Assembly (NCBI GenBank): GCA_964459835.1 | Contig: CAYWPA010000001.1 | Span: forward strand, 1,601 to 65,600 | From: an uncultured Methanosarcinales archaeon | GTDB lineage: Archaea > Nanobdellota > Nanobdellia > Woesearchaeales > UBA12501 | Direction of reading: 5' to 3' | Length of the DNA: 64,000 bases | Part shown: piece after piece, positions 1 through 64,000 of the stretch | How the letters are laid out: each line of letters opens with the position of its first letter | Numbering within the stretch: the first letter of the stretch is position 1 | The notes under the pieces: model-generated | Seen by the model: the letters and a program-made list of their open reading frames with translations, nothing else | Told to the model about the DNA's origin: nothing | The model's database searches: none | Position numbers and translations under genes: made by a program

Positions 1-5
1 AAGTA

Positions 6-788
6 ATGACTTGGAATATACAGTATGGCACATTATGCGGGCCGTTGAATGAAAGCAAGAGAAGGCTTCACATGTATTTTCTTCCTTCTTTTGCAAATCT
101 GGACGGCATTGCAAGAAAAATAAAATTAACTGGCGCGGATATCGTTGTTCTGAATGAAGTTGACGCTGGCTCTCCAAGAACAGGCTTTAGAAACCAGGCT
201 AAATATGTTGCCGATAAGGCAGGATATTCGTATCATACTTACTTCAGCACAGTCATTGTTCCTAGAATAGTAACAGGCCATTATACTGCTGTGCTGTCAA
301 AAGAACCTGTTCATCTGGAAAAGAAAATGCTCAGGCATAAGAATGTCGGAGTTGTAAGGACAAGTGCAGAAGGAATTGACTATACTGTCATTGCCGTTCA
401 CCTTGACCACCGAGGAAACAAGATAGTCGAAGACCTGCCTTTCCTGGCCGGACTTGTTGGCGAGCAAAATGGAATGTATATGGCTGTTGGAGATTTTAAT
501 TTTTATGATGGGTTGCTGGAAGTATTTCTTAACCACGTCAATAATGGAACAACAAGACTTGTTCACAGCGGAAGCAAAGAACCAACATGGCCTGTCAAGC
601 CAGGGAGAAAACCGGATAATGGTTATCCTTACTACAGGCTCGACCACATCTTAGTTTGCCCTGATCTTGAAATTAAAGAAGAAAGAGTTGTAAAAACAAT
701 TCGCTCTGACCATTATCCAGTTGTTGCTAGATTAGAGCCAAAGTTAGAAGAAAGAGTTGAAGAAATAAAAGCAGTAGGGCCAGCGTAA
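6..788 (+). CDS. endonuclease/exonuclease/phosphatase (EEP) family protein
   Basis: 260-aa ORF; C-terminal motifs RLDHILV and SDHYPVVA typical of the DNase I-like EEP fold. Confidence 0.55.
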   Translation: MTWNIQYGTLCGPLNESKRRLHMYFLPSFANLDGIARKIKLTGADIVVLNEVDAGSPRTGFRNQAKYVADKAGYSYHTYFSTVIVPRIVTGHYTAVLSKEPVHLEKKMLRHKNVGVVRTSAEGIDYTVIAVHLDHRGNKIVEDLPFLAGLVGEQNGMYMAVGDFNFYDGLLEVFLNHVNNGTTRLVHSGSKEPTWPVKPGRKPDNGYPYYRLDHILVCPDLEIKEERVVKTIRSDHYPVVARLEPKLEERVEEIKAVGPA

Positions 789-1106
789 GCCGCCTTCTGT
801 AAGAGCCAAACAATAAAGATTTATTGCGATGCTCTTTCTTGGCATTTAACTTAGCCTCATATGCAGCAATAAATGCTGCTGAGTTGCACAAGCCAGGGCT
901 CACCGTTTCACCCATTCCTTAAGGAACGTCTGCTGGTTATCTCGGCTCTGTCGCCAAAGCCTTCGCAAGCGTCATCCTCCCAAAAGGTGGTATCGTTTCT
1001 GAGTGGTTGCCTTCCTTTTCAGGAACTCCCAATGGAGAGTAGCTAACCATTAATAATGTGGGCGGACTTTCCTCAGTTACCCGAAAGCCAAGCTCTGGCC
1101 CTACTG
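772..1106 (-). ncRNA. rnpB: RNase P RNA
   Basis: Minus strand carries GAGGAAAGTCCGCCC (P4 5' strand), GGGTGAAACGGTG, and ACAGAAGGCGGCTTAC (P4 3' strand, complementary to AAGTCCGCC with one bulge). A terminal P1 helix CAGTAGGGCCAG/CTGGCCCTACTG encloses about 335 nt. Confidence 0.8.
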
Positions 1107-1145
1107 TATTGTTCAAGAAGAATTAAAGGTATTTAAGCTTTGCGG

Positions 1146-1664
1146 TTATACTGCAAACGGCCCTCGTGGTATAATAAATTTCTTTTCAACAGGCCCTTCT
1201 GAAGAGTTAACAGATATTTCAAACCCTATTGGTAGATGCTGGCCTATCCTTCCTTTTGGCCTTTGATAGGCAAATGAAATTTTTGGTCCAATATATTTTA
1301 AAATTTTGCTATTGCAATGCGGGTCAACAAAACCATACCTATAGTATAAGCCATTTGCATATTCTGTTGGAACTCTTAAAAACCAAAGACGGTTTTTGAA
1401 TATGTCAACTGTTTGGGATCTTAAGCAATAAGTATCCCTGAATCTGTCAAACCCAAGATCATCAGCCCTATATTGCACTTCTTTCGCCACATCATCCAGC
1501 AAAACATGTGCTGAAAGGTAATGTGGTATTGGCTCTTGATTTAACCAATCATTAGGTGGTATGATTCTCAATTCTGGCTTTTTTTCACCTAATGGTGCAA
1601 CAGGATTACTAACAACCAATTCTAAGTTTGGCCTTACTATTCCTCTTGCATACTCTCCCACCAT
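1146..1664 (-). CDS. hypothetical protein
   Basis: 172-aa ORF, no recognisable motif. Confidence 0.4.
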   Translation of the reverse strand: MVGEYARGIVRPNLELVVSNPVAPLGEKKPELRIIPPNDWLNQEPIPHYLSAHVLLDDVAKEVQYRADDLGFDRFRDTYCLRSQTVDIFKNRLWFLRVPTEYANGLYYRYGFVDPHCNSKILKYIGPKISFAYQRPKGRIGQHLPIGFEISVNSSEGPVEKKFIIPRGPFAV

Positions 1665-1707
1665 ACAACCACCAAAAGCAAAGAAACTTTAAAGAAATAT
1701 ATAAAAC

Positions 1708-1977
1708 TTACCTTCTCTTAATGTCTCTTCTGAACTCCCTTACTTCGTTAAGCTGCATTTCTATTACCTGCTTCAGCTCTTCCTTTATATTCTCGTTAAC
1801 TGCCAGCAGGATTATCATTGTAACAAGGATAAGCCATAGAAAAATCATCTGTATTGTTTCTGTGTTAAAGCCCTCCAAAGCCACTGTCCTATGCACCAAG
1901 GCATAGCCGAAAAGTATGATTGCAACCCCTATTGCCAGAACAATCTTCTCAAAAACATTTGGTTTTGGGCCTTTCAT
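1708..1977 (-). CDS. small membrane protein (2 TM plus charged C-terminal helix)
   Basis: 89-aa ORF with two hydrophobic segments. Confidence 0.4.
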   Translation of the reverse strand: MKGPKPNVFEKIVLAIGVAIILFGYALVHRTVALEGFNTETIQMIFLWLILVTMIILLAVNENIKEELKQVIEMQLNEVREFRRDIKRR

Positions 1978-1998
1978 ACAGCTTAAGTATTAAGGGGC

Positions 1999-3072
1999 TT
2001 ATTTAAATTTTGTCATTACTATTGCTGTTAAAATTTCCTTACCCTGCTCTATGACCGCTTTTTCCAATACTTTGAATTTTTCGCTGTATTTTTCAATTAA
2101 TTCCGGCGTTCTTGTCAGCAAAACAATCCTTCCATCTTTTTTCAGAATAAACTCTGCCTGGTAAAAGAACTCTTTATAGAGCTTTTCCATCTGGCTTTTG
2201 TTCTGCTCTGTTGCTGTTGGCGGATAAGAAACAATCTTGTCTATGCTTTCTTTTTCAAATTTTGAATCCAGCCATTCAATATCAATTCTTGAAAAATTGA
2301 TCAATGGATTAACGCCTGCAATCTTTGCATTTTTCTCTGCTGCCTTGACATTGTTCATGCTTCTGTCAGTGCAGTGTATCTTAACTTTAACTTTCCTGTC
2401 TGCTTTTTTATCAATTGCCTCAAAATCAAATTTCTCAAAGGCAAGCTTGTCTTTTGCATAAAAGTTTGGCGATATATTTGCAGCATACAAGGCTGCTTCT
2501 ATTGCAATTGTTCCATCGCCGCAAAAGCAGTCCAGCAAAACGTCCTCTTTCTTGTAATCTGCAATGCTAAGAAGGGAAAATCCAATATTCCCTTTTATTG
2601 TATGTGGATGGGTAAATATTTTATGCGGCCTTTTGGCCAAGTCAAATCCTGAAATGTCTATTCCGACATAGCAGTCAGTATTGCATATAAATGCAAGAAC
2701 AGTTACTTGTGGATTGTCAAGGTCAACTTTTCCTTCTATTTTGCTGCCTATTGCATCTTCAACATCATATGTCGGGGCATCATTATGGGTTTTTATGCAT
2801 CTGACAGCAAACCTTGTTTTTTTGGATATAAAGCCTGAAAAATCAATATCTTTTGCTTTTTCCTCTAGCTTATTTAGCTTGAATTGGCTAAGAAGAATCA
2901 TTACTCTTGAAGCTGACTGGGAAGAATAGGCTAGATGCTGAAGCTCTTTTTTATCCTTAACATCAAATATTATTATGCCTTTTTTTATGTCTGCTTTTTT
3001 TCTAAGGATAATGGAAACTTCTTTTTGAGCAGCATTCTCTACTCCTATATTTGTTACAATAGCGGCTTTCAT
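1999..3072 (-). CDS. THUMP-domain RNA (guanine-N2) methyltransferase, Trm14/RlmL-like
   Basis: 357 aa; N-terminal THUMP-like region followed by class I methyltransferase motif VLLDCFCGDGTIAIEAA and an SYPP (NPPY-like) motif. Confidence 0.6.
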   Translation of the reverse strand: MKAAIVTNIGVENAAQKEVSIILRKKADIKKGIIIFDVKDKKELQHLAYSSQSASRVMILLSQFKLNKLEEKAKDIDFSGFISKKTRFAVRCIKTHNDAPTYDVEDAIGSKIEGKVDLDNPQVTVLAFICNTDCYVGIDISGFDLAKRPHKIFTHPHTIKGNIGFSLLSIADYKKEDVLLDCFCGDGTIAIEAALYAANISPNFYAKDKLAFEKFDFEAIDKKADRKVKVKIHCTDRSMNNVKAAEKNAKIAGVNPLINFSRIDIEWLDSKFEKESIDKIVSYPPTATEQNKSQMEKLYKEFFYQAEFILKKDGRIVLLTRTPELIEKYSEKFKVLEKAVIEQGKEILTAIVMTKFK

Positions 3073-3093
3073 AAATACAGAAGAAATATGAGA

Positions 3094-4008
3094 TTATATA
3101 AATTTTCTCGGCTCAAGCTTTCTTGGAAGCTCTGTTTCCATCTTTGACTTCAGCATTTCTTTCTTTGCTCTCTTAAGCTGTATAGTGCCGTATTTGTACA
3201 ATCCAAGGCCAAATCCAAACATACATAATGATACAAGGAAAGGCCCTCTGGCCACGTACCATGAAAACGCGAACAAAAGCAAAATGCTTTTGCCGTATAA
3301 TATATCAGTTACTGCCTGTGAAGCCAATAGCCTGATTACAAGATAATATATTAAACTGAACCATCCTACAAAAACAGAGAATTTAGCCATGACATAAAGA
3401 AATGCAGGCTTGTGCCCCAAGGATTTTGAAATATATGATAGCAGCGACCCTACTAATATTCCAACAATGCCTATGTAAAGCATTAATCCCATCAAGTTTA
3501 GCAATGCAACTGCAGGGTCAATCTGCTGCAATGCTAATTGGCTCTGCGCTAGCTGCCCTCTTGCAATGACGTCATTTACAGAGCTTACTGTAAACAGCTG
3601 TATGATTATTATTGCAACAACTCCTATAATTCCTGGAAGCATGATGACTTTCCCAATATCTTTTATAAATTCCGGCATAGTTTTGACTGTCATTACCTTC
3701 ACCAAAACTCCAAAGAAAACCAATGCTAAACCTATAACCAATCCTGTGTTCTGGTACTGCCCTATGAAATTGAAAGGAAACGAGTTTGAAATAGTTCCTA
3801 TCATAAGCTTTAGTTCTTCAAAAGCTCCGCCACCGAACTTATGCCCAAGCAGCTCAGCAGCATCCACCCATCTGCTTTCAAGATTAAAATAAGAAACTCC
3901 GAAAACCAAAAGAACTATTGACAGCCCGGCTTCAAGAAACTCGTCAACTATCTCTGCGCCTATAGTCTCGCTAACGCTTTCGCCTTTCTTATTTTTGAAG
4001 ATTTTCAT
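3094..4008 (-). CDS. polytopic membrane protein, unknown function
   Basis: 304 aa with multiple hydrophobic helices. Confidence 0.45.
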   Translation of the reverse strand: MKIFKNKKGESVSETIGAEIVDEFLEAGLSIVLLVFGVSYFNLESRWVDAAELLGHKFGGGAFEELKLMIGTISNSFPFNFIGQYQNTGLVIGLALVFFGVLVKVMTVKTMPEFIKDIGKVIMLPGIIGVVAIIIIQLFTVSSVNDVIARGQLAQSQLALQQIDPAVALLNLMGLMLYIGIVGILVGSLLSYISKSLGHKPAFLYVMAKFSVFVGWFSLIYYLVIRLLASQAVTDILYGKSILLLFAFSWYVARGPFLVSLCMFGFGLGLYKYGTIQLKRAKKEMLKSKMETELPRKLEPRKFI

Positions 4009-4050
4009 TATTAGAAAAGTAAAGAATTAAGTTTATAAGGTTTGCGGTTA

Positions 4051-5106
4051 CTAGTTGGCGGTCTGCTCGCCACTAGGTTTTTGTATTTCAACATGCTCCT
4101 TTCTGGCATCTATTCCATAAAGTATTCTAAGGATATGCAGCATTCCGTCATCAATTTGGTTTAGAGAGTATGATACTCTTTCTGCTGGAGAAAGGTTAGC
4201 TTCTCTTCCATCAATTATGATTTTTTCAGGCGAGCCGACAAAACCCATATCGTGCTTTATTGTTGCAAGAAGATCTGCTTTTATTTTTTCAATATGATCT
4301 AATGGTACAAATTCTGCAATATCATCGTACTTTGTTTCAAAAAGATGATTCAGATGCTCTGCAACTTTTGGATCTACCAAGTTTGCGTCTTCCATATCAT
4401 CCAAAAGATGTGTGCATATTTTTGAATAGCCGAACAATAGAGTTGTTAAGTCTGCGCTTGTTACAAACTCATTGAAAGCAGAATCATCGATTTTTGTACC
4501 TTTGTTTAAATTAATAAAATATGTTCTAAATGTTTTGGTTGAATCTGCTAAAGAAGCATAGAGTAATTCTCTGGCACGATCTATTTTTTGTATGTTGCTG
4601 ATTTTTGCGTCAATTTCTTCATTGCTGTTGCCAAGGCTGGTCCTTATATCATGGTATAATTTTTCACCTAGGTCTTTTGAAAATTTTGCAATCTTAAATA
4701 CTGCATCTCCATAATTTCCATTCTTTTGTTTGGCGATAGATTCTGCTAATTTAGTTATAAAATCATCCATAAGCTGCCTTTCATTTTTATAAGCTTCAAC
4801 ATGGCTTTCAGCTTTAGCGGCTTTAACAGGATCATCTGTCAAAATAACATGATATGGATTTTTAGATTCTTTGTCAACTATAGTTGCAAGGTTCTCTGGT
4901 TTATTATCTGTTTGCTTCATACCCATGTGTTCTCTTGCTAGCTGTGTCAAAGCCATAACATAAGCATCTCTAGGGATCATCTCATTTACCAAACCAATGT
5001 AAGTATCTTTACATTCAATTGGGATTTCAAACTTCAGAATTTCATCTATTCCAACCCTCCCGCTTCTTTCGTACCATAAGCCAGAACTTTTTGGTTTATC
5101 TGCCAT
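4051..5106 (-). CDS. hypothetical protein
   Basis: ORF 4051..5124; likely start at MADKPK; no recognisable family. Confidence 0.4.
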   Translation of the reverse strand: MADKPKSSGLWYERSGRVGIDEILKFEIPIECKDTYIGLVNEMIPRDAYVMALTQLAREHMGMKQTDNKPENLATIVDKESKNPYHVILTDDPVKAAKAESHVEAYKNERQLMDDFITKLAESIAKQKNGNYGDAVFKIAKFSKDLGEKLYHDIRTSLGNSNEEIDAKISNIQKIDRARELLYASLADSTKTFRTYFINLNKGTKIDDSAFNEFVTSADLTTLLFGYSKICTHLLDDMEDANLVDPKVAEHLNHLFETKYDDIAEFVPLDHIEKIKADLLATIKHDMGFVGSPEKIIIDGREANLSPAERVSYSLNQIDDGMLHILRILYGIDARKEHVEIQKPSGEQTAN

Positions 5107-5287
5107 TTTTCTTAAAATAAGCACTCTCCTTACAGCTTCTTTGTATTACTCCTTTATATATCTTTCGGTTTTTAATCACTCATAAGTAATAACTTTAATT
5201 ATTTTCAATATGGAAAATAATTACCATACCCCCATAGCTACAGCCCAAAAGAATTCAAAAAAATAATAATTAACCTGTATAAAAGCC

Positions 5288-7720
5288 TTACTCATTCACA
5301 ATCTTAGCAACAGCAACAGCCTTGTCCTCTTCTCTCAGCTTCATCAGCCTTACTCCCTGAGTATTCCTTCCAATGCAGGAAATTGTCTGGACAGGTATCC
5401 TTATTGTAATGCCGTCTTTTGACATAAGCATTACATCATCATCTTCTTCAACTGCCTTTACAGAAATTACATTCCCGTTTCTTTCTGAGCAGATGATATT
5501 CTTAACGCCGATGCCTCCTCTCCCTATAAGCCTATATTCTGAAATCTTTGTCCTTTTTCCATAGCCGTTTTCTGTTACTGTAAGGATTGTTTTGTCATCA
5601 TCTGCAATTATTGTACCTACAACTTCATCTCTGTCTTTAAGAGTTATTGCCCTTACTCCCCTTGAAGTTCTTCCTATCTCCCTGGCATCACTTTCATGGA
5701 ACTTTGCGGCCATTCCGTTTGCAGTTGCAATCATGATCTGCTTATTGCCATCAGTCAACAAAGCAGACACTAATTCATCTCCCTCATCAAGATTAACCGC
5801 AATGATTCCTCCCTGCCTTGGCCTTGAGTACTCTTCCAGAGAAGTTTTCTTTATGACTCCATTTTTTGTAACAAGAGCAAGGAAATTATTTTCAAAGCTC
5901 TTTACCGGAACATATGCCTGTATGCGCTCTTCCTTGTCAATCTGTATCATATTTATTATTGGCTTTCCTGCCGCCTGCCTTGACGCTTCTGGAATATGAT
6001 GGACTTTCTGCCAGTAAACTTTTCCTTTGTTTGTGAAGAATAGAACATATGAATGTGTAGATGCTATAAAGACATCTTCAATAAAGTCCTCTTCCCTTGT
6101 TCCTACAGCCTTTATTCCAACCCCTCCCCTTCCCTGCTGCCTGTATGTATTGACAGGAAGCCTTTTTATGTAGCCTTTGTGGGAGATTGTAATAACCATA
6201 TCCTCTTCTTTAATCAAAGCTTCTTCCTTAACTTCTTCATCTTTTGCCTCTATAATTTTTGTTCTCCTTTCATCGCCGTAGTTTGCCTTCAGCTCATGCA
6301 TCTCAGACTTTATCATATTTAAGATTCTCTGCGGCTTTACAAGGATGTCCCTTAGGTCTACTATTATCTCTCCAAGCTGCTTATGCTCATCCCTTATCTT
6401 TGTCTGCTCCATTGATGAAAGCTTCTGCAGCTTCATGTCAAGAATTGATTTTGCCTGTATTTCTGTAAAGGAATAATTGCTCATTAGAGCTTCTTTAGCT
6501 TCTTCAACTGTTTTTGACTTCTTTATCCTGCTGACTACATCATCGATATTGTTTAATGCTATTATCAAACCTTCAAGAATATGCTGCCTTTCCTCTGATT
6601 TTTTCAGGTCAAACTCTGTCCTTTTTCTTACAATATTCTGCCTGTGCAGGACAAAGTTTTTTACAATATCTCTCAAGTTTAATGTCTTTGGCTCATTATT
6701 TACAAGAGCAACAACATTCACTCCAAAAGTTACAGACATTTTTGTGTATGCATATAATTGATTGAGAACAACGTTTGCATTTGCGTCTTTCTTTAGCTCT
6801 ATTACTATTCTCATCCCTTCCCTGTCTGACTCGTCCCTTAAGTCTGAAATGCCCTCTATCTTTTTATCCTTTACATTATTTGCAATTTCTTCCAGAAGGT
6901 CTGATTTGTTCACCTGGTATGGAATTTCTGTTACTATAATCCTTTCCTTCCCCTTGTCTTCCTGGATCTCTGCAACTGCCTTTACCTTTAATTTCCCCCT
7001 TCCTGTTTTATAGGCTTCTTTTATGCCTTCTTTTCCTTCTATGATTCCTGCTGTCGGAAAATCAGGGCCTTTGATGTAATGCATTAATTGCTCTGGTGAG
7101 ATATCTTGGTTTTCAATAAAAGCAATTGTTCCGTCTGCTACTTCGTTTAAGTTATGAGGTGGAATATTTGTTGCCATTCCAACTGCAATTCCTGATGTTC
7201 CGTTAATCAATAAGTTCGGGGCTTTTGCAGGCAGAACCGTAGGCTCTTTCAGGCTGCCATCAAAATTGTCTACCATAGGAACAGTTTCTTTTTCTATATC
7301 CTGCAGCATTTCTTCTGCAAGTTTTGTTAATTTTGCCTCTGTATACCTGTATGCAGCCGCATTGTCCCCGTCAACGCTACCAAAATTTCCTTGTCCTTTA
7401 ACTAAAGGGTAACGTAAAGAAAAGTCCTGAGCCATCCTTACCATTGCATCATAAACAGCAGAATCACCATGTGGATGATATCTTCCCAAAACCATTCCAA
7501 CAACAGTAGCAGACTTCTTAAATGGCTTATTATGCTGCAGCCCCATCTCATGCATTGCAAACAGAATTCTCCTGTGCACTGGCTTTAATCCGTCCCTTAT
7601 ATCCGGCAGTGCTCTTCCCACAATGACTGACATGGCATAGTCTATGTAAGCAGACTTCATCTCATCTTCAATGACTCTTTGCACTACCTTTTCCGGCCTT
7701 TTGACAGCTTCTTCTGACAT
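5288..7720 (-). CDS. gyrA: DNA gyrase subunit A
   Basis: 810 aa; [25 protein letters not shown] active-site region and C-terminal beta-pinwheel repeats. Confidence 0.95.
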
Positions 7721-7842
7721 TTTAGAACAACCCTTCCTTTATTTTTTTAATGAAGCTTTGTTTATAAAGGTTTTGCTTGTAAAATGGCTTTATAGAGGCT
7801 GTAATGGCTGAATTTAAGGGTTTTAGGAAGTTTTTTGTTTAT

Positions 7843-7864
7843 TTATTTTCTATATAGAAAATAA
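7843..7864. promoter_or_regulatory. 22-bp perfect palindrome TTATTTTCTATATAGAAAATAA (copy 1)
   Basis: Lies in the gyrA / kinase divergent intergenic region; an identical copy occurs at 24058..24079. Confidence 0.4.
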
Positions 7865-7952
7865 TTAAAAATATTTCTGTTACGATGACTATATGTAGTT
7901 TTTACCACTAATGAGTAAATTTATATATTTGGGCTGATTAGCTGTAGTTAAA

Positions 7953-9473
7953 ATGGCAATAGATGATACAGTAAATAATGAATATGACAAAAGGTTTAGC
8001 TGTACAGATATAACTAAGTTACAAGAAGCAAATATCCCACCTGAATTAGCAAATGAGTACATCGGATTTAATTGGCTTGGTAGATTTAATTGGTTTAATA
8101 TATCTTATTTTTGCAGTGAAAATATCATTATGTTTATAAAAAATGATATTCCTTATAAATTAGCAAAAAAATATACTTGGAAATTTAGTTCTGCTACTGC
8201 CGCTGCATTAATTTTGGCTGGTATTTCATTAAAAGATGCAAAAAAATATGACAAAAGATTTTCAGATGAAGCTATAAGGTATTTTGTCACAAATAAAATT
8301 ATGCCAAAAGATGTAAATATATTTCATAAACGCTTTAAGAGAGAGGACATATATTATTTAACACGTGTTTCTCCCGGATTGGCAAATAAGTATAATAAAA
8401 TATTTACCGGTCGTGCTATTGGTAAATTCGCTAGAGCAGATATTTCTCCTGAATTAGCAGAAAAATACGATAAAAGATTTGTTGGTAGTTTCGGTCTTGA
8501 GATTGTTATGTTAGCTAAAGGAAAGGTTCCGCCTGAGATAGCAAATAGATATAACCCAAGATATGATGGAAGTTGTATAGCTGTGTTATATAATTTAGGC
8601 ATATGTCCTGATCTTGTTGAAAAACATATAGATCTTGCAGAGCAGATAGTATCTATGACACATACTATTTTAACAGGACAAGGTATAATCGAAAATACTG
8701 AAAATTTCTCATTTATTGGTGTAGGAAAACAAGGTGTAATTATAAGAAATGGTCAAGAAGCTTGGAAATTTTCTAAGGATAAAGAAAATGAAGCTTTATT
8801 ATTATTGAGATTAAAACGAAAATATGTTCATCCAGATAATATAATTAAAGATATGTCAGATAAAAATGATCTTAGTATATGCCATACAGGATATTTGAAA
8901 CTAAATTATGTACCTGGTGAAACTATTGAAACATTAGTTAAAGATCAGCATAATCTTTCCTATGATAAAGCTATAAAATATGGCGCAGGAATAATTAATG
9001 GCTTGATAGAAATGCGCGAAGCGGGAATATTTTACCATAGGGATATCAGGCCCGGGAATATCATTATTGATGAAAAAAGAGATGAGCCGGTTATTGTTGA
9101 TTTGGGCATTGCAACAACAGACAGGCATGCTTTGCCTAAAGATAACAGAAGATTCGGCGGCCCTAATGATTTGGTTTCTGTTGGGCAGATAATGTACTAC
9201 ATGGCAACAGGCAAGCATATTTTTGCACAATCGCAGTCAATGTCATTAACATTGCAGGCAGATGATATCAAGGATTACAGGGAACAGGTTTATGCTGATC
9301 AAGGTGGACAGCTATTGGAAAAGCACCTAAGGCAAGTGGACGAAACAATCCAGGATGAAAGGTTCGGGACGTTAATTAAAGAATGCTTGACAGCAAAAAA
9401 ATACCATTATAGAAAGATGCAAAGAATGTTTGAAGAATATGCAAAATATACCAATAGAACTACATCAAACTGA
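7953..9473 (+). CDS. eukaryotic-like Ser/Thr protein kinase with N-terminal tandem-repeat domain
   Basis: Kinase motifs: Gly loop IGVGKQGVI, catalytic loop HRDIRPGNIII, DLG (DFG-like). N-terminal 220 aa hold about eight approximately 25-aa repeats of consensus [IV][SP]PELA[NE][KR]Y[DN]KRF. Confidence 0.65.
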   Translation: MAIDDTVNNEYDKRFSCTDITKLQEANIPPELANEYIGFNWLGRFNWFNISYFCSENIIMFIKNDIPYKLAKKYTWKFSSATAAALILAGISLKDAKKYDKRFSDEAIRYFVTNKIMPKDVNIFHKRFKREDIYYLTRVSPGLANKYNKIFTGRAIGKFARADISPELAEKYDKRFVGSFGLEIVMLAKGKVPPEIANRYNPRYDGSCIAVLYNLGICPDLVEKHIDLAEQIVSMTHTILTGQGIIENTENFSFIGVGKQGVIIRNGQEAWKFSKDKENEALLLLRLKRKYVHPDNIIKDMSDKNDLSICHTGYLKLNYVPGETIETLVKDQHNLSYDKAIKYGAGIINGLIEMREAGIFYHRDIRPGNIIIDEKRDEPVIVDLGIATTDRHALPKDNRRFGGPNDLVSVGQIMYYMATGKHIFAQSQSMSLTLQADDIKDYREQVYADQGGQLLEKHLRQVDETIQDERFGTLIKECLTAKKYHYRKMQRMFEEYAKYTNRTTSN

Positions 9474-10413
9474 TATCGCTTTGCTTATTATCAATGTTCT
9501 TGATAACTGAATATTCTATAAAATTGTTTATAACCTCCAAGAATAAGTTCGTCTCTGGGAGTACCTGTAATTCTTTTACAGTAAAATTCTCATCATCAAT
9601 TTTTTTCTTAAGAGCATATCTTTTTTCAATAAGTTCGCCATACTTGATTTTCCCATCTAATAATTGGAACTGTTCATAGAAAAAGATGAAGATCTCTTCT
9701 AAATATTTCTTTACCTTTGCAGTGCAGCCATAAGCATCAATTTTTTCGCTTAAATGCCTTAGTTTATCTACTAAAGTATCCAGTAATATATAAAAAGAAT
9801 ATGCTTCATTCTTAAGCTCTTCACTTTTATCTGAGGCATGTAGCTCCCTTAAAAAATAATGTATAAACTTTATTATATTGTCATGATGGTTGTAAATTGT
9901 GCCATGGAATTCTTCATAAGTATTATCTATTGCATTTAATAACTCATCTGTTGTCTCTTTTAATAGAAAATATATCCTTTTTTCTATCTGGCCTAAATCA
10001 GGATTTTCCTCCGTGACAAAACATTTTATCTCTGTTTTTGTTGAGGATTGGGATATTATTTCAGCACCTATAAATCGTCCGGCTAATCGCTTGATTTCAG
10101 TTTTGATATTAAGCCACTTTCTTTCTTTATGATTATAAATTTCATGTTTGGAATAAGTCAATGTGATTTTGTTGAAACCTGTTTTATACAATACGCTCAA
10201 CTTTCTTGTAAGCTCCATAAGCGAGTAATTGTCTATATTCAATGAAGCCTCTTTTGTAGCCTTGGCTGTTGGTTTTACAGAAAAGATTACACTGTTTTTA
10301 TCATAACCAATATCCAGCTCATCCCCTTTCTTAACATTATTCTTCCTAGCCCACTTAGTAGGCAAACTAACTGTAAGCGTGTTCTGGCCGACTAGATTGA
10401 CTTTTCTCTTCAT
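9460..10413 (-). CDS. AbrB/SpoVT swapped-hairpin DNA-binding protein with helical C-terminal domain (archaeal PhoU-like architecture)
   Basis: N-terminus VGQNTLTVSLPTKWARKNNVKKGDELDI resembles an AbrB/MazE/SpoVT domain; the C-terminal part is helical. Confidence 0.45.
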   Translation of the reverse strand: MKRKVNLVGQNTLTVSLPTKWARKNNVKKGDELDIGYDKNSVIFSVKPTAKATKEASLNIDNYSLMELTRKLSVLYKTGFNKITLTYSKHEIYNHKERKWLNIKTEIKRLAGRFIGAEIISQSSTKTEIKCFVTEENPDLGQIEKRIYFLLKETTDELLNAIDNTYEEFHGTIYNHHDNIIKFIHYFLRELHASDKSEELKNEAYSFYILLDTLVDKLRHLSEKIDAYGCTAKVKKYLEEIFIFFYEQFQLLDGKIKYGELIEKRYALKKKIDDENFTVKELQVLPETNLFLEVINNFIEYSVIKNIDNKQSDISLM

Positions 10414-10531
10414 AGAGGAAGGTAATTCAGGCTGATTTATATATTTTTCTAAAAATAATTATATAATTAGTAGTAATAATTATAATTGCCAAAAGTATAT
10501 ATATTTTCCGGATATTCTAGTACTTATTCCG

Positions 10532-10987
10532 ATGTTATCAGAAAAAGAACGAAAATTGGTTGCAGCCCTGCGAAAAGAGAGTGGAGTAAGTATTGCAAAG
10601 CTTGCAAAGAAATTCGGAATCCCAAAGTCAACTTTGTTTGATTTGAGAAAGAGATTGGAGCAAGACAAAATGATACAGAACAAAAGCATGGTTTCGTTTG
10701 AAAAGATTGGATTCCCTGTGAGAATGTTTGTTGCCATTAAAACATCCCCAAATGACAGGAGCAGCCTGACAAGGTATCTGTCAGAAAAACCGAATGTCAA
10801 CAGCCTGTATATCGTTAACTCAGGCTTTGACATTCACTTTGAGGCATTGTTTAGAAACCAAAAGGAAAATATGGAATTCATGGAAGATATAGAAAAAATG
10901 TTTAAGATTTACCAAGCGCACGAATTTAATGTTATTGAAATAGTAAAGCATGAAAAGTTTTTGATAGAAGAAAGCCATTTTGAATAA
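10532..10987 (+). CDS. Lrp/AsnC family transcriptional regulator
   Basis: 151 aa; N-terminal HTH (SIAKLAKKFGIPKSTLFDLRKRL) and C-terminal RAM-like domain. Confidence 0.7.
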   Translation: MLSEKERKLVAALRKESGVSIAKLAKKFGIPKSTLFDLRKRLEQDKMIQNKSMVSFEKIGFPVRMFVAIKTSPNDRSSLTRYLSEKPNVNSLYIVNSGFDIHFEALFRNQKENMEFMEDIEKMFKIYQAHEFNVIEIVKHEKFLIEESHFE

Positions 10988-11094
10988 CATTCGGAAATAG
11001 TGTAAATATTTCAGTTATTACAAAAAAATTTCCGGATAAATAGCAAATAGCCATATTAAAAGTATATTGATTATGAACAATTGGGAGTAAAAAC

Positions 11095-12081
11095 ATGGAC
11101 CAAATATCAATAAGTATTCCAGCTTCAACTGCAAATGTCGGCCTAGGTTATGATATATGGTGTTTAGGCCTTGAAGAACCGCAGCTTATGCTTACCTACA
11201 CCAGAAAAAATAAGCCTGGTATAGAAACTAGAGTCAAAAGCCCGTGCCAGCCGCCTGCAAGCAGGATTCTTGGATATGCTGGGAGGCTAGCATTAGAGAA
11301 GTTTCTTGGTGAAAAAGGAATTGACGAAGGCGCTTATCTTTATTATGAAGACGAAGGCTATCCTGTTGGCGGCTTGGGAAGATCAGGTGCAGAAGCTGTT
11401 GGAGCAGTAGCAGCTGCTGCAATTATCTATGGGATAAAATTGAGCAGAAATGAGATGATTATTGCCAGTGCAAAAGGCGAAGCAGGAGAGCATAAGGACA
11501 ATGTAGCAGCATCTGTCAATGGAAGGCTTAACATAATTGTACCGTCTGAGCCATACACCGGCAAGGCATCAGTTGATTTTTATGATGTGCCAGAAGATTT
11601 GGGATTGGCAATAGGCTTTTCTTCTTACCAAAAAACAGGAGGCACTGAAGCCGGCAGAGCAGCCCTCAAAAGCCCTGTTGATACAACGGATTTTGTAGAA
11701 CAGATAGGATTAGTATCAGCAGCCACAGCAGCAATAGTAACCGGCAATACTGACAGATTTCTTGAGCTAGCATGGGGCGATAAGTTTCATCAGCCGCGCA
11801 GGGCTCGCGTTGGATTTTATGGAAATTTTGATGACAAAGATTTTACCGGATTGCAGAGAAAGCTTTACGAAGAATTTCGTGTTGCATGGGATGTTTCAGG
11901 CGCAGGGCCTAATATGCAGGCTAAGTACAGCAAAGCACAATATCCAGAAGGCATTGCAGAAATAATCTCCCCTGTTGTAGTTCCGTGGTTTGCAGAAAAA
12001 GGAATTGAAATGAAGCTAAAAGAGATGAACATCGCTAAAGAAGGCGCGTATGACTTTGCACAGAGATGCTATGATTTTTGA
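11095..12081 (+). CDS. GHMP kinase superfamily protein (candidate beta-RFAP synthase-like or small-molecule kinase)
   Basis: PASTANVGLGYD (GHMP motif I-like) and Gly-rich GGLGRSGAEAVGAVAAAA (motif II). Confidence 0.55.
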   Translation: MDQISISIPASTANVGLGYDIWCLGLEEPQLMLTYTRKNKPGIETRVKSPCQPPASRILGYAGRLALEKFLGEKGIDEGAYLYYEDEGYPVGGLGRSGAEAVGAVAAAAIIYGIKLSRNEMIIASAKGEAGEHKDNVAASVNGRLNIIVPSEPYTGKASVDFYDVPEDLGLAIGFSSYQKTGGTEAGRAALKSPVDTTDFVEQIGLVSAATAAIVTGNTDRFLELAWGDKFHQPRRARVGFYGNFDDKDFTGLQRKLYEEFRVAWDVSGAGPNMQAKYSKAQYPEGIAEIISPVVVPWFAEKGIEMKLKEMNIAKEGAYDFAQRCYDF

Positions 12082-12815
12082 GAAATGTGGGGGACAAGAA
12101 AATGGAAAAGAAAAATCTAGAAGAAAAGATGGATACATTTATGGGGCATCTTTCTGCTACCGTTAGGACACACCCATCAGTAAATCATCGGTTATATGAT
12201 AGGTTAATCAATGGGCAAAAATTAGATAGAAATGGGCTATTTCGCTTGTGCGTGGGTTACCATGATATGGCACAGGGATATCTTAAGGCTGCAGCTACTG
12301 CAATCCTTTATCAAGGAGTAAAAGACCAGAGGACTATGATAGAAATGACCAAAACTTTGCATTCAGAGCTCGGTTTTGGGCATCCGGAACAGGTTCATCA
12401 TGAATATTTCTTGCTTTTCCCACAAAGCCAAGGTATCCCAAAAGAAGAGATATTGAATGAACCTCCTGTTCAGGCATCTGAAAGATACAATCAAGGGCTG
12501 ATTAAACTCTTCTCAGGAGATTTGCTAGAGTTCCTTGGCGCTCAAACTGCTTTTGAGATGGACGCAAAGGAAATGATCCATAAGGTTCATGAAGCTGCAA
12601 GAAGATACACAACAAACCCTGGGGACCTTTCTTATTTCCACTTGCATCTGTGGTTTGAGGATGCACATGTAAACTGGGCAGAAAAAGCTATGGGACCTTA
12701 TATAACCGATTGTATATCACGCTCAAGAATTGAACGTGGCTTTAAGAAAGAATTGAAACTGAAAGAAGAATGGTTAGATGGCCTCTACAAATATGTATTT
12801 GATGAGCCTTTGTGA
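12078..12815 (+). CDS. heme-oxygenase-like (CADD/PqqC-type) putative diiron enzyme
   Basis: 4-nt overlap with the upstream gene; H-x3-E-x2-H (HLWFEDAH) plus upstream E/H residues consistent with an HO-like diiron site. Confidence 0.35.
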   Translation: MRNVGDKKMEKKNLEEKMDTFMGHLSATVRTHPSVNHRLYDRLINGQKLDRNGLFRLCVGYHDMAQGYLKAAATAILYQGVKDQRTMIEMTKTLHSELGFGHPEQVHHEYFLLFPQSQGIPKEEILNEPPVQASERYNQGLIKLFSGDLLEFLGAQTAFEMDAKEMIHKVHEAARRYTTNPGDLSYFHLHLWFEDAHVNWAEKAMGPYITDCISRSRIERGFKKELKLKEEWLDGLYKYVFDEPL

Positions 12816-13750
12816 ACATGGTTGGTATAGTATTAGAAAGGATAAGGGGAAATAGCTATTACTGTAGTGGAAAGCTTTCTATCGGAGTATATTTAAACTA
12901 TGAAAATAAATCCGCCATACTTATAGATAGTGGAATAGACAAAGATACAGCACGTAAAGTCGATAAACATGTTAATTCTTTGGGCTATACCACATGTGCA
13001 ATTGTCAATACGCACAGTCACGCTGATCATTGCGGTGGAAATAATTTTTTTCAGAAAAAGTACCAAAATCTAAAGACATATGCGACAGAGTTCGAGAAAA
13101 GTTTCATTGAAAACCCGTCACTAGAGCCTATTTGTTTTTGTGGCGGAGCTGCCCCGTATCAAGAATTAAAAAATAAGCTTCTGGAAGCAGAGCCTTCGCA
13201 TGTATCAAATGTTATACCATACCAGGATTGCACAATAAACATAGAAGATGTAATGCTTGATATAATAACATTTCCTGGTCATACGCCTGGTATGGTCGGC
13301 GTTATGACGCCGGATAAAGTACTTTACTGTGGAGATGCTATTTTTGGGGAAGAAACCATTAGCAAACATGGTGTTTTGTTCTATACAGATATCGAAAAGG
13401 CCAAAGAGTCACTTCATAAAATAGGAAATTACCAAGAATGTGAGTACATATTATATCATAGTGGGCTTATTAAAGATATACACTCCCTCAGAGATAGACA
13501 TCTAGCAAAGATAGAAGAAACTACTGAATTTATAAGAGAAACAATATGCAACTCTCCTATTTCTTTGGATGATCTAACACAGGCTGTTTTGAAGAGATAT
13601 CATATTCCGCAAAATGTCATTCAGTATACACTTACACAAACATGCGTTCGTGCTTATGTCTCCGCAATGCAAAAGAATGATTTGGTATCTTTGACTATTG
13701 AAGACGGTTTACTAAAGTTCACTGCTTCTGAAGACATTGATGTGATGTAA
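12812..13750 (+). CDS. metallo-beta-lactamase fold hydrolase
   Basis: THSHADHCGG (HxHxDH) motif; 4-nt overlap with the upstream gene. Confidence 0.6.
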   Translation: MNMVGIVLERIRGNSYYCSGKLSIGVYLNYENKSAILIDSGIDKDTARKVDKHVNSLGYTTCAIVNTHSHADHCGGNNFFQKKYQNLKTYATEFEKSFIENPSLEPICFCGGAAPYQELKNKLLEAEPSHVSNVIPYQDCTINIEDVMLDIITFPGHTPGMVGVMTPDKVLYCGDAIFGEETISKHGVLFYTDIEKAKESLHKIGNYQECEYILYHSGLIKDIHSLRDRHLAKIEETTEFIRETICNSPISLDDLTQAVLKRYHIPQNVIQYTLTQTCVRAYVSAMQKNDLVSLTIEDGLLKFTASEDIDVM

Positions 13751-13839
13751 ATTCTTTGTTTTTTGAACGATTTTCAATAAATTTGGAAATGTTACATTAA
13801 ACCAAAAAGCATTAATAGAATCACATCATAAAGCTTAAA

Positions 13840-14433
13840 ATGCAAAAACTTATCGAAAAAGCTAGGAAATTTGCAATAAAAGAATATACAAACTACAATG
13901 GAAAGTTTGGTTCAGAATTTATGATTGCTTTAACAGGAGAATGTGTCAAGTTAGCTGAGGAGCTTGCAGATGAAAGTATGGATAAAACTGCTTTAATCAT
14001 TGGTACATATCTCCACGATATTGGAAGAACAATTACAGATGGGCCAGAACATGCTGCTGAAGGCGCTAAAATAGCTAAGGATTTTCTAAAAAAGAACAAT
14101 GCTGACGAACAAACAAAAACGATTGTTCTTGACTGCATCCTTAACCACGGCTCCAGTGCAGAGCCTAAAACAGCTGAAGGAAAGCTTCTGCAATTTATAG
14201 ATAAAGCAGCGCTTATCAATATTGGCATATTGCAAATTTACATAAAGAAATTAGCCGAGACTATGACTGAAGAAGAAGCAATGCAAAAAGCAATGGAAAG
14301 CCTGGACAAATGGTATAACCGCTTAGGAGATAGAAAAGCTAAGGTTAAAAAAGAATATAAGGCTTGTAAAGAATACTTACTCCACCATCACCAACAACAC
14401 CATAAGCCCAATACCAAGCAAAAAAGTGATTAA
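13840..14433 (+). CDS. HD-domain-like protein with His-rich C-terminus
   Basis: YLHDIGR motif; C-terminal HHHQQHH. Confidence 0.4.
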   Translation: MQKLIEKARKFAIKEYTNYNGKFGSEFMIALTGECVKLAEELADESMDKTALIIGTYLHDIGRTITDGPEHAAEGAKIAKDFLKKNNADEQTKTIVLDCILNHGSSAEPKTAEGKLLQFIDKAALINIGILQIYIKKLAETMTEEEAMQKAMESLDKWYNRLGDRKAKVKKEYKACKEYLLHHHQQHHKPNTKQKSD

Positions 14434-15144
14434 CTGAATAAAAGACTTCTTTGTTTCAAAATGCTTGTGCAGCTCAGGTATTAGATCAGAGCCTGCAATG
14501 TAGATAAAGCCGCCTGCGGTAAAGGCAAGCAAATAAATCCCAAAGCCTTCCATTATGTTTCCTAAAATTAAAGCAACACCTGCTCCAATAAAAGCTGTCA
14601 ATGCAGTAAGAAAATTAAAAAACAAAGCTTTTTTCTTTGTAAAGCCACCGTGCATCAAAACGCCAAAATCGCTTATCTCCTGAGGAATCTCGTGCAGAAT
14701 GACGGCAATGGTTGTCGCAAAGCCAAGAGGTATGCTAACAAGATAGCTTCCTGCAATAATAAGGCCATCGATAAAATTATGGACAACATCGCCAACTAAA
14801 TTCATATATGCAAAAGAATGGGGATGAGAAGTATGTTCAGAAGCAACATTTGCATGCAGATGCGCATGATGGCAGTGATGCCAGTGTATAAATTTCTCTA
14901 TGATGAAAAATAAAACAATTCCAGACAGCAAAACAAGAGACAACTGCATGGTAAATCCAATATCTTCAACTGCTTCAGGCAATAAATGGATAAAAGCATC
15001 TCCGAACAATGCTCCGGCTGCAAAGCTTACCAAATAAATAATAACTTTATGCAAAGTCTTTTCTTTCCAAGAAATTGTTAGAATGCCTATCAAAGAAAGC
15101 AGGCTTACTACCAGCACGCTTAGCAAAGTTATTCCAATTACCAT
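14377..15144 (-). CDS. zupT: ZIP family metal (Zn/Fe) permease
   Basis: HEIPQEISDFGVLMHGG and HNFIDGL ZIP signatures; His-rich cytoplasmic loop. Confidence 0.85.
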   Translation of the reverse strand: MVIGITLLSVLVVSLLSLIGILTISWKEKTLHKVIIYLVSFAAGALFGDAFIHLLPEAVEDIGFTMQLSLVLLSGIVLFFIIEKFIHWHHCHHAHLHANVASEHTSHPHSFAYMNLVGDVVHNFIDGLIIAGSYLVSIPLGFATTIAVILHEIPQEISDFGVLMHGGFTKKKALFFNFLTALTAFIGAGVALILGNIMEGFGIYLLAFTAGGFIYIAGSDLIPELHKHFETKKSFIQLITFLLGIGLMVLLVMVE

Positions 15145-15150
15145 GCTTTT

Positions 15151-16023
15151 CTAAAGCTCTATTTTCTTTATAAAGCTATCGGCGGAAATAATGTGCCTGT
15201 CCAGCCCTATTTCCTGAGGGGAAAAGCCAAAGGCTAATGCAACCAACTGGGACAAATGCAAAGCAGGAATTTCCTTTTCCAGCCCTACTAATTTTGCTGA
15301 TTTCTTCTGGTAAGCATCAAGCTTCAGATGGCATAAAGGGCAGGGTGTAACCATTACATCTGCATTTGCATCAACAGCGCTTTTGATATTGGAGCCGTTC
15401 ATCTTCAAAGAAGTCTTTTCATTGACCATAACCGTATGGAAGCCGCAGCACTTTAACCTGCCGTCATAATCAACAGGCTCTGCTCCCAAAGCCTTTATCA
15501 GATTTTCAAAGCTTTTTGGATTTCTTGCATCGTCAAACCCAAGAACATCTGAAGGCCTTATAGTGTGGCAGCCGTAGAATGGTGCTATTTTAACACCTTT
15601 TAATGGTCTGGAAACAAACTTTTTCAGAACTTCAGGATCAAATTTGTTCAGCACAAACAATAAATGAGTGATGTCCATTTTAGCTTCGTACTTTAACCCT
15701 ACTTCTGTAAGCTTTTCGTTTACTTTCTCAAGCAGAGCAGGATCATCCTTTAATCTCTTGTTTGCTTTCCTTAAGACAGCCAAGCAAGTGCTGCAAGGAG
15801 TCATTATATCCAAGCCTTGTTTTTCAGCATAAGCGAAGTTTCTTGCATTAATAACTAGATTAAAGAAATCATTGACAGCATCTGCATTTGTAGCTCCGCA
15901 GCAGGTGAATTCAGGAATATCAACTAATTCTATCCCTGCCTTGTCGCAGATTCTTCTGCATGCCCAGTCTGATTCTGTGGCAATCTGCTTTGTATTGCAT
16001 CCTGGAAAATATGCGTATCTCAT
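15151..16023 (-). CDS. CCG-domain Fe-S protein (HdrB/SdhE-like subunit of succinate dehydrogenase/fumarate reductase)
   Basis: Two Cys-rich CCG-type repeats (FPGC...CCG...PC..C); 4-nt overlap with sdhB. Confidence 0.65.
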
Positions 16024-17168
16024 TTTTGTGTTTTTATTTTTCTTGTTAATTTTGATATTGTTTTGATTTCATCCATTCCTTTTGACTTTTCAGGGAAAAC
16101 AGGAGGAACTTTGCCATGTGCTGCCATTTTTATTGCCATTGGAATGAATTTTATTGCCCTTACCATGCCATAAGTCCTTATCGGAAGCATAATTTCATTC
16201 AGCTCTCCCATCTCTTTCATTGAAGTTTCAAATGCCCTTGCATGCCTTGCGCCGTCATTATGTGTGATGCCTGCCTGAATCGCCATTTCCCTTAAAGCTG
16301 TAATCTTATCCGATGGTCTTATATCTTTAGGGCACTGCTCTGTGCATGCGTACATTTGAGCGCAATGCCATAAACCTTTTTTTGTGATGTCTTTCAGCCT
16401 TTCCCTTACGTCTGATGACCTTGGGTCAACTACAAACCTGTATGCCTTTGTCAGGGCCGCAGGACCTAAAAACCTTCCCTCATCATGCTCCACAACCTGG
16501 CAGTCTGTATAGCACGCCATGCACATTATGCAGTTTTCTGCATTCTTCTGCTTTGCCAAATCCTCTTTGTACATCCTTCCTGGCTCTGTTCCCAAAGGAT
16601 ATTTGTTTTCAAGCCATGGCTTTGATTTTTCTATCTGCTCCCAGAAAGGCCTGTCATCAACAACCAAATCTTTGATGACTTTCAGGTTGTTCATTGGCTC
16701 TATTGTTATTTCTCCATCTCTTATTTCATCAACTAATTGTGTTTTGCATGTTAATTTTGCATGGCCGTTTACCTTCATGCAGCAGCTTCCGCATATTGCA
16801 CTTCTGCAGGATTTCCTGTATGTCAAAGTTCCATCATGCTCTGCTTTAATTATATCTAAACAATCAAGAATTGTCTTTCCTTCATGAACATTGAGTTTGT
16901 ATGTTTTGTATTCTTTTTTTTCTGTTTCAGGATTGTATCTAAATATCCTAAAAGAAACATCTATTTTTTTATGCTCTGTTATTTTGCTTGGCGGGAGAAT
17001 AACATCAGGCTCTGCTGCTGTTTTTCTTTCTTGCTTTTTTGTTATTCTCTTTTGTGATGTTTTTATTTTTGCTTGTTTTTTCTTTATTGTTACTTTTGAT
17101 TTTTTTGCAGATTCCACCTTACTGCTTGGCTTTTTTCCTACTCGCTTACTTCTTTTCTTTGCCATCAA
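16020..17168 (-). CDS. sdhB: succinate dehydrogenase/fumarate reductase iron-sulfur subunit with Lys-rich N-terminal extension
   Basis: 2Fe-2S ([11 protein letters not shown]) and 4Fe-4S Cys clusters; a roughly 75-aa KKxK low-complexity N-terminus; 4-nt overlaps on both sides. Confidence 0.8.
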
Positions 17169-18886
17169 TAACTCCTCTCCACTGGCTTGTATTTGGTTAT
17201 TACAACAGGCTTGTATTTTAATTCTATGCCTAAAGGAGTCTTAAAAACCAATGTGTGCCTCAGCCAGTTCTTGTCATCCCTTTTCCTGCAGTCAGTCCTG
17301 TAGTGCGCACCCCTGCTTTCATCTCTTGCTAAAGCTGAAACAAGTATCGCCTCTGAAAAGCCAAGCAGGCTGCCAAGCTCTATGGCCTCTGTTAATTCAG
17401 TGTTAAAAATCCTGCTTTTATCGTCCAGGCCTATGTCAATATGCCTTTTCTGGAGCTTTCTTATCTTTTCAATCCCTTTTTCCAAGCCTTCCTTGTTCCT
17501 GAAAACCCCGCAATGCTCCATCATCAATTCTCCTAACTCTTTTCTTATATCCCCAATCCTTTCATTTCCGCTTGAAGAAAGCAGCCTTTCTATTCTTGCA
17601 TTTTCTTCTTCATAATCATCTTCAGGCATTAAATGCAAAGGAGAGTGCACTGCATACCTTGCCATTTCAATCCCTGCCCTTTTTCCAAAAACCAGAGTTT
17701 CCATCAAAGAGTTTCCTCCTAAACGATTTGCACCATGAACTGAAACACAAGCGCATTCTCCAGCTGCAAAAAATCCTTTTACAACATTTGAATCGTCTTG
17801 TTTCCTTTCTCCTTTAACAACCCTTCCATCAATATCTGTTGGAATTCCTCCCATTGAGTAATGCGCAGTTGGAACAACAGGAATTGGCTCCTTAATGCAG
17901 TCTATTCCTAAAAAATCCAAAGCCAGCTGGTGTATCTGCGAGAGCCTTTCCATTATGATTTCCTTTCCAAGATGCCTTATGTCAAGGAAAACATGGTCTT
18001 TTTTCTTTCCTCCGCCTCTTCCTTCATTGATTTCTGTCTGAATTGCCCTGCAGACAATGTCCCTTGCAGCAAGCTCCATTTTTTCAGGTGCATATTTTCT
18101 CATAAACCTCTCTCCTTTTCCGTTTACCAAATATCCTCCTTCACCTCTTGCCCCTTCTGTTATCAGTATTCCCTGCCCGTACATTCCTGAAGGGTGGAAC
18201 TGGACAAACTCCATATCCTCTAATGGTATGCCTGCATTAAAAGCCATTGCTACGCCGTCTCCTGTAGAGGCAAATGCGTTTGAAGTTACCTTAAACGCCC
18301 TTCCATAGCCTCCTGTGGCAAACAATACTGCCTTAGCCCTTATCGCTTCTACCTTGCCGTCTTTAATATTATACGCAATAATCCCTCTGCATATGTCATC
18401 TTTTATCACGACACTTAAAACATGCCATTCAGAGTAAACCTTTATCTTTGCCTTTTGAATCTGCTCATACAAAGTGTGCAGCAAAACATGCCCTGTCCTG
18501 TCTGCTGCATAGCATGCCCTGTTGAACCTTTGCCCTCCAAAAGGCCTTTGCGCTATTGTGCCGTCATTGTTTCTTGAAAACAGCACTCCAAAATGCTCCA
18601 TCTCGTTTATTATTTGCGGAGCTTCGCTTGCAAAAACTTCTATTGCATCCTGGTCTCCTAAAAAATCAGAACCATAAACAGTGTCGTAGATATGGCCTTC
18701 AATTTTGTCTTCCGGATTTATTGCAGCAGTTATCCCTCCCTGTGCTGCTCCTGAATGGCTTCTTACAGGATGAACTTTAGAAAATATTGCAACGTTTAGA
18801 TCATGCTTAGAAAGCTCAACTGCCGCCCTTAATCCTGCCAAGCCTGCCCCAACTATTACTGCGTCATGTGTTATTATCAGTACCAC
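17165..18886 (-). CDS. sdhA: succinate dehydrogenase/fumarate reductase flavoprotein subunit
   Basis: FAD motif [18 protein letters not shown] and catalytic Arg/His motifs. Confidence 0.9.
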
Positions 18887-18908
18887 CCCAAATTAAAAAA
18901 TAAAAAAT

Positions 18909-19364
18909 TTATTTGCTCAGCACTTTGTCAATTGAAAGGTATCTGCTTCCTTCCAATGCCAAGTGTATAGATGCTCCAAGCAAGCCTATGTCTTTTATTA
19001 AGCCGGCTGCGTTGAACATCCCTGGAATTGTTCCTGTTGCATCAAGCACTATTCCTGACACGATGAAGATCAGCAATAATACTGCTGTTCCCAATGCAGC
19101 AAACCTTGTTATCAATCCTATTAACAAAAGCACTCCCAAGATAAGCTCTGCAAGACCAAGCAAAAATACTATAGTAGCTGCCGGCATGAAAGGTATAACC
19201 TTGTCAATTGGCGGCGCTGCTCCAAGAAACAGCTTTCCTATGGCTGCATATATAAAAACAGCTGCAATACCTAAGCGCAGAATAAGGTTGGCAATGTTCA
19301 TCTTTTTTTCCTGTTCCATTTTTAAGCCTCCGAACCTCTTTTTAAGAGAATAAGGAATAAGCAT
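18909..19364 (-). CDS. DoxX family membrane protein
   Basis: LILRLGIAAVFIYAAIGKLF DoxX-like N-terminal helix and 4 TM; immediately upstream of sdhA on the same strand; start may be at an internal Met. Confidence 0.55.
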   Translation of the reverse strand: MLIPYSLKKRFGGLKMEQEKKMNIANLILRLGIAAVFIYAAIGKLFLGAAPPIDKVIPFMPAATIVFLLGLAELILGVLLLIGLITRFAALGTAVLLLIFIVSGIVLDATGTIPGMFNAAGLIKDIGLLGASIHLALEGSRYLSIDKVLSK

Positions 19365-19390
19365 ATTTAAAGTTAATGCTTAAAGAAGTC

Positions 19391-19540
19391 CTATTTCCTA
19401 GGCAGCCTTTCCTTTTTGTGCTTTACCCTTATATGCGCTTCTAAAGCCTTGACGTGCTTGTGACAGTAAGGGCAGCTTCCTGCTGTTGTCTTCTCTACAA
19501 ACTTCGGCAGCTTTGTTTTTCCGTAGACTGGTTTGACCAT
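19391..19540 (-). CDS. small C2H2-type zinc-finger protein (49 aa)
   Basis: Not in the ORF track (<60 aa); MVKPVYGKTKLPKFVEKTTAGSCPYCHKHVKALEAHIRVKHKKERLPRK, C-x2-C-x9-H-x4-H. Confidence 0.4.
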   Translation of the reverse strand: MVKPVYGKTKLPKFVEKTTAGSCPYCHKHVKALEAHIRVKHKKERLPRK

Positions 19541-19699
19541 TTTGGGTACCTCTTGGGTAAGCAACTTTGTGAGTCTATTTAAATATTTCTATTAATAATA
19601 AAAACAAAAAATTTAATTATTTGTGCTCTCAATCAGTGCTTCTACATTACTTGCTATCTCTGAAATTGCTAATGTTTCCAGCCCTTCCCAAACATATAA

Positions 19700-20317
19700 T
19701 TAATAGGTGTTCTGAACATAATCAACAGATATTGCTTCTGTTGATTCATCAAGTTGTGTTGCTGGGGGCGGATCTATAAGTGATATAAATTTAATTTCTG
19801 TTTCCTTTGATAAATTCCAAAAAAATTGTTCTTGTATTGAAATTGCTAACATATTATAAAGATAATCACTATACAAAACTTCAGCATGGTATTTCTTGAT
19901 AACATTTAATGCTTCTTTTTTAGTTACATTTTCGTAAAACATTATATTAAGTTTTACATTATGATTTTCTACAGCATAATTATATACACCATCTTCTAAT
20001 ATATAATCTTGGACTTTTCTTACTTCCTTCTCCTTCTTTAGCTCTTCCTCTATAATATACTTCAGCACATTAGGCTGGTCAGGCCTTTTAACTTCAACTA
20101 CAGGCAAAGGCTCTCCACCAAATGGCCAGATGCTTTTCTTGGTTGATGATTCAGCAGAAGTTTCGTCAGCAACAGAACCATTCTCTGTTTTATTCTCTGT
20201 TTTAGTTGCGTCTATAACTCGTGCAGAATCATCTTTTGATAAACCTACAAATATTATTAGCAAAGCAACTACAAAAACAACAGCAATGCAAATTCCGACA
20301 ATATTCTTTGCTTTCAT
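19700..20317 (-). CDS. membrane-anchored hypothetical protein
   Basis: N-terminal TM helix then a soluble domain. Confidence 0.4.
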   Translation of the reverse strand: MKAKNIVGICIAVVFVVALLIIFVGLSKDDSARVIDATKTENKTENGSVADETSAESSTKKSIWPFGGEPLPVVEVKRPDQPNVLKYIIEEELKKEKEVRKVQDYILEDGVYNYAVENHNVKLNIMFYENVTKKEALNVIKKYHAEVLYSDYLYNMLAISIQEQFFWNLSKETEIKFISLIDPPPATQLDESTEAISVDYVQNTY

Positions 20318-20358
20318 GGTATTTCGAATGTTAGGCCTCCTGAGAGTAGGATTTCAAT

Positions 20359-21213
20359 TTATCCCTTCAGCAGCTTAACAATATCTGCCGGAACTTCAGC
20401 TACCTCAACGCCTGCTTCTTTCAAGGCTTTAATCTTTGTCTCTGCTGTTCCGGATTTTCCGGAGATCAAAGCGCCTGCATGGCCCATTGTTTTTCCAGGA
20501 GGAGCAGTTTTTCCAGCAATAAATGCAACAACCTTTTTCTTCATTTGCTTGATGTACTCTGCAGCAGTCTCCTCTGCATCTCCGCCTATTTCGCCAACCA
20601 AAACAATTTTTTCTGTTCCATCATCGTGCTCAAACATCTCAAGAACGTCAACGATATCCATACCAACAACAGGATCTCCTCCTATGCCTACAACAGTTGA
20701 CTGGCCTATTTTGTTTTGCGTCAGTAAATTTACAAACTCATAAGTCAAAGTGCCTGAACGGGAAATCACTCCAACTTTTCCTTTCTTAAACAAATAATCA
20801 GGTATGATGCTTATGTTGCATTCGCCTGCTGTAACTATCCCAGGGCAGTTAGGGCCGATAACAATAAGATTTTTTTTCTTTGCAAAATTAATGACCTCAA
20901 GAGTGTCATGCACTGGCATGTGCTCTGTTATTATTACAATATTCAGCCCATTCTCCAGAGCTTCAATAGCAGCATTTTTTGCATAAGGCGCAGGAACAAA
21001 AAGGCAGCTCCATGAGGCAGGATGCTCTGCCAATGCCTCTTTTACAGAATTATAAACAGGAATCCCTGAAACATTCTTTCCTTTTTTCCCTGGAGTAACA
21101 CCTGCAACAACCTTAGTGCCATAGCTCTTCATGAGCTTTGCTTCCATGCTCCCCCTGCTTCCGGTTATTCCCTGGATAATAACCTTTGTTTCCTTGCTTA
21201 TCAGAATTGACAT
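20359..21213 (-). CDS. sucD: succinyl-CoA synthetase alpha subunit
   Basis: Start set at MSILISKETKVIIQGITGSRG (matches the SucD N-terminus); CoA-binding and phosphohistidine-loop region. Confidence 0.9.
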   Translation of the reverse strand: MSILISKETKVIIQGITGSRGSMEAKLMKSYGTKVVAGVTPGKKGKNVSGIPVYNSVKEALAEHPASWSCLFVPAPYAKNAAIEALENGLNIVIITEHMPVHDTLEVINFAKKKNLIVIGPNCPGIVTAGECNISIIPDYLFKKGKVGVISRSGTLTYEFVNLLTQNKIGQSTVVGIGGDPVVGMDIVDVLEMFEHDDGTEKIVLVGEIGGDAEETAAEYIKQMKKKVVAFIAGKTAPPGKTMGHAGALISGKSGTAETKIKALKEAGVEVAEVPADIVKLLKG

Positions 21214-21214
21214 C

Positions 21215-21748
21215 TTACTTTTTCCTGAAATCCCCTTTAAGCATGCAGAACATATGCACATCCTGGAATTTTCCGCTTATATATGATCGCTTCCTTAGCA
21301 ATCCTTCGTAATTTAAGCTCAGCTTAATCGCCAGCCTTTTTGCCTCAAGATGCTCAGTCGGGCACGGGAACTCCACCCTGTTCAATCCGAGAGACTTAAA
21401 CCCGTAGCCCATCAAGGCTTCGCACGCCTCTACTCCGTAATCCTTTCCCCTGAACGGCTTTCCAATCCAATACCCAAGCTCCGCATACTTGTCGTTTATA
21501 TTTATGTTGTTGAACTCAACACCACCTACCAAATAATTGGAAGAGTTTTCAATTATTGCATAAGAAAATGCTGTTTTCTTTTTCATATTTTCTTCTGCTT
21601 TTTTTATAAACAGCTTTGCATGCTTTAAGGTGTAAGGATAAGGGATATGTGTAAAAGAAGCTACCTTTCTGTCATTTGCAAGCTTTACTAAATTTGCTGC
21701 ATCCTTTTCCCTGAACTGCCTTAAGGTTATATTTTTTGCCTTGATCAT
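21215..21748 (-). CDS. GNAT family N-acetyltransferase (RimJ/RimL-like)
   Basis: 177 aa; acetyl-CoA-binding-like GYGFKSLGLNRVE region; sits between sucC and sucD. Confidence 0.6.
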   Translation of the reverse strand: MIKAKNITLRQFREKDAANLVKLANDRKVASFTHIPYPYTLKHAKLFIKKAEENMKKKTAFSYAIIENSSNYLVGGVEFNNININDKYAELGYWIGKPFRGKDYGVEACEALMGYGFKSLGLNRVEFPCPTEHLEAKRLAIKLSLNYEGLLRKRSYISGKFQDVHMFCMLKGDFRKK

Positions 21749-22842
21749 TTTACCGTTGAAATTATTTTTTTTACAGCTTCTTCCATTGTGCTTATGGAGT
21801 GAATCCCGTCTTTATCTAAAATCTTTTTTCCGGCTTCCTCATCAATACCTGTAATCCTGACTACCATAGGGATTTTGATTCCGAATTTTTTCTTGTAGTC
21901 AATAATTCCTTTTGCTACTTCCTTGCAGCTTGTAAGGCCTGCAAATATATTAATAAGTATTCCCCCTGGCTTTTTCATCATGCAGATTTCCATTGCCTTT
22001 TCCATTACATCTTCTCCGCTTCCTGCGCCTACATCAAGGAAATTGGCGGGCTTTCCTCCGTATAAGCTAATTAAATCCAAAGTCGCCATAACCATGCCTG
22101 CGCCGTTTCCTATTACAGCTATGTTTCCGTCAAGCTCAACATAGCCGAGGCCGAGCTTCTTTGCCTTTTTCTCTATTTCTGTTCCTTCAAATTTTGTCTT
22201 GAGCTTCTGCCTGAATAAGGCATTGTCGTCAATGATTATTTTTGAGTCAGCTGCAACAAGCTTGTTGTCTGAAACAACCAATGGATTGATCTCAACAATA
22301 GTTGCATCTTTTTCTTTCATTATTTTGTACAGCTTTGTTATCAGCTCAAGAATGTTTTCTTTTGCCTTAAAGTTGCTGATCAATGAAGATATTTTTGCTA
22401 TGTTTTCTGAGCTCAATTCAAAGAAAGGAAATTTTATTATCTTATCAGGATTTTTCTCTGCAAGCTCCTCTATATCAACTCCACCTTCAAATGAGAACAG
22501 CAACATGATGCCTTTGTGCTTTCTGTCAACAGCCAATGAAATATACAGCTCATCATCAACAGACAGCTTTTCCTCAACAAGAATCTTCTTTGGTATCATT
22601 CCTTTTATTTCCTTCTCGAAAAGCTTTTTTGCCTCTGTTTCTGCAAACTCCTGCGAAGAAGAAACTATTCCTCCGAGCTTTCCCCTATGGCCTGTGAGAA
22701 CCTGACTTTTCAGGACAACATCTCCTCTTATTTTGATTAGATTTTTCTTAAGCTCTTTTGTGCTAGAAATCACAAACCCTTTTGGGACAGAAACACCATA
22801 CTTGGAAAATATCTCCTTCCCCTCATATTCCATCAGTTTCAT
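21745..22842 (-). CDS. sucC: succinyl-CoA synthetase beta subunit (ATP-grasp)
   Basis: MKLMEYEGKEIFSKYGV N-terminus, ATP-grasp and CoA-ligase domains. Confidence 0.9.
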   Translation of the reverse strand: MKLMEYEGKEIFSKYGVSVPKGFVISSTKELKKNLIKIRGDVVLKSQVLTGHRGKLGGIVSSSQEFAETEAKKLFEKEIKGMIPKKILVEEKLSVDDELYISLAVDRKHKGIMLLFSFEGGVDIEELAEKNPDKIIKFPFFELSSENIAKISSLISNFKAKENILELITKLYKIMKEKDATIVEINPLVVSDNKLVAADSKIIIDDNALFRQKLKTKFEGTEIEKKAKKLGLGYVELDGNIAVIGNGAGMVMATLDLISLYGGKPANFLDVGAGSGEDVMEKAMEICMMKKPGGILINIFAGLTSCKEVAKGIIDYKKKFGIKIPMVVRITGIDEEAGKKILDKDGIHSISTMEEAVKKIISTVK

Positions 22843-22879
22843 CTATAACCCCTTTTACGCACAAATATTAAACCTTGCT

Positions 22880-23980
22880 TTAAGCATTAAATAATATGCA
22901 TATATATATATCTCTATCGTAAATTCCTTTTGTCTTATCAACCCAGACAACCCTTCCTGAGTCTATAATAGGGTTTGTCTGAAGGCCTTCTGCTGTAGTT
23001 ACAGGAAATATCTCCTCTTTGTTCAGGCTGTAAGCGTATATGTCTCCATCTCCATACCTGTAGTCAAGCCATACAACATAATCTCCGTTTATCTCTGGCT
23101 GCTCCTGAATTGCGCTGTCTGCTGTTAATGGGATTTCCTCATCAAGCCTTAAATCATACAAGTAAATATCGCCTGCTCCGTGTCTTCTATCCTTCCATAC
23201 AATAAAGTTTCCGTAGATTCTTGGCTCTTCCTGGTGTTCGCCATCTATCGTTATTCTTGTTTCCTTTTTTGAAGAAATGTTGTACATGTAAATATCGTTA
23301 TTTTCGTTCCTGTTGTCATCATAAACAATAACATCCATGTAAATATCTGGATTTCCTTGGTCCCTGAAAAGGTCTGTTATCTGGATTTCCTTTCCTGCTT
23401 CTATCTCGTATACAAAAATATCTAGGTTGGCGTTTCTATTGTCTTCCCATACAACAAAGTTTTCATATATTTTAGGATGCTTCTGGTCTTTCTCGTCAAA
23501 AGTTATTCTTGTCTCTTTCTTTGTTTTCAGGTCATACATGTAAAGGTCTCCATTTCCATTTCTGTTGTCATGATAAACTATTTTGTTGCCGAAGATTGAG
23601 GGCTGGTCCTGGTCATAAGGATTGTCTGTTATCTGTATCGTTTTGCCTGTCATTATGTCAAACATATAAACATCGTTGTTGTTTGATGTTCTTCTTGTGA
23701 AGACTATTTTGTTTCCTTGAATATAAGGCTCTATGTCGACAGTAGGCTCTTCAGTTGATATTAGGTATGTTTCTCCTTTTTTATACTGAGACTGCTTTGT
23801 TTCTTCTTTCACAGGCTCTATCTTTGTCTGTTTTTCTGATTCTTGCTCTTTTATGTGCTCTGTTGCAGGCCCTGCATAATCAACAGACTTAATATAGTCA
23901 ATTGCAGCTCTGTCTAAGAAAATCCCCAATCCTAATACTGCAACCAGCAATATTGCGAAGCTTATGATTACTGCCTTCAT
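22880..23980 (-). CDS. secreted beta-propeller repeat protein
   Basis: N-terminal TM/signal; six tandem roughly 47-aa repeats (P.IYGN.IV..D.RNG..DIYMYD), TolB/PD40-like. Confidence 0.55.
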   Translation of the reverse strand: MKAVIISFAILLVAVLGLGIFLDRAAIDYIKSVDYAGPATEHIKEQESEKQTKIEPVKEETKQSQYKKGETYLISTEEPTVDIEPYIQGNKIVFTRRTSNNNDVYMFDIMTGKTIQITDNPYDQDQPSIFGNKIVYHDNRNGNGDLYMYDLKTKKETRITFDEKDQKHPKIYENFVVWEDNRNANLDIFVYEIEAGKEIQITDLFRDQGNPDIYMDVIVYDDNRNENNDIYMYNISSKKETRITIDGEHQEEPRIYGNFIVWKDRRHGAGDIYLYDLRLDEEIPLTADSAIQEQPEINGDYVVWLDYRYGDGDIYAYSLNKEEIFPVTTAEGLQTNPIIDSGRVVWVDKTKGIYDRDIYICILFNA

Positions 23981-24057
23981 TTTCCATATCTATCAACCCT
24001 TTCAGAACCTCTAGCTAGGGGATACATAGAAGCTATTTAAAAGTTGTTATTATTTAA

Positions 24058-24079
24058 TTATTTTCTATATAGAAAATAA
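24058..24079. promoter_or_regulatory. 22-bp perfect palindrome TTATTTTCTATATAGAAAATAA (copy 2)
   Basis: Identical to 7843..7864; lies about 80 bp upstream of the beta-propeller gene start. Confidence 0.4.
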
Positions 24080-24113
24080 ATAGAAGAAAGTTATTTGTTA
24101 GCGCTCTATGGGA

Positions 24114-24752
24114 TTAAAGCAGATAAATCACATTGCTCGTGTTCGGGCAGGCTTCTTTGTGAATATCGTGCTTAAGCCGTTCTAAATCCTCTACAGTATC
24201 AACATCGCTCCTTACTTCAAGCAGAGCAAAGCCTATGCCTTTTTCTTCCAGATTTCTTTTCTGCTGCTCCAAAACCTTATCCGTGCTCCAATTTATGCCT
24301 GAAAAAATATCTGTATCAACGCCTTTGTTTATTCCAATCAGATAATACCCGCCGTCTTTTGCAGGACCTAAGACAGCTTCATTATCGTTCAGCAAAGCAA
24401 GAGCTTTCTTTATATTCCTTTCAAGAATATCAGGAATGTCAGAGCCAATGATTATAACTTTTTGAAACTCATTCAGCAGCAAATCAAAGCAGTTCTTCAT
24501 CCTCTCGCCCAAATCCTTTCCTTCCTGCGGAATGTAATTTACTGTTCCATACAGTTTTCTCATATCATCTTCTTTTTCTTTCGGAGAAAAGCAGATAAAC
24601 AGGTCGTACTCTTTGTTGTCGTGAAGGATAAGCAAGTCTTTAACAAATGCTATCTGCAGCTTTGCTGCATTTTCCTCGCCAATATCTACTGCAAGCCTTG
24701 TCTTTACTTTTCCTTTTTCAGGATATTTTGTGAATATGGCTAATGCGTCCAT
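24114..24752 (-). CDS. DUF2064 (TIGR04282-like) nucleotidyltransferase-fold protein
   Basis: N-terminal ALAIFTKYPEKGKVKTRL signature; paired with the adjacent GT2. Confidence 0.6.
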   Translation of the reverse strand: MDALAIFTKYPEKGKVKTRLAVDIGEENAAKLQIAFVKDLLILHDNKEYDLFICFSPKEKEDDMRKLYGTVNYIPQEGKDLGERMKNCFDLLLNEFQKVIIIGSDIPDILERNIKKALALLNDNEAVLGPAKDGGYYLIGINKGVDTDIFSGINWSTDKVLEQQKRNLEEKGIGFALLEVRSDVDTVEDLERLKHDIHKEACPNTSNVIYLL

Positions 24753-25423
24753 TATAAGTACAGTCTAGCTAATTTGTCAGGCTTTGTGCCTAAAAAATAC
24801 AAAAGCCTTATAAGGCCCATTTTAAAATACATTTTCGTTATGCCTTTTTTCAAAAGCCTTCTTCCTGATGTAGATGCTTTGCTTCTTATTATCTTTATCC
24901 TTTTTTTGCTGTACTTTTCTATAAGCCTTTTTGAAAAGTCGACGTCCTCCATGATTCTTATGTTATTGAAGCCTCCCAGCTCACTAAATGCCTGTTTCTT
25001 TACAAATATTGCCTGGTCTCCGAATATAACCTTTGATGTTAAAATCCTGTAATTTGACCTTGCTGCTATTATACTAAGTAGTGGATGCCTCTCTTTAAAC
25101 CTTATGCAGAAGCCGCCAGCAACAAAGTCTGTATTTTTTATTTTGCTTATTTCTTCAAAGGCATTTTGAGGAAGCAAAGTGTCGGCATGCAAAAATAATA
25201 TGATATCTCCTTTTGCTTTCTTTGCTCCGGCGTTCATCTGCCCCGCCCTTCCTTTTTGAGAGCTAACAATCTTTACGCCTAATTTTTTTGCAATCTTTAC
25301 AGTATTATCTCTGCTTTCGCCGTCAGAAACAATAATCTCGCATTTTCCATGCTTTTTCACACTATTGATAGCATCGGCAATGTTTTTTTCTTCATTTAGT
25401 GTCGGAATAACTACAGATATCAT
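24752..25423 (-). CDS. glycosyltransferase family 2 (TIGR04283-like)
   Basis: MISVVIPTLNEEKNI and DGESRD motifs. Confidence 0.7.
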   Translation of the reverse strand: MISVVIPTLNEEKNIADAINSVKKHGKCEIIVSDGESRDNTVKIAKKLGVKIVSSQKGRAGQMNAGAKKAKGDIILFLHADTLLPQNAFEEISKIKNTDFVAGGFCIRFKERHPLLSIIAARSNYRILTSKVIFGDQAIFVKKQAFSELGGFNNIRIMEDVDFSKRLIEKYSKKRIKIIRSKASTSGRRLLKKGITKMYFKMGLIRLLYFLGTKPDKLARLYL

Positions 25424-26166
25424 TTGGGGTGATATTTCCTTTTTTCTATATATTTTTTTCCGGCAATCGAGAATATGATTAATGCGGCGAATAGCAAAAC
25501 AGGGATTAGGACTTCTGTTGCCATCATGTCCATAAAGCCAAAGTCTCCTGCCAGAACCTTCTCTCCAAGAGTTGCAAACAAGTAAGTATAGATGAATGTT
25601 CCCGGTATTATCCCCAAAGCTGTCGCCAGGAAATAATCCTTTAACGAAATCTTTGTCAAGCCAGAGCCAAAGTTTAAGATATTGAACGGAACAACTGGAA
25701 TCAGCCTTGGAATAAAGACAGCCATAAAGCCTTTTTCCCCAATCTTTGTGTCAAGCTTCTTTGCCTTTCCCCTTGTTATTGACACTACAAAATCCCTTCC
25801 AAGATACTTTGCAGACATAAAGCACAGTGTTGCCCCTATAACAGCTCCGATCCAGTTGTACAGAAAGCCTTTTGCGGTGCCGAAAAGAATCGCGCCTGCA
25901 AATGTAAGAACTGTCCCTGGGATAAGAAAGATAGTTCCGGCTGCGTATATAAAAATAAATATCACAGGGCCTAAAATTCCAAACCCTTCCACAAACCCCT
26001 TTATGGCTTCAGGTGTTATGCCGGCTCCAATATCTGTAAACTTAAATATGTAAACGACACCGATTAAAGCCAGAGCAAACAATACGAATTTGATAATTGG
26101 TCCGCTGTTTTTTGCCATAATATGGTATTTTGCTTTTCTATTAAAAAATGTTGTGCTTAATATCAA
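25420..26166 (-). CDS. DedA/TVP38 family membrane protein
   Basis: VPFNILNFGSGLTKISLKDYFLATALGIIPGTFIYTYL signature. Confidence 0.7.
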   Translation of the reverse strand: MILSTTFFNRKAKYHIMAKNSGPIIKFVLFALALIGVVYIFKFTDIGAGITPEAIKGFVEGFGILGPVIFIFIYAAGTIFLIPGTVLTFAGAILFGTAKGFLYNWIGAVIGATLCFMSAKYLGRDFVVSITRGKAKKLDTKIGEKGFMAVFIPRLIPVVPFNILNFGSGLTKISLKDYFLATALGIIPGTFIYTYLFATLGEKVLAGDFGFMDMMATEVLIPVLLFAALIIFSIAGKKYIEKRKYHPK

Positions 26167-26176
26167 AAGAAACAGA

Positions 26177-26386
26177 TCATTCCTTTTCTATGTGTATGCA
26201 GTTTACAGGGCAGACTTCCTCTGCCTTCTTGTTTCTCTCTATATCCCTTGCCTCAAGCTTTATCTTCTTAGGCTTTGCTTTGTAGCCGTCCTCTAATTCA
26301 ACCATCTCCCAGTTTTCAGGGCATTCGCTGGTGCAGGCGCTGCAGCCGATGCATATGTCTATCTCATGCCTTATTTTTAAGCTCAT
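26177..26386 (-). CDS. 4Fe-4S ferredoxin
   Basis: CIGCSACTSECP and a second Cys cluster. Confidence 0.75.
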   Translation of the reverse strand: MSLKIRHEIDICIGCSACTSECPENWEMVELEDGYKAKPKKIKLEARDIERNKKAEEVCPVNCIHIEKE

Positions 26387-26430
26387 TTTGAATACCTAAT
26401 AAAAAGAATATATAAATGTTTAGAAGCAAA

Positions 26431-26619
26431 TCATAAGGAGTCAGAATCTACTTCTTCTTCCTCATCGTCGACGTCTTCAAAGTCCTTAAAGTCCTCGGCG
26501 TCATCCTTCTCTTTCAGGTGGAAAACTCCCCCGCACTCGCATTCCTCTCCTTCAAAAATGCCGTCGTGCTCTGTTTTTTCAGCATTGCAGCCGTCGCATA
26601 TATACACTCTTTCTTCCAA
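26431..26619 (-). CDS. small zinc-ribbon protein with acidic tail
   Basis: CDGC...CECGG, then a D/E-rich C-terminus. Confidence 0.45.
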   Translation of the reverse strand: MEERVYICDGCNAEKTEHDGIFEGEECECGGVFHLKEKDDAEDFKDFEDVDDEEEEVDSDSL

Positions 26620-26697
26620 TTTAGCCCCTCCTATAGGTGTTTGAAAAAGAGGTTTTAAAAAATACTATTTAAATTTAACGCATTTATTGCTATATAT

Positions 26698-26931
26698 CTA
26701 GATCCCCAGGGCTTTCTTCATGGCAGGCCTGTCAAAGCCAACTATCACAGTGCCATTGATCTCTATAACAGGCACGCCCATCTGGCCTGACTTCTTCACC
26801 ATCTCTTCCCTGGCCTTATCATTTTCAGCAACATTGATATCATCGAATTTTATATTGTTGTCTTTAAGAAACTTCTTTGCCTGTATGCAGTAAGGGCATG
26901 TTGGCGTTGAATAGACCTTTACTTTTGCCAT
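26698..26931 (-). CDS. glutaredoxin-like protein
   Basis: YSTPTCPYCIQAKKFL (CPYC) and GVPVIEINGTVIVGF. Confidence 0.8.
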   Translation of the reverse strand: MAKVKVYSTPTCPYCIQAKKFLKDNNIKFDDINVAENDKAREEMVKKSGQMGVPVIEINGTVIVGFDRPAMKKALGI

Positions 26932-26969
26932 AAAAATCCAGTCGCTTATGGGCTATATAAATTTTATGC

Positions 26970-27728
26970 TCAACTTTTTTTGCTTATTCTGTACAGCATG
27001 AAAACAGAAATCAGAAACATTGGGATGCTAAGCACCTGTCCCATTGTCAATGGAAATGTAGAAGGTAAAGTCTGGTACTCTTTGAAGTACTCCACAAAAA
27101 ACCTTAGCAATCCATACAGTGCGCCGAAGCTCCAGAATAAAAATCCTTTTGGAAGGTTTTTTACTGACTTCATATTCCATAAAATTCCGAATATCAATAA
27201 ATTCTTAGCTGCTTCATATAACTGAGAAGGATGCCTAAATCCTTCATATCCTTTAAACTTCACGGCCCATGGAATGCTTGTTACTCTTCCTACAATTTCG
27301 CCGTTGAAAAAATTCCCAACCCTTACAAAAGCAGCGCCTAATGCAATTGGTATTACAGCAATATCTGCAATATCATAAAACTGGATTTTTTTCTTTTTTG
27401 AATACCACCACATTACAAGCACTCCTCCTATTACTGCACCGTGGCTTGCTAATCCTCCTTTCCATACATACAAAATCTGCTCAGGATTTGAAAAATAATA
27501 TCCTGGATTATAGAATAAAACCTCTCCAAGCCTTGCCCCGACTATGAGGCCTATCATCATGAAAAGAAACAGCTCTTCTATATTCTGCCTTTTGATCCCT
27601 CTTTCTTCTGCAAGCTTAATTATGATAAAATAACCTATAAGAAATGCAAGGGCCATCAGAATTCCATAATACCTAATCTGAAAGGGCCCAACCTCTGCCA
27701 AAATCGGGTTTATATTGTGGTAAAACAT
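26970..27728 (-). CDS. lgt: prolipoprotein diacylglyceryl transferase
   Basis: Matches the Lgt PROSITE-type signature RVGNFFNGEIVG and the HPSQLYEA motif; 7 TM. Confidence 0.8.
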   Translation of the reverse strand: MFYHNINPILAEVGPFQIRYYGILMALAFLIGYFIIIKLAEERGIKRQNIEELFLFMMIGLIVGARLGEVLFYNPGYYFSNPEQILYVWKGGLASHGAVIGGVLVMWWYSKKKKIQFYDIADIAVIPIALGAAFVRVGNFFNGEIVGRVTSIPWAVKFKGYEGFRHPSQLYEAAKNLLIFGILWNMKSVKNLPKGFLFWSFGALYGLLRFFVEYFKEYQTLPSTFPLTMGQVLSIPMFLISVFMLYRISKKS

Positions 27729-27756
27729 GGTTAAAAAAATTAAAATTTATTGCAGC

Positions 27757-28437
27757 TTACTGCAGCTCAGCGTCAATTATCTGCTTGAATGCAGAGAACG
27801 GCTGCGCTCCTACAATCTTCTTTCCGTTTACAAAGAAAGAAGGAGTTCCTGAAACTCCTGCAGCCTGCCCATCAGTCAAGTCTTTCTGCACTTCTGACGC
27901 ATACTTTCCTGAGTCTAAGCAGCTGTTGAATTTTGCTGTATCAAGGCCAAGCTCATCTGCGTACTTTTTCAGATCGATTACGCCAATGGCTGCCTGGTTG
28001 TCAAAAATCTTGTTATGCATCTCCCAGAACTTTCCTTGGTCATCTGCGCATTCAGCTGCCTCTGCCGCTTTCTGCGCATATGGATGTATGCTTGTTAAAG
28101 GAAAGTCCCTGTAAACTAATTTTGCTTTTCCTGTTTTAATGTATTCTTTTTCCAATTGTGGAAGCGTATCAGAATAGAACCTTGCACAGAAAGGACACTG
28201 GAAATCTGAAAACTCTATTATCTCTACAGGCGCGTTCTTGTTTCCCTTAACAGGATCATCATCTGCGCTAACTTCTACTGTTGGCGCTGCTGAAGGCTGT
28301 GTAGGAGAAGGGCTTGGTGCTGCTCCTGTTTCTCCCCTGAAGAATAAAGCCCATATCAAAACTATTGCAAGAATTACTGTAGCTATTTTCCAAAAATCCT
28401 CTTTTTTCAATGAAAACAAAACATCGCTTTTTGCCAT
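27757..28437 (-). CDS. membrane-anchored DsbA-like thiol:disulfide oxidoreductase
   Basis: IEFSDFQCPFCARFY thioredoxin-fold CxxC; N-terminal TM plus Pro/Ser-rich linker. Confidence 0.8.
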   Translation of the reverse strand: MAKSDVLFSLKKEDFWKIATVILAIVLIWALFFRGETGAAPSPSPTQPSAAPTVEVSADDDPVKGNKNAPVEIIEFSDFQCPFCARFYSDTLPQLEKEYIKTGKAKLVYRDFPLTSIHPYAQKAAEAAECADDQGKFWEMHNKIFDNQAAIGVIDLKKYADELGLDTAKFNSCLDSGKYASEVQKDLTDGQAAGVSGTPSFFVNGKKIVGAQPFSAFKQIIDAELQ

Positions 28438-28497
28438 CTATACACCCTCCATAAGGAATGATAAGCGGAAATACCGGTTGTTTATAAAAGTATTGTT

Positions 28498-28689
28498 TTA
28501 AGCCTTATGGCCGACAGGGCACGGCCTGTCTCCGTAGTCGCAGAAAACGCAGCAGCCTTGCTTTGCAGATATTGTTTTTCCACAGCCTTCACATTTGTAA
28601 AAAGTAATGCATTTATCACTAGGAATCTCCATTTTCTGTTTGTGCCTGCATTTAGGGCATGTTAGAGTTCCTGTTGCAGATAGTTTCAT
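28498..28689 (-). CDS. small Cys-rich (multi-CxxC) metal-binding protein
   Basis: CPKC...CEGCG...GCCVFCDYG...CP; 63 aa. Confidence 0.45.
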   Translation of the reverse strand: MKLSATGTLTCPKCRHKQKMEIPSDKCITFYKCEGCGKTISAKQGCCVFCDYGDRPCPVGHKA

Positions 28690-28775
28690 GAGTTTTTTGA
28701 CCGTATATCGTTTATTTAGTAAAATTTATATAAAGGTTATGATATAAAAATATGAACTTTGGTTGAGGTGGAAAA

Positions 28776-29168
28776 ATGAAAAAAATTTTGCTTCTTATCG
28801 CAGTGCTTCTATTGATGACAGGTTGTGCTAAAAGCTATGACTATGGAAAGCCCGCAGAGCCGCAGAAAACATATGTTGTTGAAGAAGAGGCGCAAGCTGA
28901 TGCAGAACAATCAGAGCCTGAAACATCAACAGTTAGTGTAACGATACAGAACTTTGCCTTCAGCCCTGCAACAATAACTGTGAAGAAAGGCACAGCTGTT
29001 ACTTGGACAAATATGGATTCAGCTCCGCATACAGCAACAGGAGATGGCTTTGACACAGGAGTTTTAAAGAAAGGCGAGAGTGGCAGCATTACTTTCAATG
29101 AAGCGGGAACATTTGACTATACCTGCACAATTCATCCAAGCATAAAGGGGAAGGTAATAGTGCAATGA
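28776..29168 (+). CDS. cupredoxin-fold lipoprotein
   Basis: Signal with LLLMTGC lipobox-like Cys; C-terminal YTCTIHPSIKGKVIV cupredoxin copper-site-like motif; GGTGG SD-like sequence upstream. Confidence 0.65.
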   Translation: MKKILLLIAVLLLMTGCAKSYDYGKPAEPQKTYVVEEEAQADAEQSEPETSTVSVTIQNFAFSPATITVKKGTAVTWTNMDSAPHTATGDGFDTGVLKKGESGSITFNEAGTFDYTCTIHPSIKGKVIVQ

Positions 29169-29539
29169 ACAAAAAACTTGCAAATGTTTTTGTTTTTTCA
29201 ATTTTGTTTGCTTTAGCTGTTAATGCAGTAGATATAATATACCATCTTTCCACAGGTGTGCTTGCTCCGCTTTACTATATCATAAGAAAATTCCTTGCGA
29301 TGTTTGTTGCTGCTTTTGCAGTGACATGGCTATATGGCAAAAACATTAAATCAGGCGTTGCTGTTTCAGTCCTTGGTCCAGTATTGTTTTTTATTTACTA
29401 CCGCTTTTTTTATCTGATTAAAGCAGGTGATTTCTTTGCCTTTGGACCTGAAGTGGGAGACAGCGTATCAATGCTATTTGCCCACATGATAATGGCTTTT
29501 GCTGTCTACTGGATGTTTTTGAAGGTTGTTAAAGAATAA
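29165..29539 (+). CDS. membrane protein, unknown function
   Basis: ATGA overlap with the cupredoxin gene; 4 TM. Confidence 0.45.
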   Translation: MNKKLANVFVFSILFALAVNAVDIIYHLSTGVLAPLYYIIRKFLAMFVAAFAVTWLYGKNIKSGVAVSVLGPVLFFIYYRFFYLIKAGDFFAFGPEVGDSVSMLFAHMIMAFAVYWMFLKVVKE

Positions 29540-30187
29540 CTATCCGGTTGCATTAGAAACATTGCTTTGATTGATTGTAGCGTTCATCTCAATATAAAAC
29601 TCTTTAAGATCATCAGGAGACTTATATTCAAGGAATGTTTCATACTCTCCCACTCTGATTTTAGTAAACTCTCCTCTCCTCCTATGGCCTGGAACGTGTG
29701 AATAAATGTTATATTCCCCTTCTTTTGCGTTAAAAACATAGTCTGTTTTACCGTTTGCAGAGACATTAAGCCTTTCAGTTACCCTGTCAAAGCTTCTCAT
29801 AGGGCCTTCAACTACAACCTCATTAGCTTCGCTTACATTATTTTCAATGATTAGCTTAACAGGCCCTGGAAGAATGTTTATCTCTGCAGGAGAAAACTTA
29901 TCAACATTTATTACAATTTTAATAAACTGCTCTATTTCCTCATCGCTTATCCTTTCAAGAACTTCTGACTCGTTTATTTCTGTCTGGTTTGTCTCATTTG
30001 ATTCTTCAACTTCTGTTTCGTTTACTTCTTCTGCTGTTTCATTAATACCATCTTGGGCTGTTTCATTCTCAATCTCCCCTATCTCTGTTTCAAGATCAAG
30101 AATATCCTGCTCTAAATCACTGTTGGATTTGCAGCCTAGAGTAATAAAAACAATAAATACAACAATAATCAAAACCAGCTTTTTCAT
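29540..30187 (-). CDS. acidic lipoprotein with degenerate cupredoxin-like domain
   Basis: Signal ending ITLGC; NET/NQT/NES sequon-rich acidic repeat; C-terminal YSHVPGH resembles a cupredoxin CxxPGH site with Cys replaced by Ser. Confidence 0.45.
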   Translation of the reverse strand: MKKLVLIIVVFIVFITLGCKSNSDLEQDILDLETEIGEIENETAQDGINETAEEVNETEVEESNETNQTEINESEVLERISDEEIEQFIKIVINVDKFSPAEINILPGPVKLIIENNVSEANEVVVEGPMRSFDRVTERLNVSANGKTDYVFNAKEGEYNIYSHVPGHRRRGEFTKIRVGEYETFLEYKSPDDLKEFYIEMNATINQSNVSNATG

Positions 30188-30222
30188 AAAAACAAAGAAG
30201 AAGGATTTGTATTTAAAGCTTT

Positions 30223-32652
30223 CTACAGTTCTTTTACAGCCTTTTCTATTTCCTCTGTTGCCCGGATATATGAACCATGCTTTACAATAATTGGCTTCCC
30301 TATATTTACTTTTGTCCTTGCAAATTTAGGGAATCTCTTCCATCTCGGAAGAACTTTTATTACATTCTCCACCTTTATCGGAACAACAGGAATGCCCATC
30401 TCTACAGCCAGTATTCCTATGCCCTGCTTAAAGCTTTGAATCTCCCCTGTCATTGTTCTTGCTCCCTCAGGATAAATCAAAATATTCCATTCTTTTCCTA
30501 CTAGCCTTCCTGTATATTTTAGGCTTCTCCTGAAGCCTTTTTGCTGTGGAAACGGGTAAATATTATAGAATATGGTTGCAAGGTGGTATAAAAGCCATTT
30601 CCCAAAGCCTTTGTATTTCAGGTTGTGCCTGAAGAAAAACTCCTGCCATGCTGCAACTGCTGTTTTAAGGGAAAACCTCAGCGGAAGCTTCATCAGTATT
30701 ATTGGCGTGTCAAAATGGCTTTGGTGATTTGCTGCAAAGATAACGGGGCTTTTCAATCCTTTTAAGTTCTCCCTTCCATAAATCCTTGGCCAGCTGAAAA
30801 ATCTTGCAATTTGGTTTGTTAAAGGCTGAAGTACAAAACGGAAAAATCTTGCTGCTAGGGAAAGCGCCCAATGCTTGAATATTGGCTTTTCCTCGATTAT
30901 TATTTTTTGTTTTATTATTTGTTCAAGCTCTTTTATTTTTGTGCTAGGTATCATTCTTTCTTCGTCTATCTCAATATTGAACTCCTGTTCCAGCAAAGAA
31001 ATCAATTCAACAATGTCAATTGAAGACAAGCCAAGATCTTGTAAAGTAGCAGCATCTGTTATTTTTTTATTGGTTAATTGTGAAATTATGCTATAAATCT
31101 TGTTCTTTTTCTTTACAATAACAGCTTCTTTTTTTGTTTTCAATGCTTCCTTAACAGCAAACTTTTTTATTTTTAGAGTTGTTGTTCTTGGAAAATCCTC
31201 ATATGGCCAGACAGAGTAATCCTTTATTTTCTGTGAAGAGTCAAGCTTTTCGTTTGCTTTGTCTACAATGTTTTTTGCCTTTGCTCCTTCTTTCAGCAGC
31301 AAAACAGCATATACCTCTTCTCCTTTCTTTCCATCCATTCCGATAACACAGCTATCTGCTACACCTTCTATTTTGTTCAGGATATTTTCAATATCTTCTG
31401 CATACACATTGATGCCTGCTGCTGTTACTATAACATCTTTTTTCCTTCCTTTCAGATAAAGAAATCCTTCATTATCAAATCTTCCTAAATCGCCTGTTTT
31501 AAGCCATCCATCCTCAAAAAGCTCTTTTGTCTTTGTCGGGTTCTTGTAGTAGCCTTGGGTTATATTATCGCCTTTTGCAACCACCTCTCCGTTCTTTATG
31601 CTAACTTCTACACCGGTAATGGCCCTTCCAACTGAGCCAATCTTGTGCTTTTTTGTCGTGTTTGCAGTTAAGATTGGAGAAGTTTCTGTTAAACCATATC
31701 CCTGAATAACAAGTATCCCTATGCTGTTGTAGAATCTTTCAAGCTCTTCATTCAGTGTTGCTCCGCCTGAAATAAAATAATTAATATTGTTTCCAAGCTT
31801 TTTATGGATTTTTCTGAACAATAATTTTCTTAGTGAAAACGGAATATATTTAGCAGCTTTCAATGCTATGAAAAACTGATTTTCTTTGTTTTTCTTTTTT
31901 ACTTCCTGCAGAATGCCTGAATATATTAATTCCAAAATTCTTGGAACAAATGCTGCATTTGTTATTTTTTCATCTTCAAAGGCCTCAAAGAGAGAACTTG
32001 GCTTTAGTGTCTTTACATAGACAATGCTTGCTTTTTGCGAAAGTGGAACAAAAAATCCTGTCATCTGCTCAAAGACATGGCTCAATGGAAGAACAGAAAG
32101 AAACTTGAATTTTGATTTTACTTTTTCAACTGAATTTATAGCATTTAAGTTTGAAATAAAATTCTTGTGTGTTAAAATAACTCCTTTTGGATTTCCTGTT
32201 GTTCCGGAAGTATATATTATCTCAGCAATGTCGTTTTCATTAACATCAGTAGAGTATGTCCCTTCTTCTAATGAATCAAGCAATTCCTCAACAAAAACTG
32301 TTTTTTGCTTTAATTTTGGCTTGTGCCTTGTCTGAAACACCAATTTTGCCTGAACAATATTCTGTATTTTCCTTGCAAACACAATATCTGACCTTAAATC
32401 CACTGGCACGACTATTACTCCTGCTAAAAACGCCCCCAAAAGCATGATAGCATATTCTATGCCGTTATAGCTCCAGACTATGATCATGTCTCCTTTATTT
32501 ACTTTGTTTTTCTTAAGAAAATAGGCGAATTTAGAAGAAAGCTTGTATAGCTCTTTGTAAGTATAGGCAAATTTTCTATACTCTTTTCTATCAATAACAG
32601 CAACTTTGTTTGATTCCTTAAATCCTTCAATTAAATCAGCTAAGGTTTTCAC
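30223..32652 (-). CDS. fatty-acyl-AMP ligase / carrier-protein / 1-acyl-sn-glycerol-3-phosphate acyltransferase (PlsC) tripartite fusion
   Basis: AMP-binding motifs IIYTSGTTGNPKGV, GYGLTET, GDLGRFDNEGFLYLKGRKKD; PP-binding LQDLGLSSIDIVEL; PlsC motifs NHQSHFD (HX4D) and YPEGAR. Confidence 0.8.
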   Translation of the reverse strand: MKTLADLIEGFKESNKVAVIDRKEYRKFAYTYKELYKLSSKFAYFLKKNKVNKGDMIIVWSYNGIEYAIMLLGAFLAGVIVVPVDLRSDIVFARKIQNIVQAKLVFQTRHKPKLKQKTVFVEELLDSLEEGTYSTDVNENDIAEIIYTSGTTGNPKGVILTHKNFISNLNAINSVEKVKSKFKFLSVLPLSHVFEQMTGFFVPLSQKASIVYVKTLKPSSLFEAFEDEKITNAAFVPRILELIYSGILQEVKKKNKENQFFIALKAAKYIPFSLRKLLFRKIHKKLGNNINYFISGGATLNEELERFYNSIGILVIQGYGLTETSPILTANTTKKHKIGSVGRAITGVEVSIKNGEVVAKGDNITQGYYKNPTKTKELFEDGWLKTGDLGRFDNEGFLYLKGRKKDVIVTAAGINVYAEDIENILNKIEGVADSCVIGMDGKKGEEVYAVLLLKEGAKAKNIVDKANEKLDSSQKIKDYSVWPYEDFPRTTTLKIKKFAVKEALKTKKEAVIVKKKNKIYSIISQLTNKKITDAATLQDLGLSSIDIVELISLLEQEFNIEIDEERMIPSTKIKELEQIIKQKIIIEEKPIFKHWALSLAARFFRFVLQPLTNQIARFFSWPRIYGRENLKGLKSPVIFAANHQSHFDTPIILMKLPLRFSLKTAVAAWQEFFFRHNLKYKGFGKWLLYHLATIFYNIYPFPQQKGFRRSLKYTGRLVGKEWNILIYPEGARTMTGEIQSFKQGIGILAVEMGIPVVPIKVENVIKVLPRWKRFPKFARTKVNIGKPIIVKHGSYIRATEEIEKAVKEL

Positions 32653-32987
32653 TTTAACAGCAGCACGACTTGAGCAATTGCATAGTCCTTATCATGGCTT
32701 ATGCTTACATCAACGTCTTCTATGATTTCTTTTAGCTCGTTTGCCAGCAACAAAGCTGGCTTTCCTGTTTTTTGTTTTTTAAGCTCAACTTTCATCCATT
32801 CCGGCTTTTTTCCTAGAGCTTTAAAAAAAGCTTCCTTTGCAGCAAATATTCCAGCAATACTTTCAGCTTTGTAATACTTCATTTCTGATTTATGCAGCAC
32901 TTTTTTCATAAATTCTTTGTTCAGCATAAGTTTTCCTACTTTTGGGATATATACAATATCCACACCTGTTCTTATTTTTGATTTCAT
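32649..32987 (-). CDS. acpS: holo-[acyl-carrier-protein] synthase (4'-phosphopantetheinyl transferase)
   Basis: GVDIVYIP ... SISHDKDYAIAQV AcpS motifs; 4-nt overlap with the fusion gene. Confidence 0.75.
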   Translation of the reverse strand: MKSKIRTGVDIVYIPKVGKLMLNKEFMKKVLHKSEMKYYKAESIAGIFAAKEAFFKALGKKPEWMKVELKKQKTGKPALLLANELKEIIEDVDVSISHDKDYAIAQVVLLLK

Positions 32988-33418
32988 TTTACATAAAACT
33001 CCAGAGGCCTGCCGTAAAGGTCGTACATAGCTATGTTGCCTTTTTCAAACGGCCTGCACACTATCATATGCACCAAGCCATGCTTATTAAATGTGCTTTT
33101 GTCAGCAACAGAAGGAAGGTTGCTGTAGCTTGGATGGCTGTGCACAGTTCCAATATCATTAGATATTAAAGGGAGGTTTAGCTTGAAGGATGCAGACTCC
33201 TCTGTAGTCTCGTAAATCTGATATGTTAAGCTTACTATTAGCAATTCCCTTTCATCTATCTTCCCGTTCAGAATGGCAAAAAATTCCTTAGGGTATGCCT
33301 GCCTTGCAAGGTGGCAGATTTCATCCATTGCTGAACTCTTAACCACAATTTTATCAAACTCAAACTTGTCCAGGCCAAATAATTTAGCCATCTTGCTCTT
33401 TATTATTTTAAGAACCAT
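32984..33418 (-). CDS. JAB/MPN (JAMM) metalloprotease domain protein
   Basis: HSHPSYSNLPSVAD JAMM motif (HxHx7Sx2D). Confidence 0.7.
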   Translation of the reverse strand: MVLKIIKSKMAKLFGLDKFEFDKIVVKSSAMDEICHLARQAYPKEFFAILNGKIDERELLIVSLTYQIYETTEESASFKLNLPLISNDIGTVHSHPSYSNLPSVADKSTFNKHGLVHMIVCRPFEKGNIAMYDLYGRPLEFYVK

Positions 33419-33431
33419 TTTACTTCTTTGC

Positions 33432-34052
33432 TTATTTCTTTGCTTCTACAAGCATCACAGACCAAAACCAGTTTGCTTTCCACCAGCTTATCCTTACATC
33501 CTTAAACTCATGAACCCTGAACAGCTTCCTCATTTCATTTGTTGAGTATGCCTTTTGATGTCCTTTCTTAAATCTCCATAGTTTTTCAAAAAACCAAACC
33601 CATCTTCCGTCTGTGCAGAAATCCGTCAATAGCAAAGTTCCGCCTTTTTTTAGAACCCTATGCATCTCTTCAAGAAATAAATTAACACTTGCCATGTGAT
33701 GTATAACATTTGTAGATACTATTTTTGAAAACTCATTGTCTTTAAATTCAATATTATGGGCATGCCCGTAAAGTATTTCAACATTCTTAAAGCCTTCCAG
33801 CTTTTTCTTTGCAATCCTTATCATCTTTTCAGAAACATCTATCCCTACAAGCCTCTTGTACTTGTTTTTCTCTGCAATCAGCCTAAGCAATTCCCCTGTT
33901 CCGCAGCCGACATCAAGAACAGCATCGTTTCGTGTCAGCTTCATGGATTCAAGTATTTTGTCATAAGAAGACCTGAGAAAAATCTGAAACTTTGTGTCGT
34001 ACTTCTCAGCACGCTTGTCGTACTCGCTCTGCACAGCCCTTGTAATATCCAT
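33432..34052 (-). CDS. class I SAM-dependent methyltransferase
   Basis: VLDVGCGTGELL motif I. Confidence 0.7.
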   Translation of the reverse strand: MDITRAVQSEYDKRAEKYDTKFQIFLRSSYDKILESMKLTRNDAVLDVGCGTGELLRLIAEKNKYKRLVGIDVSEKMIRIAKKKLEGFKNVEILYGHAHNIEFKDNEFSKIVSTNVIHHMASVNLFLEEMHRVLKKGGTLLLTDFCTDGRWVWFFEKLWRFKKGHQKAYSTNEMRKLFRVHEFKDVRISWWKANWFWSVMLVEAKK

Positions 34053-34081
34053 TTTACCTCTTTTTTAGCCCTACAGCCTGT

Positions 34082-34906
34082 TTAAAGCCTGTGTACAACT
34101 GATAGTATAAAAATCCTTCCCCACGTAAAAGCTGGAAGAACTGTTATTGCGCCTATAAGAATTATTGAGGTTGGATCTGATAAAGCTGCCAATAAGTAAT
34201 TAATCAAGAAAAATACTATTATGACAACAGCAAAAGCAGGTATTGTGAATTTGGCTTTTTTTATGCCAATAATAAATGCTTTTTTTATTGTTTCCCATGT
34301 TTTTTGCTTTTCAATTAGTGAGTAGGAGATATTTGCAAAATAAACAATAAGCAGCAGAAATATTGAAAGTACTATGCTTCTTTTGTCAACAATCTGGTCA
34401 GCCCTTACCTGCGCAAGTGTTGTTACAAAATCAAAAACAAAGCTTGCAATAAAGTAAATGACAAACAAGATAAGCCAGAATAGGTTAACTTTTGCAAAAT
34501 TGATTACAAAGTCTGTAAAGTCATGCTTTTTTCCAGCCATCCTGTAGCAGAAACACCAGCTGATTCCCATGAAAAAGCAGTAAATAATGTAAACTGCTGC
34601 AAGCGCAATAAGCAAAAGCAATATGAATGATTTTGTATAGCTTGCTGCTCCTGCGCTTTCTATCACTCCCCACAGTGAAGGCGTTTTAGCAAGTGCATCG
34701 ATATTTCCTGACGCCTGCGTCACAAGGGATGCTGACTTGTAGAAATACTCAATAATCTTTGTAAAAATAGGGCTTGTTATAAAGCCATAGGCAAAAATAA
34801 ACAGCAAGTCAGTAAGCATAGGAAGGAATATGTAAAGGCCGTTTTCTTTTATGATCTTAAAAGAACGGAAAAATTCCTCTTTTACCAACGATATTACATC
34901 CTTCAT
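34082..34906 (-). CDS. polytopic membrane protein, unknown function
   Basis: 274 aa, multiple TM. Confidence 0.4.
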   Translation of the reverse strand: MKDVISLVKEEFFRSFKIIKENGLYIFLPMLTDLLFIFAYGFITSPIFTKIIEYFYKSASLVTQASGNIDALAKTPSLWGVIESAGAASYTKSFILLLLIALAAVYIIYCFFMGISWCFCYRMAGKKHDFTDFVINFAKVNLFWLILFVIYFIASFVFDFVTTLAQVRADQIVDKRSIVLSIFLLLIVYFANISYSLIEKQKTWETIKKAFIIGIKKAKFTIPAFAVVIIVFFLINYLLAALSDPTSIILIGAITVLPAFTWGRIFILSVVHRL

Positions 34907-34962
34907 TATTACCCTCTTTGTATGGAAAGATTTATATGTTTTTGCTGCTTATACAGGCTACT

Positions 34963-35268
34963 ATGAAAGTATTGTTTATATGCAACCAGAACCGGAACAG
35001 GAGCAAAACAGCTGAAAAGCTCTTTAAAGGCAGATTTGAGACTAAATCCGCAGGGCTTTACAATGAGAAGCCTGTCACTGAAAAGCAGCTTGAATGGGCT
35101 GATATTGTTGTTGTTATGGAGGATTCCCAAAGAAAAGAGATAGCTGAAAGGTTTCCTAAACAATACATGAAAAAGCGCATTGTTTCCCTTGATGTTCCTG
35201 ATGTTTTCCAATTCAACCAACCCAAACTAGTTAATACGCTAAAAGCTAAAGTCGAGGCATTACTTTAG
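34963..35268 (+). CDS. low-molecular-weight protein tyrosine phosphatase / ArsC-like
   Basis: KVLFICNQNRNRS CX5R P-loop; start set at the internal Met of ORF 34918..35268. Confidence 0.6.
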   Translation: MKVLFICNQNRNRSKTAEKLFKGRFETKSAGLYNEKPVTEKQLEWADIVVVMEDSQRKEIAERFPKQYMKKRIVSLDVPDVFQFNQPKLVNTLKAKVEALL

Positions 35269-35439
35269 CCACTTTTCTAGCTGTTCTTTTGCTTTCTTTT
35301 TAGTCTTGAAAAACTTTGTTTCTGAAACTGACAAATAAGGGATCCTTCTTGTTACCTTAAATCTTTTTTCTGCTTGGCTTTTAAGCTCAATTAAAGAAAC
35401 TTCCCATTTCTTTGCTGGATGCTTTTTTGCCTTTTTCAT
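35260..35439 (-). CDS. small basic protein (59 aa)
   Basis: Not in the ORF track; MKKAKKHPAKKWEVSLIELKSQAEKRFKVTRR...; its ATG overlaps the TGA of the upstream DsbA-like gene (ATGA coupling). Confidence 0.4.
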   Translation of the reverse strand: MKKAKKHPAKKWEVSLIELKSQAEKRFKVTRRIPYLSVSETKFFKTKKKAKEQLEKWLK

Positions 35440-36110
35440 TTTAACTCGTTATCTATAACCTCTTTTAATTTTGCAAAGCTCTGCGCTCCGACAAGCATCT
35501 GCCCGTTGATAAACAAAGTAGGCGTTCCCTGCACTCCTCTTGAAGAGCCTTCTGCAAAGTCTGCCTGCACTATTGAAAATTTCTGGTTTGTGTCCATACA
35601 TTCGTTAAATTGGTCCATGTTTAGATTTAGCTTTGCTGCATATGCTTCCAATGCATCCCTTGAAACCCTGTCTTGATTCTGGAATATTAAATCATGGTAT
35701 TCCCAGAACTTTCCCTGATCCTTAGCGCATTCACTTGCCTCTGCTGCCTTGTATGCGTTCGGGTGTATCTGTGAAATAGGAAAGTGCCTGTATACAATTG
35801 CAACTTTGTCTCCATAAACAGACTTCACTTGCTTTAAAATCGGGAGCTGCTGTTTGCAGAAAGGGCATTCAAAGTCAGAGAATTCCTCTATAACAACATC
35901 TGCATCTGAGTTTTCTGCTAAATTTGCTGTTAAAGCCTCTCCTGTTATTCCTGAAGTTGCATAGTTTCTTAACTCTTCTGAAGACCCTAAGCTTTGTGTA
36001 AAAGCCAGGTCAATATCAGGAGAAGGAAAAAAATAATTTATATTCATAGCAAAAAGAACCAATCCTAAAACAAGCAATATTCCTAAGCCAAAAATTACTT
36101 TGTTTTTCAT
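35436..36110 (-). CDS. membrane-anchored DsbA-like thiol:disulfide oxidoreductase
   Basis: IEEFSDFECPFCKQQLP. Confidence 0.8.
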   Translation of the reverse strand: MKNKVIFGLGILLVLGLVLFAMNINYFFPSPDIDLAFTQSLGSSEELRNYATSGITGEALTANLAENSDADVVIEEFSDFECPFCKQQLPILKQVKSVYGDKVAIVYRHFPISQIHPNAYKAAEASECAKDQGKFWEYHDLIFQNQDRVSRDALEAYAAKLNLNMDQFNECMDTNQKFSIVQADFAEGSSRGVQGTPTLFINGQMLVGAQSFAKLKEVIDNELK

Positions 36111-36111
36111 T

Positions 36112-36498
36112 TTATGGAAGAGGGCATCCTGTCAGCGCTGATAAGCTTTCCAGAGGCATTACTCCTGCTTCTAATAGCTGCCCTTTTATGCTCCATGTTG
36201 GATAAGCCTTGATCCCAACCTCTTTGCATTCAGGATTTACATCGCAGTCCTTGAAGTCAATGTACCTGAAAGAATCCCCAAACATTTTTTTCTGGTTCTG
36301 GCAGTGTGGGCACCAGTTAGTGCCGTACATCGCTACATCATTCTCTGTCAGGCAGACTGCAAAGCTGTCATATTTTGCTGAGTCTGCTTTCTTTAAATAG
36401 AAAAATAAAGCAATAACAACGATAGCCAAAACAATTCCTGCCCTGAAGTAAAGCTTTTTCTGTTTACTGTCCATTTTATTTTGAAAGTTCTGCGTCAA
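36112..36498 (-). CDS. membrane-anchored thioredoxin-like protein
   Basis: N-terminal TM; MYGTNWCPHCQNQKK CxxC. Confidence 0.7.
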   Translation of the reverse strand: MTQNFQNKMDSKQKKLYFRAGIVLAIVVIALFFYLKKADSAKYDSFAVCLTENDVAMYGTNWCPHCQNQKKMFGDSFRYIDFKDCDVNPECKEVGIKAYPTWSIKGQLLEAGVMPLESLSALTGCPLP

Positions 36499-37480
36499 TT
36501 ATCTCCTTGAAAACCTCAAAAGGCTGAGCTCCTGAAACAGGAATTCCATTGATAAAGAAAGCCGGTGTTCCTGAAACGCCTACGCTTATTCCGTCCTGCA
36601 TGTCCTTCTCAACTTCTGACTGGTATTTTCCTGAATCCAGGCATTTGTTGAATTTAGCTGTATCCAACCCAAGGTCAGCTGCCCATTGCTTCAAGTCTGC
36701 TGCAGTGAATTGAACAGTGCCCTGGCCTTGCTTCTCCTGCTCTTCAAATACCTTATCATGATATTCCCAGTACTTGTTTTGTTCTTCTGCACACTCAGCT
36801 GCTTCTGCTGCCTTCTGTGCAGTTGGATGTATTTGTGCTAGAGGAAAGTCTCTATAAACAAACTTAACCTTTCCTGTGTCAATATAATTTTTTTCTAGTT
36901 TAGGTAACGTTTGTCTCCAGAATGCTCTGCAGAATGGGCACTGGAAATCTGAAAACTCGATTATTTCAACTGGTGCATCTTTGCTTCCTTTTACTGCATC
37001 GTCATCTGCTTTTGGAGGATTTAGGTATTTGCCAGCGCCTATTGCCGCTGGGTTTACAATAAATTTGTTGCCTTTAACAATAAATGCTGCCTGAAGCTGA
37101 GGATTTGCCTGAAAGTTTGCGGTTTTTGTTATTTTGTCATCAAATACATATGCTGGCAGTGCTATTATATCCAAATCTTCTGCCATCTTTTTTCCTTCGG
37201 GTGTAGTATAGTCAATTTCCTTTATTTCTAAACTAGGGAATAATTGTCCCTGTAGAACAGATAGTGCCTGTGATACATCACAGCTGCTGCAGCCAGGGTC
37301 ATTTATTATTGTTAAAGTTACCTTTGGGTCACTTGAAGTGTCAATTGCTCCTGGAACTGTTGGAACGGCTGGAGCCTTCTCTTTTACAAACACCAAATAT
37401 AGAACGATGATTGCCAGTACGACAACAGCAACCTTCCATGCTGTGTCTTTTTTAATCCTTATCTCTGAACCCTTTGCCAT
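36476..37480 (-). CDS. DsbA-like thiol:disulfide oxidoreductase with extra N-terminal domain
   Basis: IIEFSDFQCPFCRAFW; 334 aa; N-terminal TM plus about 130-aa additional domain with a CSSC pair. Confidence 0.75.
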   Translation of the reverse strand: MAKGSEIRIKKDTAWKVAVVVLAIIVLYLVFVKEKAPAVPTVPGAIDTSSDPKVTLTIINDPGCSSCDVSQALSVLQGQLFPSLEIKEIDYTTPEGKKMAEDLDIIALPAYVFDDKITKTANFQANPQLQAAFIVKGNKFIVNPAAIGAGKYLNPPKADDDAVKGSKDAPVEIIEFSDFQCPFCRAFWRQTLPKLEKNYIDTGKVKFVYRDFPLAQIHPTAQKAAEAAECAEEQNKYWEYHDKVFEEQEKQGQGTVQFTAADLKQWAADLGLDTAKFNKCLDSGKYQSEVEKDMQDGISVGVSGTPAFFINGIPVSGAQPFEVFKEIIDAELSK

Positions 37481-37534
37481 ATATGCACCCCTATAACCAT
37501 TGGATTTTTAGCTGGTTTTTAAAGTTATTGTTTG

Positions 37535-38599
37535 TTACATCCATTTTCTCTTCTTGAATAAAACCAGCATAATTACTGTAACAGTAATAATTACTGTCCA
37601 TAATATAGGGTAGCTCCATTTCCAGCCGAGTTCTGGCATAAAATCAAAATTCATGCCGTAAATGCTTGTTAAAAATGTCAATGGGATGAATATTGTTGCG
37701 ATAATAGTCAAAACTTTCATAACTTCATTCATTTTGTTGCTTACGCTAGAAAGATAAATCTCCAGCATTCCAGAAACAATGTCCCTGTATGTTTCTATTA
37801 TATCTTTAACTTGTATTGTGTGGTCGTAAACATCCCTGAAATAAATCCTTGTCCGATTTTCAATTATTGTAGATTCCGCCCTGTAGAGGCTGTTGACAAC
37901 TTCTCTTAGAGGCCATACAGACTTCCTTAGAAGAATAAGCTGCTGCTTCAGATTATGCACTACTTTAAGGGTTTCTGGCTGCGGATTTGCAGTGATGTCA
38001 TCTTCTGCATCTTCTATCTTCCATCCTATTTTTTCCAGCGTTACGAAATAGCTGTCAACAATTGCATCAATCAGTGAATAGAAAAGGTAGTCGTTTCCAA
38101 GCTTCCTTATTTTGCTTTTCACATTTGCTATCCTATGCCTAATTGGGTCAAAAATATCCAATTCTTTTTCCTGGAAAGAAATAACATAGCTTTGGCCAAC
38201 AACAAAGCTGATCTGCTCTGACTCTATATCGTTTGTTTTTTCATTGTAAAAAAGCATCCTTAACACTATAAATACATAATTATCAAATTCCTCTATCTTT
38301 GGCCTTTGGTTTGTATTGGTTATGTCTTCAAGAGTTAATGGGTGGAGGTTGAAGGCTTTTCCTATTTTTTCTATAACACCAGTCTGGTAAACCCCTGTTA
38401 TGTTTATCCATGTTACAGAAGGCTTTTGCATCAGAGGAAAGCAGTCTTCTATTTTTTCAGCCTCTTTTGCAACAAGCTTTGTCTCTGTATAATCTATAAC
38501 CTCTATCTTTACTTTTTCAGTCCTCTTTTTTCCTACATAAACAACTGTTCCAGGGGGTAATCCAGCCTTCCTTGAAACTTTTTTTATCAGCTTTGGCAT
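37535..38599 (-). CDS. corA: CorA family magnesium/cobalt transporter
   Basis: YGMNFDFMPELGW (GMN motif) and two C-terminal TM. Confidence 0.85.
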   Translation of the reverse strand: MPKLIKKVSRKAGLPPGTVVYVGKKRTEKVKIEVIDYTETKLVAKEAEKIEDCFPLMQKPSVTWINITGVYQTGVIEKIGKAFNLHPLTLEDITNTNQRPKIEEFDNYVFIVLRMLFYNEKTNDIESEQISFVVGQSYVISFQEKELDIFDPIRHRIANVKSKIRKLGNDYLFYSLIDAIVDSYFVTLEKIGWKIEDAEDDITANPQPETLKVVHNLKQQLILLRKSVWPLREVVNSLYRAESTIIENRTRIYFRDVYDHTIQVKDIIETYRDIVSGMLEIYLSSVSNKMNEVMKVLTIIATIFIPLTFLTSIYGMNFDFMPELGWKWSYPILWTVIITVTVIMLVLFKKRKWM

Positions 38600-38659
38600 A
38601 AGCTTTTATTATAGAAATCCTTATTTATATCTTTCTGTTTATCAAGAAGGATCAAAAAC

Positions 38660-40849
38660 TTAGAATTTCTTTGCCTTCAGAAGAAGGGAGTTTCCTACAA
38701 CACTTACGCTGCTAAATACCATGGCTGCAGCTGCAATCATAGGGCTTAAAAGCAGCCCTGTAAATGGGTAAAGAACCCCTGCTGCGATAGGAATGCCTGC
38801 TGTATTGTAGAAAAATGACCAGAAAAGATTCTGCCTTATTGTGCTGAAGGTCTTTTTTGAAAGCTTAAGCGACTCAACAACTTTTAACGGATGGCCCCTT
38901 ACAAGCACTATGTTGCCTGCTTCAATGGCTATATCGGTTCCTGTGCCTATTGCAATGCCTAGGTCAGCCTGTACTAATGCAGGCGCATCATTAATGCCAT
39001 CTCCCACAAAAGCAACTTTTAATTTATCCCTCTGAAGCATTTTTACCTTGTCCGCCTTGTCCTGAGGAAGCACCTCTGCAAACACTTTTTCTATGCCAGC
39101 TTGCTTGGCAATTGCATCTGCTGTTCTTTTGTTATCCCCTGTAATCATGATAGTTTCAATCCCCATTGCCCTTAGCTTATTGACTGCTTCGAGCGAATCT
39201 TCTTTTAAAGTATCTGCAATGGCGATAATCCCCAATGCTTCTTTTTCATCTGCGACTACAATAACAGTCTTTGCCTGCTGCTCAAGCTCTTCAATCTTGC
39301 CCTGACATGTTTTTGTGGAAATATTATGCCCTTTCATTAAAACATTGTTACCGACAAATATTTTTTTGTTTCCAATAACTCCTGTAACGCCTTTTCCGGC
39401 AAAATTTTCAAATCTATGAACAATTTTTAATGCAATCTTTTTATCCTTTGCAGCGTTTACAACTGCCTGCGCCAATGGATGCTCTGATAATGCTTCTATG
39501 CTGGCTCCCAATGCCAACACACTATCTTCTGAAATATTTTTGCATGCAGCAATATTGGTTACTCTTGGCTTTCCCTCTGTTAATGTCCCTGTTTTATCAA
39601 ATATAACAACATCGATCTTTTTTCCCCTTTCCAGCGCCTCGCCGTTTTTAATCAAGATTCCTCTTTTTGCTCCAATGCCTGTTCCAACCATTATTGCTGT
39701 TGGTGTTGCAAGCCCAAGAGAGCAAGGGCAGGCAATGACAAGCACTGCAACTGCAGGAATCAAGCTTGCTGCAATATTTCCTGTAAAGAAATACCATACT
39801 GCAAATGTAATTATAGAGATAATAATAACAATAGGCACAAATATCCCTGAAACATTGTCTGCAAGCTTTTGTATCGGAGCTGTCTTTGTCTGCGCCTCTG
39901 TGACCATTTTTACGATCTGCGCAAGCACAGTGTCTTCTCCGACCTTTGTTGCCTTTATGTACAAAGCTCCATTGATATTTATAGTGGCTCCAAAAACATC
40001 ATCATCTTTCTGCTTTCCAACTGGCAGGCTTTCTCCTGTAAGCATGGATTCATCAACACTTGACATTCCCTTTGCAACCTTTCCATCAACTGGAATTTTT
40101 TCGCCGGGCTTTACAAGAAGTATGTCGCCAGCCTTAACCTGCTCAATGGGAATTTCCATTTCTTTGTTATTTTTTATTACCCTTGCTGTTTTGGCTCCAA
40201 GCTGAAGCAGCTTTTCAATGGCCTCGCTTGCCTGCCCCCTGCATTTTGCTTCAAAATACCTTCCAAGCAGAATAAATGCAGCAATAACAGCGCCTGTTTC
40301 AAAATAAAGGTCTGGCTTTCCTGCTGCCATGGCCCATGCACTGTAGAATAATGCAGCAAGAACACCTATTGATACTAAAGTGTCCATATTTGCAGACTTC
40401 ATTCTTGCCTGATGGATCATGCCTAAGTGGAACTCCCTTCCAAGAACAAGAATTACAAATGCGCTTAATAGTGCCTGGATCCAGAGGCTTGCATTAATGC
40501 CTAGGATATCCAGCGGCAGCTTGATACTGAACATAGCGATTATTAGCGGAGGGGCTGCCAGCAGCAATGCCAAAACAGCTCTCCTTTTTGTTGTAGCAAG
40601 CTCTTTTTGAGCTTCCTGCTTATGATTATGGGTGAATTGTTCAGTAAGCACCTTATACCCATTCTTTATGATTGCATCATGAAGGTCTTTCTCAGAAACA
40701 AGGCTTTCATCATACTCCACAGTTGCGCTGTGTGTTGCAAAATTAACCATGGCTTCAGAGACACCTTTTATTTTTTTCAGGCTTCTTTCATTTCGCACTG
40801 CACAAGAAGCGCAGTGCATTCCTGCAATATTAAAAGTTGTTTTTTTCAT
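38660..40849 (-). CDS. copA: copper-translocating P1B-type ATPase
   Basis: N-terminal [15 protein letters not shown]; CPC in TM6; DKTGTLT; GDGINDAP. Confidence 0.9.
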
Positions 40850-40856
40850 GTTTTGT

Positions 40857-41066
40857 TTATTTTTTACTTACTACCTTATATTCGCCAGCTGATTCAATTT
40901 CTTTTTTTAATCTCCCTAAATCAGCATTGTCATGCTCTATGGTTACTTTACCTGTCTTGAAATCAACAACACAATTCCTGACACCGGCAACATCCCTGCA
41001 TACATCTTCAATTACTGCTTTGCAGGATTCGCAGTGCATGCCTTTTATATACATTGTTGTTTTCAT
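40857..41066 (-). CDS. copZ: copper chaperone (HMA domain)
   Basis: [16 protein letters not shown]; 69 aa. Confidence 0.85.
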
Positions 41067-41107
41067 CTTCAGTGCTTTTTATATTTTTGCTATTCTTTTA
41101 TGTAGCG

Positions 41108-42541
41108 TCAGACAACATTGAACACGCCTGGGCCTGCCATCCCCATTGAGCAGCTGAATCTTATCGCTCCTGTTTTTTCTGGGGTAAAGGTAATGGTCTT
41201 TACCTTATCCCTGGGAAGAACTTCTGTGATGCCAAGCTGCGGAACAGAGATCACCTGTGCACAGCCCTGCGCTGCCCTTCCGTCAATCCTCCATTCTACA
41301 GGAACGCCTTCAGCAACAGTAAACTGCGATGGGTAATAATCACGCCCCATGACTTTCATTTCTATTATTTGTTTGCCGTCAGCTTCTCCAGCTGTTTTTA
41401 TGTAATCTGTGCCTGCGCCCTGGATTGTATTCTGGACTGTATTTTTTGAAAAGAAACCGGATTCAAGCGGATTTCCTGCCAAGGCAAAGCCATTGCTTAT
41501 GCTGAATATGCCTAGTAAAATAACTGCAACAGCAGATGTTTTTACAATATACCTGTGTGCTGCTCCTTTTGCAAAGCTTGAAACAGCGCCTAAAGAAACA
41601 AGCGCTGGAAGTGTTCCTAAGGAAAAGAAAAGCATTGTCAATGCTCCTGTCATAAAGCTTCCTGTGCTCAGCACATAAAGCTGCAATGCCTGTGTAAAGC
41701 CGCATGGAAGGAAAAATGTAGATGCCCCAAACAAGAAAGGGGCAGCTTTGCGGTTTTTGTCTGAAGAGGTATTGTAAATCTTATGCACTATGAACTTTGG
41801 CATCTTTGGCTGGAAGTATCTTAGCCATGGGAATATATTGAGCATCTGCAGGCCAAGCAGGACCATGACTATGCTTACAGCAACAGTCAGATAGCCTGTT
41901 GTACTTGCTGACAAAGTAAAGGCAGAGCCTAGCAACCCAACAAAACCGCCTAGAATTGTGTATGAAGCGATTCTTCCTATGTTGAAATAAATATGCGGCT
42001 TAAATTTCTGGTGTCCGCTTAGATTATGATGCTGCTGGTTGTACTTTGTTGCAACCGCAAGCAGCAGGCCTCCTGTAACTGCAAGGCATGTGGAGAATGC
42101 AGCAATGATCCCTATAATAAAAACAAGGCCATAGGTCATATTTTCAGAAACGCCTATATTTGGAAGTATATCAAACTGCTTGAAGATAAGGTATAATCCT
42201 AAAACAATAAGGAAAGCTGCTCCTATTTCCACATGGTCTTTTTTAAATTCATAGTGTTTGCTTTTGGCGGCGCTTTTCTTTGAAGGCTCAGCGCTTTCAT
42301 GCCTTGCCCCTTCCTTAAGCGAGGAAACTGTATAGCCATGCCCATGTATAGATTCATTTAATTCGTTTATGCTCGGTTCTCTTGCCTTGTAATACACTAT
42401 CGCCCTGCCGCTTGCATGGCTTACCCTAGCTTTCTTTACTCCCTCAATATTACTGAATTTTCTCTCGATAAGCACTTCGCAGCTCGCGCAGTGCATTCCG
42501 TTAACCCTTAGTTTTAGTTTTTTCAGGTTTTTGTTGCCCAT
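41108..42541 (-). CDS. HMA domain / Cys-containing permease (DsbD_2/MerT-like) / cupredoxin-like domain fusion protein
   Basis: N-terminal VNGMHCASCEVLIE; central 6-8 TM with Cys in helices (AAFSTCLAVTGG, FFLPCGF); C-terminal about 100 aa YYPSQFTV...FSCSMGMAG cupredoxin-like with a Cys/Met site. Confidence 0.55.
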   Translation of the reverse strand: MGNKNLKKLKLRVNGMHCASCEVLIERKFSNIEGVKKARVSHASGRAIVYYKAREPSINELNESIHGHGYTVSSLKEGARHESAEPSKKSAAKSKHYEFKKDHVEIGAAFLIVLGLYLIFKQFDILPNIGVSENMTYGLVFIIGIIAAFSTCLAVTGGLLLAVATKYNQQHHNLSGHQKFKPHIYFNIGRIASYTILGGFVGLLGSAFTLSASTTGYLTVAVSIVMVLLGLQMLNIFPWLRYFQPKMPKFIVHKIYNTSSDKNRKAAPFLFGASTFFLPCGFTQALQLYVLSTGSFMTGALTMLFFSLGTLPALVSLGAVSSFAKGAAHRYIVKTSAVAVILLGIFSISNGFALAGNPLESGFFSKNTVQNTIQGAGTDYIKTAGEADGKQIIEMKVMGRDYYPSQFTVAEGVPVEWRIDGRAAQGCAQVISVPQLGITEVLPRDKVKTITFTPEKTGAIRFSCSMGMAGPGVFNVV

Positions 42542-42599
42542 AGTCAGGATATGTTCTGAAACCCCTTATAAAAATAACGTGAAACTAGTTTCAGGATGA

Positions 42600-43157
42600 T
42601 TAGTTGAGAATAACTATATTAGTCATCCCCCTTCTCTGCCTTTCTATCAGCTTCTTTCCTTCCATCCTGTCAAGAATTCTTGTAAGCTGGACCTTTGTGA
42701 GGCCTGTTTCCTTCATTATATCGCTCTGGTACATAGAGCCGTCCTTCTGCACAAGCAGCTCATAAACCTTTTTTTCCCTTTCATCAAACTTTGAAATCTT
42801 TGAAATGTCGGCTTTTTCAGCCTTGGATATTGATTCTGTTGTTCCTGCTTCTTTCTTTTTCTTTGCACTTATTTCCCTTATTTCTGCTATTTCTTTTTTT
42901 ATAGGCTTAAAAATCATAAATATGCCGCTGCCAAAAATAAGCAAGGCAATCACAAATGCTGCAAGAACATACCACGATGCAATGTTTTCGTGTGCAGGGC
43001 ACTGCTCCATTGTTAGAGTGGGGGATTCTGCCACAACCTTGCATAGAAAAGCCCCTTCCTTGTCAAGATTGAGCTTGACAAAAATAAGAAGGATGATAAG
43101 TATAAAAGAAGATGCAACTAGTATTTTACCAATACTTTTCTGGTCAATGTTAGCCAT
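42600..43157 (-). CDS. membrane-tethered winged-helix transcriptional regulator
   Basis: 2 TM flanking a loop with a Cys pair (CKVV...EQC); charged linker; C-terminal MarR/TrmB-like wHTH (SDIMKETGLTKVQLTRILDRMEGKKLIER). Confidence 0.55.
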   Translation of the reverse strand: MANIDQKSIGKILVASSFILIILLIFVKLNLDKEGAFLCKVVAESPTLTMEQCPAHENIASWYVLAAFVIALLIFGSGIFMIFKPIKKEIAEIREISAKKKKEAGTTESISKAEKADISKISKFDEREKKVYELLVQKDGSMYQSDIMKETGLTKVQLTRILDRMEGKKLIERQRRGMTNIVILN

Positions 43158-43240
43158 ATTTTCCTTGTTTTTTGTTTGTATTTAAATGTTGCTAAAAATT
43201 AAGGCAAATCTTTAAATAAGCCACGACCTTCCTTCAAAAA

Positions 43241-43735
43241 ATGAATAACAAAAAAATAGGGGCAGTTTTTCTTGTAATCAGCATAGTCATTGCAATGATT
43301 ATAATCAAGCTAATGGGTGGTTTAAATACAAAGGCAAGTGAACTTGGCTGTTTTGATAAGCAGGGATGCCTGCAGATTGAATCTTCATTAAGCCTGGCCC
43401 ATATCTCTTTTGGCGTTATAGGATTTATCTTTGCCCTTGGCTTTTATCTTATTTTCTTTGCAAAGGGAGAGGAGGAAATCCTAAGGAGGTTAGAACAAGA
43501 CAAGCAAAAGCTGCTTGAAGATGAAAAATTTAATTTAATATTAAAAGGTCTTGATAATTTTGAAAAAAAAGCAATGAAGGCAATAAAAGAGCAGGATGGA
43601 ATAACTCAAAATACATTGCGAATAAGAACAGACATGTCAAAGGCAAAGCTTAGCTATGTTCTTAAGGATCTTGAAGATAAAGGATTAATAAAGAGAGTTA
43701 AAAAAGGAAAGACGCTTGCAGTGTTCTTAAAATAG
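43241..43735 (+). CDS. membrane-tethered winged-helix transcriptional regulator (paralog)
   Basis: 2 TM flanking a CFDKQGC loop; coiled-coil linker; C-terminal wHTH (ITQNTLRIRTDMSKAKLSYVLKDLEDKGLIKR); divergent to 42600..43157. Confidence 0.55.
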   Translation: MNNKKIGAVFLVISIVIAMIIIKLMGGLNTKASELGCFDKQGCLQIESSLSLAHISFGVIGFIFALGFYLIFFAKGEEEILRRLEQDKQKLLEDEKFNLILKGLDNFEKKAMKAIKEQDGITQNTLRIRTDMSKAKLSYVLKDLEDKGLIKRVKKGKTLAVFLK

Positions 43736-43868
43736 GCTGAGATTGCTTTATGAACGTTCTTAAAGCAGAATTCGGCATATATAGCCATTTTTACCAGTAC
43801 TGTTCATAGGATTGATTATTTATAATACTTCTATCTAAAATTCTTTAAAATCACATTGGAGGGATAAT

Positions 43869-44597
43869 ATGAAAAAAGAAAGTGAAAAAGAGGAAGCAAT
43901 CACATTCAAAAAATCAACATTATGGAAAGCTGCCGTAGTTATTTTGGCAATAATAGTAGTATGGCAGTTATTTTTTAAGACAGGAACAGGAGTAGGGGCA
44001 GCGGTGCCATCACCGGCTGCTCCGCCTCCCCCAACAGCTGCTGTAAGCGCTGCAGAACTGGAGGATGACGATGCCTTTTTGGGCAATGAAAATGCGCCAC
44101 TAACAATAGTGGAGTTTTCAGACTTCCAGTGCCCATTCTGCAGGAAGTTCTGGAAAGATACTTTGCCTAGCATAAAGAAAGATTATATCGACACAGGAAA
44201 GGTTAAGTTTGTCTACAGGGATTTCCCATTGACAAGCATACATCCGGGAGCTCAGCCGGCTGCAGAGGCAAGTGAATGTGCCAGAGAGCAGGATAGGTTC
44301 TGGCAGTACCATGACAAGATCTTTGAAGAGCAGGATAAAAGAGGACAGGGCACAGTTCAATTCGGAGTTGCTGACTTAAAACAATGGGCAGCTGACCTTG
44401 GACTGGATACAGGAAAGTTCAACAAATGCCTGGATTCAGGAAAATATTCTGCAGAAGTAAATAAAGACCTGATAGATGCACAAAGAGCAGGGGGACAGGG
44501 AACTCCTCATTTTGTCATTGGAAACACGCCGGTAAGCGGCGCAATGCCTTATTCATCTTTCAAGCCAGTGATTGACGCAGAGCTGGCAAGAAGCTAA
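43869..44597 (+). CDS. membrane-anchored DsbA-like thiol:disulfide oxidoreductase
   Basis: IVEFSDFQCPFCRKFW; GGAGG SD upstream. Confidence 0.8.
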   Translation: MKKESEKEEAITFKKSTLWKAAVVILAIIVVWQLFFKTGTGVGAAVPSPAAPPPPTAAVSAAELEDDDAFLGNENAPLTIVEFSDFQCPFCRKFWKDTLPSIKKDYIDTGKVKFVYRDFPLTSIHPGAQPAAEASECAREQDRFWQYHDKIFEEQDKRGQGTVQFGVADLKQWAADLGLDTGKFNKCLDSGKYSAEVNKDLIDAQRAGGQGTPHFVIGNTPVSGAMPYSSFKPVIDAELARS

Positions 44598-44624
44598 ATT
44601 TTTGTTTTTTATTATTTTTTAAAT

Positions 44625-45173
44625 ATGGAAGTAAAGAAAAGGATTAAAGATATACTTATTGCACTAAAAAACGTATATCAAAAACCGCTTTACATAGCTT
44701 TAGCTAGCTTTACAACTTTGCTTATATTAACTTTTAACATTAGCATAATCAATTACAGAGTTTATCTTAATTTCCCAAGCTTTGAAATTATCAGTAAAAT
44801 ATTCATTGGAACATTTTTGGCATTACCCGTTCATTCAATAATGCTTTTATTAATAGCATCGATTTTAAGCGGCATATTCGTTTCATTGCTGGTGTACCAA
44901 CTTAAAACTATAAAATCCATGAACAAGTCTTATGCAACAGGCGCAGGCGGCATTGTTTTGGGAACAATTGCTCCTGCCTGCGCTTCATGCGGCATTGGCT
45001 TGCTTGCTTTGCTTGGCTATACAGGATTAATTGCTGTTTTGCCTTTCAAAGGCCTGGAAGTAGGCTATCTTGGCATAGTTTTATTAATAATAGCAATATC
45101 TTCGATCTCAGCAAAGATATCTAATAAAACATGCAATATAAGCAATGCGAAACTCATTAAATATAGAAAATAA
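44625..45173 (+). CDS. CxxC-containing small permease-like membrane protein (MerT/DsbD_2-like?)
   Basis: ATGAGGIVLGTIAPACASCGIGLLALLG intramembrane CxxC; paralog of 45712..46188. Confidence 0.45.
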   Translation: MEVKKRIKDILIALKNVYQKPLYIALASFTTLLILTFNISIINYRVYLNFPSFEIISKIFIGTFLALPVHSIMLLLIASILSGIFVSLLVYQLKTIKSMNKSYATGAGGIVLGTIAPACASCGIGLLALLGYTGLIAVLPFKGLEVGYLGIVLLIIAISSISAKISNKTCNISNAKLIKYRK

Positions 45174-45213
45174 GATAAATAAGTTTAGTTTGCATAAAAT
45201 GATAACGTAAAAA

Positions 45214-45579
45214 ATGAAAAACACAATACAGACAACTTTGATGATAGACATTATATTTATCATTTTAGCTATTGCAGGATGTACAAGTCAGACAATAAGC
45301 AGCAAAGGAACAGGGGAATTAAAAGAATTTAATGCAGTTATAAGTGAATATAGTTACAATCCTTCTTCTATAACTGTTAATTTTGGCGATACAGTGAAGG
45401 TAAATATAAAGAACACTGATGGGGTAACTCACGGCATATCCTTGCCGGTTTTTGGCGTACAGGAGTTTGTAAAGCCAGGAGAAACAAAAACAATACAGTT
45501 TGTGGCAAACCAGCGTGGTCAGCCAGAAACATTTTGCAGTACAGACCATGGAGAGAAATTATTTATTGAGGTGATATAA
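45214..45579 (+). CDS. cupredoxin-fold lipoprotein
   Basis: Signal with ILAIAGC lipobox; HGISLP and FCSTDHGEKLFIEV cupredoxin-like ligands. Confidence 0.55.
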   Translation: MKNTIQTTLMIDIIFIILAIAGCTSQTISSKGTGELKEFNAVISEYSYNPSSITVNFGDTVKVNIKNTDGVTHGISLPVFGVQEFVKPGETKTIQFVANQRGQPETFCSTDHGEKLFIEVI

Positions 45580-45711
45580 TGGGGCATCATCCGGCAGCAG
45601 GAATGCAAGTTGCAAGCTCATCAGGAATTCCATCTGAAGTATGGTTTATAATTCTCGTTGGTATTGCAGTCTTAATTTATCTTATTTATAAGTTTACAAA
45701 GAAAAACTAAG

Positions 45712-46188
45712 ATGAGAAAAAAACAAAAGAAAAATCCGGCATCATGGCCTTATGTAGCTATTGGCTCAGTTGCCGCAATAATAGCTTTCTTTTTATTTGG
45801 AATACCCACTGCAGTAATACCAAACTCTTATTTTTTCAGAATGTCGCCTGTAACAATTTTTGACTATATTTTTCTTCCGATAAATTCTGTTTTGTTTGGG
45901 GCTTTTATTGCTCTTTTATTTTACCAAGGAAATTACAAAAGGCTGATAAAACTAAAAAATACAAAAACAGAAAGCGCAGCAACTGGAGCTGCATTTGTCA
46001 ATGTTTTAGCATTGGGCTGCCCAATATGCAATGTAGTGCTTGTCTCATTATTCAGCACAACAGCTTTGATGACTTATCTAGAGCCTGCAAGGCCTGCACT
46101 TTCAGTATTAACTGCAGGAATTCTCGGAACAGCAATCTATTTCAAGGCAAAGAGCATAAAGGAATGCAAAGTTTGCAAAAGAAAATAA
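45712..46188 (+). CDS. CxxC-containing small permease-like membrane protein (paralog)
   Basis: ATGAAFVNVLALGCPICNVVLVSLF; C-terminal KECKVCKRK. Confidence 0.45.
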   Translation: MRKKQKKNPASWPYVAIGSVAAIIAFFLFGIPTAVIPNSYFFRMSPVTIFDYIFLPINSVLFGAFIALLFYQGNYKRLIKLKNTKTESAATGAAFVNVLALGCPICNVVLVSLFSTTALMTYLEPARPALSVLTAGILGTAIYFKAKSIKECKVCKRK

Positions 46189-46196
46189 TAAAAGTT

Positions 46197-46376
46197 TTAT
46201 GATTTATTTTTTAATTCATCTTCAGCAACTTCAGGAAAGAATAATCCTGTAAATCCACATTTATTGCATTTATATTGATTGAAAAAAGAACCTCTGCCAT
46301 AAGATTGCAAGGATAAGTCCGGAATTACATCAGTGCTCTTGCACTTAGGACAAAATCTAATTAATTTTTTTGACAT
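46197..46376 (-). CDS. small zinc-ribbon protein (59 aa)
   Basis: Not in the ORF track; MSKKLIRFCPKCKST...YKCNKCGFTG. Confidence 0.4.
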   Translation of the reverse strand: MSKKLIRFCPKCKSTDVIPDLSLQSYGRGSFFNQYKCNKCGFTGLFFPEVAEDELKNKS

Positions 46377-46481
46377 ATTTTCCTTGTTTTTTATTGGTAT
46401 TTAAATCTTGCTATCCAATGCCGTAAAGCTTGAAAACATTTATATAATTATACAACAAGAGATCATAAATTAAGGTGAAAA

Positions 46482-46727
46482 ATGAAAAACAATCATATTA
46501 AACTGGCTTTATTTGCTTCAGTATTGTTGTTATTCTCTGTTTTTGTTTCAGCGCAGGGAGGATGTCCTACGATATATGGTGGATACAGCATGATGGGTTA
46601 TGGGGCTGGATGGTGGGTATTTTACCACTTAATAGGTCTTGTATTGCTGATTGCATTAATATGGGTTATCGTATGGGTGATTTTAAAATATTTTAACCCA
46701 CAGAAAAAATCAAAAAGGAAACAATAA
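46482..46727 (+). CDS. small secreted/membrane protein
   Basis: Signal peptide; GGCPTIYGGYSMMGYGAGWW; C-terminal TM; GGTGA SD upstream. Confidence 0.4.
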   Translation: MKNNHIKLALFASVLLLFSVFVSAQGGCPTIYGGYSMMGYGAGWWVFYHLIGLVLLIALIWVIVWVILKYFNPQKKSKRKQ

Positions 46728-46744
46728 AACAAGGAGGTGAAAAA

Positions 46745-47038
46745 ATGGAAGGACAGGCAAAACTAAATACATGCGCATTGGCAGGTGCATTTACAATTAT
46801 CTCAGGCGTTGATTCGTTTCTTCATGCATTGCTTCAGTCAATGGGCAAGGAGTTTTTGTTCTACAATGCAGGAACATGGAATATTGTGTCGTCTGTATAT
46901 CCCTGGATGTCAGCAACAACTAGCGGAGCATTTGTTGGGCTTATAGCTGGTGCAATTTTAGGCTTTGTAGTTGGCTTTATAACGGCATGGCTGTACAACT
47001 TCGTGCTTGCAAGGCACAGCTGCAAGATGTGCAAATAA
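46745..47038 (+). CDS. small membrane protein with C-terminal CxxC
   Basis: GGAGGTGA SD upstream; ends HSCKMCK. Confidence 0.4.
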   Translation: MEGQAKLNTCALAGAFTIISGVDSFLHALLQSMGKEFLFYNAGTWNIVSSVYPWMSATTSGAFVGLIAGAILGFVVGFITAWLYNFVLARHSCKMCK

Positions 47039-47105
47039 ATTTTTGTTTTATTTTTAATTCAATAAAACAACAAAATATTTAAACATAAAAGCCAGAATTT
47101 AGCTT

Positions 47106-47516
47106 ATGAGGCCTTTAGCGCATCTTAATTTAGGTGTTTTCACAGGCTTGATAGCTCAGTATTATTTTGGCTGGAAGATAGGGATAGTAGTTTTCTTGTT
47201 TCAATTAATTCCTCTTATTGATATTTATGTTGGAATGTTTATAAGGGTTGAGCCTTTGCATAATATTTTTGCTGTTGTTATTTTGTCTGGATTAGTTGCA
47301 TTGTATGATTTTTTTGCAGCGTGGATAGCATTTGTAAGCTATGTCCTGCATATAGGAGTTGATCTTCTAGTTGACGAAGGCATAGAATTGTTTTATCCGT
47401 TTACAAAAAAGAAATTCAAATACCCTGTCTGGCACAGCGAGGATATTGTGATTGCAATAAGCGCCTTGGGAATAGCTGTTTTTGTAGTTTTGTTCTATCT
47501 GCAGGGAAAAATATAG
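47106..47516 (+). CDS. DUF457 (YdjM-like) membrane-bound metal-dependent hydrolase family protein
   Basis: MRPLAHLNLGVFTGL N-terminus and HIGVDLLVDEG motif. Confidence 0.5.
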   Translation: MRPLAHLNLGVFTGLIAQYYFGWKIGIVVFLFQLIPLIDIYVGMFIRVEPLHNIFAVVILSGLVALYDFFAAWIAFVSYVLHIGVDLLVDEGIELFYPFTKKKFKYPVWHSEDIVIAISALGIAVFVVLFYLQGKI

Positions 47517-47979
47517 AAGCCATAGCTATACATAGAAGCGGCTTATGCAAAAAAAGTGAAATAAAAAAGAAAAAGTTTAGGGCTTAGTAGTCGTCATCAT
47601 CGTCACTATCATCGTCGTCTTCGTCGTCATAGCGTATAGTATTTTCCCACATTTCCATTTTTCATCCTCCACATACAATAATAGCACTCAATCAGAAGAA
47701 AAAAAGAAAAAACGCTTTAAGCTAGCTCCCATTTGCTGTGTTTTGGAAACCATCTATTCGGATAGCAGCAAAGCTTATCTTCTTTTCTTTGCTTTCTTTT
47801 TAGCCATTTCGGGTGTCACCTCTCCCATTAGATTAGCGCTTTTATGTATTAATAGATATATTAATGTTTCTATTTCTAAAGCTTAAGCTGGCTGGCATAT
47901 ATTCTTTGAAGTGGAAAACTATATAAACAAAGCTTGCCAGAATAAAGAGTAAAAAGGGGTGACAGTTGTAGTGGTGTGA

Positions 47980-48549
47980 GTGATTATGTACGATAGTGGT
48001 TTTTTAGGCATAGATGAGTCAAACCATGGCAGAGTGCCGGAAGTTTTTGTTGCTGTATATTCTCAAATCCCAGAAGATATAAAAGACATAGGTGGATTGG
48101 AGAAAAAAAGAGGAAATTCTACTATTAATGAGATATTATGTGGAAGGGATTATAGACACATTCTTATTCCTGCAGAAGTTAAAGAAGAATTTGAACAAAG
48201 GCATGTTCAAATGATTGTTTTATCTGAATTTGCAAAGTGTTTTGGTAATTTGGAAAAAATTCTTGTTGATGGCCAAGTACGAGCACAGATAATTGAAGAA
48301 GTAAAAAAAGAGATAAGTTCTATTGCGTGCCCGACCATTGTTGGTGTTGAAAAGGGAGATACAAGAATTAAACTAATAAATATAGCAGATCAGCTCGCGA
48401 ATTATTTATTCAGGTTTTATAAAAATGAGAATAGTAACAAATATTCAGATAAAGAAAAGCTTGCAATTCATGCTAAATGTATTGTTCCTGATTTTGAACA
48501 TTATGCTGTATCATTTGAAGACAATACAAGAAGATATAAAGCTGCATAA
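47980..48549 (+). CDS. hypothetical protein (GIDE-motif, possible RNase H-like fold)
   Basis: FLGIDESNHGRVPEVFVAVY is reminiscent of the RNase HII N-terminus but the rest does not align; weak. Confidence 0.35.
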   Translation: MIMYDSGFLGIDESNHGRVPEVFVAVYSQIPEDIKDIGGLEKKRGNSTINEILCGRDYRHILIPAEVKEEFEQRHVQMIVLSEFAKCFGNLEKILVDGQVRAQIIEEVKKEISSIACPTIVGVEKGDTRIKLINIADQLANYLFRFYKNENSNKYSDKEKLAIHAKCIVPDFEHYAVSFEDNTRRYKAA

Positions 48550-48566
48550 CTTAATTTATTTATCGT

Positions 48567-48827
48567 TTATTTATAGAACTTCGCTGCAATTATGTTCTTA
48601 ACGCCAAAAGCAACTGTTCCTAAGCCAGTAAGAAGCAAAGCAATGCTGTAAAGCCTTAATTCAGGCGTGTTTATCATCAGCATTCCTGTCTCTGTTATAA
48701 GGCCCCCCAATAGGGTAAACCCATATACAAAGAACCTATTGCGCAGAGTAAAGATGTTTTTTGTCTTTGGCATTATAGCGGCAAAGCCATGGTTTTTTAT
48801 AAATATTTCCACAAAAATATTGAACAA
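48567..48827 (-). CDS. small membrane protein
   Basis: 86 aa, 2-3 TM. Confidence 0.35.
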   Translation of the reverse strand: MFNIFVEIFIKNHGFAAIMPKTKNIFTLRNRFFVYGFTLLGGLITETGMLMINTPELRLYSIALLLTGLGTVAFGVKNIIAAKFYK

Positions 48828-48837
48828 AGCCTATTGC

Positions 48838-48940
48838 GCCAATGCTGCGCTCTGTTCGCTTATGGAGCAGGATTGAACGCAGTGAAATCCTGCACTAATC
48901 TCGGTGTCAACGGACGAAACCGTTGCTTGGCAGCATTGGC
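48838..48940 (+). repeat. TIR-bounded short repeat element, copy 1 (MITE-like)
   Basis: 5' GCCAATGCTGCGCTCTGTTCGCTT and 3' GCTTGGCAGCATTGGC shared with 55233..55331; termini form an 11-bp inverted repeat. Confidence 0.6.
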
Positions 48941-48997
48941 ACTAAACTTAGCTCACCTCACAAAAACCTTTTTATATGGCTGTGCAACCTATGCATT

Positions 48998-50386
48998 ATG
49001 CTTAAAATACACAATACCCTTACAAAAAAAGACGAAGTATTCAAGCCTATTAAGAAAGGCTCAGTCAGCCTGTATACATGCGGCCCTACGGTGTACGACT
49101 ATGCCCATATAGGGAATTTCAGGGCAATGATATTCTATGATGTTGTGAGAAGATACCTTGAATACTCAGGGTATAAAGTAAAGCATATAATGAACATAAC
49201 CGATGTTGATGACAAAATAATAAAAGGATGCAAAAAAGAAAACAAATCACTGAAAAAGTTTACAAACTTCTATCTAAAGGCATTTGTTGATGACCTTAGG
49301 GCATTGAATATCGAGCAGCCTTATGCAATGCCGCTGGCAACAGAGCATATAAAGGAAATGATTTATATGATTAAAAAATTAAAGAAAAATGGCTTTACTT
49401 ATGAAAAAAATAATACAATCTATTTCAATATTTCAAAGTTTAAGAATTACGGAAAGCTTGCAAACATTGATCCAGAGCACCTTAAGGAAAATGCAGAAGG
49501 AAGATTGAATGAAGAAGATGAATATGAAAAGGAAAATATAAGGGACTTTGCATTGTGGAAAGCCCACAGCAAAGAAGACGGAAGCATATTTTGGGAGACT
49601 GAGCTTGGAAAGGGAAGGCCGGGATGGCATATTGAATGCAGCGCAATGGCTGTAAAGTATTTAGGAGAGACATTTGATATGCATTTGGGAGGAGAAGATC
49701 TGATGTTCCCGCACCATACTAATGAAATTGCGCAAAGCGAAGGCGCAACAGGCAAGAAATTTGTAAATTACTGGATGCATAATGCGCATCTATTGGTAGA
49801 CGGCAAAAAGATGAGCAAAAGCCTTGGAAATTTCTATACGTTGAGGGATTTGCTGGAGAAAGGCAGCAAGCCAACTGCCATAAGGTATCTTTTGTTGTCT
49901 GCACATTATAGGATTCCGCTAAATTTCACAGAGGAAAGCCTTAAGGCAGCAGAAGCCTCTGTCCAGAGGATAAATGACTTTGTTTTTGCCTTAAGGCATT
50001 ACAAAGATGGCGGAAAAGATGATTTTGATGCTGAAAAATACAGAAAAGAGTTTGAAAATGCAATGGACAATGACTTTAATGTTTCAGAAGCCTTGGCTGT
50101 TATTTTTGAAATGATTAAGGATGTAAATACTGCAATGGCCGGCAAAAAAATAAGCAGCAAGGCTGCAAAAAAAGTATTGGACTTGCTGCTGGGCTTTGAT
50201 AAAGTTCTTGGAGTTGTAAAGGAAGAGGAGAAAATTCCTAAAAATATTATTGATTTGGCTGAAGAAAGGGAAGAGGCAAGACAAAAAAAAGACTGGAAAG
50301 GCGCAGATAAATTAAGAGATGAAATAAAAAAGAAAGGATATATTATTGAAGATACAAAAGATGGATATGTCTTAAAGAAGGCCTAA
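48998..50386 (+). CDS. cysS: cysteinyl-tRNA synthetase
   Basis: Start set at MLKIHNTLTKKDEVFKPI (matches the CysRS N-terminus); HIGN (HIGH), KMSKS, Zn-binding Cys. Confidence 0.9.
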   Translation: MLKIHNTLTKKDEVFKPIKKGSVSLYTCGPTVYDYAHIGNFRAMIFYDVVRRYLEYSGYKVKHIMNITDVDDKIIKGCKKENKSLKKFTNFYLKAFVDDLRALNIEQPYAMPLATEHIKEMIYMIKKLKKNGFTYEKNNTIYFNISKFKNYGKLANIDPEHLKENAEGRLNEEDEYEKENIRDFALWKAHSKEDGSIFWETELGKGRPGWHIECSAMAVKYLGETFDMHLGGEDLMFPHHTNEIAQSEGATGKKFVNYWMHNAHLLVDGKKMSKSLGNFYTLRDLLEKGSKPTAIRYLLLSAHYRIPLNFTEESLKAAEASVQRINDFVFALRHYKDGGKDDFDAEKYRKEFENAMDNDFNVSEALAVIFEMIKDVNTAMAGKKISSKAAKKVLDLLLGFDKVLGVVKEEEKIPKNIIDLAEEREEARQKKDWKGADKLRDEIKKKGYIIEDTKDGYVLKKA

Positions 50387-50994
50387 ACAATTTTTCTTCT
50401 GGCAATCGTATGCCTCATAAACTCATCAACTTTAATAGGATCTTTTGTTTTGCTTGTGTAAACTATTTGTGGTTCCCGAACTCCAAACGGCCTATCGCTT
50501 GAAACATATGGCTCATCTTTGTAGGATTCAACAAATAAGTGTGCCCTTTTCTCTATGTCTGATTTTGAATGATCCAAAAGCCTGAAAATCACTGCCTTCC
50601 CTCCAAACCGCACGTCGGTATGGATGTTTAGGTCGTTATAAGCGCAGTCCACTAGCTCCTCATCTGATCTGGAAGTAAACAATGCATAATCAACAACATC
50701 TTTATGGAAAAAGTAATGCTGGTCCATTTCTTTGTCATAGAAGTGCTGAAACTGTGAGATTTCGGGCACTGTTAAAGAATATAATAAATCTGTTGCCTCT
50801 GCTAAAGTCAATTCCCTTACATCACTCTCAACTAATTTTAGCGGACCGGCTTTGAAATGCCTGTTCAGCTCAAGTGAAAGCTGACGGACTTCAGCGTTGG
50901 TGTCGGCCCTCACAGAAATCGGTATTAAAGGCATTTCTTTTTCTGCAATTTCTTCCAACGCCAATGCTTCTCTTATTGCTGCTCTTCTATTCAT
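50383..50994 (-). CDS. hypothetical protein
   Basis: 203 aa; 4-nt overlap with the cysS stop (convergent). Confidence 0.4.
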   Translation of the reverse strand: MNRRAAIREALALEEIAEKEMPLIPISVRADTNAEVRQLSLELNRHFKAGPLKLVESDVRELTLAEATDLLYSLTVPEISQFQHFYDKEMDQHYFFHKDVVDYALFTSRSDEELVDCAYNDLNIHTDVRFGGKAVIFRLLDHSKSDIEKRAHLFVESYKDEPYVSSDRPFGVREPQIVYTSKTKDPIKVDEFMRHTIARRKIV

Positions 50995-51039
50995 GCTTCA
51001 CCACACTATATGTTCTCTGAAACAACCACTATATAAACT

Positions 51040-53475
51040 TTACTCTATACCTACATAAACATCAAAGTTTGCGCATTTAATATCTGCCTTGCCTGAAAAT
51101 TCGATTTCTTTTGCCTTTGTTGTTGCTTTTAAATCCAGCATAAATTCATTTATCATCTTTCTGTGCTTGATGTCGCATTTGAGTTTGAGCTTTGAAAGCT
51201 CCGCATTGAGAGGCATGGTTTTGTCTGATTTGTATTTTCTTACAATGCTTATTATATCAACAAGCAAATCTCCTGCCTCTTCTGCATAAGCATCAGCCAT
51301 ATCTTTTTCATGAACAGGCCAGCTGCTTATATGAATGCTTGCTTTTTTCTCTTTCTCCGCAAAATACATGCGATAAATAGCTTCAGTTATGTGCGGCATT
51401 ATGGGGGCCATTAGTTTTAAAACACCTAAAATTGAATGATAAAGAGCAAACTGTGCTGACTTTCTTTTATCCTCTCCATAATCTTTTGGATTGTACAGCC
51501 TTGCTTTTGAAATCTCCAGATAATTGTCGCATAAAGTATGCCAGAAAAATGTTTCTGTCTCTAATTTTGTTTTAGAATATTCATATCTTTCAAAGCTTTC
51601 TGTTGCAGATTTTATTATTTTATGCAGCTTAGATAAAATCCACTTATCTGTAATATAAAGCTCTGGCTTTTCCAAATCAAAATCTTTCATATGCATGATT
51701 CCGAATTTGGAAGCATTCCATAGCTTGACGATCATCTTGTTTCCTGTAACCAAATCCTTTTCCTGATATGGGAGGTCATCTCCAAGTGTGCTTCCTGCTG
51801 CCCAGAAACGAAGCGCATCTGCGCTGTATTTTTTCAGAACCTCCAAAGGATCAACAACATTCCCCTTTGACTTGCTCATCTTTCTTCCATGTGGATCAAG
51901 AGCATGGCCTGCAATCATTATGTTTTTCCAGGGAACATCTCCATTGTTGTAAAGCCCTTTGACAATCGTATAGAATGCCCATGTTCTTATTATATCGTGT
52001 GCCTGGAATCTTACAGACATTGGAAACATTTTTTCAAAGCTGACATCATAATAGAAATCCTTTGTTCCTGCCCAGTTCAGTGCAATCTGCGGCGTTAAAG
52101 AAGACGTTGCCCATGTGTCCATGATATCTTTCTCAGGCGCTAAATCATCCAGATTGCCGTCGTAATGCTTTGGCTTGCTGACAGCAGGGTCAACAGGCAA
52201 TTCATCCTCTTCAGCAACAACAATCTCGCCTGTTTTTTTGTTATACCATACAGGAAACGGAACTCCAAAATGCCTCTGCCTTGAAATGCACCAGTCCCAG
52301 TTCAGGTTTTCAACCCAGTGAACATACCTTACTTTCATAAATTCCGGATACCACGTAATCCTGTCGACAGCCTCAATAAGCTCCTGCTTTTTGTCAAGAA
52401 TCTTAACATACCACTGCTTTGTCTTCAGGAATTCCAATTCTGTTCCGCATCTTTCGTGGACACTGACTGCATGCTCAATGTCTTTCTGCGCAATCAATAA
52501 GCCTGCTTTTTTCAAATCCTCAATTATCTGCTTTCTTGCATCTTTCAGAGAAAGTCCTTTGTATTTTCCAGCATTCTCATTCATCTTCCCGTTTTTTTCA
52601 ATAACAACTTTCAAAGGAAGATTGTGCTTGTGCCACCATTCAATGTCTGTCTTGTCTCCAAAGGTGCAGCACATTACTATTCCTGTTCCTTTTTCTGGAT
52701 CTGCTTTTTCATCTGCAATTATAGGAACTTCATAATCAAATAATGGGACTTTTGCAAACTTTCCAAACAAACTTTTGTATCTTTTGTCAGAAGGATGCGC
52801 AATAACAGCAACGCATGCTGATAACAGCTCTGGCCTTGTTGTTGCAATAACAATATCCTTTTCACCAACCTTGAATATTATATCGTTGAAGGATGATCTC
52901 ATGTCAATGCTTTCAAACTCTGCCTGCGCAATTGCAGTCTGGCAGTGTGTGCACCAGCTTATAGGGGTTTCTTCCTGATAAACCCTTCCTTTGTGATAAA
53001 GGTCAATAAAGGATTTCTGGGAAGTCTTTACACAATGAGGGTCAATAGTAGAGTATGCGCCTGTAAAGTCGCATGAAATAGCAAGGTCTTTCCACGACTG
53101 GATAAAGTCTTGCTTTATTTCGCCCAAAGTTTTGACGCAGAGCTTTACAAACTCATCTCTTTGCATATTTGTAGATTTGACATTCTTCAGCTTTTCCACA
53201 AGCCTTTCTGTAGGCAAGCCATTATCATCTGTTCCATAAGGATAAAAAACTGCTTTACCCCTCATCCTTTGGAACCTTGCTATAAAATCCCCTTGCGTAT
53301 AGGAAAAAGCATGGCCAATGTGCATCTGGCCTGAGACAGTTGGTGGAGGGGTGTCTATGCTATAGACTTCTTTGCCTTTTGGGTTGAACTTGTAAATATT
53401 ATTCCTCTGCCAAAACTGCTGAATCTTCTTTTCCTCTACTCGAGGATCATAGTTTTTCTGTTGCTCTGGTTTCAT
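51040..53475 (-). CDS. valS: valyl-tRNA synthetase
   Basis: PPTVSGQMHIGHAFSYT and KMSKSKGN. Confidence 0.95.
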   Translation of the reverse strand: MKPEQQKNYDPRVEEKKIQQFWQRNNIYKFNPKGKEVYSIDTPPPTVSGQMHIGHAFSYTQGDFIARFQRMRGKAVFYPYGTDDNGLPTERLVEKLKNVKSTNMQRDEFVKLCVKTLGEIKQDFIQSWKDLAISCDFTGAYSTIDPHCVKTSQKSFIDLYHKGRVYQEETPISWCTHCQTAIAQAEFESIDMRSSFNDIIFKVGEKDIVIATTRPELLSACVAVIAHPSDKRYKSLFGKFAKVPLFDYEVPIIADEKADPEKGTGIVMCCTFGDKTDIEWWHKHNLPLKVVIEKNGKMNENAGKYKGLSLKDARKQIIEDLKKAGLLIAQKDIEHAVSVHERCGTELEFLKTKQWYVKILDKKQELIEAVDRITWYPEFMKVRYVHWVENLNWDWCISRQRHFGVPFPVWYNKKTGEIVVAEEDELPVDPAVSKPKHYDGNLDDLAPEKDIMDTWATSSLTPQIALNWAGTKDFYYDVSFEKMFPMSVRFQAHDIIRTWAFYTIVKGLYNNGDVPWKNIMIAGHALDPHGRKMSKSKGNVVDPLEVLKKYSADALRFWAAGSTLGDDLPYQEKDLVTGNKMIVKLWNASKFGIMHMKDFDLEKPELYITDKWILSKLHKIIKSATESFERYEYSKTKLETETFFWHTLCDNYLEISKARLYNPKDYGEDKRKSAQFALYHSILGVLKLMAPIMPHITEAIYRMYFAEKEKKASIHISSWPVHEKDMADAYAEEAGDLLVDIISIVRKYKSDKTMPLNAELSKLKLKCDIKHRKMINEFMLDLKATTKAKEIEFSGKADIKCANFDVYVGIE

Positions 53476-53540
53476 AAAAAGATATAAGAAGGAATTTTGT
53501 TTTTAAAGCTTTTGTAATTACACTATACTTATCTATATGC

Positions 53541-53762
53541 TTATCTATCGTTATGTTGTAGGTTGCTATCAGTTGAATTTGATTCTTCTGGCTCTTTTTC
53601 TTCTTGGATGTCCTTTACAGAGAAGGTAGTGATGTCTTGCTCTTTGGTTATTGAATCTGTAGTGTCCTTTACACTGGTTATTATATTTAAAGAAGCTATA
53701 AATGATATTATAATAAATAAAGTAATTAGGGAAATAACTGTTATGGTGCTAAGTTTTGCCAT
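53541..53762 (-). CDS. small membrane-anchored acidic protein
   Basis: N-terminal TM; 73 aa. Confidence 0.35.
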   Translation of the reverse strand: MAKLSTITVISLITLFIIISFIASLNIITSVKDTTDSITKEQDITTFSVKDIQEEKEPEESNSTDSNLQHNDR

Positions 53763-53844
53763 TGTTACTTTTCTTAACCCTCATTAGTTTGATAAATATA
53801 TAAATATTTCTATTGTGCTGCAACCTGTTCTGTCCTCATGCGCT

Positions 53845-54537
53845 TTAGCTCATTATGCCATGCCAGATTAAGAAAACCTTGTCTGTTGCCTTCAGAATTT
53901 CCAGGCCTCGTCCCTGTATCACAAGGCAATTGTCCTTTAATTTTACTGCTGTGAGGTTGCCCTGGTTGATGTATATTATTGGCGCTCCTTTGTAAGAGCA
54001 ATCAACTATAGGCGCTCCTTTGCACGCATCTGTATCATTCTTTGTGCACGCTGCTGTTGGATGGATGCCTTCCACTTTCCTTAATGTTGTTGTAATATCT
54101 GCTGCTGCTAATGCTACGTAGCTTAGATTTTCTTCAGTTGGGTCAAATGTCAGATATGTCCTGTTTCCAAAATCCCATGACATGTTGAGGAAATTACCTA
54201 CATCTCCTTCAACAGGAACAAGCTCAAGGTCATAAGGAGAATACCTTAGCTCAATATTATAAAGTGTTGTTGCTCCTTTTGGAAGAACCTGAGTGTACCA
54301 CCTGTCATTGACTCTTACAAAGCTGAAGCCGCTGTACATATAGCCATCTTCTGGGTCAAGCTTTCCTTCTATGTTTTCCAAATGAAGATCGTTAATTGTT
54401 TTTACATTAGGCTTTAATATAGTATTATATCCAACAATTATAAGCGCAAAAAAAACAACTAGTATAAGTATTGCCAGCATTAAATTCCTGAAGCTGTCAT
54501 CTTTTTTCTTTTTATTTTCTATCTTTTTCTTTGCCAT
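53845..54537 (-). CDS. membrane-anchored extracellular protein (tandem paralog A)
   Basis: Basic N-terminus, TM, then a domain sharing DPTEENLS/NPEEENLE, a conserved Cys pair and an LIWHGIM/LYMKFGVI ending with 54537..55166. Confidence 0.45.
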   Translation of the reverse strand: MAKKKIENKKKKDDSFRNLMLAILILVVFFALIIVGYNTILKPNVKTINDLHLENIEGKLDPEDGYMYSGFSFVRVNDRWYTQVLPKGATTLYNIELRYSPYDLELVPVEGDVGNFLNMSWDFGNRTYLTFDPTEENLSYVALAAADITTTLRKVEGIHPTAACTKNDTDACKGAPIVDCSYKGAPIIYINQGNLTAVKLKDNCLVIQGRGLEILKATDKVFLIWHGIMS

Positions 54538-55166
54538 TATTCTATAACCCCAAATTTCATGTATAATATCCTATCCCTTATAAGCGTAAAGTCATAAGGA
54601 GTAGATGCCTGTGCAACAATGCAGTTGTTTTCAAGGGAAATTTTTGTTTCGTTTCCTGTTTTTAACAGCAGTACTGGAATATACATTGTTGCATTTATGC
54701 ATTCAATTTGCGGAAGCGCGTATGTCGTTGTGTTTTTTGTCATGCCGCTTGCTATGTAAACATTTCCATTCTCCATCATTATCCTTGAGACATCAAACCT
54801 CACCAAGTCAATAGGCTCAAGGTTTTCTTCCTCAGGATTAAAGGTGATGTAAAGCTGCCTTGCTGCCGTAAGCCTTCTTGCGGCTTCTGGGTCAAAAGGG
54901 ATATTTTCTGCAGCTGCCGGAGGATTGTAGAACTCTATGACTTTTCCGTCAATTTCAATTCCCCACTTGGTTGTGCCTGGAAGCTGCACAAGCTTGAACC
55001 CTTTATAGATTTCTGTTGTTTCAGAAGGCGAATAAATAAACCCGATTGCAGACAGAGTCATTATAGCTATGATAAATATTGCAAACCACGCTTCTTTGGA
55101 AATGCCTTTTTTCTTTTCCTCTATAGGCTCCTGCCTGCTGTATTTTGAGCGCTTGAATTTTTTCAT
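54537..55166 (-). CDS. membrane-anchored extracellular protein (tandem paralog B)
   Basis: See paralog A. Confidence 0.45.
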   Translation of the reverse strand: MKKFKRSKYSRQEPIEEKKKGISKEAWFAIFIIAIMTLSAIGFIYSPSETTEIYKGFKLVQLPGTTKWGIEIDGKVIEFYNPPAAAENIPFDPEAARRLTAARQLYITFNPEEENLEPIDLVRFDVSRIMMENGNVYIASGMTKNTTTYALPQIECINATMYIPVLLLKTGNETKISLENNCIVAQASTPYDFTLIRDRILYMKFGVIE

Positions 55167-55232
55167 ATTCTGGCAGTATTATAGTTATTTATAAGTTTTA
55201 TGCTAAATAGATAAGCCAGGCAAGTGTTGCAT

Positions 55233-55331
55233 GCCAATGCTGCGCTCTGTTCGCTTCTGTTTTTTGATATCGCAATCGATAATCTTTCGCAACAGCTTCC
55301 TTACTGGAACACGTCGCTTGGCAGCATTGGC
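55233..55331 (+). repeat. TIR-bounded short repeat element, copy 2 (MITE-like)
   Basis: Same conserved termini as 48838..48940; the internal sequence differs. Confidence 0.6.
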
Positions 55332-55393
55332 GTTTAACCTGGCTTAATCTGCTAAACAATATATTTATATAAGCTTCACAGCCCGTATATTGT

Positions 55394-55477
55394 ATGGCGG
55401 CGATAATAAAGCTTGAAAATGTCTGGAAAATATACCAGATGGGAGAGGTGCAGGTTGAGGCATTGAGGTATGAGTAA
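55394..55477 (+). pseudogene. ABC transporter ATP-binding protein N-terminal remnant
   Basis: The 27-codon ORF MAAIIKLENVWKIYQMGEVQVEALRYE* matches the canonical start of ABC ATPases, then stops; no Walker A follows. Confidence 0.4.
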
Positions 55478-55531
55478 TAATTTATAAGTAAATAAGCAAA
55501 AATTATAAAGAATAGAAAGAAATGGAGAAAA

Positions 55532-55768
55532 ATGAAATACAAAGATATGAAGCATACGCTTGAAGGGAAGATTTCTTACCACTTGCATCACTTTTCAAAT
55601 TCCCTGATTGCTATTGCAGTAATAAAGATGTTCACTTTAATCCTTTTTCTTCTTGTAAGAGTTCATTTAATTTCAGGATACACATGGTTTGCCCTGCTCA
55701 TAGTGTTCTATGCTGCAAGCATAACATACCATGAGATATACAAAACTGAAAAGAAAGCAAAGAGTTAG
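55532..55768 (+). CDS. small membrane protein
   Basis: 78 aa, 2 TM. Confidence 0.35.
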   Translation: MKYKDMKHTLEGKISYHLHHFSNSLIAIAVIKMFTLILFLLVRVHLISGYTWFALLIVFYAASITYHEIYKTEKKAKS

Positions 55769-55796
55769 TAAAAAGAAAAAAATAAATAAAAATTTC

Positions 55797-56192
55797 TTAA
55801 GCAAAGTATACAAGAACAGCTGACATTGCTGCTATTGAAGCTAAGCTTCCTCCTGCGTGCAGTGCAAACAGCTTAGGATCTTCTCCTCCCCATATCACTC
55901 CGCCAATCTCTGTTGTTGCCATGAATCCAAGCCATATCCATGCTGCTGTTTTAATGCCTGCATTAAGTGTTGATGCTCCTGTAAGGAACTTTGCAAGAAC
56001 AAAAGCCATTACTATTGCCACGATAAAGCCCTGCACAAAGGCCTTCTTTGGATGTGCAGCATCTTTTGGCTTCATCTTTGAAAGCTTCATAAACTGCTTC
56101 CCGAACAGAACTGGAGAATACCATATGCTTCCAACAATCATGCTGGCAACAGCCGCAAGCAATATTGCTGTCCAATTTGCGTACATTAACAT
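55797..56192 (-). CDS. DUF1761 family membrane protein
   Basis: N-terminal NWTAILLAAVASMIVGSIWYSP signature. Confidence 0.5.
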   Translation of the reverse strand: MLMYANWTAILLAAVASMIVGSIWYSPVLFGKQFMKLSKMKPKDAAHPKKAFVQGFIVAIVMAFVLAKFLTGASTLNAGIKTAAWIWLGFMATTEIGGVIWGGEDPKLFALHAGGSLASIAAMSAVLVYFA

Positions 56193-56207
56193 TTTGTCTA
56201 CCTCCTC

Positions 56208-57209
56208 TTAGTTGACTTTACATAGCTTAATATGCTGCATTTTATTAATGTATTGCTCAAGCTTTGCTTTTATCTTTTGTTTTAATTCAACTTCAACATC
56301 TAATTTATTGATTTCATGATCAATACCAATTTCAGGCATTTTTGTCAGGGTTCCTAAAAACTCCCTTCCGGCAAGCTGCGCCTGCTTTTCTATTTCTTTT
56401 GCCATTTCTGTATTGAATTTTCTTATTGTAGGAAATTTTGATATTGAGTTTGCTCCTGCTTTCAGCAATAATGAGACCCTTTCAGGCCTGTCTTCCCATA
56501 TGCCGCACTGAATATCAAGCTTTGGAAAAGCTATCCTTGTTCTTGCAATCCACTCTGCCTGATACTCTGCAGAAGGCAGAGGGGAATTTTCAAAAACAGT
56601 TCCTTTCTGCGGCACAAGGCTGTAAATATGGATTTTTGATATGTTATTCTTTTTTATAAAATCACAAAGCAGCGGAAAATCATTGATGTTTTCCCCGAGC
56701 CCAAGAATCAAGGTCATTGCGCATTCCACGCCAATATCTTTTGCATTTTTGAACATGATTTCATACGGCAAAGTTGGCTTTGACGGGCAAATTTCTTTGT
56801 GCAGCTCTGGGTTTACAGTTTCTATAGAGCCTACAATTCCTTTTAAATATGGCTTGTATTTTTCAAGTGATACTTTTGGTGTTGGGCCTATGTTCAGCCA
56901 TATTTTTTTCCCAAGAATTTTGTTGATAGTTTTAAGCATGAACAGTATTTCTTCCTCGCTAAAAACACCTATGCCTCCTGAAAGAAATCCAAAGTCCCAG
57001 CCGAGCTTTTTGCACAGGATTGTTTCTGCAAAGATTGACTCATAGCTTCTCCTTGCCTCCTTAAGGCTTTTTGCCTCCACAGTCGACATATAGCAGAATG
57101 TGCAGTCTTTAATTGCGCAGCTCCAGCTGAAGAAAACAGCTCTTTCAAAAACAGCTGTTTGCGGAAAGTTTGCAGCGAAAACTTTGTTTGCCTGGCTTAT
57201 TATTTCCAT
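56208..57209 (-). CDS. radical SAM domain protein (BioB/HydE-like)
   Basis: SCAIKDCTFC (Cx4Cx2C variant) and LILGLGEN glycine motif. Confidence 0.5.
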   Translation of the reverse strand: MEIISQANKVFAANFPQTAVFERAVFFSWSCAIKDCTFCYMSTVEAKSLKEARRSYESIFAETILCKKLGWDFGFLSGGIGVFSEEEILFMLKTINKILGKKIWLNIGPTPKVSLEKYKPYLKGIVGSIETVNPELHKEICPSKPTLPYEIMFKNAKDIGVECAMTLILGLGENINDFPLLCDFIKKNNISKIHIYSLVPQKGTVFENSPLPSAEYQAEWIARTRIAFPKLDIQCGIWEDRPERVSLLLKAGANSISKFPTIRKFNTEMAKEIEKQAQLAGREFLGTLTKMPEIGIDHEINKLDVEVELKQKIKAKLEQYINKMQHIKLCKVN

Positions 57210-57296
57210 TTTCCTCGGTATAGAAATAGCTTGTATTTATTTCTTTGTAAAAGTCGTTTTACAGCAACAATTATTGTTGCTTGCTACTGCTGATCA

Positions 57297-57500
57297 TTAT
57301 TGGTTTTTATTATTTATGCTAAACAAGTTGTGAAGAAGGCACCAACCAATAAAACTTTCAATCAATGCAATCCAGCCCGCAACCATAACCAATACATTAG
57401 CCCAATCTGCAGCAAACTGCAGTTTCCATGGCCCAAGCCACCAGAAGGCCAATGCAAACCTGAAAATTCTGTCAAGCTTACCTAAGTTTTGGCTCACCAT
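57297..57500 (-). CDS. DUF2892 (YgaP-like) small membrane protein
   Basis: NLGKLDRIFRFALAF ... GWCLLHNLF. Confidence 0.5.
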   Translation of the reverse strand: MVSQNLGKLDRIFRFALAFWWLGPWKLQFAADWANVLVMVAGWIALIESFIGWCLLHNLFSINNKNQ

Positions 57501-57533
57501 TTTATCACCTTTTTATATATGCTATATTAATAT

Positions 57534-57836
57534 TTATATCCAACCTTTTCTTTTGCAATGCGCAACACATTTGTTGTATACAAAACCATAAATGACCCCT
57601 GTAATGTAAAAGAAGATAATGACTTTGATAAGTCCATTAAAGAATGTGCCAAACGTTAGTTGTGGTGCTATAAAAAGGCTTCCAATATCAATGCCGTGAA
57701 ACCAATCACTAAAAAACCTTACAGTCTGAGTTGGCCATAAAAAAACAAACAACGCGCATATTGAGTAAACCATACCTGCTGTAATACCAAGTGCAATGCC
57801 TGTTGGATGTGTATAATGCAAAGTTGTTTTGCTCAT
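57534..57836 (-). CDS. membrane protein
   Basis: Start moved to MSKTTLHY because the upstream part of ORF 57534..57992 translates the tRNA gene. Confidence 0.45.
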   Translation of the reverse strand: MSKTTLHYTHPTGIALGITAGMVYSICALFVFLWPTQTVRFFSDWFHGIDIGSLFIAPQLTFGTFFNGLIKVIIFFYITGVIYGFVYNKCVAHCKRKGWI

Positions 57837-57934
57837 TTTTTGTTTATTATTTTTCTTATTTATTATATACCACATATATGTACTGTTGGAGTATATAAAT
57901 GTTTTTAAGATAGTTGATGGATCAAATGATTCAA

Positions 57935-58006
57935 AGCCTCCGATGGGATTTGAACCCACAACCTTTTGCTTACGAAGCAAATGCTCTACCATTGAGCTAC
58001 GGAGGC
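57935..58006 (-). tRNA. tRNA-Thr (anticodon CGU)
   Basis: Minus-strand sequence GCCTCCGTAGCTCAATGGTAGAGCATTTGCTTCGTAAGCAAAAGGTTGTGGGTTCAAATCCCATCGGAGGCT; cloverleaf with anticodon loop TTCGTAA. Confidence 0.85.
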
Positions 58007-58011
58007 AGTGC

Positions 58012-58167
58012 TCAAAGCTCTTTCAAGATTGTGGTCTTGTCTTTAAATTTTTTCTGGCATGCATGGCAGACTGTGTGCTTCTTTCCTTTCTTATCTTTTA
58101 TATATGTCCCAATAATTTTATTCAGAAAGGTCTCTTCAATCTTTGCTTTGCATATCTCGCATTTCAT
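58012..58167 (-). CDS. small zinc-ribbon protein (51 aa)
   Basis: Not in the ORF track; MKCEICKAKIEE...HTVCHACQKKF. Confidence 0.4.
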   Translation of the reverse strand: MKCEICKAKIEETFLNKIIGTYIKDKKGKKHTVCHACQKKFKDKTTILKEL

Positions 58168-58188
58168 TTTAAAACAGCTTAAGCTTTG

Positions 58189-58437
58189 TTAGTTTTTTAG
58201 CTTTACAAGCTCATCATAAAGCTTTCTGCTCTGCTCCATGACAAACTGGCTTTTTGTTGTATCCATTATTGCCTTAAGAAACAAAATGTGCTCTGTAACC
58301 TGCATCCTGTCACTGTATCCTTTCTTCAGGAGCCTTCTTATTTCCTCAAGGCTTTGTATATTGTAGTCGTCTATGCTGAACTCTTCAGCGTATCCAAAGG
58401 CATTTGCAAACATGCTGTGCTTCATGCATAGTGGCAT
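58189..58437 (-). CDS. hypothetical protein
   Basis: 82 aa. Confidence 0.35.
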   Translation of the reverse strand: MPLCMKHSMFANAFGYAEEFSIDDYNIQSLEEIRRLLKKGYSDRMQVTEHILFLKAIMDTTKSQFVMEQSRKLYDELVKLKN

Positions 58438-58515
58438 TTTTAGGGTGTTTAAAAAGTTTCCCTTATAAGCGTAAAACCCAAAAGATTTAATAATATAGCC
58501 TTATGAAGCAAAAGC

Positions 58516-60270
58516 ATGGTAAGAATAGCTGTTATTGAGGAAGAGAGATGCCACCCTACAGAATGCGGCAACTACCTTTGCATTAGAGTGTGCCCTGTCA
58601 ACAAGATAGGGGACGAGTGCATTTACAAGGGAGAAAAAAAGAAAGCGGCTATCAATACTGAGCTCTGCACTGGCTGTGGAATCTGCCCAAAAAGGTGCCC
58701 TTTTGATGCGATACATATAATCAACCTTCCTGAAGAGCTTGACAAGAATCCTATCCATAGGTATGGGGAAAACGGATTTCACCTTTACAATCTTCCTATC
58801 CCTATTTTCGGGAAAGTGGTGGGATTGTTGGGAAGAAACGGAATCGGAAAATCAACAGCAGTAAAAATTCTTGCAGGCTTGCTGAAGCCAAACCTAGGCG
58901 GAGAAAAAGATGCGACACATGAGGAATTGATTGAATACTTTAAGGGAAGCGAAGCGCATCAGTTTATGGAGAAAGTCAGGGATGGAAAAATAAAAGTTTC
59001 ATACAAGCCGCAGCAGGTTGAATTAATCCCTAGAACAGCTTCAGGAACTGTAAAGGAATTGCTTAAGAAGGCAGATGAAAAGGGAGAATGGAAAAATGTT
59101 GCTGAAGAGTTGGATCTAAATGAAGTTTTGGATCATGATGTAAAGAATATTTCGGGTGGAGAGCTGCAAAGGCTTGCAATAGCAGCTGCTGTTTTGAAAA
59201 AGGCAAATGTTTATTTTTTTGATGAGCCTGCCTCTTATCTTGATATCAAGCAAAGAATTAATGTTTCAAAATTCATAAGCAATCTGGCAAATGAGGATAC
59301 TGCAGTTATAGTTGTAGAGCATGACCTTATTATTCTTGATTATATGACTGAATTGATACATGTAATGTACGGAGAAACAGGGGCTTATGGGGTAGTGAGC
59401 CAGACCAAAGCAACAAAAACAGGAATTAATGCCTATCTAGAGGGATTTCTGAAGGAAGAGAATATCAGGTTCAGAGAAAGCAGGATAAAGTTCGCTACAA
59501 GGCCGCCTATGGAAGCCAAGGGCAAGCATATTTTAACATCCTGGAATGGTATAAAGAAGCAGCTCGGAAGCTTCAGGCTCGAGGCATGGCATGGGGATGT
59601 AAAAAGAAATGAAGTTATAGGTATTTTAGGGGAGAATGGAATTGGAAAGACAAGCTTTGTAAAAATGCTTGCAGGAGTTATTGAAGCTGATTCGGGAGAA
59701 ACAGGAGCAAAGCTGAAAGTTTCATATAAACCGCAGTATATTGATATTTCCGGAGATGACTTAGTCATGTCTATTTTGCAGAATGCAATAAAAAAATACG
59801 AAGCCCAGATCATAAAGCCACTGGGTCTGAAAGAATTGCTTATGAGAAAAGTTGGGGACCTTTCAGGCGGAGAGCTGCAAAGGGTTGCCATTGCTTACGC
59901 TCTTTCACAGGAAGCTGACATTTATTTGCTGGATGAGCCTTCTGCTTATCTTGATACAGAGCAAAGGCTGAATGTTGCCAAAGTTATCAGGGATTTGATG
60001 GAGCTGAAAGGAGCAACATGTATGGTTGTTGACCATGACTTGCTATTTATTGATTATTTGTCTGATGAGATAGTTGTTTTTGGAGGAAAGCCTGCTGTTC
60101 ACGGAGTTGTCAACGGCCCGTTTATCATGGAAGAGGGAATGAATATGTTTCTTAGAGACATTAGCATAAGCATGCGAAGGGATGCAGAAAGCAACAGGCC
60201 AAGGATAAACAAGCTTGGCTCACAGATGGACAGGAAGCAGAAGTCCGAGGGGAAACTGTACTATGCCTGA
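58516..60270 (+). CDS. abcE1: ABCE1 (RNase L inhibitor / ribosome recycling ATPase)
   Basis: N-terminal 4Fe-4S domain (CIRVCPVN...CTGCGICPKRCP) plus two ABC cassettes (GRNGIGKST, GENGIGKTS, LSGGELQR x2). Confidence 0.95.
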   Translation: MVRIAVIEEERCHPTECGNYLCIRVCPVNKIGDECIYKGEKKKAAINTELCTGCGICPKRCPFDAIHIINLPEELDKNPIHRYGENGFHLYNLPIPIFGKVVGLLGRNGIGKSTAVKILAGLLKPNLGGEKDATHEELIEYFKGSEAHQFMEKVRDGKIKVSYKPQQVELIPRTASGTVKELLKKADEKGEWKNVAEELDLNEVLDHDVKNISGGELQRLAIAAAVLKKANVYFFDEPASYLDIKQRINVSKFISNLANEDTAVIVVEHDLIILDYMTELIHVMYGETGAYGVVSQTKATKTGINAYLEGFLKEENIRFRESRIKFATRPPMEAKGKHILTSWNGIKKQLGSFRLEAWHGDVKRNEVIGILGENGIGKTSFVKMLAGVIEADSGETGAKLKVSYKPQYIDISGDDLVMSILQNAIKKYEAQIIKPLGLKELLMRKVGDLSGGELQRVAIAYALSQEADIYLLDEPSAYLDTEQRLNVAKVIRDLMELKGATCMVVDHDLLFIDYLSDEIVVFGGKPAVHGVVNGPFIMEEGMNMFLRDISISMRRDAESNRPRINKLGSQMDRKQKSEGKLYYA

Positions 60271-60760
60271 AAGCAATCACCTGATGGACATCGTCGATGA
60301 TGACGACCGCGTGATCGGCCAGGCAGTGCAGGATGACATCTATGCGCAGCGGCTCTCTCACCGCATCGTGCACGTGCTCGTGTTCAACAAGAAAGGCGAA
60401 ATGTTGCTCCAATTGCGCAGCCGGCACAAGTCATTCTGCCCGCACCGCTGGAGCACAGCCGTAGGCGGGCACGTGATGGCAGGCGAGAGCTATGAGGATG
60501 CCGCGGCGCGGGAGTGTGCCGAGGAACTGGGCGCACGCCTGCCGATGAAACTCTCGTTCAAGGACATCTACACTGACCCGCACGGCTTCAAGAAGTTCCT
60601 CGTGACGTACACGACGACGCACGACGGCCCGTTCATGCCAAATCCTGACGAAGTTGAGCGTGTCGAATGCTTCAGCATCGAGAAGCTCAGGAAAATGGTG
60701 CAGCGCGGTGAGAAATTTCATCCCGAGCTGCTATTCCTGCTCAAGCAGCACTACGTCTAA
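60263..60760 (+). CDS. Nudix hydrolase (GC-rich, compositionally foreign)
   Basis: Nudix box GGHVMAGESYEDAAARECAEELG; region is about 60% GC against about 35% in the flanks; ATGCCTGA overlap with the abcE1 stop (start could instead be the next Met at 60284). Confidence 0.7.
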   Translation: MPESNHLMDIVDDDDRVIGQAVQDDIYAQRLSHRIVHVLVFNKKGEMLLQLRSRHKSFCPHRWSTAVGGHVMAGESYEDAAARECAEELGARLPMKLSFKDIYTDPHGFKKFLVTYTTTHDGPFMPNPDEVERVECFSIEKLRKMVQRGEKFHPELLFLLKQHYV

Positions 60761-61329
60761 GCCCTTCCGCTGCTCTCTCCTTTCTTAATGCCTGCGCCTA
60801 TAAGGTGGGCTACCCTTATCGGCTCTGGAATATAAGAGCTGGTTGCTGTTATGCTTATGATTTCTTTTGCCCTTTCCAAAGAAATGCCTGTCAGCTGGAC
60901 ATAAATCCTGTCCAATTTTACAACTTTACCTGCTTTTTCTATAAGCTTTATTTTATTTTTCATATTAAGATTTTCGAGCGCAGAGAATATTTTTTTGTAA
61001 TTAGGGTAATTTCTTATGACAATAATTATTGGAAGGCTGGTTTCTTTATTCAGTTTTTTCAAATCAATAACATTAAACCCTCCGAGTGCAATACCATTAA
61101 GCAAAATGCATTTCAATGTTGACTTGAACTTGCATTTATTTACCATATTGATTAGTTTTCTTGTTGAATCTGTTCCATCTTTTTTTATTGTTGTAGAGAG
61201 AATTCCATCAATTGATCTTCCGCCCCTGAAATAAGTTGCTATGACAAGAACTTCCCTATCATCCTTTTCAAAACTTGCATCATCTATTCCAAGAACCCTT
61301 ATTTCCTGCTTTAGATTTTTTGTTTTCAT
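60757..61329 (-). CDS. DUF99 (UPF0215) family protein
   Basis: Archaeal DUF99-like GIDDASF N-terminus. Confidence 0.55.
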   Translation of the reverse strand: MKTKNLKQEIRVLGIDDASFEKDDREVLVIATYFRGGRSIDGILSTTIKKDGTDSTRKLINMVNKCKFKSTLKCILLNGIALGGFNVIDLKKLNKETSLPIIIVIRNYPNYKKIFSALENLNMKNKIKLIEKAGKVVKLDRIYVQLTGISLERAKEIISITATSSYIPEPIRVAHLIGAGIKKGESSGRA

Positions 61330-61346
61330 TTTTTGCTTTAGCCATT

Positions 61347-62084
61347 TTACACATTATTTACCTTTCTTAAGAATGTTAAAAACCCAGTATGGCCAAGCAT
61401 CCTGTACTCAGGCCTTGCCCTTAAGCCTTCAACGTCCCACTTTCTCTCTATTGTTTCTTCTGTCATTATTACATAAAATCCGTTTTCATTTGCATCATTG
61501 CAGACGTTCAGCGATTGTGTAATATGGGGCGAATAGGTTACAAGAAACCCTCCTATTTTCAAAGCCCTGTTCATGGATTTCAGAGCCTTCCAAGGCTCTG
61601 TTACATCTAAGGTGGCAACATCAAAATTCTTTTCTTTAACTCCTGAATAAATATCCCCTTTCTTTGACTTTACATTGCTTAAGCCAAACAACCTGATGTT
61701 ATTTTTTGTTGTTTTGATGCTTCTATCATCATTGTCATATGTTACAACGCTTTTTGCAACATTTCCAAGAAAACATGCCAAGGCTCCTGAGCCTGAACCA
61801 GCGTCAATTACTTTTGTGTTTTTTCCTATGCCTGCATACGCTATTATCAGGCCTATGTCCTTAGGATTGATTGTCTGCGCATGCCTGCTTATTTTGTAGT
61901 ATAAGTCAATAAAGGCCGGCTCAATAACAAGAAGCTCCTTTCCTTTATTTGTTTTTATCCTGTTCCCTGGCTTTTTCTTCAGGTCTTTTTTTGAAATATA
62001 GCCGTACTCTGTATGGAAATCCCTGTCAGTATCTTCAATATAGAACTTTCTGCCTTCTTTTGTAAAAAGAATTTTCTTGAACAT
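61347..62084 (-). CDS. trmI: tRNA (adenine-N1)-methyltransferase TrmI
   Basis: VIDAGSGSGALACFL SAM motif and GCD14-type architecture. Confidence 0.75.
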   Translation of the reverse strand: MFKKILFTKEGRKFYIEDTDRDFHTEYGYISKKDLKKKPGNRIKTNKGKELLVIEPAFIDLYYKISRHAQTINPKDIGLIIAYAGIGKNTKVIDAGSGSGALACFLGNVAKSVVTYDNDDRSIKTTKNNIRLFGLSNVKSKKGDIYSGVKEKNFDVATLDVTEPWKALKSMNRALKIGGFLVTYSPHITQSLNVCNDANENGFYVIMTEETIERKWDVEGLRARPEYRMLGHTGFLTFLRKVNNV

Positions 62085-62132
62085 AAAAGGATGAGTAGGA
62101 ACAAAATATAAAAATATTGCTATTTAAGCTTA

Positions 62133-64000
62133 TTATTTCTTCTTTTCAAAGTTCTTTATTGCCCTGTTTACTACCTTCTTGCTCCAGCCTTTAAGCTTTG
62201 CTGCCATATGTATCTGGTCTTTTGAGTATCCATGATGGAAAGCCCTATCTACATAACCCTGAAGCATATTAACATGCCTGTGGAGCCTCTTTTCCCTTAC
62301 TTCATGTAATACAAGCATAGCTACTATGACTGCTATGATCACGGCGTACAACAAAGGCCATGATATGCTTGGCTTTTGCAATGGCTGAGGTATTTCTATG
62401 ACAGGCTCTGGCTTTTTCTCTTCTTTTTCTTCAGCTACTTCTACTATTGGCTCTGGCTCTTTTTCTAGATATGGCTTAGGAGGCACGTACAGCTTTATCT
62501 GCTGTATCTGGATTGTTGTCTTAACGCCAAGAATCTTTGAGACGCCTACTAAAATGTCATTATTGCCATCTCCATCCAAATCTATTCCTTTTCTTGCATT
62601 TACACTAATGCTTAGCTGTTGATTTCCTATTGAAAAGTCTGCTGCTCCTGAGTCTGCTCTTTTGAATTTTATTGAATAAGTTTGCCCATTGAAGCTAAAG
62701 CTTGCTGTGTTGAAAGGAGATATAGTTGCTTCCTGAGGTGATGTTGTAAGCGTTAAAGGAGTGTTCTGGATAATATTTCTTCCTCCTCCGCCCCCTCCTG
62801 CTCCTGTAGAAATGCCTGCTCCTGAATATGAGTTACTGACTGTGAAGTTCTCTGTTGAATTTGTTGTCCCATTAATTTTTGAGCCTTCAACAAACGGAAT
62901 TACTTTTATGAAAGTATTATTCCCATTCCCCATCAATAATGGGTTAAGGTTTCCGCTTGTATCTGTTGTTTGAAGCAGCCTTACTGACTCGCCTAAGCTA
63001 TTGAAAGCAATAATATCATAATTTACTGTAAATAAAGGAGATGATGACTGCCTTGTCCAGTTGAAGAAGAAGGGTGTTGTGCCTACAGTTTGCCCTGACA
63101 GGTTTGTTGTTATATTAACCTGCCCGCAGTCGTTTGCATTTACCCCTAAGCTTTCCTCGTAGAAGTTTCCTTCGCCGTTTACGCAGAACAAAGTTCCTGT
63201 TCCGCTGTCTGAAACATTCCTGCTAAGGAACATATTTCCTGAGATTCTTGTGTCTAGGACAGCAGCATCATATACTGTAATGCTAAAATTTGTTGCTTGG
63301 ACATTCCTGAAGGTGTTGTTTGTTATGTTAATATCTCTGCTTGCCCCCAAAGCACCCAAAAGGAATATAGGAGTTACTGTTGTTTCATTGAAGTAGTTGT
63401 TTGCTATTGTTATATTCTTTCCACCTGAAAGAACAAGTAATTCTGCGTCTATACCTGCACCTAAGATATTCGTGTTATAAGCGTTAAGGAATGTGTTGTT
63501 TGTTATAGTTACATTTGCAACATTTACTATCCCTAGTCCAAATGAATTATTTTTTAAATAATTATTTGTTATAGTTGAATTGTCTCCTGTTCTTATGCCT
63601 TCCCCCCTGTTGTTTATAAGTGTGTTATTTTCTATTAAAGCTCCAAAACCACCTGAAGCGTCAATAACTATATTATCCATATTCTCAAAAAAGCTGTCTT
63701 TTACTGTATTATAACTACTGCCTATATCCACTCCATCGCTGGAATTTGTCTTGTTCAGCCTTACTAAAGTGTTATTTCCTGAGTTAAAATCTATGCCAGC
63801 AGTTGTATTTGTCACATTTACATCAAAGAAGGAATTATTTACTGAGTTTGTTTCCACTAATAAGTATCCGTCATCTCTTAAAGTCAGATATCTGTAAAAG
63901 CCATTTGAAGCAGTATCAAGATTTAATCTTAAGCTGCTTGTTATATAAATATGAGTTACATTTACAAAGCCTGATGTTTGTTGGATGAATAATCCTCTTG
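62133..64000 (-). CDS. cell-surface parallel beta-helix repeat protein with C-terminal TM anchor (5'-truncated by the window edge)
   Basis: The reading frame is open to the window end upstream of the GTG at 63857; NxT/NxS-rich beta-helix repeats (ITNNTF, ITIANNYF, INITNNTF); poly-Gly, EK-rich linker, C-terminal TM and basic tail. Confidence 0.6.
   Translation of the reverse strand, partial: RGLFIQQTSGFVNVTHIYITSSLRLNLDTASNGFYRYLTLRDDGYLLVETNSVNNSFFDVNVTNTTAGIDFNSGNNTLVRLNKTNSSDGVDIGSSYNTVKDSFFENMDNIVIDASGGFGALIENNTLINNRGEGIRTGDNSTITNNYLKNNSFGLGIVNVANVTITNNTFLNAYNTNILGAGIDAELLVLSGGKNITIANNYFNETTVTPIFLLGALGASRDINITNNTFRNVQATNFSITVYDAAVLDTRISGNMFLSRNVSDSGTGTLFCVNGEGNFYEESLGVNANDCGQVNITTNLSGQTVGTTPFFFNWTRQSSSPLFTVNYDIIAFNSLGESVRLLQTTDTSGNLNPLLMGNGNNTFIKVIPFVEGSKINGTTNSTENFTVSNSYSGAGISTGAGGGGGGRNIIQNTPLTLTTSPQEATISPFNTASFSFNGQTYSIKFKRADSGAADFSIGNQQLSISVNARKGIDLDGDGNNDILVGVSKILGVKTTIQIQQIKLYVPPKPYLEKEPEPIVEVAEEKEEKKPEPVIEIPQPLQKPSISWPLLYAVIIAVIVAMLVLHEVREKRLHRHVNMLQGYVDRAFHHGYSKDQIHMAAKLKGWSKKVVNRAIKNFEKKK

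Follow-up and report, generated by a model that had tools for sequence, protein, structure and literature searches.

A bacterial-style adenylation–carrier–acyltransferase fusion encoded with AcpS, a candidate acyl-lipid salvage unit in a DPANN-type archaeon

Main

An 809-aa fusion of adenylation, carrier and PlsC-type acyltransferase domains, encoded together with a holo-ACP synthase (AcpS) in a DPANN-type archaeon, is most likely, judging from its sequence, a bacterial-style system for joining scavenged fatty acids to the lipids of the membrane. We assign a probability of roughly 0.6 to the reading that AcpS and the fusion form a self-sufficient unit for acyl-lipid salvage or remodelling, similar in function to Aas of Escherichia coli and with the carrier built in. 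Direct observations comprise the domain content, the intactness of the catalytic residues, the coupling of the two genes, and the phylogenetic and neighbourhood patterns described below. Lipid biosynthesis is missing from most of the ultra-small DPANN archaea and CPR bacteria, which raises the question of how they acquire and maintain their membranes, and it is this question that the locus addresses. Literature searches recovered no earlier description of the fusion in DPANN or CPR; DPANN PlsC homologs have been reported as transfers from Bacteria (PMC6431249), and bacterial examples of the architecture have been noted as ‘ElbD-like homologues lacking the FAR domain’ (PMC9131029).

The features of the locus, within the 64-kb stretch of DNA that was analysed (hereafter, the window), are as follows.

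32649..32987, minus strand: holo-ACP synthase (AcpS-type 4'-phosphopantetheinyl transferase), 112 aa (PF01648, TIGR00516), translationally coupled to the fusion via a GTGA overlap
30223..32652, minus strand: whole tri-domain protein (adenylation, carrier, PlsC-type acyltransferase), 809 aa, GTG start, stop at 30223-30225, supported by Pfam and full-length homologs
31546..32613, minus strand: adenylation domain, large N-terminal subdomain (residues 14-369, PF00501 AMP-binding, E = 1.2e-66), with P-loop T148-G157 and YGLTE containing E323
31177..31392, minus strand: adenylation domain, small C-terminal subdomain (residues 421-492, PF13193 AMP-binding_C, E = 5.5e-7)
30919..31101, minus strand: ACP-like, PP-binding carrier domain (residues 518-578, PF00550, E = 3.7e-8, 33.9 bits versus a cut-off of 20.8)
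30796..30873, minus strand: basic and aromatic helical segment before the acyltransferase core (residues 594-619, containing FKHWALSLAARFFRFVLQPLTNQIARFF; model helices at 594-597 and 599-619)
30373..30786, minus strand: PlsC/AGPAT-type acyltransferase domain (residues 623-760, PF01553, E = 2.3e-17, 63.5 bits versus a cut-off of 23)

Gene structure and integrity

A preliminary description of the locus had the fusion followed by AcpS with a 4-nt overlap. The overlap is real: at the junction (...AAA GTG A...) the GTG start of the fusion overlaps the TGA stop of acpS by 4 nt (GTGA). The order is the opposite on the coding strand, where AcpS is transcribed first and the fusion second. That the 809 residues form a single protein without a frameshift was borne out by an uninterrupted ORF, and the AF2 model of the full-length protein reached a pLDDT of 85.4 and a pTM of 0.78.

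The chance that the locus is an artefact or a dead gene, whether by chimeric assembly, by the joining of separate genes through a frameshift or through decay after horizontal acquisition, appears vanishingly small. In favour of such a reading, the fusion and acpS fall a little below the window mean in GC and GC3 (0.35/0.32 versus 0.38), and in a few relatives (loci L008, L058 and L081) the gene is split into two ORFs; however, these three are the only sufficiently covered loci, across 80 genomes, in which the tri-domain ORF is not continuous, all catalytic residues of the fusion are invariant among 32 homologs, and an independent assembly matches the window from 28223 to 32847 at 99.98% identity. 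Archaeal markers also lie on either side of the locus (RNaseP_arch at 775-1103 and ABCE1/RLI at 58516-60270). The intact residues, the continuous ORFs in relatives and the independent assembly together effectively refute an artefact.

Domain architecture and conserved residues

Four Pfam domains (PF00501, PF13193, PF00550 and PF01553) were recovered in the fusion above their gathering cut-offs by HMM search, which confirms the domain calls of the preliminary description, and the motifs it had named (the carrier serine in GLSS, HX4D and PEG) are likewise present and invariant in the 32 homologs. Scores for the adenylation domain exceeded the cut-offs for both subdomains (225.6 versus 29.9 bits for PF00501; 30.8 versus 24.5 bits for PF13193), placing it in the ANL superfamily. 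The PF13193 subdomain is directly preceded by the A7 (TGD, with D388) and A8 (GRKKD, with R403 and K405) motifs and directly followed by the A10 lysine (K494). As a set, the ANL motifs (T148-G157, Y319-E323, T386-D388, G402-D406 and K494) vary little or not at all across 32 sequences, with the P-loop, E323, D388, R403, K405 and K494 invariant. The best PDB sequence matches were FadD13 (3R44, 1.1e-43), MenE, MatB and an acyl-ACP synthetase (8HSY, 5.7e-27), whereas the FAAL-type FadD10 matched more weakly (1.4e-20), and the fold search ranked these proteins likewise. By homology, then, the domain appears acyl-CoA/ACP-synthetase-like rather than FAAL-like, and an initial labelling of the protein as a fatty-acyl-AMP ligase in the strict sense is not upheld. 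FAALs are distinguished by an insertion that blocks CoA ligation; the Foldseek alignment to FadD13 (541 columns against a 502-residue target) suggests that the model contains no large insertion. Specificity for fatty acids is indicated by sub-threshold matches to long-chain acyl-CoA ligases and should be regarded as putative.

The carrier domain scores above cut-off for PF00550 and has its conserved serine where helix II begins, consistent with the PP-binding family. This predicted phosphopantetheine-attachment residue, S544 (encoded at 31021-31023, within DLGLSS), is invariant within the pattern DLGL(S/T)S(I/V)D across the 32 homologs. The domain also matched TIGR00517 (acyl_carrier, 1.4e-9), and its model superposed on type II ACPs, the closest fold, with target TM-scores of 0.70-0.76. 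No other carrier-like sequence was found in the 64-kb window.

In the acyltransferase domain, block I (NHQSHFD, with H643 at 30724-30726 and D648 at 30709-30711) and block III (YPEG, with P728-E729-G730) are invariant in the 32 homologs. A fold search with the full-length model returned adenylation and adenylation–carrier matches only; the PlsC and GPAT neighbours appeared with the C-terminal part modelled separately. PlsC of Thermotoga maritima (PDB 5KYM) was the best match both by sequence (2.5e-9) and by fold (2.6e-10), followed among structural neighbours by GPAT1 and plant GPATs, with PatA (a PIM acyltransferase) also present. Profile comparison with hhalign aligned blocks I-IV with the acyltransferase domain of Aas (probability 97.6%, E = 4.8e-12), whereas with E. 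coli PlsC it aligned blocks III-IV only (E = 6.8e-8) and left blocks I-II unaligned. Against NCBIfam, the C-terminal domain matched the Aas-type models PRK08633 and PRK06814 and, best of all, TIGR00530 (AGPAT), for which it scored 50 bits against a cut-off of 102.95, that is, below the level of PlsC proper. Glycerol-phosphate and LPA acyltransferases use an arginine in block II (F-x-x-R), which canonical GPAT/PlsC enzymes carry; the aligned block II of the fusion reads NIYPFPQ, similar to FVPLDP of Aas and without an arginine, and an invariant arginine (R605) lies elsewhere, in the helical segment at residues 594-619. This segment, whose aligned counterpart in T. maritima PlsC is the second of the N-terminal helices, contains no hydrophobic stretch of transmembrane grade, and is likely to be an interfacial membrane-binding helix.

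The AcpS partner and the distribution of the cassette

Assignment of the 112-aa protein to the AcpS type is supported by PF01648 (ACPS, E = 3.3e-11, 43.7 versus 25 bits), TIGR00516 (acpS, 63.2 versus 59.8 bits) and the invariance of D10, AAKEAFFK (including E52 and K56) and SISH across ten orthologs. AcpS adjoins the fusion in 7 of the 8 informative archaeal loci and in all 3 CPR loci, and in none of the 70 loci from Geobacterales or other bacteria. This DPANN/CPR-restricted adjacency fits lineages without their own ACP machinery: AcpS would travel alongside the fusion because such lineages generally lack ACP and its synthase. Most archaea lack both (PMC3533463), and bacterial fatty-acid synthesis genes are present in some Woesearchaeota (PMC8204110). 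In the Geobacterales, which make fatty acids themselves, the fusion occurs with no AcpS gene beside it.

The fusion family comprises approximately 1,000 representatives at 50% identity, with members of about 820 aa, and its tree resolves into three well-supported branches: Woesearchaeota/Nanoarchaeota; CPR bacteria, with the version of one Woesearchaeote nested among them; and Geobacterales/Desulfuromonadales. The preliminary description called such a system unexpected in archaea; the system belongs to a widespread family, its cassette being common to CPR bacteria and Geobacter relatives, and is not archaea-specific.

Conserved gene neighbourhood

Genes of the major facilitator superfamily (MFS) adjoin the fusion in 6 of 8 archaeal genomes and lie directly downstream of it in 30 Geobacterales loci. 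The archaeal transporters belong to a UMF1/Atg22-like family and showed no significant similarity to E. coli LplT in BLASTP, NCBIfam or homology searches; the Geobacter transporters resembled LplT weakly (E = 1e-4) and matched no LplT model in NCBIfam. An identity of the MFS neighbour with LplT was rejected and, given the lack of a specific link, the analogy with the lplT-aas arrangement is positional only. Other recurrent neighbours are a membrane-anchored alpha/beta-hydrolase 3' of the fusion (4 archaeal genomes), a PGAP1/LCAT-like hydrolase preceding AcpS (2 CPR genomes) and MlaA, an outer-membrane phospholipid-maintenance lipoprotein, encoded about 2.7 kb downstream (20 Geobacterales loci). 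Together, the MFS transporters, the lipase-like alpha/beta-hydrolases and MlaA point to envelope-lipid salvage. Neither an MFS transporter nor an alpha/beta-hydrolase partner was found anywhere in the 64-kb window. Its own upstream genes are poorly conserved (matches to the methyltransferase were weak and not at equivalent positions, L008 is the one locus in which the 274-aa membrane protein recurs, and the JAB protein had no counterpart at other loci) and are therefore not counted as belonging to it.

At 2.5 kb from the locus a bona fide bacterial-type Lgt is encoded, and lipobox proteins, like Lgt, lie within 3 kb of the fusion. Recent literature describes bacterial-type Lgt as absent from archaea. 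At other loci, Lgt did not recur as a conserved neighbour.

Proposed mechanism and alternative readings

The proposed route is self-loading, from fatty acid via acyl-AMP and acyl-S-carrier to O-acyl lipid. AcpS would move phosphopantetheine from CoA onto Ser544 of the fused carrier, after which the adenylation domain would use ATP to turn a free fatty acid into acyl-AMP and then load the acyl group as a thioester on the carrier arm. The carrier would then swing to the C-terminal PlsC-type domain, peripheral on the membrane, where the His643/Asp648 dyad would pass the acyl chain to a hydroxyl of the lipid acceptor, most probably a lyso-glycerophospholipid and possibly glycerol-phosphate or lysophosphatidate. 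That the substrate is a fatty acid and that loading takes place in cis are inferences, as are the kind of acceptor and where the lipids come from. In the architecturally related ElbD, the ACS and ACP domains were active in vitro and the acyltransferase domain showed no in vitro activity (PMC9131029); CPR cells are lysolipid-rich and lack lipid synthesis (PMC7242380). The notion of a self-contained unit for activation and esterification, already put forward in the preliminary description, gains independent support from the DPANN/CPR-restricted adjacency of AcpS and from the lipid-related neighbours; the glycerolipid acceptor that it also proposed is best taken as provisional.

The acceptor is also where the readings diverge. 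The fusion might be a true GPAT/LPAAT that acylates glycerol-3-phosphate (or glycerol-1-phosphate) or lysophosphatidate, building phosphatidate de novo and not repairing lysolipids, as would suit a domain closest in fold and sequence to an LPA acyltransferase and then to GPATs, with AGPAT as its best NCBIfam match; bacterial PlsY and PlsC are reported to take both stereo-forms of glycerol-phosphate (PMC13400652). We nonetheless consider this unlikely: the AGPAT score falls well under its cut-off, the family profile fits the Aas domain better than E. coli PlsC, block II as aligned reads like that of Aas, without the canonical arginine, and PlsY, CdsA and GpsA were not seen among the scanned ORFs of the window or the conserved neighbours. 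A non-glycerolipid acceptor, such as an amino-lipid (as for OlsA), a glycolipid or polysaccharide, or the N-terminus of a lipoprotein downstream of the nearby Lgt, seems improbable. Some acyl-ACP-dependent members of PF01553 do use other acceptors, the structural neighbours include PatA, and the proximity of Lgt and lipobox proteins would suit a lipoprotein substrate, but head-group or amino-lipid synthesis genes are not conserved beside the fusion, Lgt is not a conserved neighbour at the other loci, and known lipoprotein N-acyltransferases belong to other families.

A role in alkyl-ether lipid synthesis, in which the fusion would deliver an acyl group to dihydroxyacetone-phosphate or an ether-lipid intermediate and the reductase would be encoded separately, is suggested by a domain order equal to the ACS-ACP-AT part of Myxococcus ElbD, by the name ‘ElbD-like homologues’ given to FAR-less bacterial proteins (PMC9131029), and by variants in Poribacteria and Acidobacteria in which the reductase and adenylation domains are split (bioRxiv 10.64898/2026.06.23.733905). 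The fusion, however, lacks a reductase domain, and none of the best 150 matches to a carrier-plus-acyltransferase profile had an ElbD-like length. An ElbD-type context was also not found: among 83 loci, no reductase, elbB (HAD), elbE or AGPS gene was a conserved neighbour, that place being taken by MFS, hydrolase, MlaA and AcpS genes. We accordingly regard such a role as very improbable and retain acyl-lipid salvage or remodelling as the preferred reading.

A broader extension of this reading is possible, but in our view doubtful: DPANN Woesearchaeota would keep bacterial-type fatty-acyl ester glycerolipids by means of a minimal cassette exchanged with CPR (AcpS and the adenylation–carrier–acyltransferase fusion, in many cases accompanied by an MFS transporter and a lipase-like hydrolase), and a bona fide bacterial-type Lgt would anchor lipobox proteins with such lipids, in an episymbiosis-driven breach of the lipid divide. 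If ester glycerolipids are indeed kept in Woesearchaeota-type DPANN, the divide between archaeal and bacterial lipids would be crossed naturally and throughout a lineage.

Significance

One polypeptide plus AcpS offers a candidate expressible system that should suffice to convert fatty acids to ester-linked lipids without other ACP-dependent machinery. Its presence in both DPANN and CPR, with one Woesearchaeote nested in CPR, points to a shared, transferable solution to a symbiotic lifestyle, and the combination of the fusion with a neighbouring bacterial-type Lgt yields a testable prediction, namely that lipids of the diacyl type are handled in these archaea. In the physiology of bacteria, the family provides a candidate Aas analogue across Geobacterales genomes, beside an MFS transporter and MlaA.

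Comparison with known systems

Systems that load a carrier in cis (NRPS/PKS loading modules such as the A-PCP of McyG and EntE-EntB, and stand-alone acyl-ACP synthetases such as 8I35) resemble the first two domains of the fusion in forming acyl-AMP and then a thioester on a phosphopantetheine arm, and they are the structural neighbours that span both domains; in those systems, however, a condensation, ketosynthase or reductase domain comes next. A fold search of the full-length model found no solved structure that joins such a didomain to a PlsC-type acyltransferase (best query TM-score 0.54). PlsC itself (5KYM) shares the HX4D and PEG blocks and the helix before the catalytic core, but stands alone and takes acyl-ACP or acyl-CoA in trans. 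Myxococcus xanthus ElbD (FAR-ACS-ACP-AT, Q1DC43) has the same order of ACS, ACP and acyltransferase on one polypeptide, and homologs without FAR had been recorded from anaerobes and extremophiles by 2014; compared with ElbD by architecture and context, the fusion lacks the N-terminal fatty-acyl reductase and elb-type neighbours.

The proposed functional likeness to E. coli Aas is, domain by domain, also one of sequence: Aas has both activities on one polypeptide, and the matching domains are each 28% identical (BLASTP E = 8e-32 for adenylation and 1e-9 for acyltransferase). They occur in swapped order, with adenylation first and acyltransferase last in the fusion, as the preliminary description had recognized. 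Scores fell far below the NCBIfam Aas equivalog cut-offs (PRK08043, about 20 versus 886 bits; PRK08633, 154 versus 1,221 bits). The fusion further differs in its inserted carrier, where Aas borrows the free ACP of the cell, and in having AcpS encoded alongside. Its relatives are recurrently paired with an MFS gene, as Aas is with LplT, although these MFS proteins fall outside the LplT family and the window has none. The presumed purpose is the same in both systems: to re-esterify lipids with free fatty acids.

Results

The adenylation, carrier and PlsC-type acyltransferase domains proposed for a single 809-aa protein are encoded by one ORF without a frameshift, and all of the domain calls hold under HMM search, with four Pfam matches above gathering cut-offs.

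30223–32652, minus strand: fusion ORF, 809 aa, GTG start
Fusion residues 14–369: AMP-binding domain (E 1.2e-66)
Fusion residues 421–492: AMP-binding_C domain
Fusion residues 518–578: PP-binding domain
Fusion residues 623–760: PlsC-type Acyltransferase domain, PF01553 (E 2.3e-17)
32649–32987, minus strand: AcpS ORF, 112 aa, PF01648 match, NCBIfam TIGR00516 passed

An independent assembly recovered window positions 28223–32847 at 99.98% identity, and archaeal markers lie on either side of the locus (archaeal RNase P RNA, 775–1103; ABCE1/RLI, 58516–60270). The 112-aa protein is an AcpS-type phosphopantetheinyl transferase. Its junction with the fusion reads AAA-GTG-A, so that the GTG start of the fusion overlaps the TGA stop of AcpS by 4 nt; the preliminary description had this overlap right but placed AcpS after the fusion, whereas AcpS lies ahead of the fusion in the direction of transcription. 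Across an alignment of 32 full-length fusion homologues, the residues needed for all three activities were invariant or nearly so (adenylation: P-loop T148–G157, E323 of YGLTE, D388 of TGD, R403 and K405 of GRKKD, and the A10 lysine K494; carrier: serine S544; acyltransferase: the H643/D648 dyad and P728-E-G730).

The adenylation domain was nearest to acyl-CoA synthetases (FadD13, 1.1e-43, then MenE and MatB) and also matched a solved acyl-ACP synthetase, with FAAL-type enzymes scoring much lower and a fold search giving the same ranking; the earlier term 'fatty-acyl-AMP ligase' is therefore fair as a functional description but not as a family assignment. By sequence and fold, the fused carrier belongs with the ACPs of type II fatty-acid synthases. 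Structure prediction gave a confident full-length AlphaFold model (pLDDT 85.4, pTM 0.78), and no solved structure in the fold search spanned more than the adenylation–carrier part (best query TM-score 0.54). No segment of the fusion is of transmembrane grade; as in monotopic PlsC, a basic/aromatic helix (residues 594–619) comes before the acyltransferase core.

This architecture is not unique to the genome: full-length homologues with the same domains occur in Woesearchaeota and Pacearchaeota (57–65% identity), Saccharimonadales (44%) and Geobacteraceae/Desulfuromonadaceae (about 41%), labelled in databases as no more than 'AMP-binding protein' or 'long-chain acyl-CoA synthetase'. Scanning species-representative genomes yielded 134 relatives. 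The best 80 are 8 DPANN-type archaeal loci, 3 CPR loci and 69 other bacterial loci, the last chiefly from Geobacterales and Desulfuromonadales, and each of the 80 encodes the tri-domain protein wherever the contig is long enough. In a distance-based, neighbour-joining tree (100 bootstraps), fusion proteins formed three groups, each with 100/100 support: Geobacter-type bacteria, an archaeal clade of 12 members including the window fusion, and the CPR sequences with one Woesearchaeote. The fusion of this last genome (locus L005, JACPTF010000016.1, 5681–8478) grouped with those of the CPR loci L019, L020 and L034 (100/100), its AcpS is closely similar to the CPR AcpS in alignment, and a ribosomal protein S15 gene of archaeal/eukaryotic type, identified by a Ribosomal_S13_N domain, is present at the locus. 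This combination indicates that the two-gene cassette has been transferred between CPR bacteria and DPANN archaea at least once. Two archaeal loci, L008 (CAZSMA010000008.1) and L011 (CAZPDB010000053.1), derive from MAGs publicly recorded as 'uncultured Methanosarcinales archaeon'; both have a DPANN-type AcpS–MFS–fusion–hydrolase cluster and fusions nested within the Woesearchaeota/Nanoarchaeota clade, and there may be an error in the Methanosarcinales label or in the binning.

AcpS adjoins the fusion in the window, in six other archaeal loci (L005, L008, L010, L011, L012 and L013) and in the CPR loci L019, L020 and L034. Two archaeal loci in this survey were ended by contig edges, the archaeal L015 had no AcpS within 6 kb of the fusion, and none of the 70 loci from Geobacterales or other bacteria had AcpS beside the fusion. 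Within the 64-kb window, we found no carrier-like sequence besides the fused carrier (with an approximate E. coli ACP sequence as probe), nor any further gene of PlsC or adenylation type. Most archaea are reported to lack ACP and ACP synthase (PMC3533463). The most economical interpretation is that AcpS has the fusion as its substrate and for that reason accompanies it.

Other neighbours were lineage-specific. Six of 8 archaeal genomes encode a UMF1/Atg22-like MFS transporter, placed either between the AcpS and fusion genes or right after the latter, and a membrane-anchored alpha/beta-hydrolase (~287 aa, Abhydrolase_1/Hydrolase_4) lies directly 3′ of the fusion in four; both partners are absent from the window. 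The related archaeal genomes (L008, L011, L012 (= L004), L013, L014, L010 (= L003) and L015) show the order AcpS, MFS, fusion, with the hydrolase added in four, and this cluster is a fuller 'salvage operon' than that of the window. Directly upstream of AcpS in two CPR loci, from Levybacteria and Saccharibacteria (L019, 5420–6118; L020, 5362–6033), is a lipase-type alpha/beta-hydrolase of another family, resembling PGAP1, LCAT and palmitoyl-thioesterase. In Geobacterales, an MFS transporter gene immediately follows the fusion (30 loci, median gap 86 bp), with an unannotated ~477-aa protein downstream in 22 loci and MlaA, an outer-membrane lipoprotein, ~2.7 kb 3′ of the fusion in 20; in one example, L067, the downstream genes are at 8906–10282, 10596–12029 and 12037–12969, and about 30 other loci are alike. 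This set has the look of a so far uncharacterised cluster for envelope-lipid maintenance, and the MFS, hydrolase and MlaA proteins all point to envelope acyl-lipid traffic and turnover. The window instead has three co-directional, tightly packed genes upstream of AcpS.

32984–33418, minus strand: Prok-JAB protein gene, translationally coupled to AcpS by an ATGA overlap
33432–34052, minus strand: SAM methyltransferase gene
34082–34906, minus strand: multi-pass 274-aa membrane protein gene, no Pfam match

These genes are not companions of the fusion in other genomes: in the other fusion loci the JAB gene has no counterpart, the methyltransferase has weak matches only, at non-equivalent positions, and the membrane protein has one homologue (L008, ~3 kb upstream of AcpS).

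A bacterial-type lipoprotein-modification gene lies close to the fusion, and the window also encodes small cupredoxin-domain proteins.

26970–27728, minus strand: prolipoprotein diacylglyceryl transferase (Lgt) of bacterial type, full-length, 2.5 kb from the fusion
28776–29168, plus strand: cupredoxin
29540–30187, minus strand: cupredoxin, 215 aa, 35 nt 3′ of the fusion on the same strand
45214–45579, plus strand: cupredoxin

Lgt matched PF01790 (E 2.7e-73) and passed the NCBIfam equivalog TIGR00544 (189.5 against 118.9 bits). Bacterial Lgt draws its diacylglyceryl group from phosphatidylglycerol; finding the enzyme here is evidence, short of proof, that bacterial-type glycerolipids are handled in this lineage. 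The first two cupredoxins begin with classical lipobox signal peptides (LMTGC and ITLGC; MKKILLLIAVLLLMTGC... and MKKLVLIIVVFIVFITLGC...) and are therefore candidate substrates of the adjacent Lgt; the scanned window ORFs included neither LspA nor Lnt. All named relatives among the best 120 Lgt matches (48–61% identity) were Woesearchaeota, Nanoarchaeia or 'archaeon', and a 2025 Nat Commun paper states that no archaeal Lgt homologue had been identified (PMC12462473).

About 800 bp downstream of lgt is a further row of genes (24114–26166, minus strand).

25420–26166, minus strand: DedA/VTT-domain membrane protein
24752–25423, minus strand: GT2 glycosyltransferase
24114–24752, minus strand: DUF2064/CofC-like nucleotidyltransferase

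DedA-family proteins are implicated in lipid flipping. The window also carries copper and thiol-redox genes (27757–28437, 35436–36110, 36112–36498, 36476–37480, 38660–40849, 41108–42541 and 43869–44597) in a dense set. Their products are four secreted proteins of DsbA/thioredoxin-like type, one small CxxC protein, an HMA-domain copper P-type ATPase and a DsbD-like membrane protein carrying fused HMA and cupredoxin domains; for a small-genome archaeon, this extracytoplasmic redox and copper toolkit is unusually rich. A minus-strand stretch (15151–22842) encodes succinate dehydrogenase/fumarate reductase, a DoxX protein and succinyl-CoA synthetase, a central metabolism exceeding what DPANN archaea are commonly credited with.

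17165–18886, minus strand: succinate dehydrogenase/fumarate reductase flavoprotein
16020–17168, minus strand: its Fe-S subunit
15151–16023, minus strand: its CCG/HdrB-like subunit
20359–21261 and 21745–22842, minus strand: both succinyl-CoA synthetase subunits

Discussion

In the mechanism that we propose, AcpS would prime S544 of the fused carrier, the adenylation domain would convert a free fatty acid to acyl-AMP and load the acyl group onto the carrier arm, and the carrier would bring the thioester to the PlsC-type domain on the membrane surface, where the His/Asp site of that domain would esterify the hydroxyl of a lipid. The chemistry up to O-acyl transfer is likely, a lysophospholipid is the best single guess for the acceptor at about even odds, and we put the mechanism as a whole at a probability of roughly 0.6, the fatty-acid substrate and acceptor being what we infer.

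The acyltransferase domain bears on the main competing explanation, de novo acylation of glycerol-phosphate or LPA. It has a GPAT/AGPAT fold, with T. maritima PlsC (5KYM) as its best match (sequence, 2.5e-9; structure, 2.6e-10), followed by GPATs and PatA. Contrary to that best match, comparisons with E. coli proteins lean to Aas: the family profile aligned blocks I–IV of the Aas acyltransferase domain (probability 97.6%, E 4.8e-12) but only blocks III–IV of E. coli PlsC (E 6.8e-8). Specific NCBIfam models matching the domain were of Aas type only, and the fusion fell below every curated NCBIfam equivalog cut-off. We consider de novo acylation unlikely, and a non-glycerolipid acceptor improbable. 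A role in ether-lipid synthesis like that of Myxococcus ElbD would draw on a similar arrangement: ElbD is described as FAR-ACS-ACP-AT, its ACS and ACP activities but not its acyltransferase activity were shown in vitro, and FAR-less 'ElbD-like homologues' are present in other bacteria (PMC9131029). Among 1,056 representatives (50%-identity clusters) matching a carrier-plus-acyltransferase profile at E ≤ 1e-30, the best 150 were of 800–870 aa or fragments, with none of ElbD length. This role is very improbable, because a reductase or elb-type partner is neither present nor conserved.

PlsC homologues in DPANN bins have been listed as acquired from Bacteria (Coleman et al., PMC6431249), some Woesearchaeota carry bacterial fatty-acid genes (Castelle et al., PMC8204110), and CPR cells are lysolipid-rich without ACP-dependent machinery, with uptake from other organisms proposed (Probst et al., PMC7242380). 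We found no published description of the fusion, its AcpS coupling or the MFS/hydrolase cluster in DPANN or CPR.

Among known systems, we class the fusion as an enzyme of the Aas/ElbD-like sort, found here in archaea, in which the carrier is built in and to which an activating enzyme is dedicated, the likeness to ElbD being by description. The order reversed relative to E. coli Aas was borne out, both catalytic domains matching (28% identity) in opposite order, and Aas lacks the carrier domain. No MFS neighbour was demonstrably an LplT orthologue; the transporter beside the fusion in its relatives nonetheless echoes the E. coli lplT–aas pair.

Follow-up and report, generated by a model that had tools for sequence, protein, structure and literature searches.

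Elsewhere, DsbA-like enzymes are served by membrane partners of two kinds, DsbB and VKOR acting in the oxidising direction and CcdA and DsbD in the reducing one. In Mer transporters, a Cys pair within a transmembrane (TM) helix sits in a helical hairpin and is followed by a cytoplasmic Cys or CxxC after the second helix. We compared these systems with a locus in a 64-kb window, the whole stretch of DNA that was analysed, from a DPANN archaeon. It holds a copper- and thiol-handling island composed of two divergent operons, each with a membrane-bound MarR-like regulator as its leading gene, and inside the island lie two mutually unrelated kinds of cysteine-lined membrane protein: protein A, and the family of proteins B and D. 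The best overall explanation, to which we assign a probability of roughly 0.45, is that B recycles a DsbA-like partner and that A moves Cu(I).

The minus-strand operon begins with a regulator of 2 TM segments and a DUF7343 domain identified by Pfam (42600..43157), whose outer loop carries a Cys pair and a His, and includes A (41108..42541). The same strand encodes a CopZ-like single-domain HMA copper chaperone (40857..41066; HMA 8.3e-14) and a CopA-type P1B ATPase with an N-terminal HMA domain and the motifs CPC and DKTGT (38660..40849), which has strong matches among the P-type ATPases of loci L005 and L017. The first gene of the plus-strand operon encodes the other regulator, with 2 TM segments, a DUF7343/MarR wHTH domain (Pfam) and a Cys pair in its outer loop (43241..43735). 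Orthologues of the plus-strand regulator adjoin B-family genes in L014/L015 (9e-54), and those of the minus-strand regulator do so in L010, L014 and L018.

Protein A (477 aa) joins an HMA domain (residues 11-71, 5.9e-12), a DsbD_2/CcdA-like core (DsbD_2, 140-345, 7.6e-38) and a cupredoxin-fold domain (Cupredoxin_1, 382-472, 2.6e-10), each matching above the Pfam gathering threshold. This bears out the first-pass annotation, which had described an HMA domain, a multi-TM permease with intramembrane Cys and a C-terminal cupredoxin ending in FSCSMGMAG. The positive-inside rule, applied to the sequence, orders the protein as a cytoplasmic HMA domain (GMHCASC), one extra TM, a 6-TM core and an extracytoplasmic CupA-type cupredoxin domain. 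The core places a single Cys in TM1 (C152, in STC) and another in TM4 (C280, in PCGFT), and the Cys and Met residues of A are invariant in an alignment of 65 homologues. The metal site of the outer domain comprises C427 and C464-x-M466-x-M468 (C…CxMxM) and contains no His ligands. With the AF2 model of A (pLDDT 83), the best Foldseek matches of this domain are 4F2F and 4F2E (E 2e-6, TM-score 0.90), which upholds the cupredoxin call at the level of fold, and phmmer returns matches at 1.3e-7 and 7.7e-6 with the Cys and the CxMxM motif in alignment. The ligands of the domain correspond one by one to those of the CopA metal-binding domain and of the cupredoxin domains with which pneumococcal CupA binds Cu(I); this is a CupA-type Cu(I) chaperone site, bis-thiolate and Met-rich, and not a blue-copper site of the electron-transfer kind.

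Because it combines an HMA domain, intramembrane Cys residues and a CupA-type domain, A has soft-metal or thiol sites on both sides of the membrane as well as within it. Most likely, A passes Cu(I) between its own HMA and CupA-type domains, and the ion would travel through C152 and C280. Alternatively, A may act on its outer Cys pair as DsbD acts on domains of its own, keeping it in the reduced state; the homology of the core to CcdA/DsbD counts for electron transfer no less than for metal transfer. The architecture is common in DPANN and CPR organisms, and automatic annotation labels it "TauE/SafE".

On the plus strand, DsbA1 (43869..44597; Thioredoxin_4 2e-35, DSBA 1.4e-17) is a TM-anchored DsbA-like protein with a CPFC active site and a cis-Pro GTP motif, and the gene of its partner, B (44625..45173), starts 27 nt downstream. 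Alignments and an AF2 model (pLDDT 87) define B (182 aa) as a 4-TM protein. TM3 contains the intramembrane C119-x-x-C122 (APACASCG), an outer loop has the motif LPFxGxE, and a conserved C170 follows TM4 on the cytoplasmic side. The CxxC lies at about mid-membrane, where a globular DsbA could hardly reach it without a cavity. D (45712..46188, plus strand; 158 aa) is a divergent relative whose intramembrane pair is C103-x-x-C106 (GCPIC); it also has a LEPARP loop like that of MerT and, in the cytoplasm near its C terminus, C152-x-x-C155. BLASTP aligns B and D over 111 aa at 29% identity (1e-6), D matches many further B-family members at 1e-11 to 1e-7, and in both proteins the CxxC lies within a TM helix and is preceded by ATGA. 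Judged from their sequences, B and D are true paralogues, as had been proposed for these CxxC permeases from the shared ATGA motif.

Among 77 diverse family members, C119 and C122 are invariant and C170, E145, P140 and G143 are conserved in at least 90%. The family comprises at least 2,189 clusters at E<=1e-3, and its named members are all 'hypothetical protein' entries from Pacearchaeota or Nanoarchaeota. We found no Pfam or NCBIfam model for it, and B matched no solved structure in the PDB, either by fold or by sequence. The 4-TM family to which B and D belong, marked by a CxxC within the membrane and a juxtamembrane Cys on the cytoplasmic side, is hitherto undescribed.

Protein C (45214..45579, plus strand; 121 aa) is a cupredoxin lipoprotein (Cupredoxin_1 5.3e-11, lipobox LAIAGC), in agreement with its first assignment. 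Its ligand set, H73/C108/H112, is of the mononuclear type, and its nearest solved relative is nitrosocyanin (1IBY, 7.5e-12). Translation reveals an unannotated 43-aa single-TM peptide (MGHHPAAG…KFTKKN; 45579..45710, plus strand), which begins within the stop codon of C and ends 1 nt before D; the X-X-His at its N terminus resembles an ATCUN-type Cu(II) site. In L016 a C orthologue lies upstream of a D-like gene, and a conserved counterpart of the peptide (phmmer 2.6e-19) is located between the two.

The first-pass annotation saw a single HMA/cupredoxin-associated Cys-permease module here, fused in A and split among B, C and D. Within the island, a Cupredoxin_1 domain does accompany a Cys-bearing membrane protein in each set, and C is homologous to the C-terminal domain of A (1e-6). 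Comparison of B and D with the membrane domain of A, however, detected no similarity, whether by BLASTP (E 1.2 and 0.13) or by profile-profile alignment with hhalign, which yielded a single aligned column. While A has two single Cys in a 6-TM DsbD_2 core, B and D, 4-TM proteins of a family with no Pfam model, have one CxxC, in TM3, and the CupA-type C427/C464/M466/M468 site of A is unlike the H73/C108/H112 site of C. Across loci the partner of B is a DsbA rather than an HMA or cupredoxin protein, and the A architecture is kept whole in thousands of proteins, among which no split form built with B-family proteins was seen. The membrane domains of A and B/D belong to unrelated families and therefore do not constitute one module in fused and split form; at the homology level this reading is refuted, and we give it next to no credence.

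In 7 of 11 informative loci, the B-type gene adjoins, overlaps or is fused with a DsbA-like one. Direct same-strand adjacency is found in the window and in L002, L005/6, L010/11, L012/13 and L014/15, the genes lying 3-28 nt apart or overlapping by 4-20 nt, and three independent fusions (P0039, present in three separate assemblies, P0051 and P0144) join B, a fifth TM and a DsbA domain. In P0020, B is fused with a Cys/Met-rich lipoprotein. Each subtype of the family is dedicated to an extracytoplasmic partner, B-types to DsbA-like proteins and D-types to the nitrosocyanin-like cupredoxin and MGHH peptide, or to CopA (L016, L017). Since it adjoins or is fused with DsbA-like genes so often, the B family may be the missing membrane partner of these enzymes. 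We predict, at about even odds, that B is the membrane redox partner of a DsbA-like protein, the two directions of transfer taking roughly equal shares; in thiol-disulfide exchange, the CxxC of B would react with the CPFC of the neighbouring tethered DsbA and so recycle that enzyme.

Four B-type loci (L001/L008, L009, L003 and L018) have no DsbA nearby, an observation that runs against reading B as a DsbA partner. It would suit a scheme in which B and D are no functional partners of the DsbA-like or cupredoxin proteins but only share their regulation within one stress island. The two would then be small membrane proteins that respond to copper or redox state, serving for example as sensors, as buffers that bind Cu or as accessory subunits of the membrane-bound MarR regulators. 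Such membrane-bound regulators, of the MarR/DUF7343 kind with Cys-pair loops, do adjoin B-family genes in the window as well as in L010, L014 and L018, and a precedent exists in Salmonella ScsA, a small membrane CX2C protein whose Cu-induced operon also has DsbA- and DsbD-like genes and whose function the source gives as unknown (PMC10907172). Co-regulation alone nevertheless appears improbable: translational coupling through 4-nt overlaps and the three independent DsbA fusions imply physical partnership, and the subtype-specific pairing of B with DsbA and D with cupredoxin is kept between distant loci.

Four DsbA paralogues are encoded in the 64-kb window. DsbA2 (36476..37480, minus strand; 334 aa; Thioredoxin_4 8.9e-40) has a second CxxC within an N-terminal extension, and DsbA3 (35436..36110, minus strand; 224 aa; Thioredoxin_4 2.7e-28) has a CPFC active site. 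A TM-anchored thioredoxin-like protein with WCPHC (36112..36498, minus strand) is a homologue of the Trx domain fused to cyanobacterial VKOR; its sole PDB matches are the VKORC1/thioredoxin domain proteins 3KP8 and 3KP9 (5e-17), and with no VKOR membrane domain near it this Trx domain is an orphan. Pfam scans and a survey of TM proteins with CxxC found no DsbB or VKOR candidate in the window, confirming the earlier statement, and the only multi-TM proteins with CxxC there are A, B, D and CopA.

For B, the oxidising direction is marginally favoured over the reducing one, because the DsbAs are BdbD/MdbA-like, because no DsbB/VKOR was found nearby within the 64 kb, and because a CcdA-like HMA-DsbD_2 protein, which adjoins a second DsbA in L005, could supply the reducing branch. 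The nearest solved relatives of DsbA1 are Corynebacterium DsbA (4PWP), 7UNN and B. subtilis BdbD (3EU3), all at ~3e-24, whereas ScsC types match no better than 1e-7 to 1e-8, supporting an oxidase-type enzyme. The thiol shuttle once suggested, for the whole module, as reoxidising the DsbA-like proteins is supported for B specifically, through adjacency, overlap and fusion, and could run in either direction.

B and D could instead relay Cu(I), or Hg(II)/Ag(I), by MerT-style thiolate ligand exchange, from an extracytoplasmic carrier through the intramembrane CxxC to the cytoplasmic Cys. The carrier would be a DsbA-like CxxC protein in the role of MerP, a cupredoxin or a Cys/Met-rich lipoprotein. 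The family shares the layout of the Mer transporters, and the best NCBIfam matches of all three D-types tested are MerT models: D and P0173 match MerTP_fusion at 4.7e-4, and P0176 matches MerT PRK13751 at 5.4e-5 and Pfam MerT at 3.4e-3 over model positions 3-74. In an hhalign comparison of the D subfamily with four verified MerT sequences (E 0.002), the Cys pair, the LEPxRP loop and the cytoplasmic Cys are all in register. These matches, at 18-23 bits, nevertheless fall far below the curated cut-offs of 150-180 (NCBIfam MerT) and 32.9 (Pfam MerT), and the B-type profile shows no significant match to MerT (E ~0.1; hmmsearch <=5 bits). The MerP/MerT logic of the first-pass annotation is retained as a copper route for A, with its CopZ-like HMA domain, two invariant intramembrane Cys and CupA-type domain, and for the small permeases as far as these sub-threshold, in-register D-type matches.

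The copper context of the loci (CopA, HMA, multicopper oxidase, CsoR/ArsR and CupA-like proteins), together with a Met-rich TM protein and the Cys/Met-rich lipoprotein of the P0020 fusion, speaks for such a relay, but the family motif is CxxC and not the vicinal CC, and MerR, MerP and MerA are absent from every locus. DsbA-like ScsC proteins provide a precedent, being documented Cu(I) binders (PMC8900818, PMC10907172). The DsbA partners of B, by contrast, retain all redox-active DsbA hallmarks and are nearest to oxidases, and it is not obvious what a resistance island would gain from importing Cu(I). We know of no case in which a DsbA-family protein hands metal to a transporter. For the family as a whole we consider the relay possible but rather unlikely; for the D-types, pairing with a cupredoxin or CopA and not with DsbA, together with the sub-threshold likeness to MerT, suggests that they hand on metal and not electrons.

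As a membrane redox partner of DsbA, B would differ from the described oxidases. Its conserved cytoplasmic Cys, ~8 residues past TM4, would be superfluous in a DsbB- or VKOR-type enzyme, and it lacks the second extracytoplasmic Cys pair by which DsbB and VKOR reach DsbA. The B-DsbA fusion proteins nonetheless share their architecture with the VKOR-Trx fusion.

The four genes of the island are as the first-pass annotation described them: a 477-aa protein (hereinafter A; 41108-42541, minus strand) with an HMA domain, a membrane core and a cupredoxin domain; two small multi-TM proteins with a CxxC motif inside a TM helix (B, 182 aa, 44625-45173, plus strand; D, 158 aa, 45712-46188, plus strand); and a cupredoxin with a lipobox (C, 45214-45579, plus strand). 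These features are real but had been wrongly assembled into one module, fused in A and split in B, C and D. B and D are paralogous (BLASTP 1e-6) and C is homologous to the C-terminal domain of A (1e-6), whereas the membrane domains of A and of B/D show no similarity by BLASTP or by profile-profile comparison of 77 B/D members with 65 A members. Of greater interest in the island is the B/D family, which is unannotated and tightly coupled to DsbA.

Neither B nor D has a significant Pfam match. A word-index search with B returned 10 relatives, none with a Pfam domain; an exhaustive profile search recovered 2,189 representative clusters at E ≤ 1e-3 (1,167 at E ≤ 1e-10), and D has dozens of matches within the B family (1e-11 to 1e-7). 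When 77 diverse B/D members were scanned against Pfam and NCBIfam, no family was matched by more than three, and the members that carry a name are all "hypothetical protein" from Pacearchaeota or Nanoarchaeota. In the 77-member alignment C119 and C122 are invariant, and conservation reaches 90% or more at G83, G131, L139, P140, G143, E145, L154 and C170. C170 lies at a fixed distance past TM4, where most members have a single Cys and 13 of the 77, including D, a CxxC. The AF2 model of B contains four TMs (pLDDT 87, pTM 0.79) and finds no fold match in the PDB at E ≤ 1e-3, nor does the sequence find a match at E ≤ 10; Cys-Cys distances in the models are estimates from helix positions only. A CaaX prenylation signal at the C-terminal Cys of the family, considered in view of ICMT-like genes nearby, was rejected, as this Cys lies 1-20 residues from the C-terminus and its distance is fixed from TM4. 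Genes for ICMT/PEMT-family membrane methyltransferases occur a few genes from B/D-family genes in three related loci (L014 4461-4895, L012 8728-9312, L017 1811-2446) and are absent from the window. Neighboring genes in related loci are archaeal (L21e, Rpb4, proteasome and RNase P subunits), and the window carries the archaeal marker ABCE1/RLI (58516-60270); Pacearchaeota and Nanoarchaeota are the relatives of this archaeon.

The coupling of B to DsbA-like proteins is both genetic and physical. A same-strand DsbA-like gene directly adjoins the B gene, often with a 4-nt overlap, in the window (DsbA1, 43869-44597, plus strand) and in the related loci L002, L005/6, L010/11, L012/13 and L014/15. 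Three independent fusion proteins (P0039, P0051 and P0144) join the B domain through a fifth TM to a DsbA/Thioredoxin_4 domain, and three separate assemblies encode identical copies of P0039; the fifth TM places the C-terminus of B, and hence C170, in the cytoplasm and DsbA outside. Counting these six adjacencies and the P0039 fusion locus, DsbA is adjacent or fused in 7 of 11 informative B loci, the four DsbA-free ones being L001/8, L009, L003 and L018. All co-occurrence counts refer to ~15 distinct loci; scans of genome and metagenome contigs with the narrow pattern APACASCGI gave two loci each. The gene order DsbA-B-DsbA'-(HMA-DsbD_2) in L005 suggests, by analogy with DsbA/DsbB and DsbC/DsbD, two pairs.

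Other recurrent neighbors of B/D-family genes are membrane-bound MarR/DUF7343 regulators, small CupA-like cupredoxins, multicopper oxidase, HMA proteins, CopA, CsoR and ArsR, a His-rich TM family, a Met-rich TM protein and a Cys/Met-rich lipoprotein. The last of these (MWMKMQP…C.GC…H.C) is encoded between the multicopper oxidase and B genes of L018 (3289-3564), and a domain of the same type is fused C-terminally to the B-family protein P0020 after an extra TM (residues about 200-281). The TM-anchored His-rich family (HxH … HTH … C..C) adjoins B/DsbA pairs (L002 1074-1661, L003 4359-4970, L012 6443-6988, L014 6378-7028), and its His-rich domain is fused to DsbA in L005 (C-terminus of 6571-7767). 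A conserved 70-aa two-TM protein (…FYNP…) is encoded directly 5' of the B-family gene in L001 (5774-5986), L009 (7708-7965), L010 (4783-5004) and L020 (2552-2776), a set that includes a B-DsbA fusion locus. In the window, two divergent membrane-bound MarR-like regulators (two TMs plus DUF7343; 42600-43157, minus strand, and 43241-43735, plus strand) bear outer-loop Cys pairs, one of them with His, and their orthologues adjoin B-family genes in L010, L014 and L018. Between the 43241-43735 regulator and DsbA1 lies a near-perfect palindrome of 24 bp (43744-43767, TGCTTTATGAAC/GTTCTTAAAGCA).

DsbA-type enzymes require a membrane partner for recycling, and to our knowledge only DsbB, VKOR and DsbD/CcdA-type proteins are known to serve them. 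The only multi-TM CxxC proteins within the 64 kb are A, B, D and CopA; the window therefore contains no DsbB or VKOR, as had been stated before. It does contain four DsbA paralogues: DsbA1, DsbA2 (36476-37480, minus strand), DsbA3 (35436-36110, minus strand) and a fourth at 27757-28437. DsbA1 is closest to oxidase-type DsbAs, its nearest solved relatives being Corynebacterium DsbA (4PWP), 7UNN and B. subtilis BdbD, all at about 3e-24, while ScsC types reach only 1e-7 to 1e-8. Between the DsbA2 and DsbA3 genes sits a TM-anchored orphan thioredoxin of the VKOR type (36112-36498, minus strand), which in the PDB is related only to the Trx domain of cyanobacterial VKOR (3KP8/3KP9, 5e-17); it has a counterpart in L003 (2683-3228), and no VKOR membrane domain accompanies it in the window. 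Just 3' of DsbA3, the same minus-strand gene row encodes a 274-aa protein with six predicted TMs, three Cys and no Pfam family (34082-34906). The fourth DsbA belongs to a second DsbA/cupredoxin cluster (26970-30187) with a bacterial-type Lgt (PF01790, 2.7e-73), present here in an archaeon, a plastocyanin-like cupredoxin (28776-29168), a Cys-free 4-TM protein of no family (29165-29539) and a 215-aa Cupredoxin_1 protein (29540-30187). The presence of Lgt fits the lipoboxes on C and on several L016 and L018 proteins. An orphan VKOR-type Trx and four DsbA paralogues within 64 kb, with none of the known recycling partners nearby, leave a gap, for which the unannotated 4-TM CxxC family, with at least 2,189 clusters and repeatedly beside or fused to DsbA, is a candidate.

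We put the probability that B is a redox partner of DsbA at about 0.5; its intramembrane CxxC would then exchange thiols with the CPFC of DsbA. The earlier proposal of a thiol shuttle for the DsbA-like proteins is supported by the loci of B but not by those of D, which pairs with cupredoxin or CopA. Membership of B in the DsbB, VKOR or CcdA families is rejected on the family scan and the PDB searches: DsbB (PF02600) and VKOR (PF07884) are absent among the 25 of 63 families listed for the 77 members, and B and D themselves match neither at E ≤ 1. For the direction of exchange, re-oxidation of DsbA by B would agree with the DsbA type of its partner, the lack of DsbB/VKOR in the window, the VKOR-like architecture of the fusions and the two-pair reading of L005. 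Set against it are the mid-membrane position of the CxxC, a conserved cytoplasmic Cys that would be left without explanation, and the lack in B of a second extracytoplasmic Cys pair of the DsbB/VKOR type (its sole conserved Cys are C119, C122 and the cytoplasmic C170). Each direction, taken by itself, is unlikely; the two are close in probability, with oxidation of DsbA by B marginally favored over its reduction.

Should B recycle DsbA, its family would be a new enzyme class of the disulfide pathway, in archaea that depend on hosts. That it is a third, structurally unrelated class after DsbB and VKOR, the main one in DPANN archaea and maybe quinone-independent, is improbable as a whole; if true, it would explain extracellular disulfide formation in minimal DPANN cells. 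Electrons from a quinone-independent B could pass to cupredoxins and multicopper oxidase, or leave via the cytoplasmic Cys. A minus-strand gene row at 15151-19364 bears on whether the cell has an electron sink, quinone- or thiol-linked, for forming disulfides. It encodes fumarate-reductase/succinate-dehydrogenase-like proteins, namely a CCG/HdrB-like subunit (15151-16023), an Fe-S subunit (16020-17168) and a flavoprotein (17165-18886), followed by a 4-TM DoxX/MauE/DoxD-like membrane protein (18909-19364), with succinyl-CoA ligase genes nearby.

A MerT-style relay of Cu(I) by B, for which the Mer-like layout, the partners of the D-type proteins and the copper context speak, is a tentative reading that we rate as somewhat unlikely. 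Cu(I) binding documented for DsbA-like ScsC proteins (PMC8900818, PMC10907172) also points this way. Other roles for B take up the rest of the probability.

The relationship to MerT was assessed by hmmsearch and hhalign. The reference sequences were Tn501 MerT, which is 100% identical to an annotated merT product, together with four diverse MerT and two MerF proteins. The best NCBIfam match of D and of the D-type P0173 is MerTP_fusion (4.7e-4 for D), and the D-type P0176 matches MerT PRK13751 at 5.4e-5 and Pfam MerT at 3.4e-3 (model positions 3-74). Pfam MerT is matched by only 2 of the 77 family members, at E about 0.02. Against the curated MerT models (PF02411, NF010314, NF033556) the best scores are 23.3 bits for a cut-off of 150 and 19.8-20.3 for 180 with the NCBIfam models and 17.8 for 32.9 with Pfam MerT, all from D-types only. 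By hhalign, the D subfamily aligns with four verified MerT at E 0.002 and a probability of 13%, with Cys pair, LEPxRP loop and cytoplasmic Cys all falling in register; for the full B-family profile, E is only about 0.1. None of MerR, MerP or MerA is encoded in the ~15 distinct loci, where B/D-family genes have DsbA, cupredoxin, CopA, multicopper oxidase and MarR genes as neighbors. We do not accept B/D as MerT, as only the D subfamily gives a signal, and a marginal one. Because the scores are far below the cut-offs and mer genes are missing from every locus, the MerP/MerT logic invoked earlier is retained as a resemblance in layout, with putative, unproven homology at most. If B/D were a MerT-like Cu(I) relay, Mer transport logic would extend to copper and to thioredoxin-fold and cupredoxin carriers.

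D is coupled to cupredoxin or CopA. In L016 the D-like gene is preceded by those of a C-type cupredoxin (3e-42) and a 46-aa peptide and followed by ArsR, and in L017 the D-like gene lies directly 5' of a CopA-like ATPase. The cupredoxin-peptide-D triad of L016 is shared with the window, where an unannotated 43-aa single-TM peptide (45579-45710, plus strand) is translationally coupled between C and D; it begins MGHHP…, an ATCUN-like X-X-His N-terminus, and is conserved in L016 (5859-5999). C itself matches Cupredoxin_1 (PF13473) with 42.9 bits against a cut-off of 27, its plausible copper ligands H73, C108 and H112 are retained in the L016 orthologue, and its best solved relative is nitrosocyanin (1IBY, 7.5e-12). 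The region 3' of D encodes a 59-aa zinc-ribbon protein (46197-46376, minus strand), an 81-aa membrane protein (46482-46727) and a 97-aa holin_4-like membrane protein (46745-47038), whose CxxC tail (…HSCKMCK) recalls the C-terminus of D.

Protein A is a known, uncharacterized architecture. Its HMA (residues 11-71), DsbD_2 (140-345, 7.6e-38) and Cupredoxin_1 (382-472) domains all exceed the Pfam gathering thresholds; DsbD_2 (PF13386) is matched over model positions 2-198 of 199 with 130.8 bits against a cut-off of 24.9, and DsbD_TM matches as well (35 against 27.1). Two core Cys, C152 (STC, TM1) and C280 (PCGFT, TM4, Pro-Cys), are invariant in 65 homologues, as is the HMA CxxC (C18, C21), and by these matches the core is a bona fide DsbD_2 member with two TM Cys. 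In the AF2 model (pLDDT 83), the HMA domain is followed by one extra TM and the six-TM core, and the C-terminus forms a beta sandwich. Searching for A-type proteins gave 2,980 of 8,000 scored candidates at E ≤ 1e-10, from Woesearchaeota, Nanoarchaeota and Peregrinibacteria. All three domains are present in 118 of the 120 best matches, the exceptions being P0283 (no cupredoxin match) and P0295 (no HMA match). Most homologues have ~580 aa and two tandem cupredoxin domains, and their automatic names read "sulfite exporter TauE/SafE family protein" or "…/plastocyanin domain/copper chaperone CopZ"; one member, P0262, carries a fused DUF3105 domain. Literature on DPANN DsbA, DsbD_2/PF13386, YcnL, and TauE with copper yielded nothing on the A or B/D families.

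What is new in A is the assignment of its outer domain. Fold prediction upholds the cupredoxin call: by Foldseek, residues 385-476 match the metal-binding domain of S. pneumoniae CopA (4F2F, E 2e-6, TM-score 0.90) and then the Cu(I) chaperone CupA (4F2E, E 3e-6, TM-score 0.88), and phmmer links the domain to CupA and the CopA metal-binding domain at 1.3e-7 and 7.7e-6. C427 and C464-S-M466-G-M468, invariant in the 65-sequence family, align with the Cys and CxMxM of both. Because fold and sequence match with the ligands aligned, the domain is therefore assigned as CupA-type with a predicted binuclear (S1/S2) Cu(I) site. A type-1 (blue) copper electron carrier, with ligands His, Cys, His (+Met), is rejected, as no His is conserved and the invariants are C, C, M and M. 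Seven TMs after a cytoplasmic HMA domain and the positive-inside pattern of loop charges would place the domain outside, not in the cytoplasm as in CupA. CupA has been reported only in a few streptococci (PMC7558416); the A family would make CupA-type Cu(I) cupredoxin domains, predicted outside the cell and fused to CcdA-like cores, widespread in DPANN and CPR. DsbD_2/CcdA-like proteins carry electrons from cytoplasmic thioredoxin to a thiol protein outside; in A, the presence of HMA and CupA-type domains suggests that Cu(I) may be the cargo instead. Either Cu(I) would pass from the HMA domain to the CupA-type site by way of C152 and C280, or A would act in a DsbD-like manner and keep its own outer Cys pair reduced; we rate the two about equally.

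Among known systems, DsbB/BdbC and VKOR resemble B as small 4-TM CxxC proteins whose gene lies beside, or is fused to, that of a thioredoxin-fold partner. The VKOR-Trx fusion of Synechococcus (3KP9) has the layout of the B-DsbA fusions (four TMs, linker TM, Trx-fold domain), and the bdbDC operon is a parallel in that the partner of B is closest to BdbD and Corynebacterium DsbA. Unlike DsbB and VKOR, B has no sequence or fold similarity to either, carries its CxxC mid-membrane in TM3 and has an extra conserved cytoplasmic Cys; unlike CcdA/DsbD, B and D are unrelated to DsbD_2. MerT, MerC and MerF share with B/D an intramembrane Cys pair, a hairpin and a cytoplasmic Cys after the second helix. 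MerT with MerP (also as MerTP fusions) and B/D each have a dedicated extracytoplasmic CxxC partner, sometimes fused, and D-types add the MerT-like LEPxRP loop and sub-threshold MerT matches. By contrast, the B/D family has CxxC in place of the vicinal Cys-Cys in the first TM of MerT, mostly one cytoplasmic Cys where MerT has a pair, two extra N-terminal TMs and a copper context free of mer genes, and its partner has a DsbA or cupredoxin fold rather than the HMA fold of MerP.

Nitrosocyanin shares the cupredoxin fold and the aligned Cys ligand with C, which differs in having His73 for the Glu ligand, a C-x3-H loop lacking the second loop His, and a lipoprotein form encoded with the MGHH peptide and a CxxC membrane protein. 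The pneumococcal CupA and CopA metal-binding domains are cytoplasmic and serve a P-type ATPase; they share fold, sequence similarity and Cys…Cys-x-Met-x-Met ligands with the domain of A, which is instead predicted to be extracytoplasmic, fused to a DsbD_2 core, often duplicated, and found in DPANN and CPR. Compared with DsbD and ScsB, A carries HMA and CupA-type domains in place of their Ig-like and Trx-like domains. The copper-induced Scs system (CcdA/DsbD/ScsB with ScsC) resembles the island of the window in combining DsbA-like proteins and Cys-bearing membrane proteins under copper stress. ScsA of this copper-induced system, described as a small membrane CX2C protein of unknown role (PMC10907172), is by this description likened to B and D.

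Follow-up and report, generated by a model that had tools for sequence, protein, structure and literature searches.

The paralogous genes regA and regB encode predicted membrane-tethered winged-helix proteins, and in each of the two families a conserved DNA element lies immediately past the 3' end of the family's own gene and overlaps the next promoter, a feature that we report as new. We favor, with moderate confidence, a model in which both proteins are membrane-tethered one-component regulators of copper and oxidative folding that bind these adjacent sites and sense through a Cys loop outside the membrane. The predicted tethered architecture is well supported by the structural models, as is, at the level of sequence, the candidate operator link to the copper and Dsb operons. 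Because the conserved sites lie at the promoters of neighboring operons, regA and regB probably switch those operons according to outside conditions. We infer from adjacency and co-occurrence which protein binds which element, and we likewise infer the sign of regulation and the nature of the signal.

The gene pair and its setting

The window analyzed here comprises 64,000 nt of contig CAYWPA010000001.1 (GCA_964459835.1), positions 1,601-65,600 of the forward strand, from an uncultured Methanosarcinales archaeon (GTDB Nanobdellota; Nanobdellia; Woesearchaeales; UBA12501). Within it, regA and regB are divergent genes separated by an 83-bp spacer, and the list of open reading frames returns exactly the coordinates that an earlier note on this DNA had given them (Table 1). 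The proteins are paralogues (BLASTP, 28% identity, E=7e-7), and no further paralogue of either was found in the 64-kb window. The Dsb/copper island in which the note had placed the pair is borne out by Pfam matches of the neighboring genes, which identify CopA, an HMA chaperone, an HMA-DsbD_2-cupredoxin fusion, three DsbA-like proteins and a cupredoxin.

Table 1. Features of the regA-regB region, in window coordinates.
Feature	Residues	Position (nt)	Strand	Description and basis
Presumed regA target operon		38660..42541	-	ORFs, Pfam; gaps of 41 and 7 nt
CopA P1B ATPase		38660-40849	-	CPC motif; Pfam
HMA chaperone (CopZ)		40857-41066	-	Pfam
HMA-DsbD_2 (CcdA-like)-cupredoxin fusion		41108-42541	-	ATG 42539-42541; Pfam
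cop operon core promoter		42557..42574	-	TATA TTTTTATAA (minus strand, 42566-42574), then half-site GTTTCA
Third half-site GTTTCA		42557-42562		TGAAAC on plus strand; 15 nt before ATG
Candidate regA-type operator		42580..42593		Perfect 14-bp palindrome TGAAACTAGTTTCA, 6 nt past regA stop; abuts downstream BRE/TATA
regA		42600..43157	-	185-aa predicted membrane-tethered regulator; ORF, Pfam, family alignment, AF2, Foldseek, topology
regA wHTH	~124-185	42603-42788	-	Predicted
regA TM2	64-82	42912-42968	-	Followed by charged linker
regA outside loop	28-63	42969-43076	-	Predicted outside; C39, M50, C53, P54, H56
regA C53	53	42999-43001	-
regA C39	39	43041-43043	-
regA TM1	9-27	43077-43133	-	Hydrophobic segment
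Divergent spacer		43158..43240		regA and regB TATA boxes; sequence
regA TATA box		43179-43186	-	tatttaaa on plus strand, read on minus
regB TATA box		43212-43219	+	TTTAAATA
regB		43241..43735	+	164-aa regA paralogue; ORF, Pfam, alignment, AF2, Foldseek
regB TM1	6-24	43256-43312	+	Hydrophobic segment
regB outside hairpin tip	25-54	43313-43402	+	Predicted outside; G36, C37, C43, E47, H54
regB C37	37	43349-43351	+
regB C43	43	43367-43369	+
regB TM2	55-73	43403-43459	+	Followed by linker helix
regB wHTH	~103-164	43547-43732	+	Predicted
Candidate regB box 1		43749..43760	+	TATGAACGTTCT, core TGAACG; 13 nt past regB stop
Hairpin and T-run		43774..43792	+	GGCATATATAGCC, between the boxes; sequence
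Candidate regB box 2		43801-43806	+	TGTTCA; box 1 in inverted form, 52 nt further 3'
DsbA operon BRE/TATA		43817-43826	+	TATTTATAAT, directly 3' of box 2
DsbA operon start		43858-43863; 43869	+	SD GGAGGG; ATG
Presumed regB target operon		43869..46188	+	ORFs, Pfam, NCBIfam
DsbA-like oxidoreductase		43869-44597	+	Membrane-anchored; CPFC
memb_44625		44625-45173	+	Uncharacterized membrane protein; intramembrane CASC
Cupredoxin		45214-45579	+
43-aa ORF		45579-45710	+
memb_45712		45712-46188	+	Membrane protein with CPIC; weakly MerT-like

Predicted architecture and family assignment

Both proteins share a predicted layout of TM1, a net-acidic Cys loop, TM2, a linker helix and a C-terminal winged helix. 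Each contains two hydrophobic 19-residue segments with a mean Kyte-Doolittle hydropathy of 2.4-2.9 and has a short, basic N-terminus, and a basic N-terminus together with an acidic loop recurs in 81/84 regA and 118/120 regB homologues. Given the basic N-terminus and the acidic loop, the positive-inside rule predicts that the N-terminus and the C-terminal domain are inside and the loop is outside. The AF2 models (pLDDT 87.9 for regA and 86.4 for regB) consist of a TM hairpin, a linker helix and a helix-helix-helix-wing domain, and Foldseek matches this domain to the winged helices of MarR, ArsR, TFIIE and Rpc34 at 1.2-2.5 Å over approximately 62-65 residues. Ribosomal eS25 and DsrD are also among the Foldseek matches. 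By sequence, no relative of solved structure was found below E=1e-3. Together, hydropathy, Pfam, AF2 and Foldseek agree with the two-TM, Cys-loop and C-terminal wHTH arrangement that the earlier note had described, with the Cys pair predicted to be outside rather than in the cytoplasm and a wHTH fold predicted in both proteins.

The winged helix matches DUF7343 (PF24034; gathering cut-off 27.6 bits) with 46.8 bits in regA (aa 127-184) and 39.0 bits in regB (aa 108-161), and this domain is present in every regA/regB homologue among the matches listed. The MarR profiles PF01047 and PF12802 (gathering 24.6 and 27.0) are exceeded marginally by regA (25.5 and 27.8 bits) and regB (27.3 and 29.4 bits), in matches that span the wHTH core of the profile only, and both proteins fall below the cut-off for TrmB PF01978 (25.6 bits; regA 23.8, regB 19.9). 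Thus the domain, which had been called MarR/TrmB-like, is MarR-like/DUF7343 and not TrmB. Canonical MarR proteins are soluble, of approximately 140-150 aa, with a wHTH flanked by N- and C-terminal helices that form the dimer interface. Neither protein has this fold, as a predicted TM hairpin takes up the N-terminal half and nothing follows the wing.

Other regulator families were also considered. Pfam finds no Trans_reg_C domain, as in ToxR-like proteins, in either regA or regB, and neither Pfam nor NCBIfam finds the TRASH domain of archaeal CopR. Scores lie below the cut-offs for ArsR/SmtB NF033788 (55 bits; regB 20.5, regA 14.1) and for the CopY/BlaI domain Penicillinase_R PF03965 (gathering 22.6; regB 13.4 bits, E=0.099; no match in regA). 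Both proteins do fall within the operational definition of transmembrane transcription regulators (TTRs), in which a predicted DNA-binding domain and at least one predicted TM region share one polypeptide (PMC10269533).

regA and regB belong to large DPANN families (Woesearchaeota/Pacearchaeota/Nanoarchaeota). With the regA profile, 154 or more clusters (50% identity) are retrieved at E<=1e-30, and a word-indexed search for regB-type proteins gave 608 matches (E<=1e-3). regB is highly conserved, at 55-74% identity. A literature search returned no paper mentioning DUF7343.

The Cys loop

The only two Cys residues of each protein lie in the loop, and its single His (regA H56, regB H54) is likewise outside. 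In regA the pair C39/C53 is spaced C-x13-C, one residue less than the C-x14-C of the earlier note, and in regB C37/C43 form the CFDKQGC (C-x5-C) that the note had named. Both pairs are invariant in the family alignments, as is G36 of regB. The pair is kept in 82/84 regA matches, 119/120 regB matches and 137/138 full-length cluster representatives of the wider superfamily; such invariance puts the observation beyond chance. Exactly two Cys are present in 72/84 regA and 119/120 regB matches. Additional conserved positions comprise M-x2-C-P-[AVG]-H in approximately 74/84 regA matches, C-x2-[IVL]E-x6-H in most regB matches and, in the regA family alignment, a wing of sequence RKRRGMTN. A thiol/disulfide or Cu(I) switch may operate through this loop.

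The spacer between regA and regB

The earlier note had suggested a search for conserved operators between the two genes. None is conserved there; conservation is instead seen 3' of each gene. We reject the spacer as an operator region, as it consists of two back-to-back core promoters in which each TATA box is approximately 21-22 nt from its ATG, a distance at which both transcripts would be leaderless. No TGAAAC or TGAAC half-site occurs in the 83 bp. Among 75 regB and 73 regA upstream regions, only the BRE/TATA is conserved (at -36 to -22 in the regB set), and gapped palindromes are not above shuffled sequences. We also reject the divergent pair as a conserved unit, since this pairing occurs in only approximately 1-2/80 regB loci; regA is seldom near regB.

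A palindrome at the copper operon promoter

The palindrome 3' of regA occurs once as a perfect copy in the 64-kb window. With at most one mismatch, 91 copies are found in 1.6 Mb of related loci, where approximately 0.3 would be expected. It lies within 120 nt of the regA stop in 32/77 regA loci, and in 15/77 the TGA stop is itself the first triplet of the palindrome. The module has the consensus TGAAACTAGTTTCA-N6-tTTAaATAAg-gT-GTTTCA, and the geometry of palindrome, TATA and half-site is fixed: TTTC follows 12-32 nt 3' of the palindrome in 67/89 cases, against a background of 12.5%, and 46/72 distinct sequences have it at precisely +19. Furthermore, regA-type wings (RKRRGMTN) co-occur with the palindrome, among them those of short-loop paralogues whose transcription diverges from it.

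At other loci the palindrome also precedes genes for HMA chaperones, HMA-DsbD-cupredoxin fusions and cupredoxins. These account for 10 of the genes that lie 37-50 nt past it, along with DUF411 (4), a Met-rich membrane protein (4), regA-like genes (11) and, as the commonest, an uncharacterized Cys-rich TM protein of 225 aa (33). No homologue of the other palindrome-linked families was found in the 64-kb window. CopA is within 6 kb in 9/15 regA loci having both flanks, and a recognizable copper gene within reach is absent in about half of regA loci.

A bipartite element at the DsbA operon promoter

The sequence of regB box 1 is also a single perfect copy in the 64-kb window; further matches to either the regA or the regB operator there have 2 to 3 mismatches and are at chance level. 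In 38/77 loci, no more than 90 nt separate the regB stop from an exact ATGAACG, whose background frequency is 0.12 per kb. Family-wide, the boxes TGAACG and CGTTCA are spaced by exactly 52 nt in 39 distinct loci, and in many lineages box 1 is a half-site only. In the element alignment (A3), columns T11, T13, A15, A16 and C17 and columns G64, T65 and T66 are invariant. The bipartite pattern ATGAAC-N45-47-GTTCA gives 65 matches, 35 of them directly after regB, versus 2-6 in shuffled sequences. In 37/65 cases a DsbA-like, memb_44625, cupredoxin or memb_45712 gene follows it by no more than 260 nt, and the pattern tracks the dsbA/memb_44625 promoter even where no regB is adjacent.

In 52/66 loci (79%) the 2.5 kb 3' of regB include a DsbA-like gene on its strand, and memb_44625 is likewise present there in 28/66; the upstream neighbors of regB vary between loci. 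The hairpin between the boxes, whose T-run is conserved in A3, is probably the regB transcription terminator, judging by its sequence. An RNA element in the regB-dsbA spacer was rejected in favor of DNA sites plus this terminator-like hairpin: RNAalifold gives -1.93 kcal/mol with pairing of the invariant GAAC/GTTC only and no conserved structure, and Rfam returns nothing but a chance snoRNA match (E=0.85).

Proposed mechanism

TM2 is predicted to run through the linker helix into the cytoplasmic DUF7343/MarR-like winged helix, so that stapling or unstapling of the hairpin tip could alter TM1/TM2 packing and, by way of that linker, the geometry of the wHTH dimer. A tethered regulator would reach only DNA that approaches the membrane, which may be why the target promoter adjoins the regulator gene.

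Archaeal regulators that bind upstream of the BRE/TATA tend to activate, and those that overlap the TATA or bind downstream of it tend to repress. A regA dimer would occupy the palindrome, plus the third GTTTCA half-site, and these sites bracket the TATA of the HMA-DsbD-cupredoxin/CopZ/CopA operon in what would be a repressor-type layout. regB would bind the TGAACG/CGTTCA boxes 52 nt apart, with the distal box immediately preceding the BRE/TATA of the DsbA-like operon, a putative activator-type or BRE-occluding layout.

The C-x13-C-P-A-H of regA together with its conserved Met (M-x2-CPxH) is a plausible site for Cu(I) or another thiophilic metal. Since regA has neither cytoplasmic Cys/His nor a TRASH domain, any metal sensing would be extracytoplasmic. 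The C-x5-C tip of regB is a plausible DsbA substrate, and through its disulfide/thiol state regB would read the capacity for oxidative folding or thiol stress caused by copper. Tentatively, we raise the possibility that regB is a disulfide-formation homeostat whose own oxidized/reduced ratio sets the dsbA operon, with regA as its copper-reading paralogue. The near-universal position of regB next to dsbA and its high conservation are compatible with a constitutive role as well.

Alternative explanations

The regulators could act on the adjacent elements while the Cys pair is simply a structural disulfide, with the signal coming from membrane state, a partner or proteolysis, or with constitutive activity. 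Cys pairs in exported segments, especially where DsbA is present, are mostly structural, and at least three DsbA-like oxidases are encoded in the window. The spacing of the pair varies widely across the superfamily, from x1 to x14, while the pair itself is retained, which fits a generic staple equally well as a tuned sensor; the regB loop is also modeled with moderate confidence only (pLDDT 67-68). However, the outside segment of approximately 30 residues holds no domain needing stabilization, and the regA Cys lie within M-x2-C-P-x-H, whose residues are typical soft-metal ligands. The linked genes are precisely those of thiol oxidoreductases and copper proteins, and with the only Cys and His outside, the cytoplasmic part has no ligand-like site. 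We regard this explanation as unlikely.

Alternatively, both regA and regB may sense copper or a thiophilic metal, which would place the DsbA operon in a copper-stress regulon and leave regB with no role as a sensor of folding capacity. Cupredoxins and MerT-like membrane proteins are frequent in regB operons, CopA lies within 6 kb in 8/33 regB loci having both flanks, and an HMA-DsbD-cupredoxin or HMA chaperone gene is sometimes directly upstream of regB; yet the linkage of regB to DsbA is far tighter than that to any copper gene. Glu and His are kept near the Cys pair of the regB loop, but this loop lacks the Met/CPxH motif of regA. Bacterial Dsb-like proteins do handle copper damage to periplasmic thiols (PMC10907172). 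Against this, the presence in one island of two paralogues whose operators differ points to different inputs, and we consider a common copper input quite improbable.

Least of all do we credit the idea that the elements are bound by another factor or act as RNA, with the regA/regB wHTH serving chromosome tethering or protein contacts: winged helices are known in non-DNA-binding roles, the eS25 and DsrD matches are in keeping with these, the regB element does contain a hairpin and T-run, and our binding assignment is drawn from adjacency and co-occurrence, but the paired columns of the regB element are invariant rather than covarying, the regA palindrome would leave a 2-nt loop and thus cannot form an RNA hairpin, both elements are in fixed register with TATA boxes, and the palindrome tracks regA-type wings, also those of short-loop paralogues transcribed divergently from it.

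Comparison with known systems

Periplasmic Cys pairs can control membrane-bound regulators, as in ToxR, TcpP and CadC, whose activity or stability is modulated by the thiol/disulfide state of the pair, itself dependent on DsbA-type enzymes (PMC3483227, PMC6242745, PMC7017273, PMC3096576). Similarly, regA and regB are predicted to be one-component, membrane-inserted proteins with an extracytoplasmic Cys pair and a DNA-binding domain. There is no sequence homology, and the architecture differs: in ToxR, TcpP and CadC the wHTH is of OmpR type and N-terminal, a single TM crosses the membrane and the C-terminal part is a folded periplasmic domain, whereas regA and regB have a predicted N-terminal two-TM hairpin with a tip of approximately 30 residues and a C-terminal DUF7343/MarR-like wHTH. 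Moreover, their host is an archaeon with BRE/TATA promoters, and their presumed targets are dsbA-like and cop genes in contrast to virulence or acid-response genes.

The earlier note considered such an arrangement rarely described in archaea. The TTR census of Demey et al. 2023 (PMC10269533) indicates that TTRs are not rare there, at approximately 4 per archaeal genome, although few have been studied; approximately 17% of TTRs have two TM regions. A word search of the census finds no mention of DPANN, MarR/TrmB or cysteine, and for the regA/regB family it lists neither conserved cysteines nor operators nor targets. regA and regB add a variant to this known class. ArnR and ArnR1 of Sulfolobus acidocaldarius, which have been studied experimentally, are likewise paralogous, membrane-bound archaeal one-component factors, but in ArnR the HTH is N-terminal and the TM helices are C-terminal, and its targets are archaellum/pilus genes, controlled in response to starvation (PMC6396743). 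Within the literature located, no Cys loop is known in ArnR/ArnR1, and their domain order and regulon are unlike those of regA/regB.

Archaeal CopR (HTH + TRASH; PMC7830388) and bacterial CopY, CsoR and CueR resemble regA in that the gene adjoins cop genes and operators lie at the promoters of copA/copZ-type operons. They differ in being soluble and in using TRASH or Cys clusters to sense Cu(I) in the cytoplasm. In Salmonella, the Scs proteins are DsbD-/DsbA-like oxidoreductases with a link to copper tolerance, and an envelope-sensing signaling system induces them, but their regulator is the two-component CpxAR and not an island-encoded Cys-loop transmembrane protein (PMC10907172).

Significance

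DPANN archaea have tiny genomes with few recognizable signaling systems, and for the control of their envelope functions hardly any mechanism has, to our knowledge, been described. Our results describe a widespread family that forms a complete putative regulatory module: a sensor-regulator of approximately 160 aa, a candidate operator (TGAAACTAGTTTCA or TGAACG-N-CGTTCA), a promoter, and target genes for copper export or disulfide formation. Few known transmembrane modules for signal input would be as small (approximately 30 residues) if sensing does reside in the Cys loop, which would also be a direct archaeal counterpart, of different architecture, of the disulfide-controlled ToxR, TcpP and CadC. 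If regB is indeed a homeostat, it would be the first dedicated archaeal sensor-regulator of oxidative protein folding described. Finally, the candidate operators offer a handle for predicting the copper and Dsb regulons of uncultivated archaea and point to unstudied target families, namely the Cys-rich 225-aa protein and the intramembrane-CxxC partners of DsbA.

Architecture and conservation of regA and regB

The two divergent ORFs lie exactly where the earlier note had placed them, separated by an 83-bp spacer. Each protein has two strongly hydrophobic 19-residue segments (aa 9-27 and 64-82 in regA, aa 6-24 and 55-73 in regB), with a short, basic N-terminus and a net acidic segment between the hydrophobic stretches. 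Family means of K+R and D+E are 1.7 and 0.4 in the N-terminus and 2.4 and 5.8 in the loop for regA, and 2.0 and 0.4, then 2.1 and 4.0, for regB. Because of this charge pattern, and because the C-terminal DNA-binding domain must be cytoplasmic, N-in, loop-out, C-in is the only consistent predicted topology, and it places the Cys pairs outside, as had been proposed. The pairs are C39 and C53 in regA (C-x13-C, one residue shorter than first described) and C37 and C43 in regB (CFDKQGC). By direct reading, these are the only cysteines in either protein, and the single histidine of each (regA H56, regB H54) is also in the outside segment.

Both C-termini matched Pfam DUF7343 (regA 46.8 bits, regB 39.0 bits; cut-off 27.6). 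MarR and MarR_2 matches were marginally over threshold and the TrmB match was under its own in the Pfam search, leaving only the first half of the original "MarR/TrmB-like" assignment. AlphaFold2 models built on family alignments were confident (mean pLDDT 87.9 for regA and 86.4 for regB) and gave both proteins a helical hairpin joined by a linker helix to a domain of three helices plus a wing. Foldseek comparison with the PDB returned MarR, ArsR, TFIIE and Rpc34 winged helices at 1.2-2.5 A over ~62-65 residues, so the proposed wHTH fold is present. The proteins share 28% identity across TM2, linker and wHTH (E=7e-7) and, judged by sequence, are paralogues.

Word-indexed searches returned 84 regA relatives (40-53% identity) and 608 regB relatives (55-74% identity for the best 120); every named one is from a Woesearchaeota, Pacearchaeota or Nanoarchaeota MAG. 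Aligned regA sequences all keep C39 and C53, set within FLC-x13-CPAH, and the wing RKRRGMTN is equally invariant; aligned regB sequences never vary at G36, C37 or C43 and show high conservation of H54 and TM2. Exactly two Cys occur in 72/84 regA relatives and in 119 of the best 120 regB relatives, spaced x13 in 65 of the former and x5 in 115 of the latter, and the second regA Cys falls within M-x2-C-P-[AVG]-H in ~74/84. regA and regB are thus membrane-tethered wHTH proteins with invariant outside Cys pairs. An exhaustive profile search recovered 154 clusters (50% identity) at E<=1e-30, 764 at 1e-10 and 4043 at 1e-3. Cys spacing among superfamily representatives ranges from x1 to x14, with CP[AVHM][HY] motifs frequent. 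At least two Cys are present in the N-terminal 90 residues of 137 of 138 full-length top cluster representatives, which marks the pair as the hallmark of the whole superfamily, not an oddity of regA and regB. In some genomes a further regB-like gene, more diverged (34-41% identity), lies a few kb away from the first (comparison loci L010:11330-11857 and L023:11309-11839), so the superfamily has diversified beyond the two paralogues of the window.

Gene context

Features of the regA/regB region and its surroundings
Feature	Position	Strand	Remarks
Aas-like acyl-ACP synthetase/acyltransferase fusion	30223-32652	minus	809 aa
SAM-dependent methyltransferase	33432-34052	minus	Methyltransf_31/11
Protein with weak glutaredoxin-like region	36112-36498	minus	128 aa, N-terminal TM segment
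CopA ATPase, CPC-type	38660-40849	minus	regA arm
HMA chaperone	40857-41066	minus	regA arm
HMA-DsbD_2-cupredoxin fusion	41108-42541	minus	downstream of regA
Third half-site GTTTCA	42557-42562		4 nt past TATA; 15 nt before HMA-DsbD-cupredoxin ATG
TATA box TTTTTATAA	42566-42574	minus	5 nt past palindrome
Palindrome TGAAACTAGTTTCA	42580-42593		perfect; 6 nt after regA stop
regA	42600-43157	minus	ORF, 185 aa
Spacer TATA box, regA	43179-43186
Spacer TATA box, regB	43212-43219
regB	43241-43735	plus	ORF, 164 aa
Box 1 TATGAACGTTCT	43749-43760		13 nt after regB stop
Hairpin and T-run	43774-43792		between boxes 1 and 2
Box 2 TGTTCA	43801-43806		immediately 5' of dsbA BRE/TATA
dsbA promoter BRE/TATA	43817-43826		next to box 2
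DsbA-like protein	43869-44597	plus	downstream of regB; membrane-anchored, CPFC
CASC membrane protein	44625-45173	plus	regB arm; 182 aa
Cupredoxin	45214-45579	plus	regB arm
CPIC membrane protein	45712-46188	plus	regB arm; 158 aa

The window's proteins were mapped onto 80 genomic regB loci and 80 metagenomic regA loci. Downstream of regB, within 2.5 kb on the same strand, a DsbA-like gene was found in 52/66 loci and the CASC membrane protein in 28/66; the upstream neighbours are variable. The regA context is looser: of 15 loci with both flanks, 9 have CopA no further than 6 kb away, regA directly adjoins CopA or the HMA-DsbD-cupredoxin gene in several, and many contain none of the window's genes. 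In the window, CorA and two DsbA-like proteins follow CopA. The link to Dsb and copper genes is strong, in line with the setting first described. The divergent layout occurs in only one or two loci; the "pair" is thus a local juxtaposition of two independent modules and not a unit.

Several neighbours deserve comment. The HMA-DsbD_2-cupredoxin fusion immediately follows the regA palindrome and is conserved across many related loci (49-55% identity). It combines a cytoplasmic HMA domain and an extracytoplasmic domain resembling cupredoxin with a DsbD_2/CcdA-like membrane core for thiol transfer, a mix suggesting that electrons or thiols are delivered to a copper site outside. The polytopic CASC membrane protein, named for its intramembrane C-A-S-C motif, is uncharacterised and has no Pfam/NCBIfam match. 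It is regB's second most conserved neighbour, adjoins the DsbA-like gene in either order, and is a candidate functional counterpart of DsbB/VKOR that would re-oxidise archaeal DsbA. The CPIC membrane protein (GCPICN within a TM segment, C-terminal CKVCK) has a weak MerTP-like match (NF033556, 19.8 bits against a cut-off of 180) and recurs close to regA and regB elsewhere. The methyltransferase, with weak ArsM/UbiE-like matches, recurs in several loci, either among the cop genes or directly upstream of regA (it adjoins regA in L092, L096, L102 and L125), which hints at a metal(loid)-related role. The 36112-36498 protein, whose CxxC region is weakly glutaredoxin-like (TIGR02196, E=5.9e-5, under the cut-off), recurs beside DsbA/CASC-membrane clusters in ~10 regB loci. 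Finally, the 809-aa fusion of AMP-binding enzyme, phosphopantetheine carrier domain and acyltransferase has an Aas-like architecture unusual for a small DPANN genome.

DNA elements adjoining each gene

The intergenic operators sought between the two genes were not found there. The spacer holds only two back-to-back TATA boxes. The ATG follows each box at a distance of ~21-22 nt, which makes both transcripts leaderless, and orthologous upstream regions contain no conserved element beyond BRE/TATA. Conserved elements lie 3' of each gene instead, each family-specific and locked to the next promoter.

The regA palindrome, TGAAACTAGTTTCA, is unique within the window. With at most one mismatch it occurs 91 times in 1.6 Mb of loci (~0.3 expected), and it lies within 120 nt of the regA stop in 32/77 regA loci, in 15 of which it begins with the TGA stop codon itself. 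The spacing in palindrome-N6-TATA-N2-GTTTCA is fixed: TTTC stands exactly at +19 in 46/72 distinct sequences and inside a 20-nt search interval for 67/89 palindromes, against a background of 12.5%. A 6-bp stem with a 2-nt loop cannot form an RNA hairpin; that reading was excluded and the palindrome is thus a DNA site. Five groups of genes start 37-50 nt past it: those for an uncharacterised Cys-rich protein with a TM anchor (33), for HMA chaperone/HMA-DsbD-cupredoxin/cupredoxin (10), for DUF411 (4) and for a membrane protein rich in Met (4), and short-loop genes of the regA-like kind whose transcription diverges from the palindrome (11). The commonest encodes a protein of ~225 aa that is TM-anchored at its N-terminus, contains a CEYCCG...ACGCAHS Cys cluster and has no Pfam/NCBIfam match. 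It is found at L094:4707, L100:3701, L118:8471 and ~30 other loci, none in the window; it probably counts among the major members of the regA-type regulon, and is unstudied.

In 39 distinct loci the regB element consists of two TGAACG copies in inverted orientation, with a spacing of exactly 52 nt. An ungapped alignment of 32 sequences shows no variation in the half-site columns and drift elsewhere; RNAalifold found no conserved RNA structure in the element, and no Rfam family corresponds to it. The strict bipartite pattern gave 65 matches against 2-6 in shuffles. Of these, 35 come directly after regB, and 37 are found no more than 260 nt ahead of DsbA-like, CASC-membrane, cupredoxin or CPIC-membrane genes; ten without an adjacent regB still precede DsbA-like or CASC genes. 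The dsbA leader has a Shine-Dalgarno sequence, GGAGGG. The AAATTT and TTTTAGCC-TTTT blocks between the boxes (columns 30-54 of A3, the ungapped alignment of the element) are also positionally conserved. We read them as the regB terminator, although this conservation exceeds a terminator's need.

Proposed mechanism and relation to known systems

regA and regB are very probably membrane-tethered regulators acting on adjacent promoters, and each would bind the element beside its own gene. The target genes serve copper handling in the regA type and thiol oxidation in the regB type. In archaeal promoters, sites upstream of BRE/TATA tend to activate, and overlapping or downstream sites tend to repress. 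regA would be a repressor, since its sites bracket the TATA box, and regB an activator, or a protein acting through BRE occlusion, since its distal box is just upstream of BRE/TATA. The short reach of a membrane-bound factor may explain why the operator adjoins the regulator gene. The outside Cys loop would be the input, with a Cys2-His-Met ligand set in regA and a DsbA-dependent disulfide stapling the hairpin tip in regB; its state would reach the wHTH dimer by way of TM2 and the linker helix contiguous with it. Whether the loop is the sensor we judge an even question, the alternative being a Cys pair that is purely a structural disulfide. Copper could otherwise be the signal for both proteins. 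Another factor might bind the conserved elements, but the palindrome is found together with the regA-type wing, also in short-loop paralogues, which argues for binding by regA. Adjacent-promoter regulation with Cys-loop input is, on balance, our favoured explanation overall. The original observation is thus confirmed, and the interpretation given with it is supported in part and now sharper.

The nearest functional analogues are ToxR, TcpP and CadC, membrane-integrated regulators whose activity is tuned by DsbA-dependent periplasmic Cys pairs (PMC3483227, PMC6242745, PMC7017273, PMC3096576). regA and regB differ in domain order, wHTH type and TM number, so the likeness is one of analogy, not membership. 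They fit the operational definition of transmembrane transcription regulators, which are common in archaea (1,384 in 367/404 species), 17% of those catalogued having two TM regions; a word search of this census found no mention of cysteine, MarR or DPANN (PMC10269533). The literature searched contained no mention of DUF7343. The studied archaeal membrane-bound examples, ArnR and ArnR1, have the opposite domain order and a different regulon (PMC6396743), and archaeal CopR is soluble with a TRASH domain, unlike membrane-tethered regA (PMC7830388). In coupling Dsb-like proteins to copper, the island follows a logic parallel to that of bacterial Scs under Cpx control (PMC10907172).

Transmembrane transcription regulators are thus known already as a class. 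What seems new is one that joins a distinctive minimal Cys loop, as putative sensor, to a C-terminal DUF7343 wHTH and putative operators in DPANN archaea.
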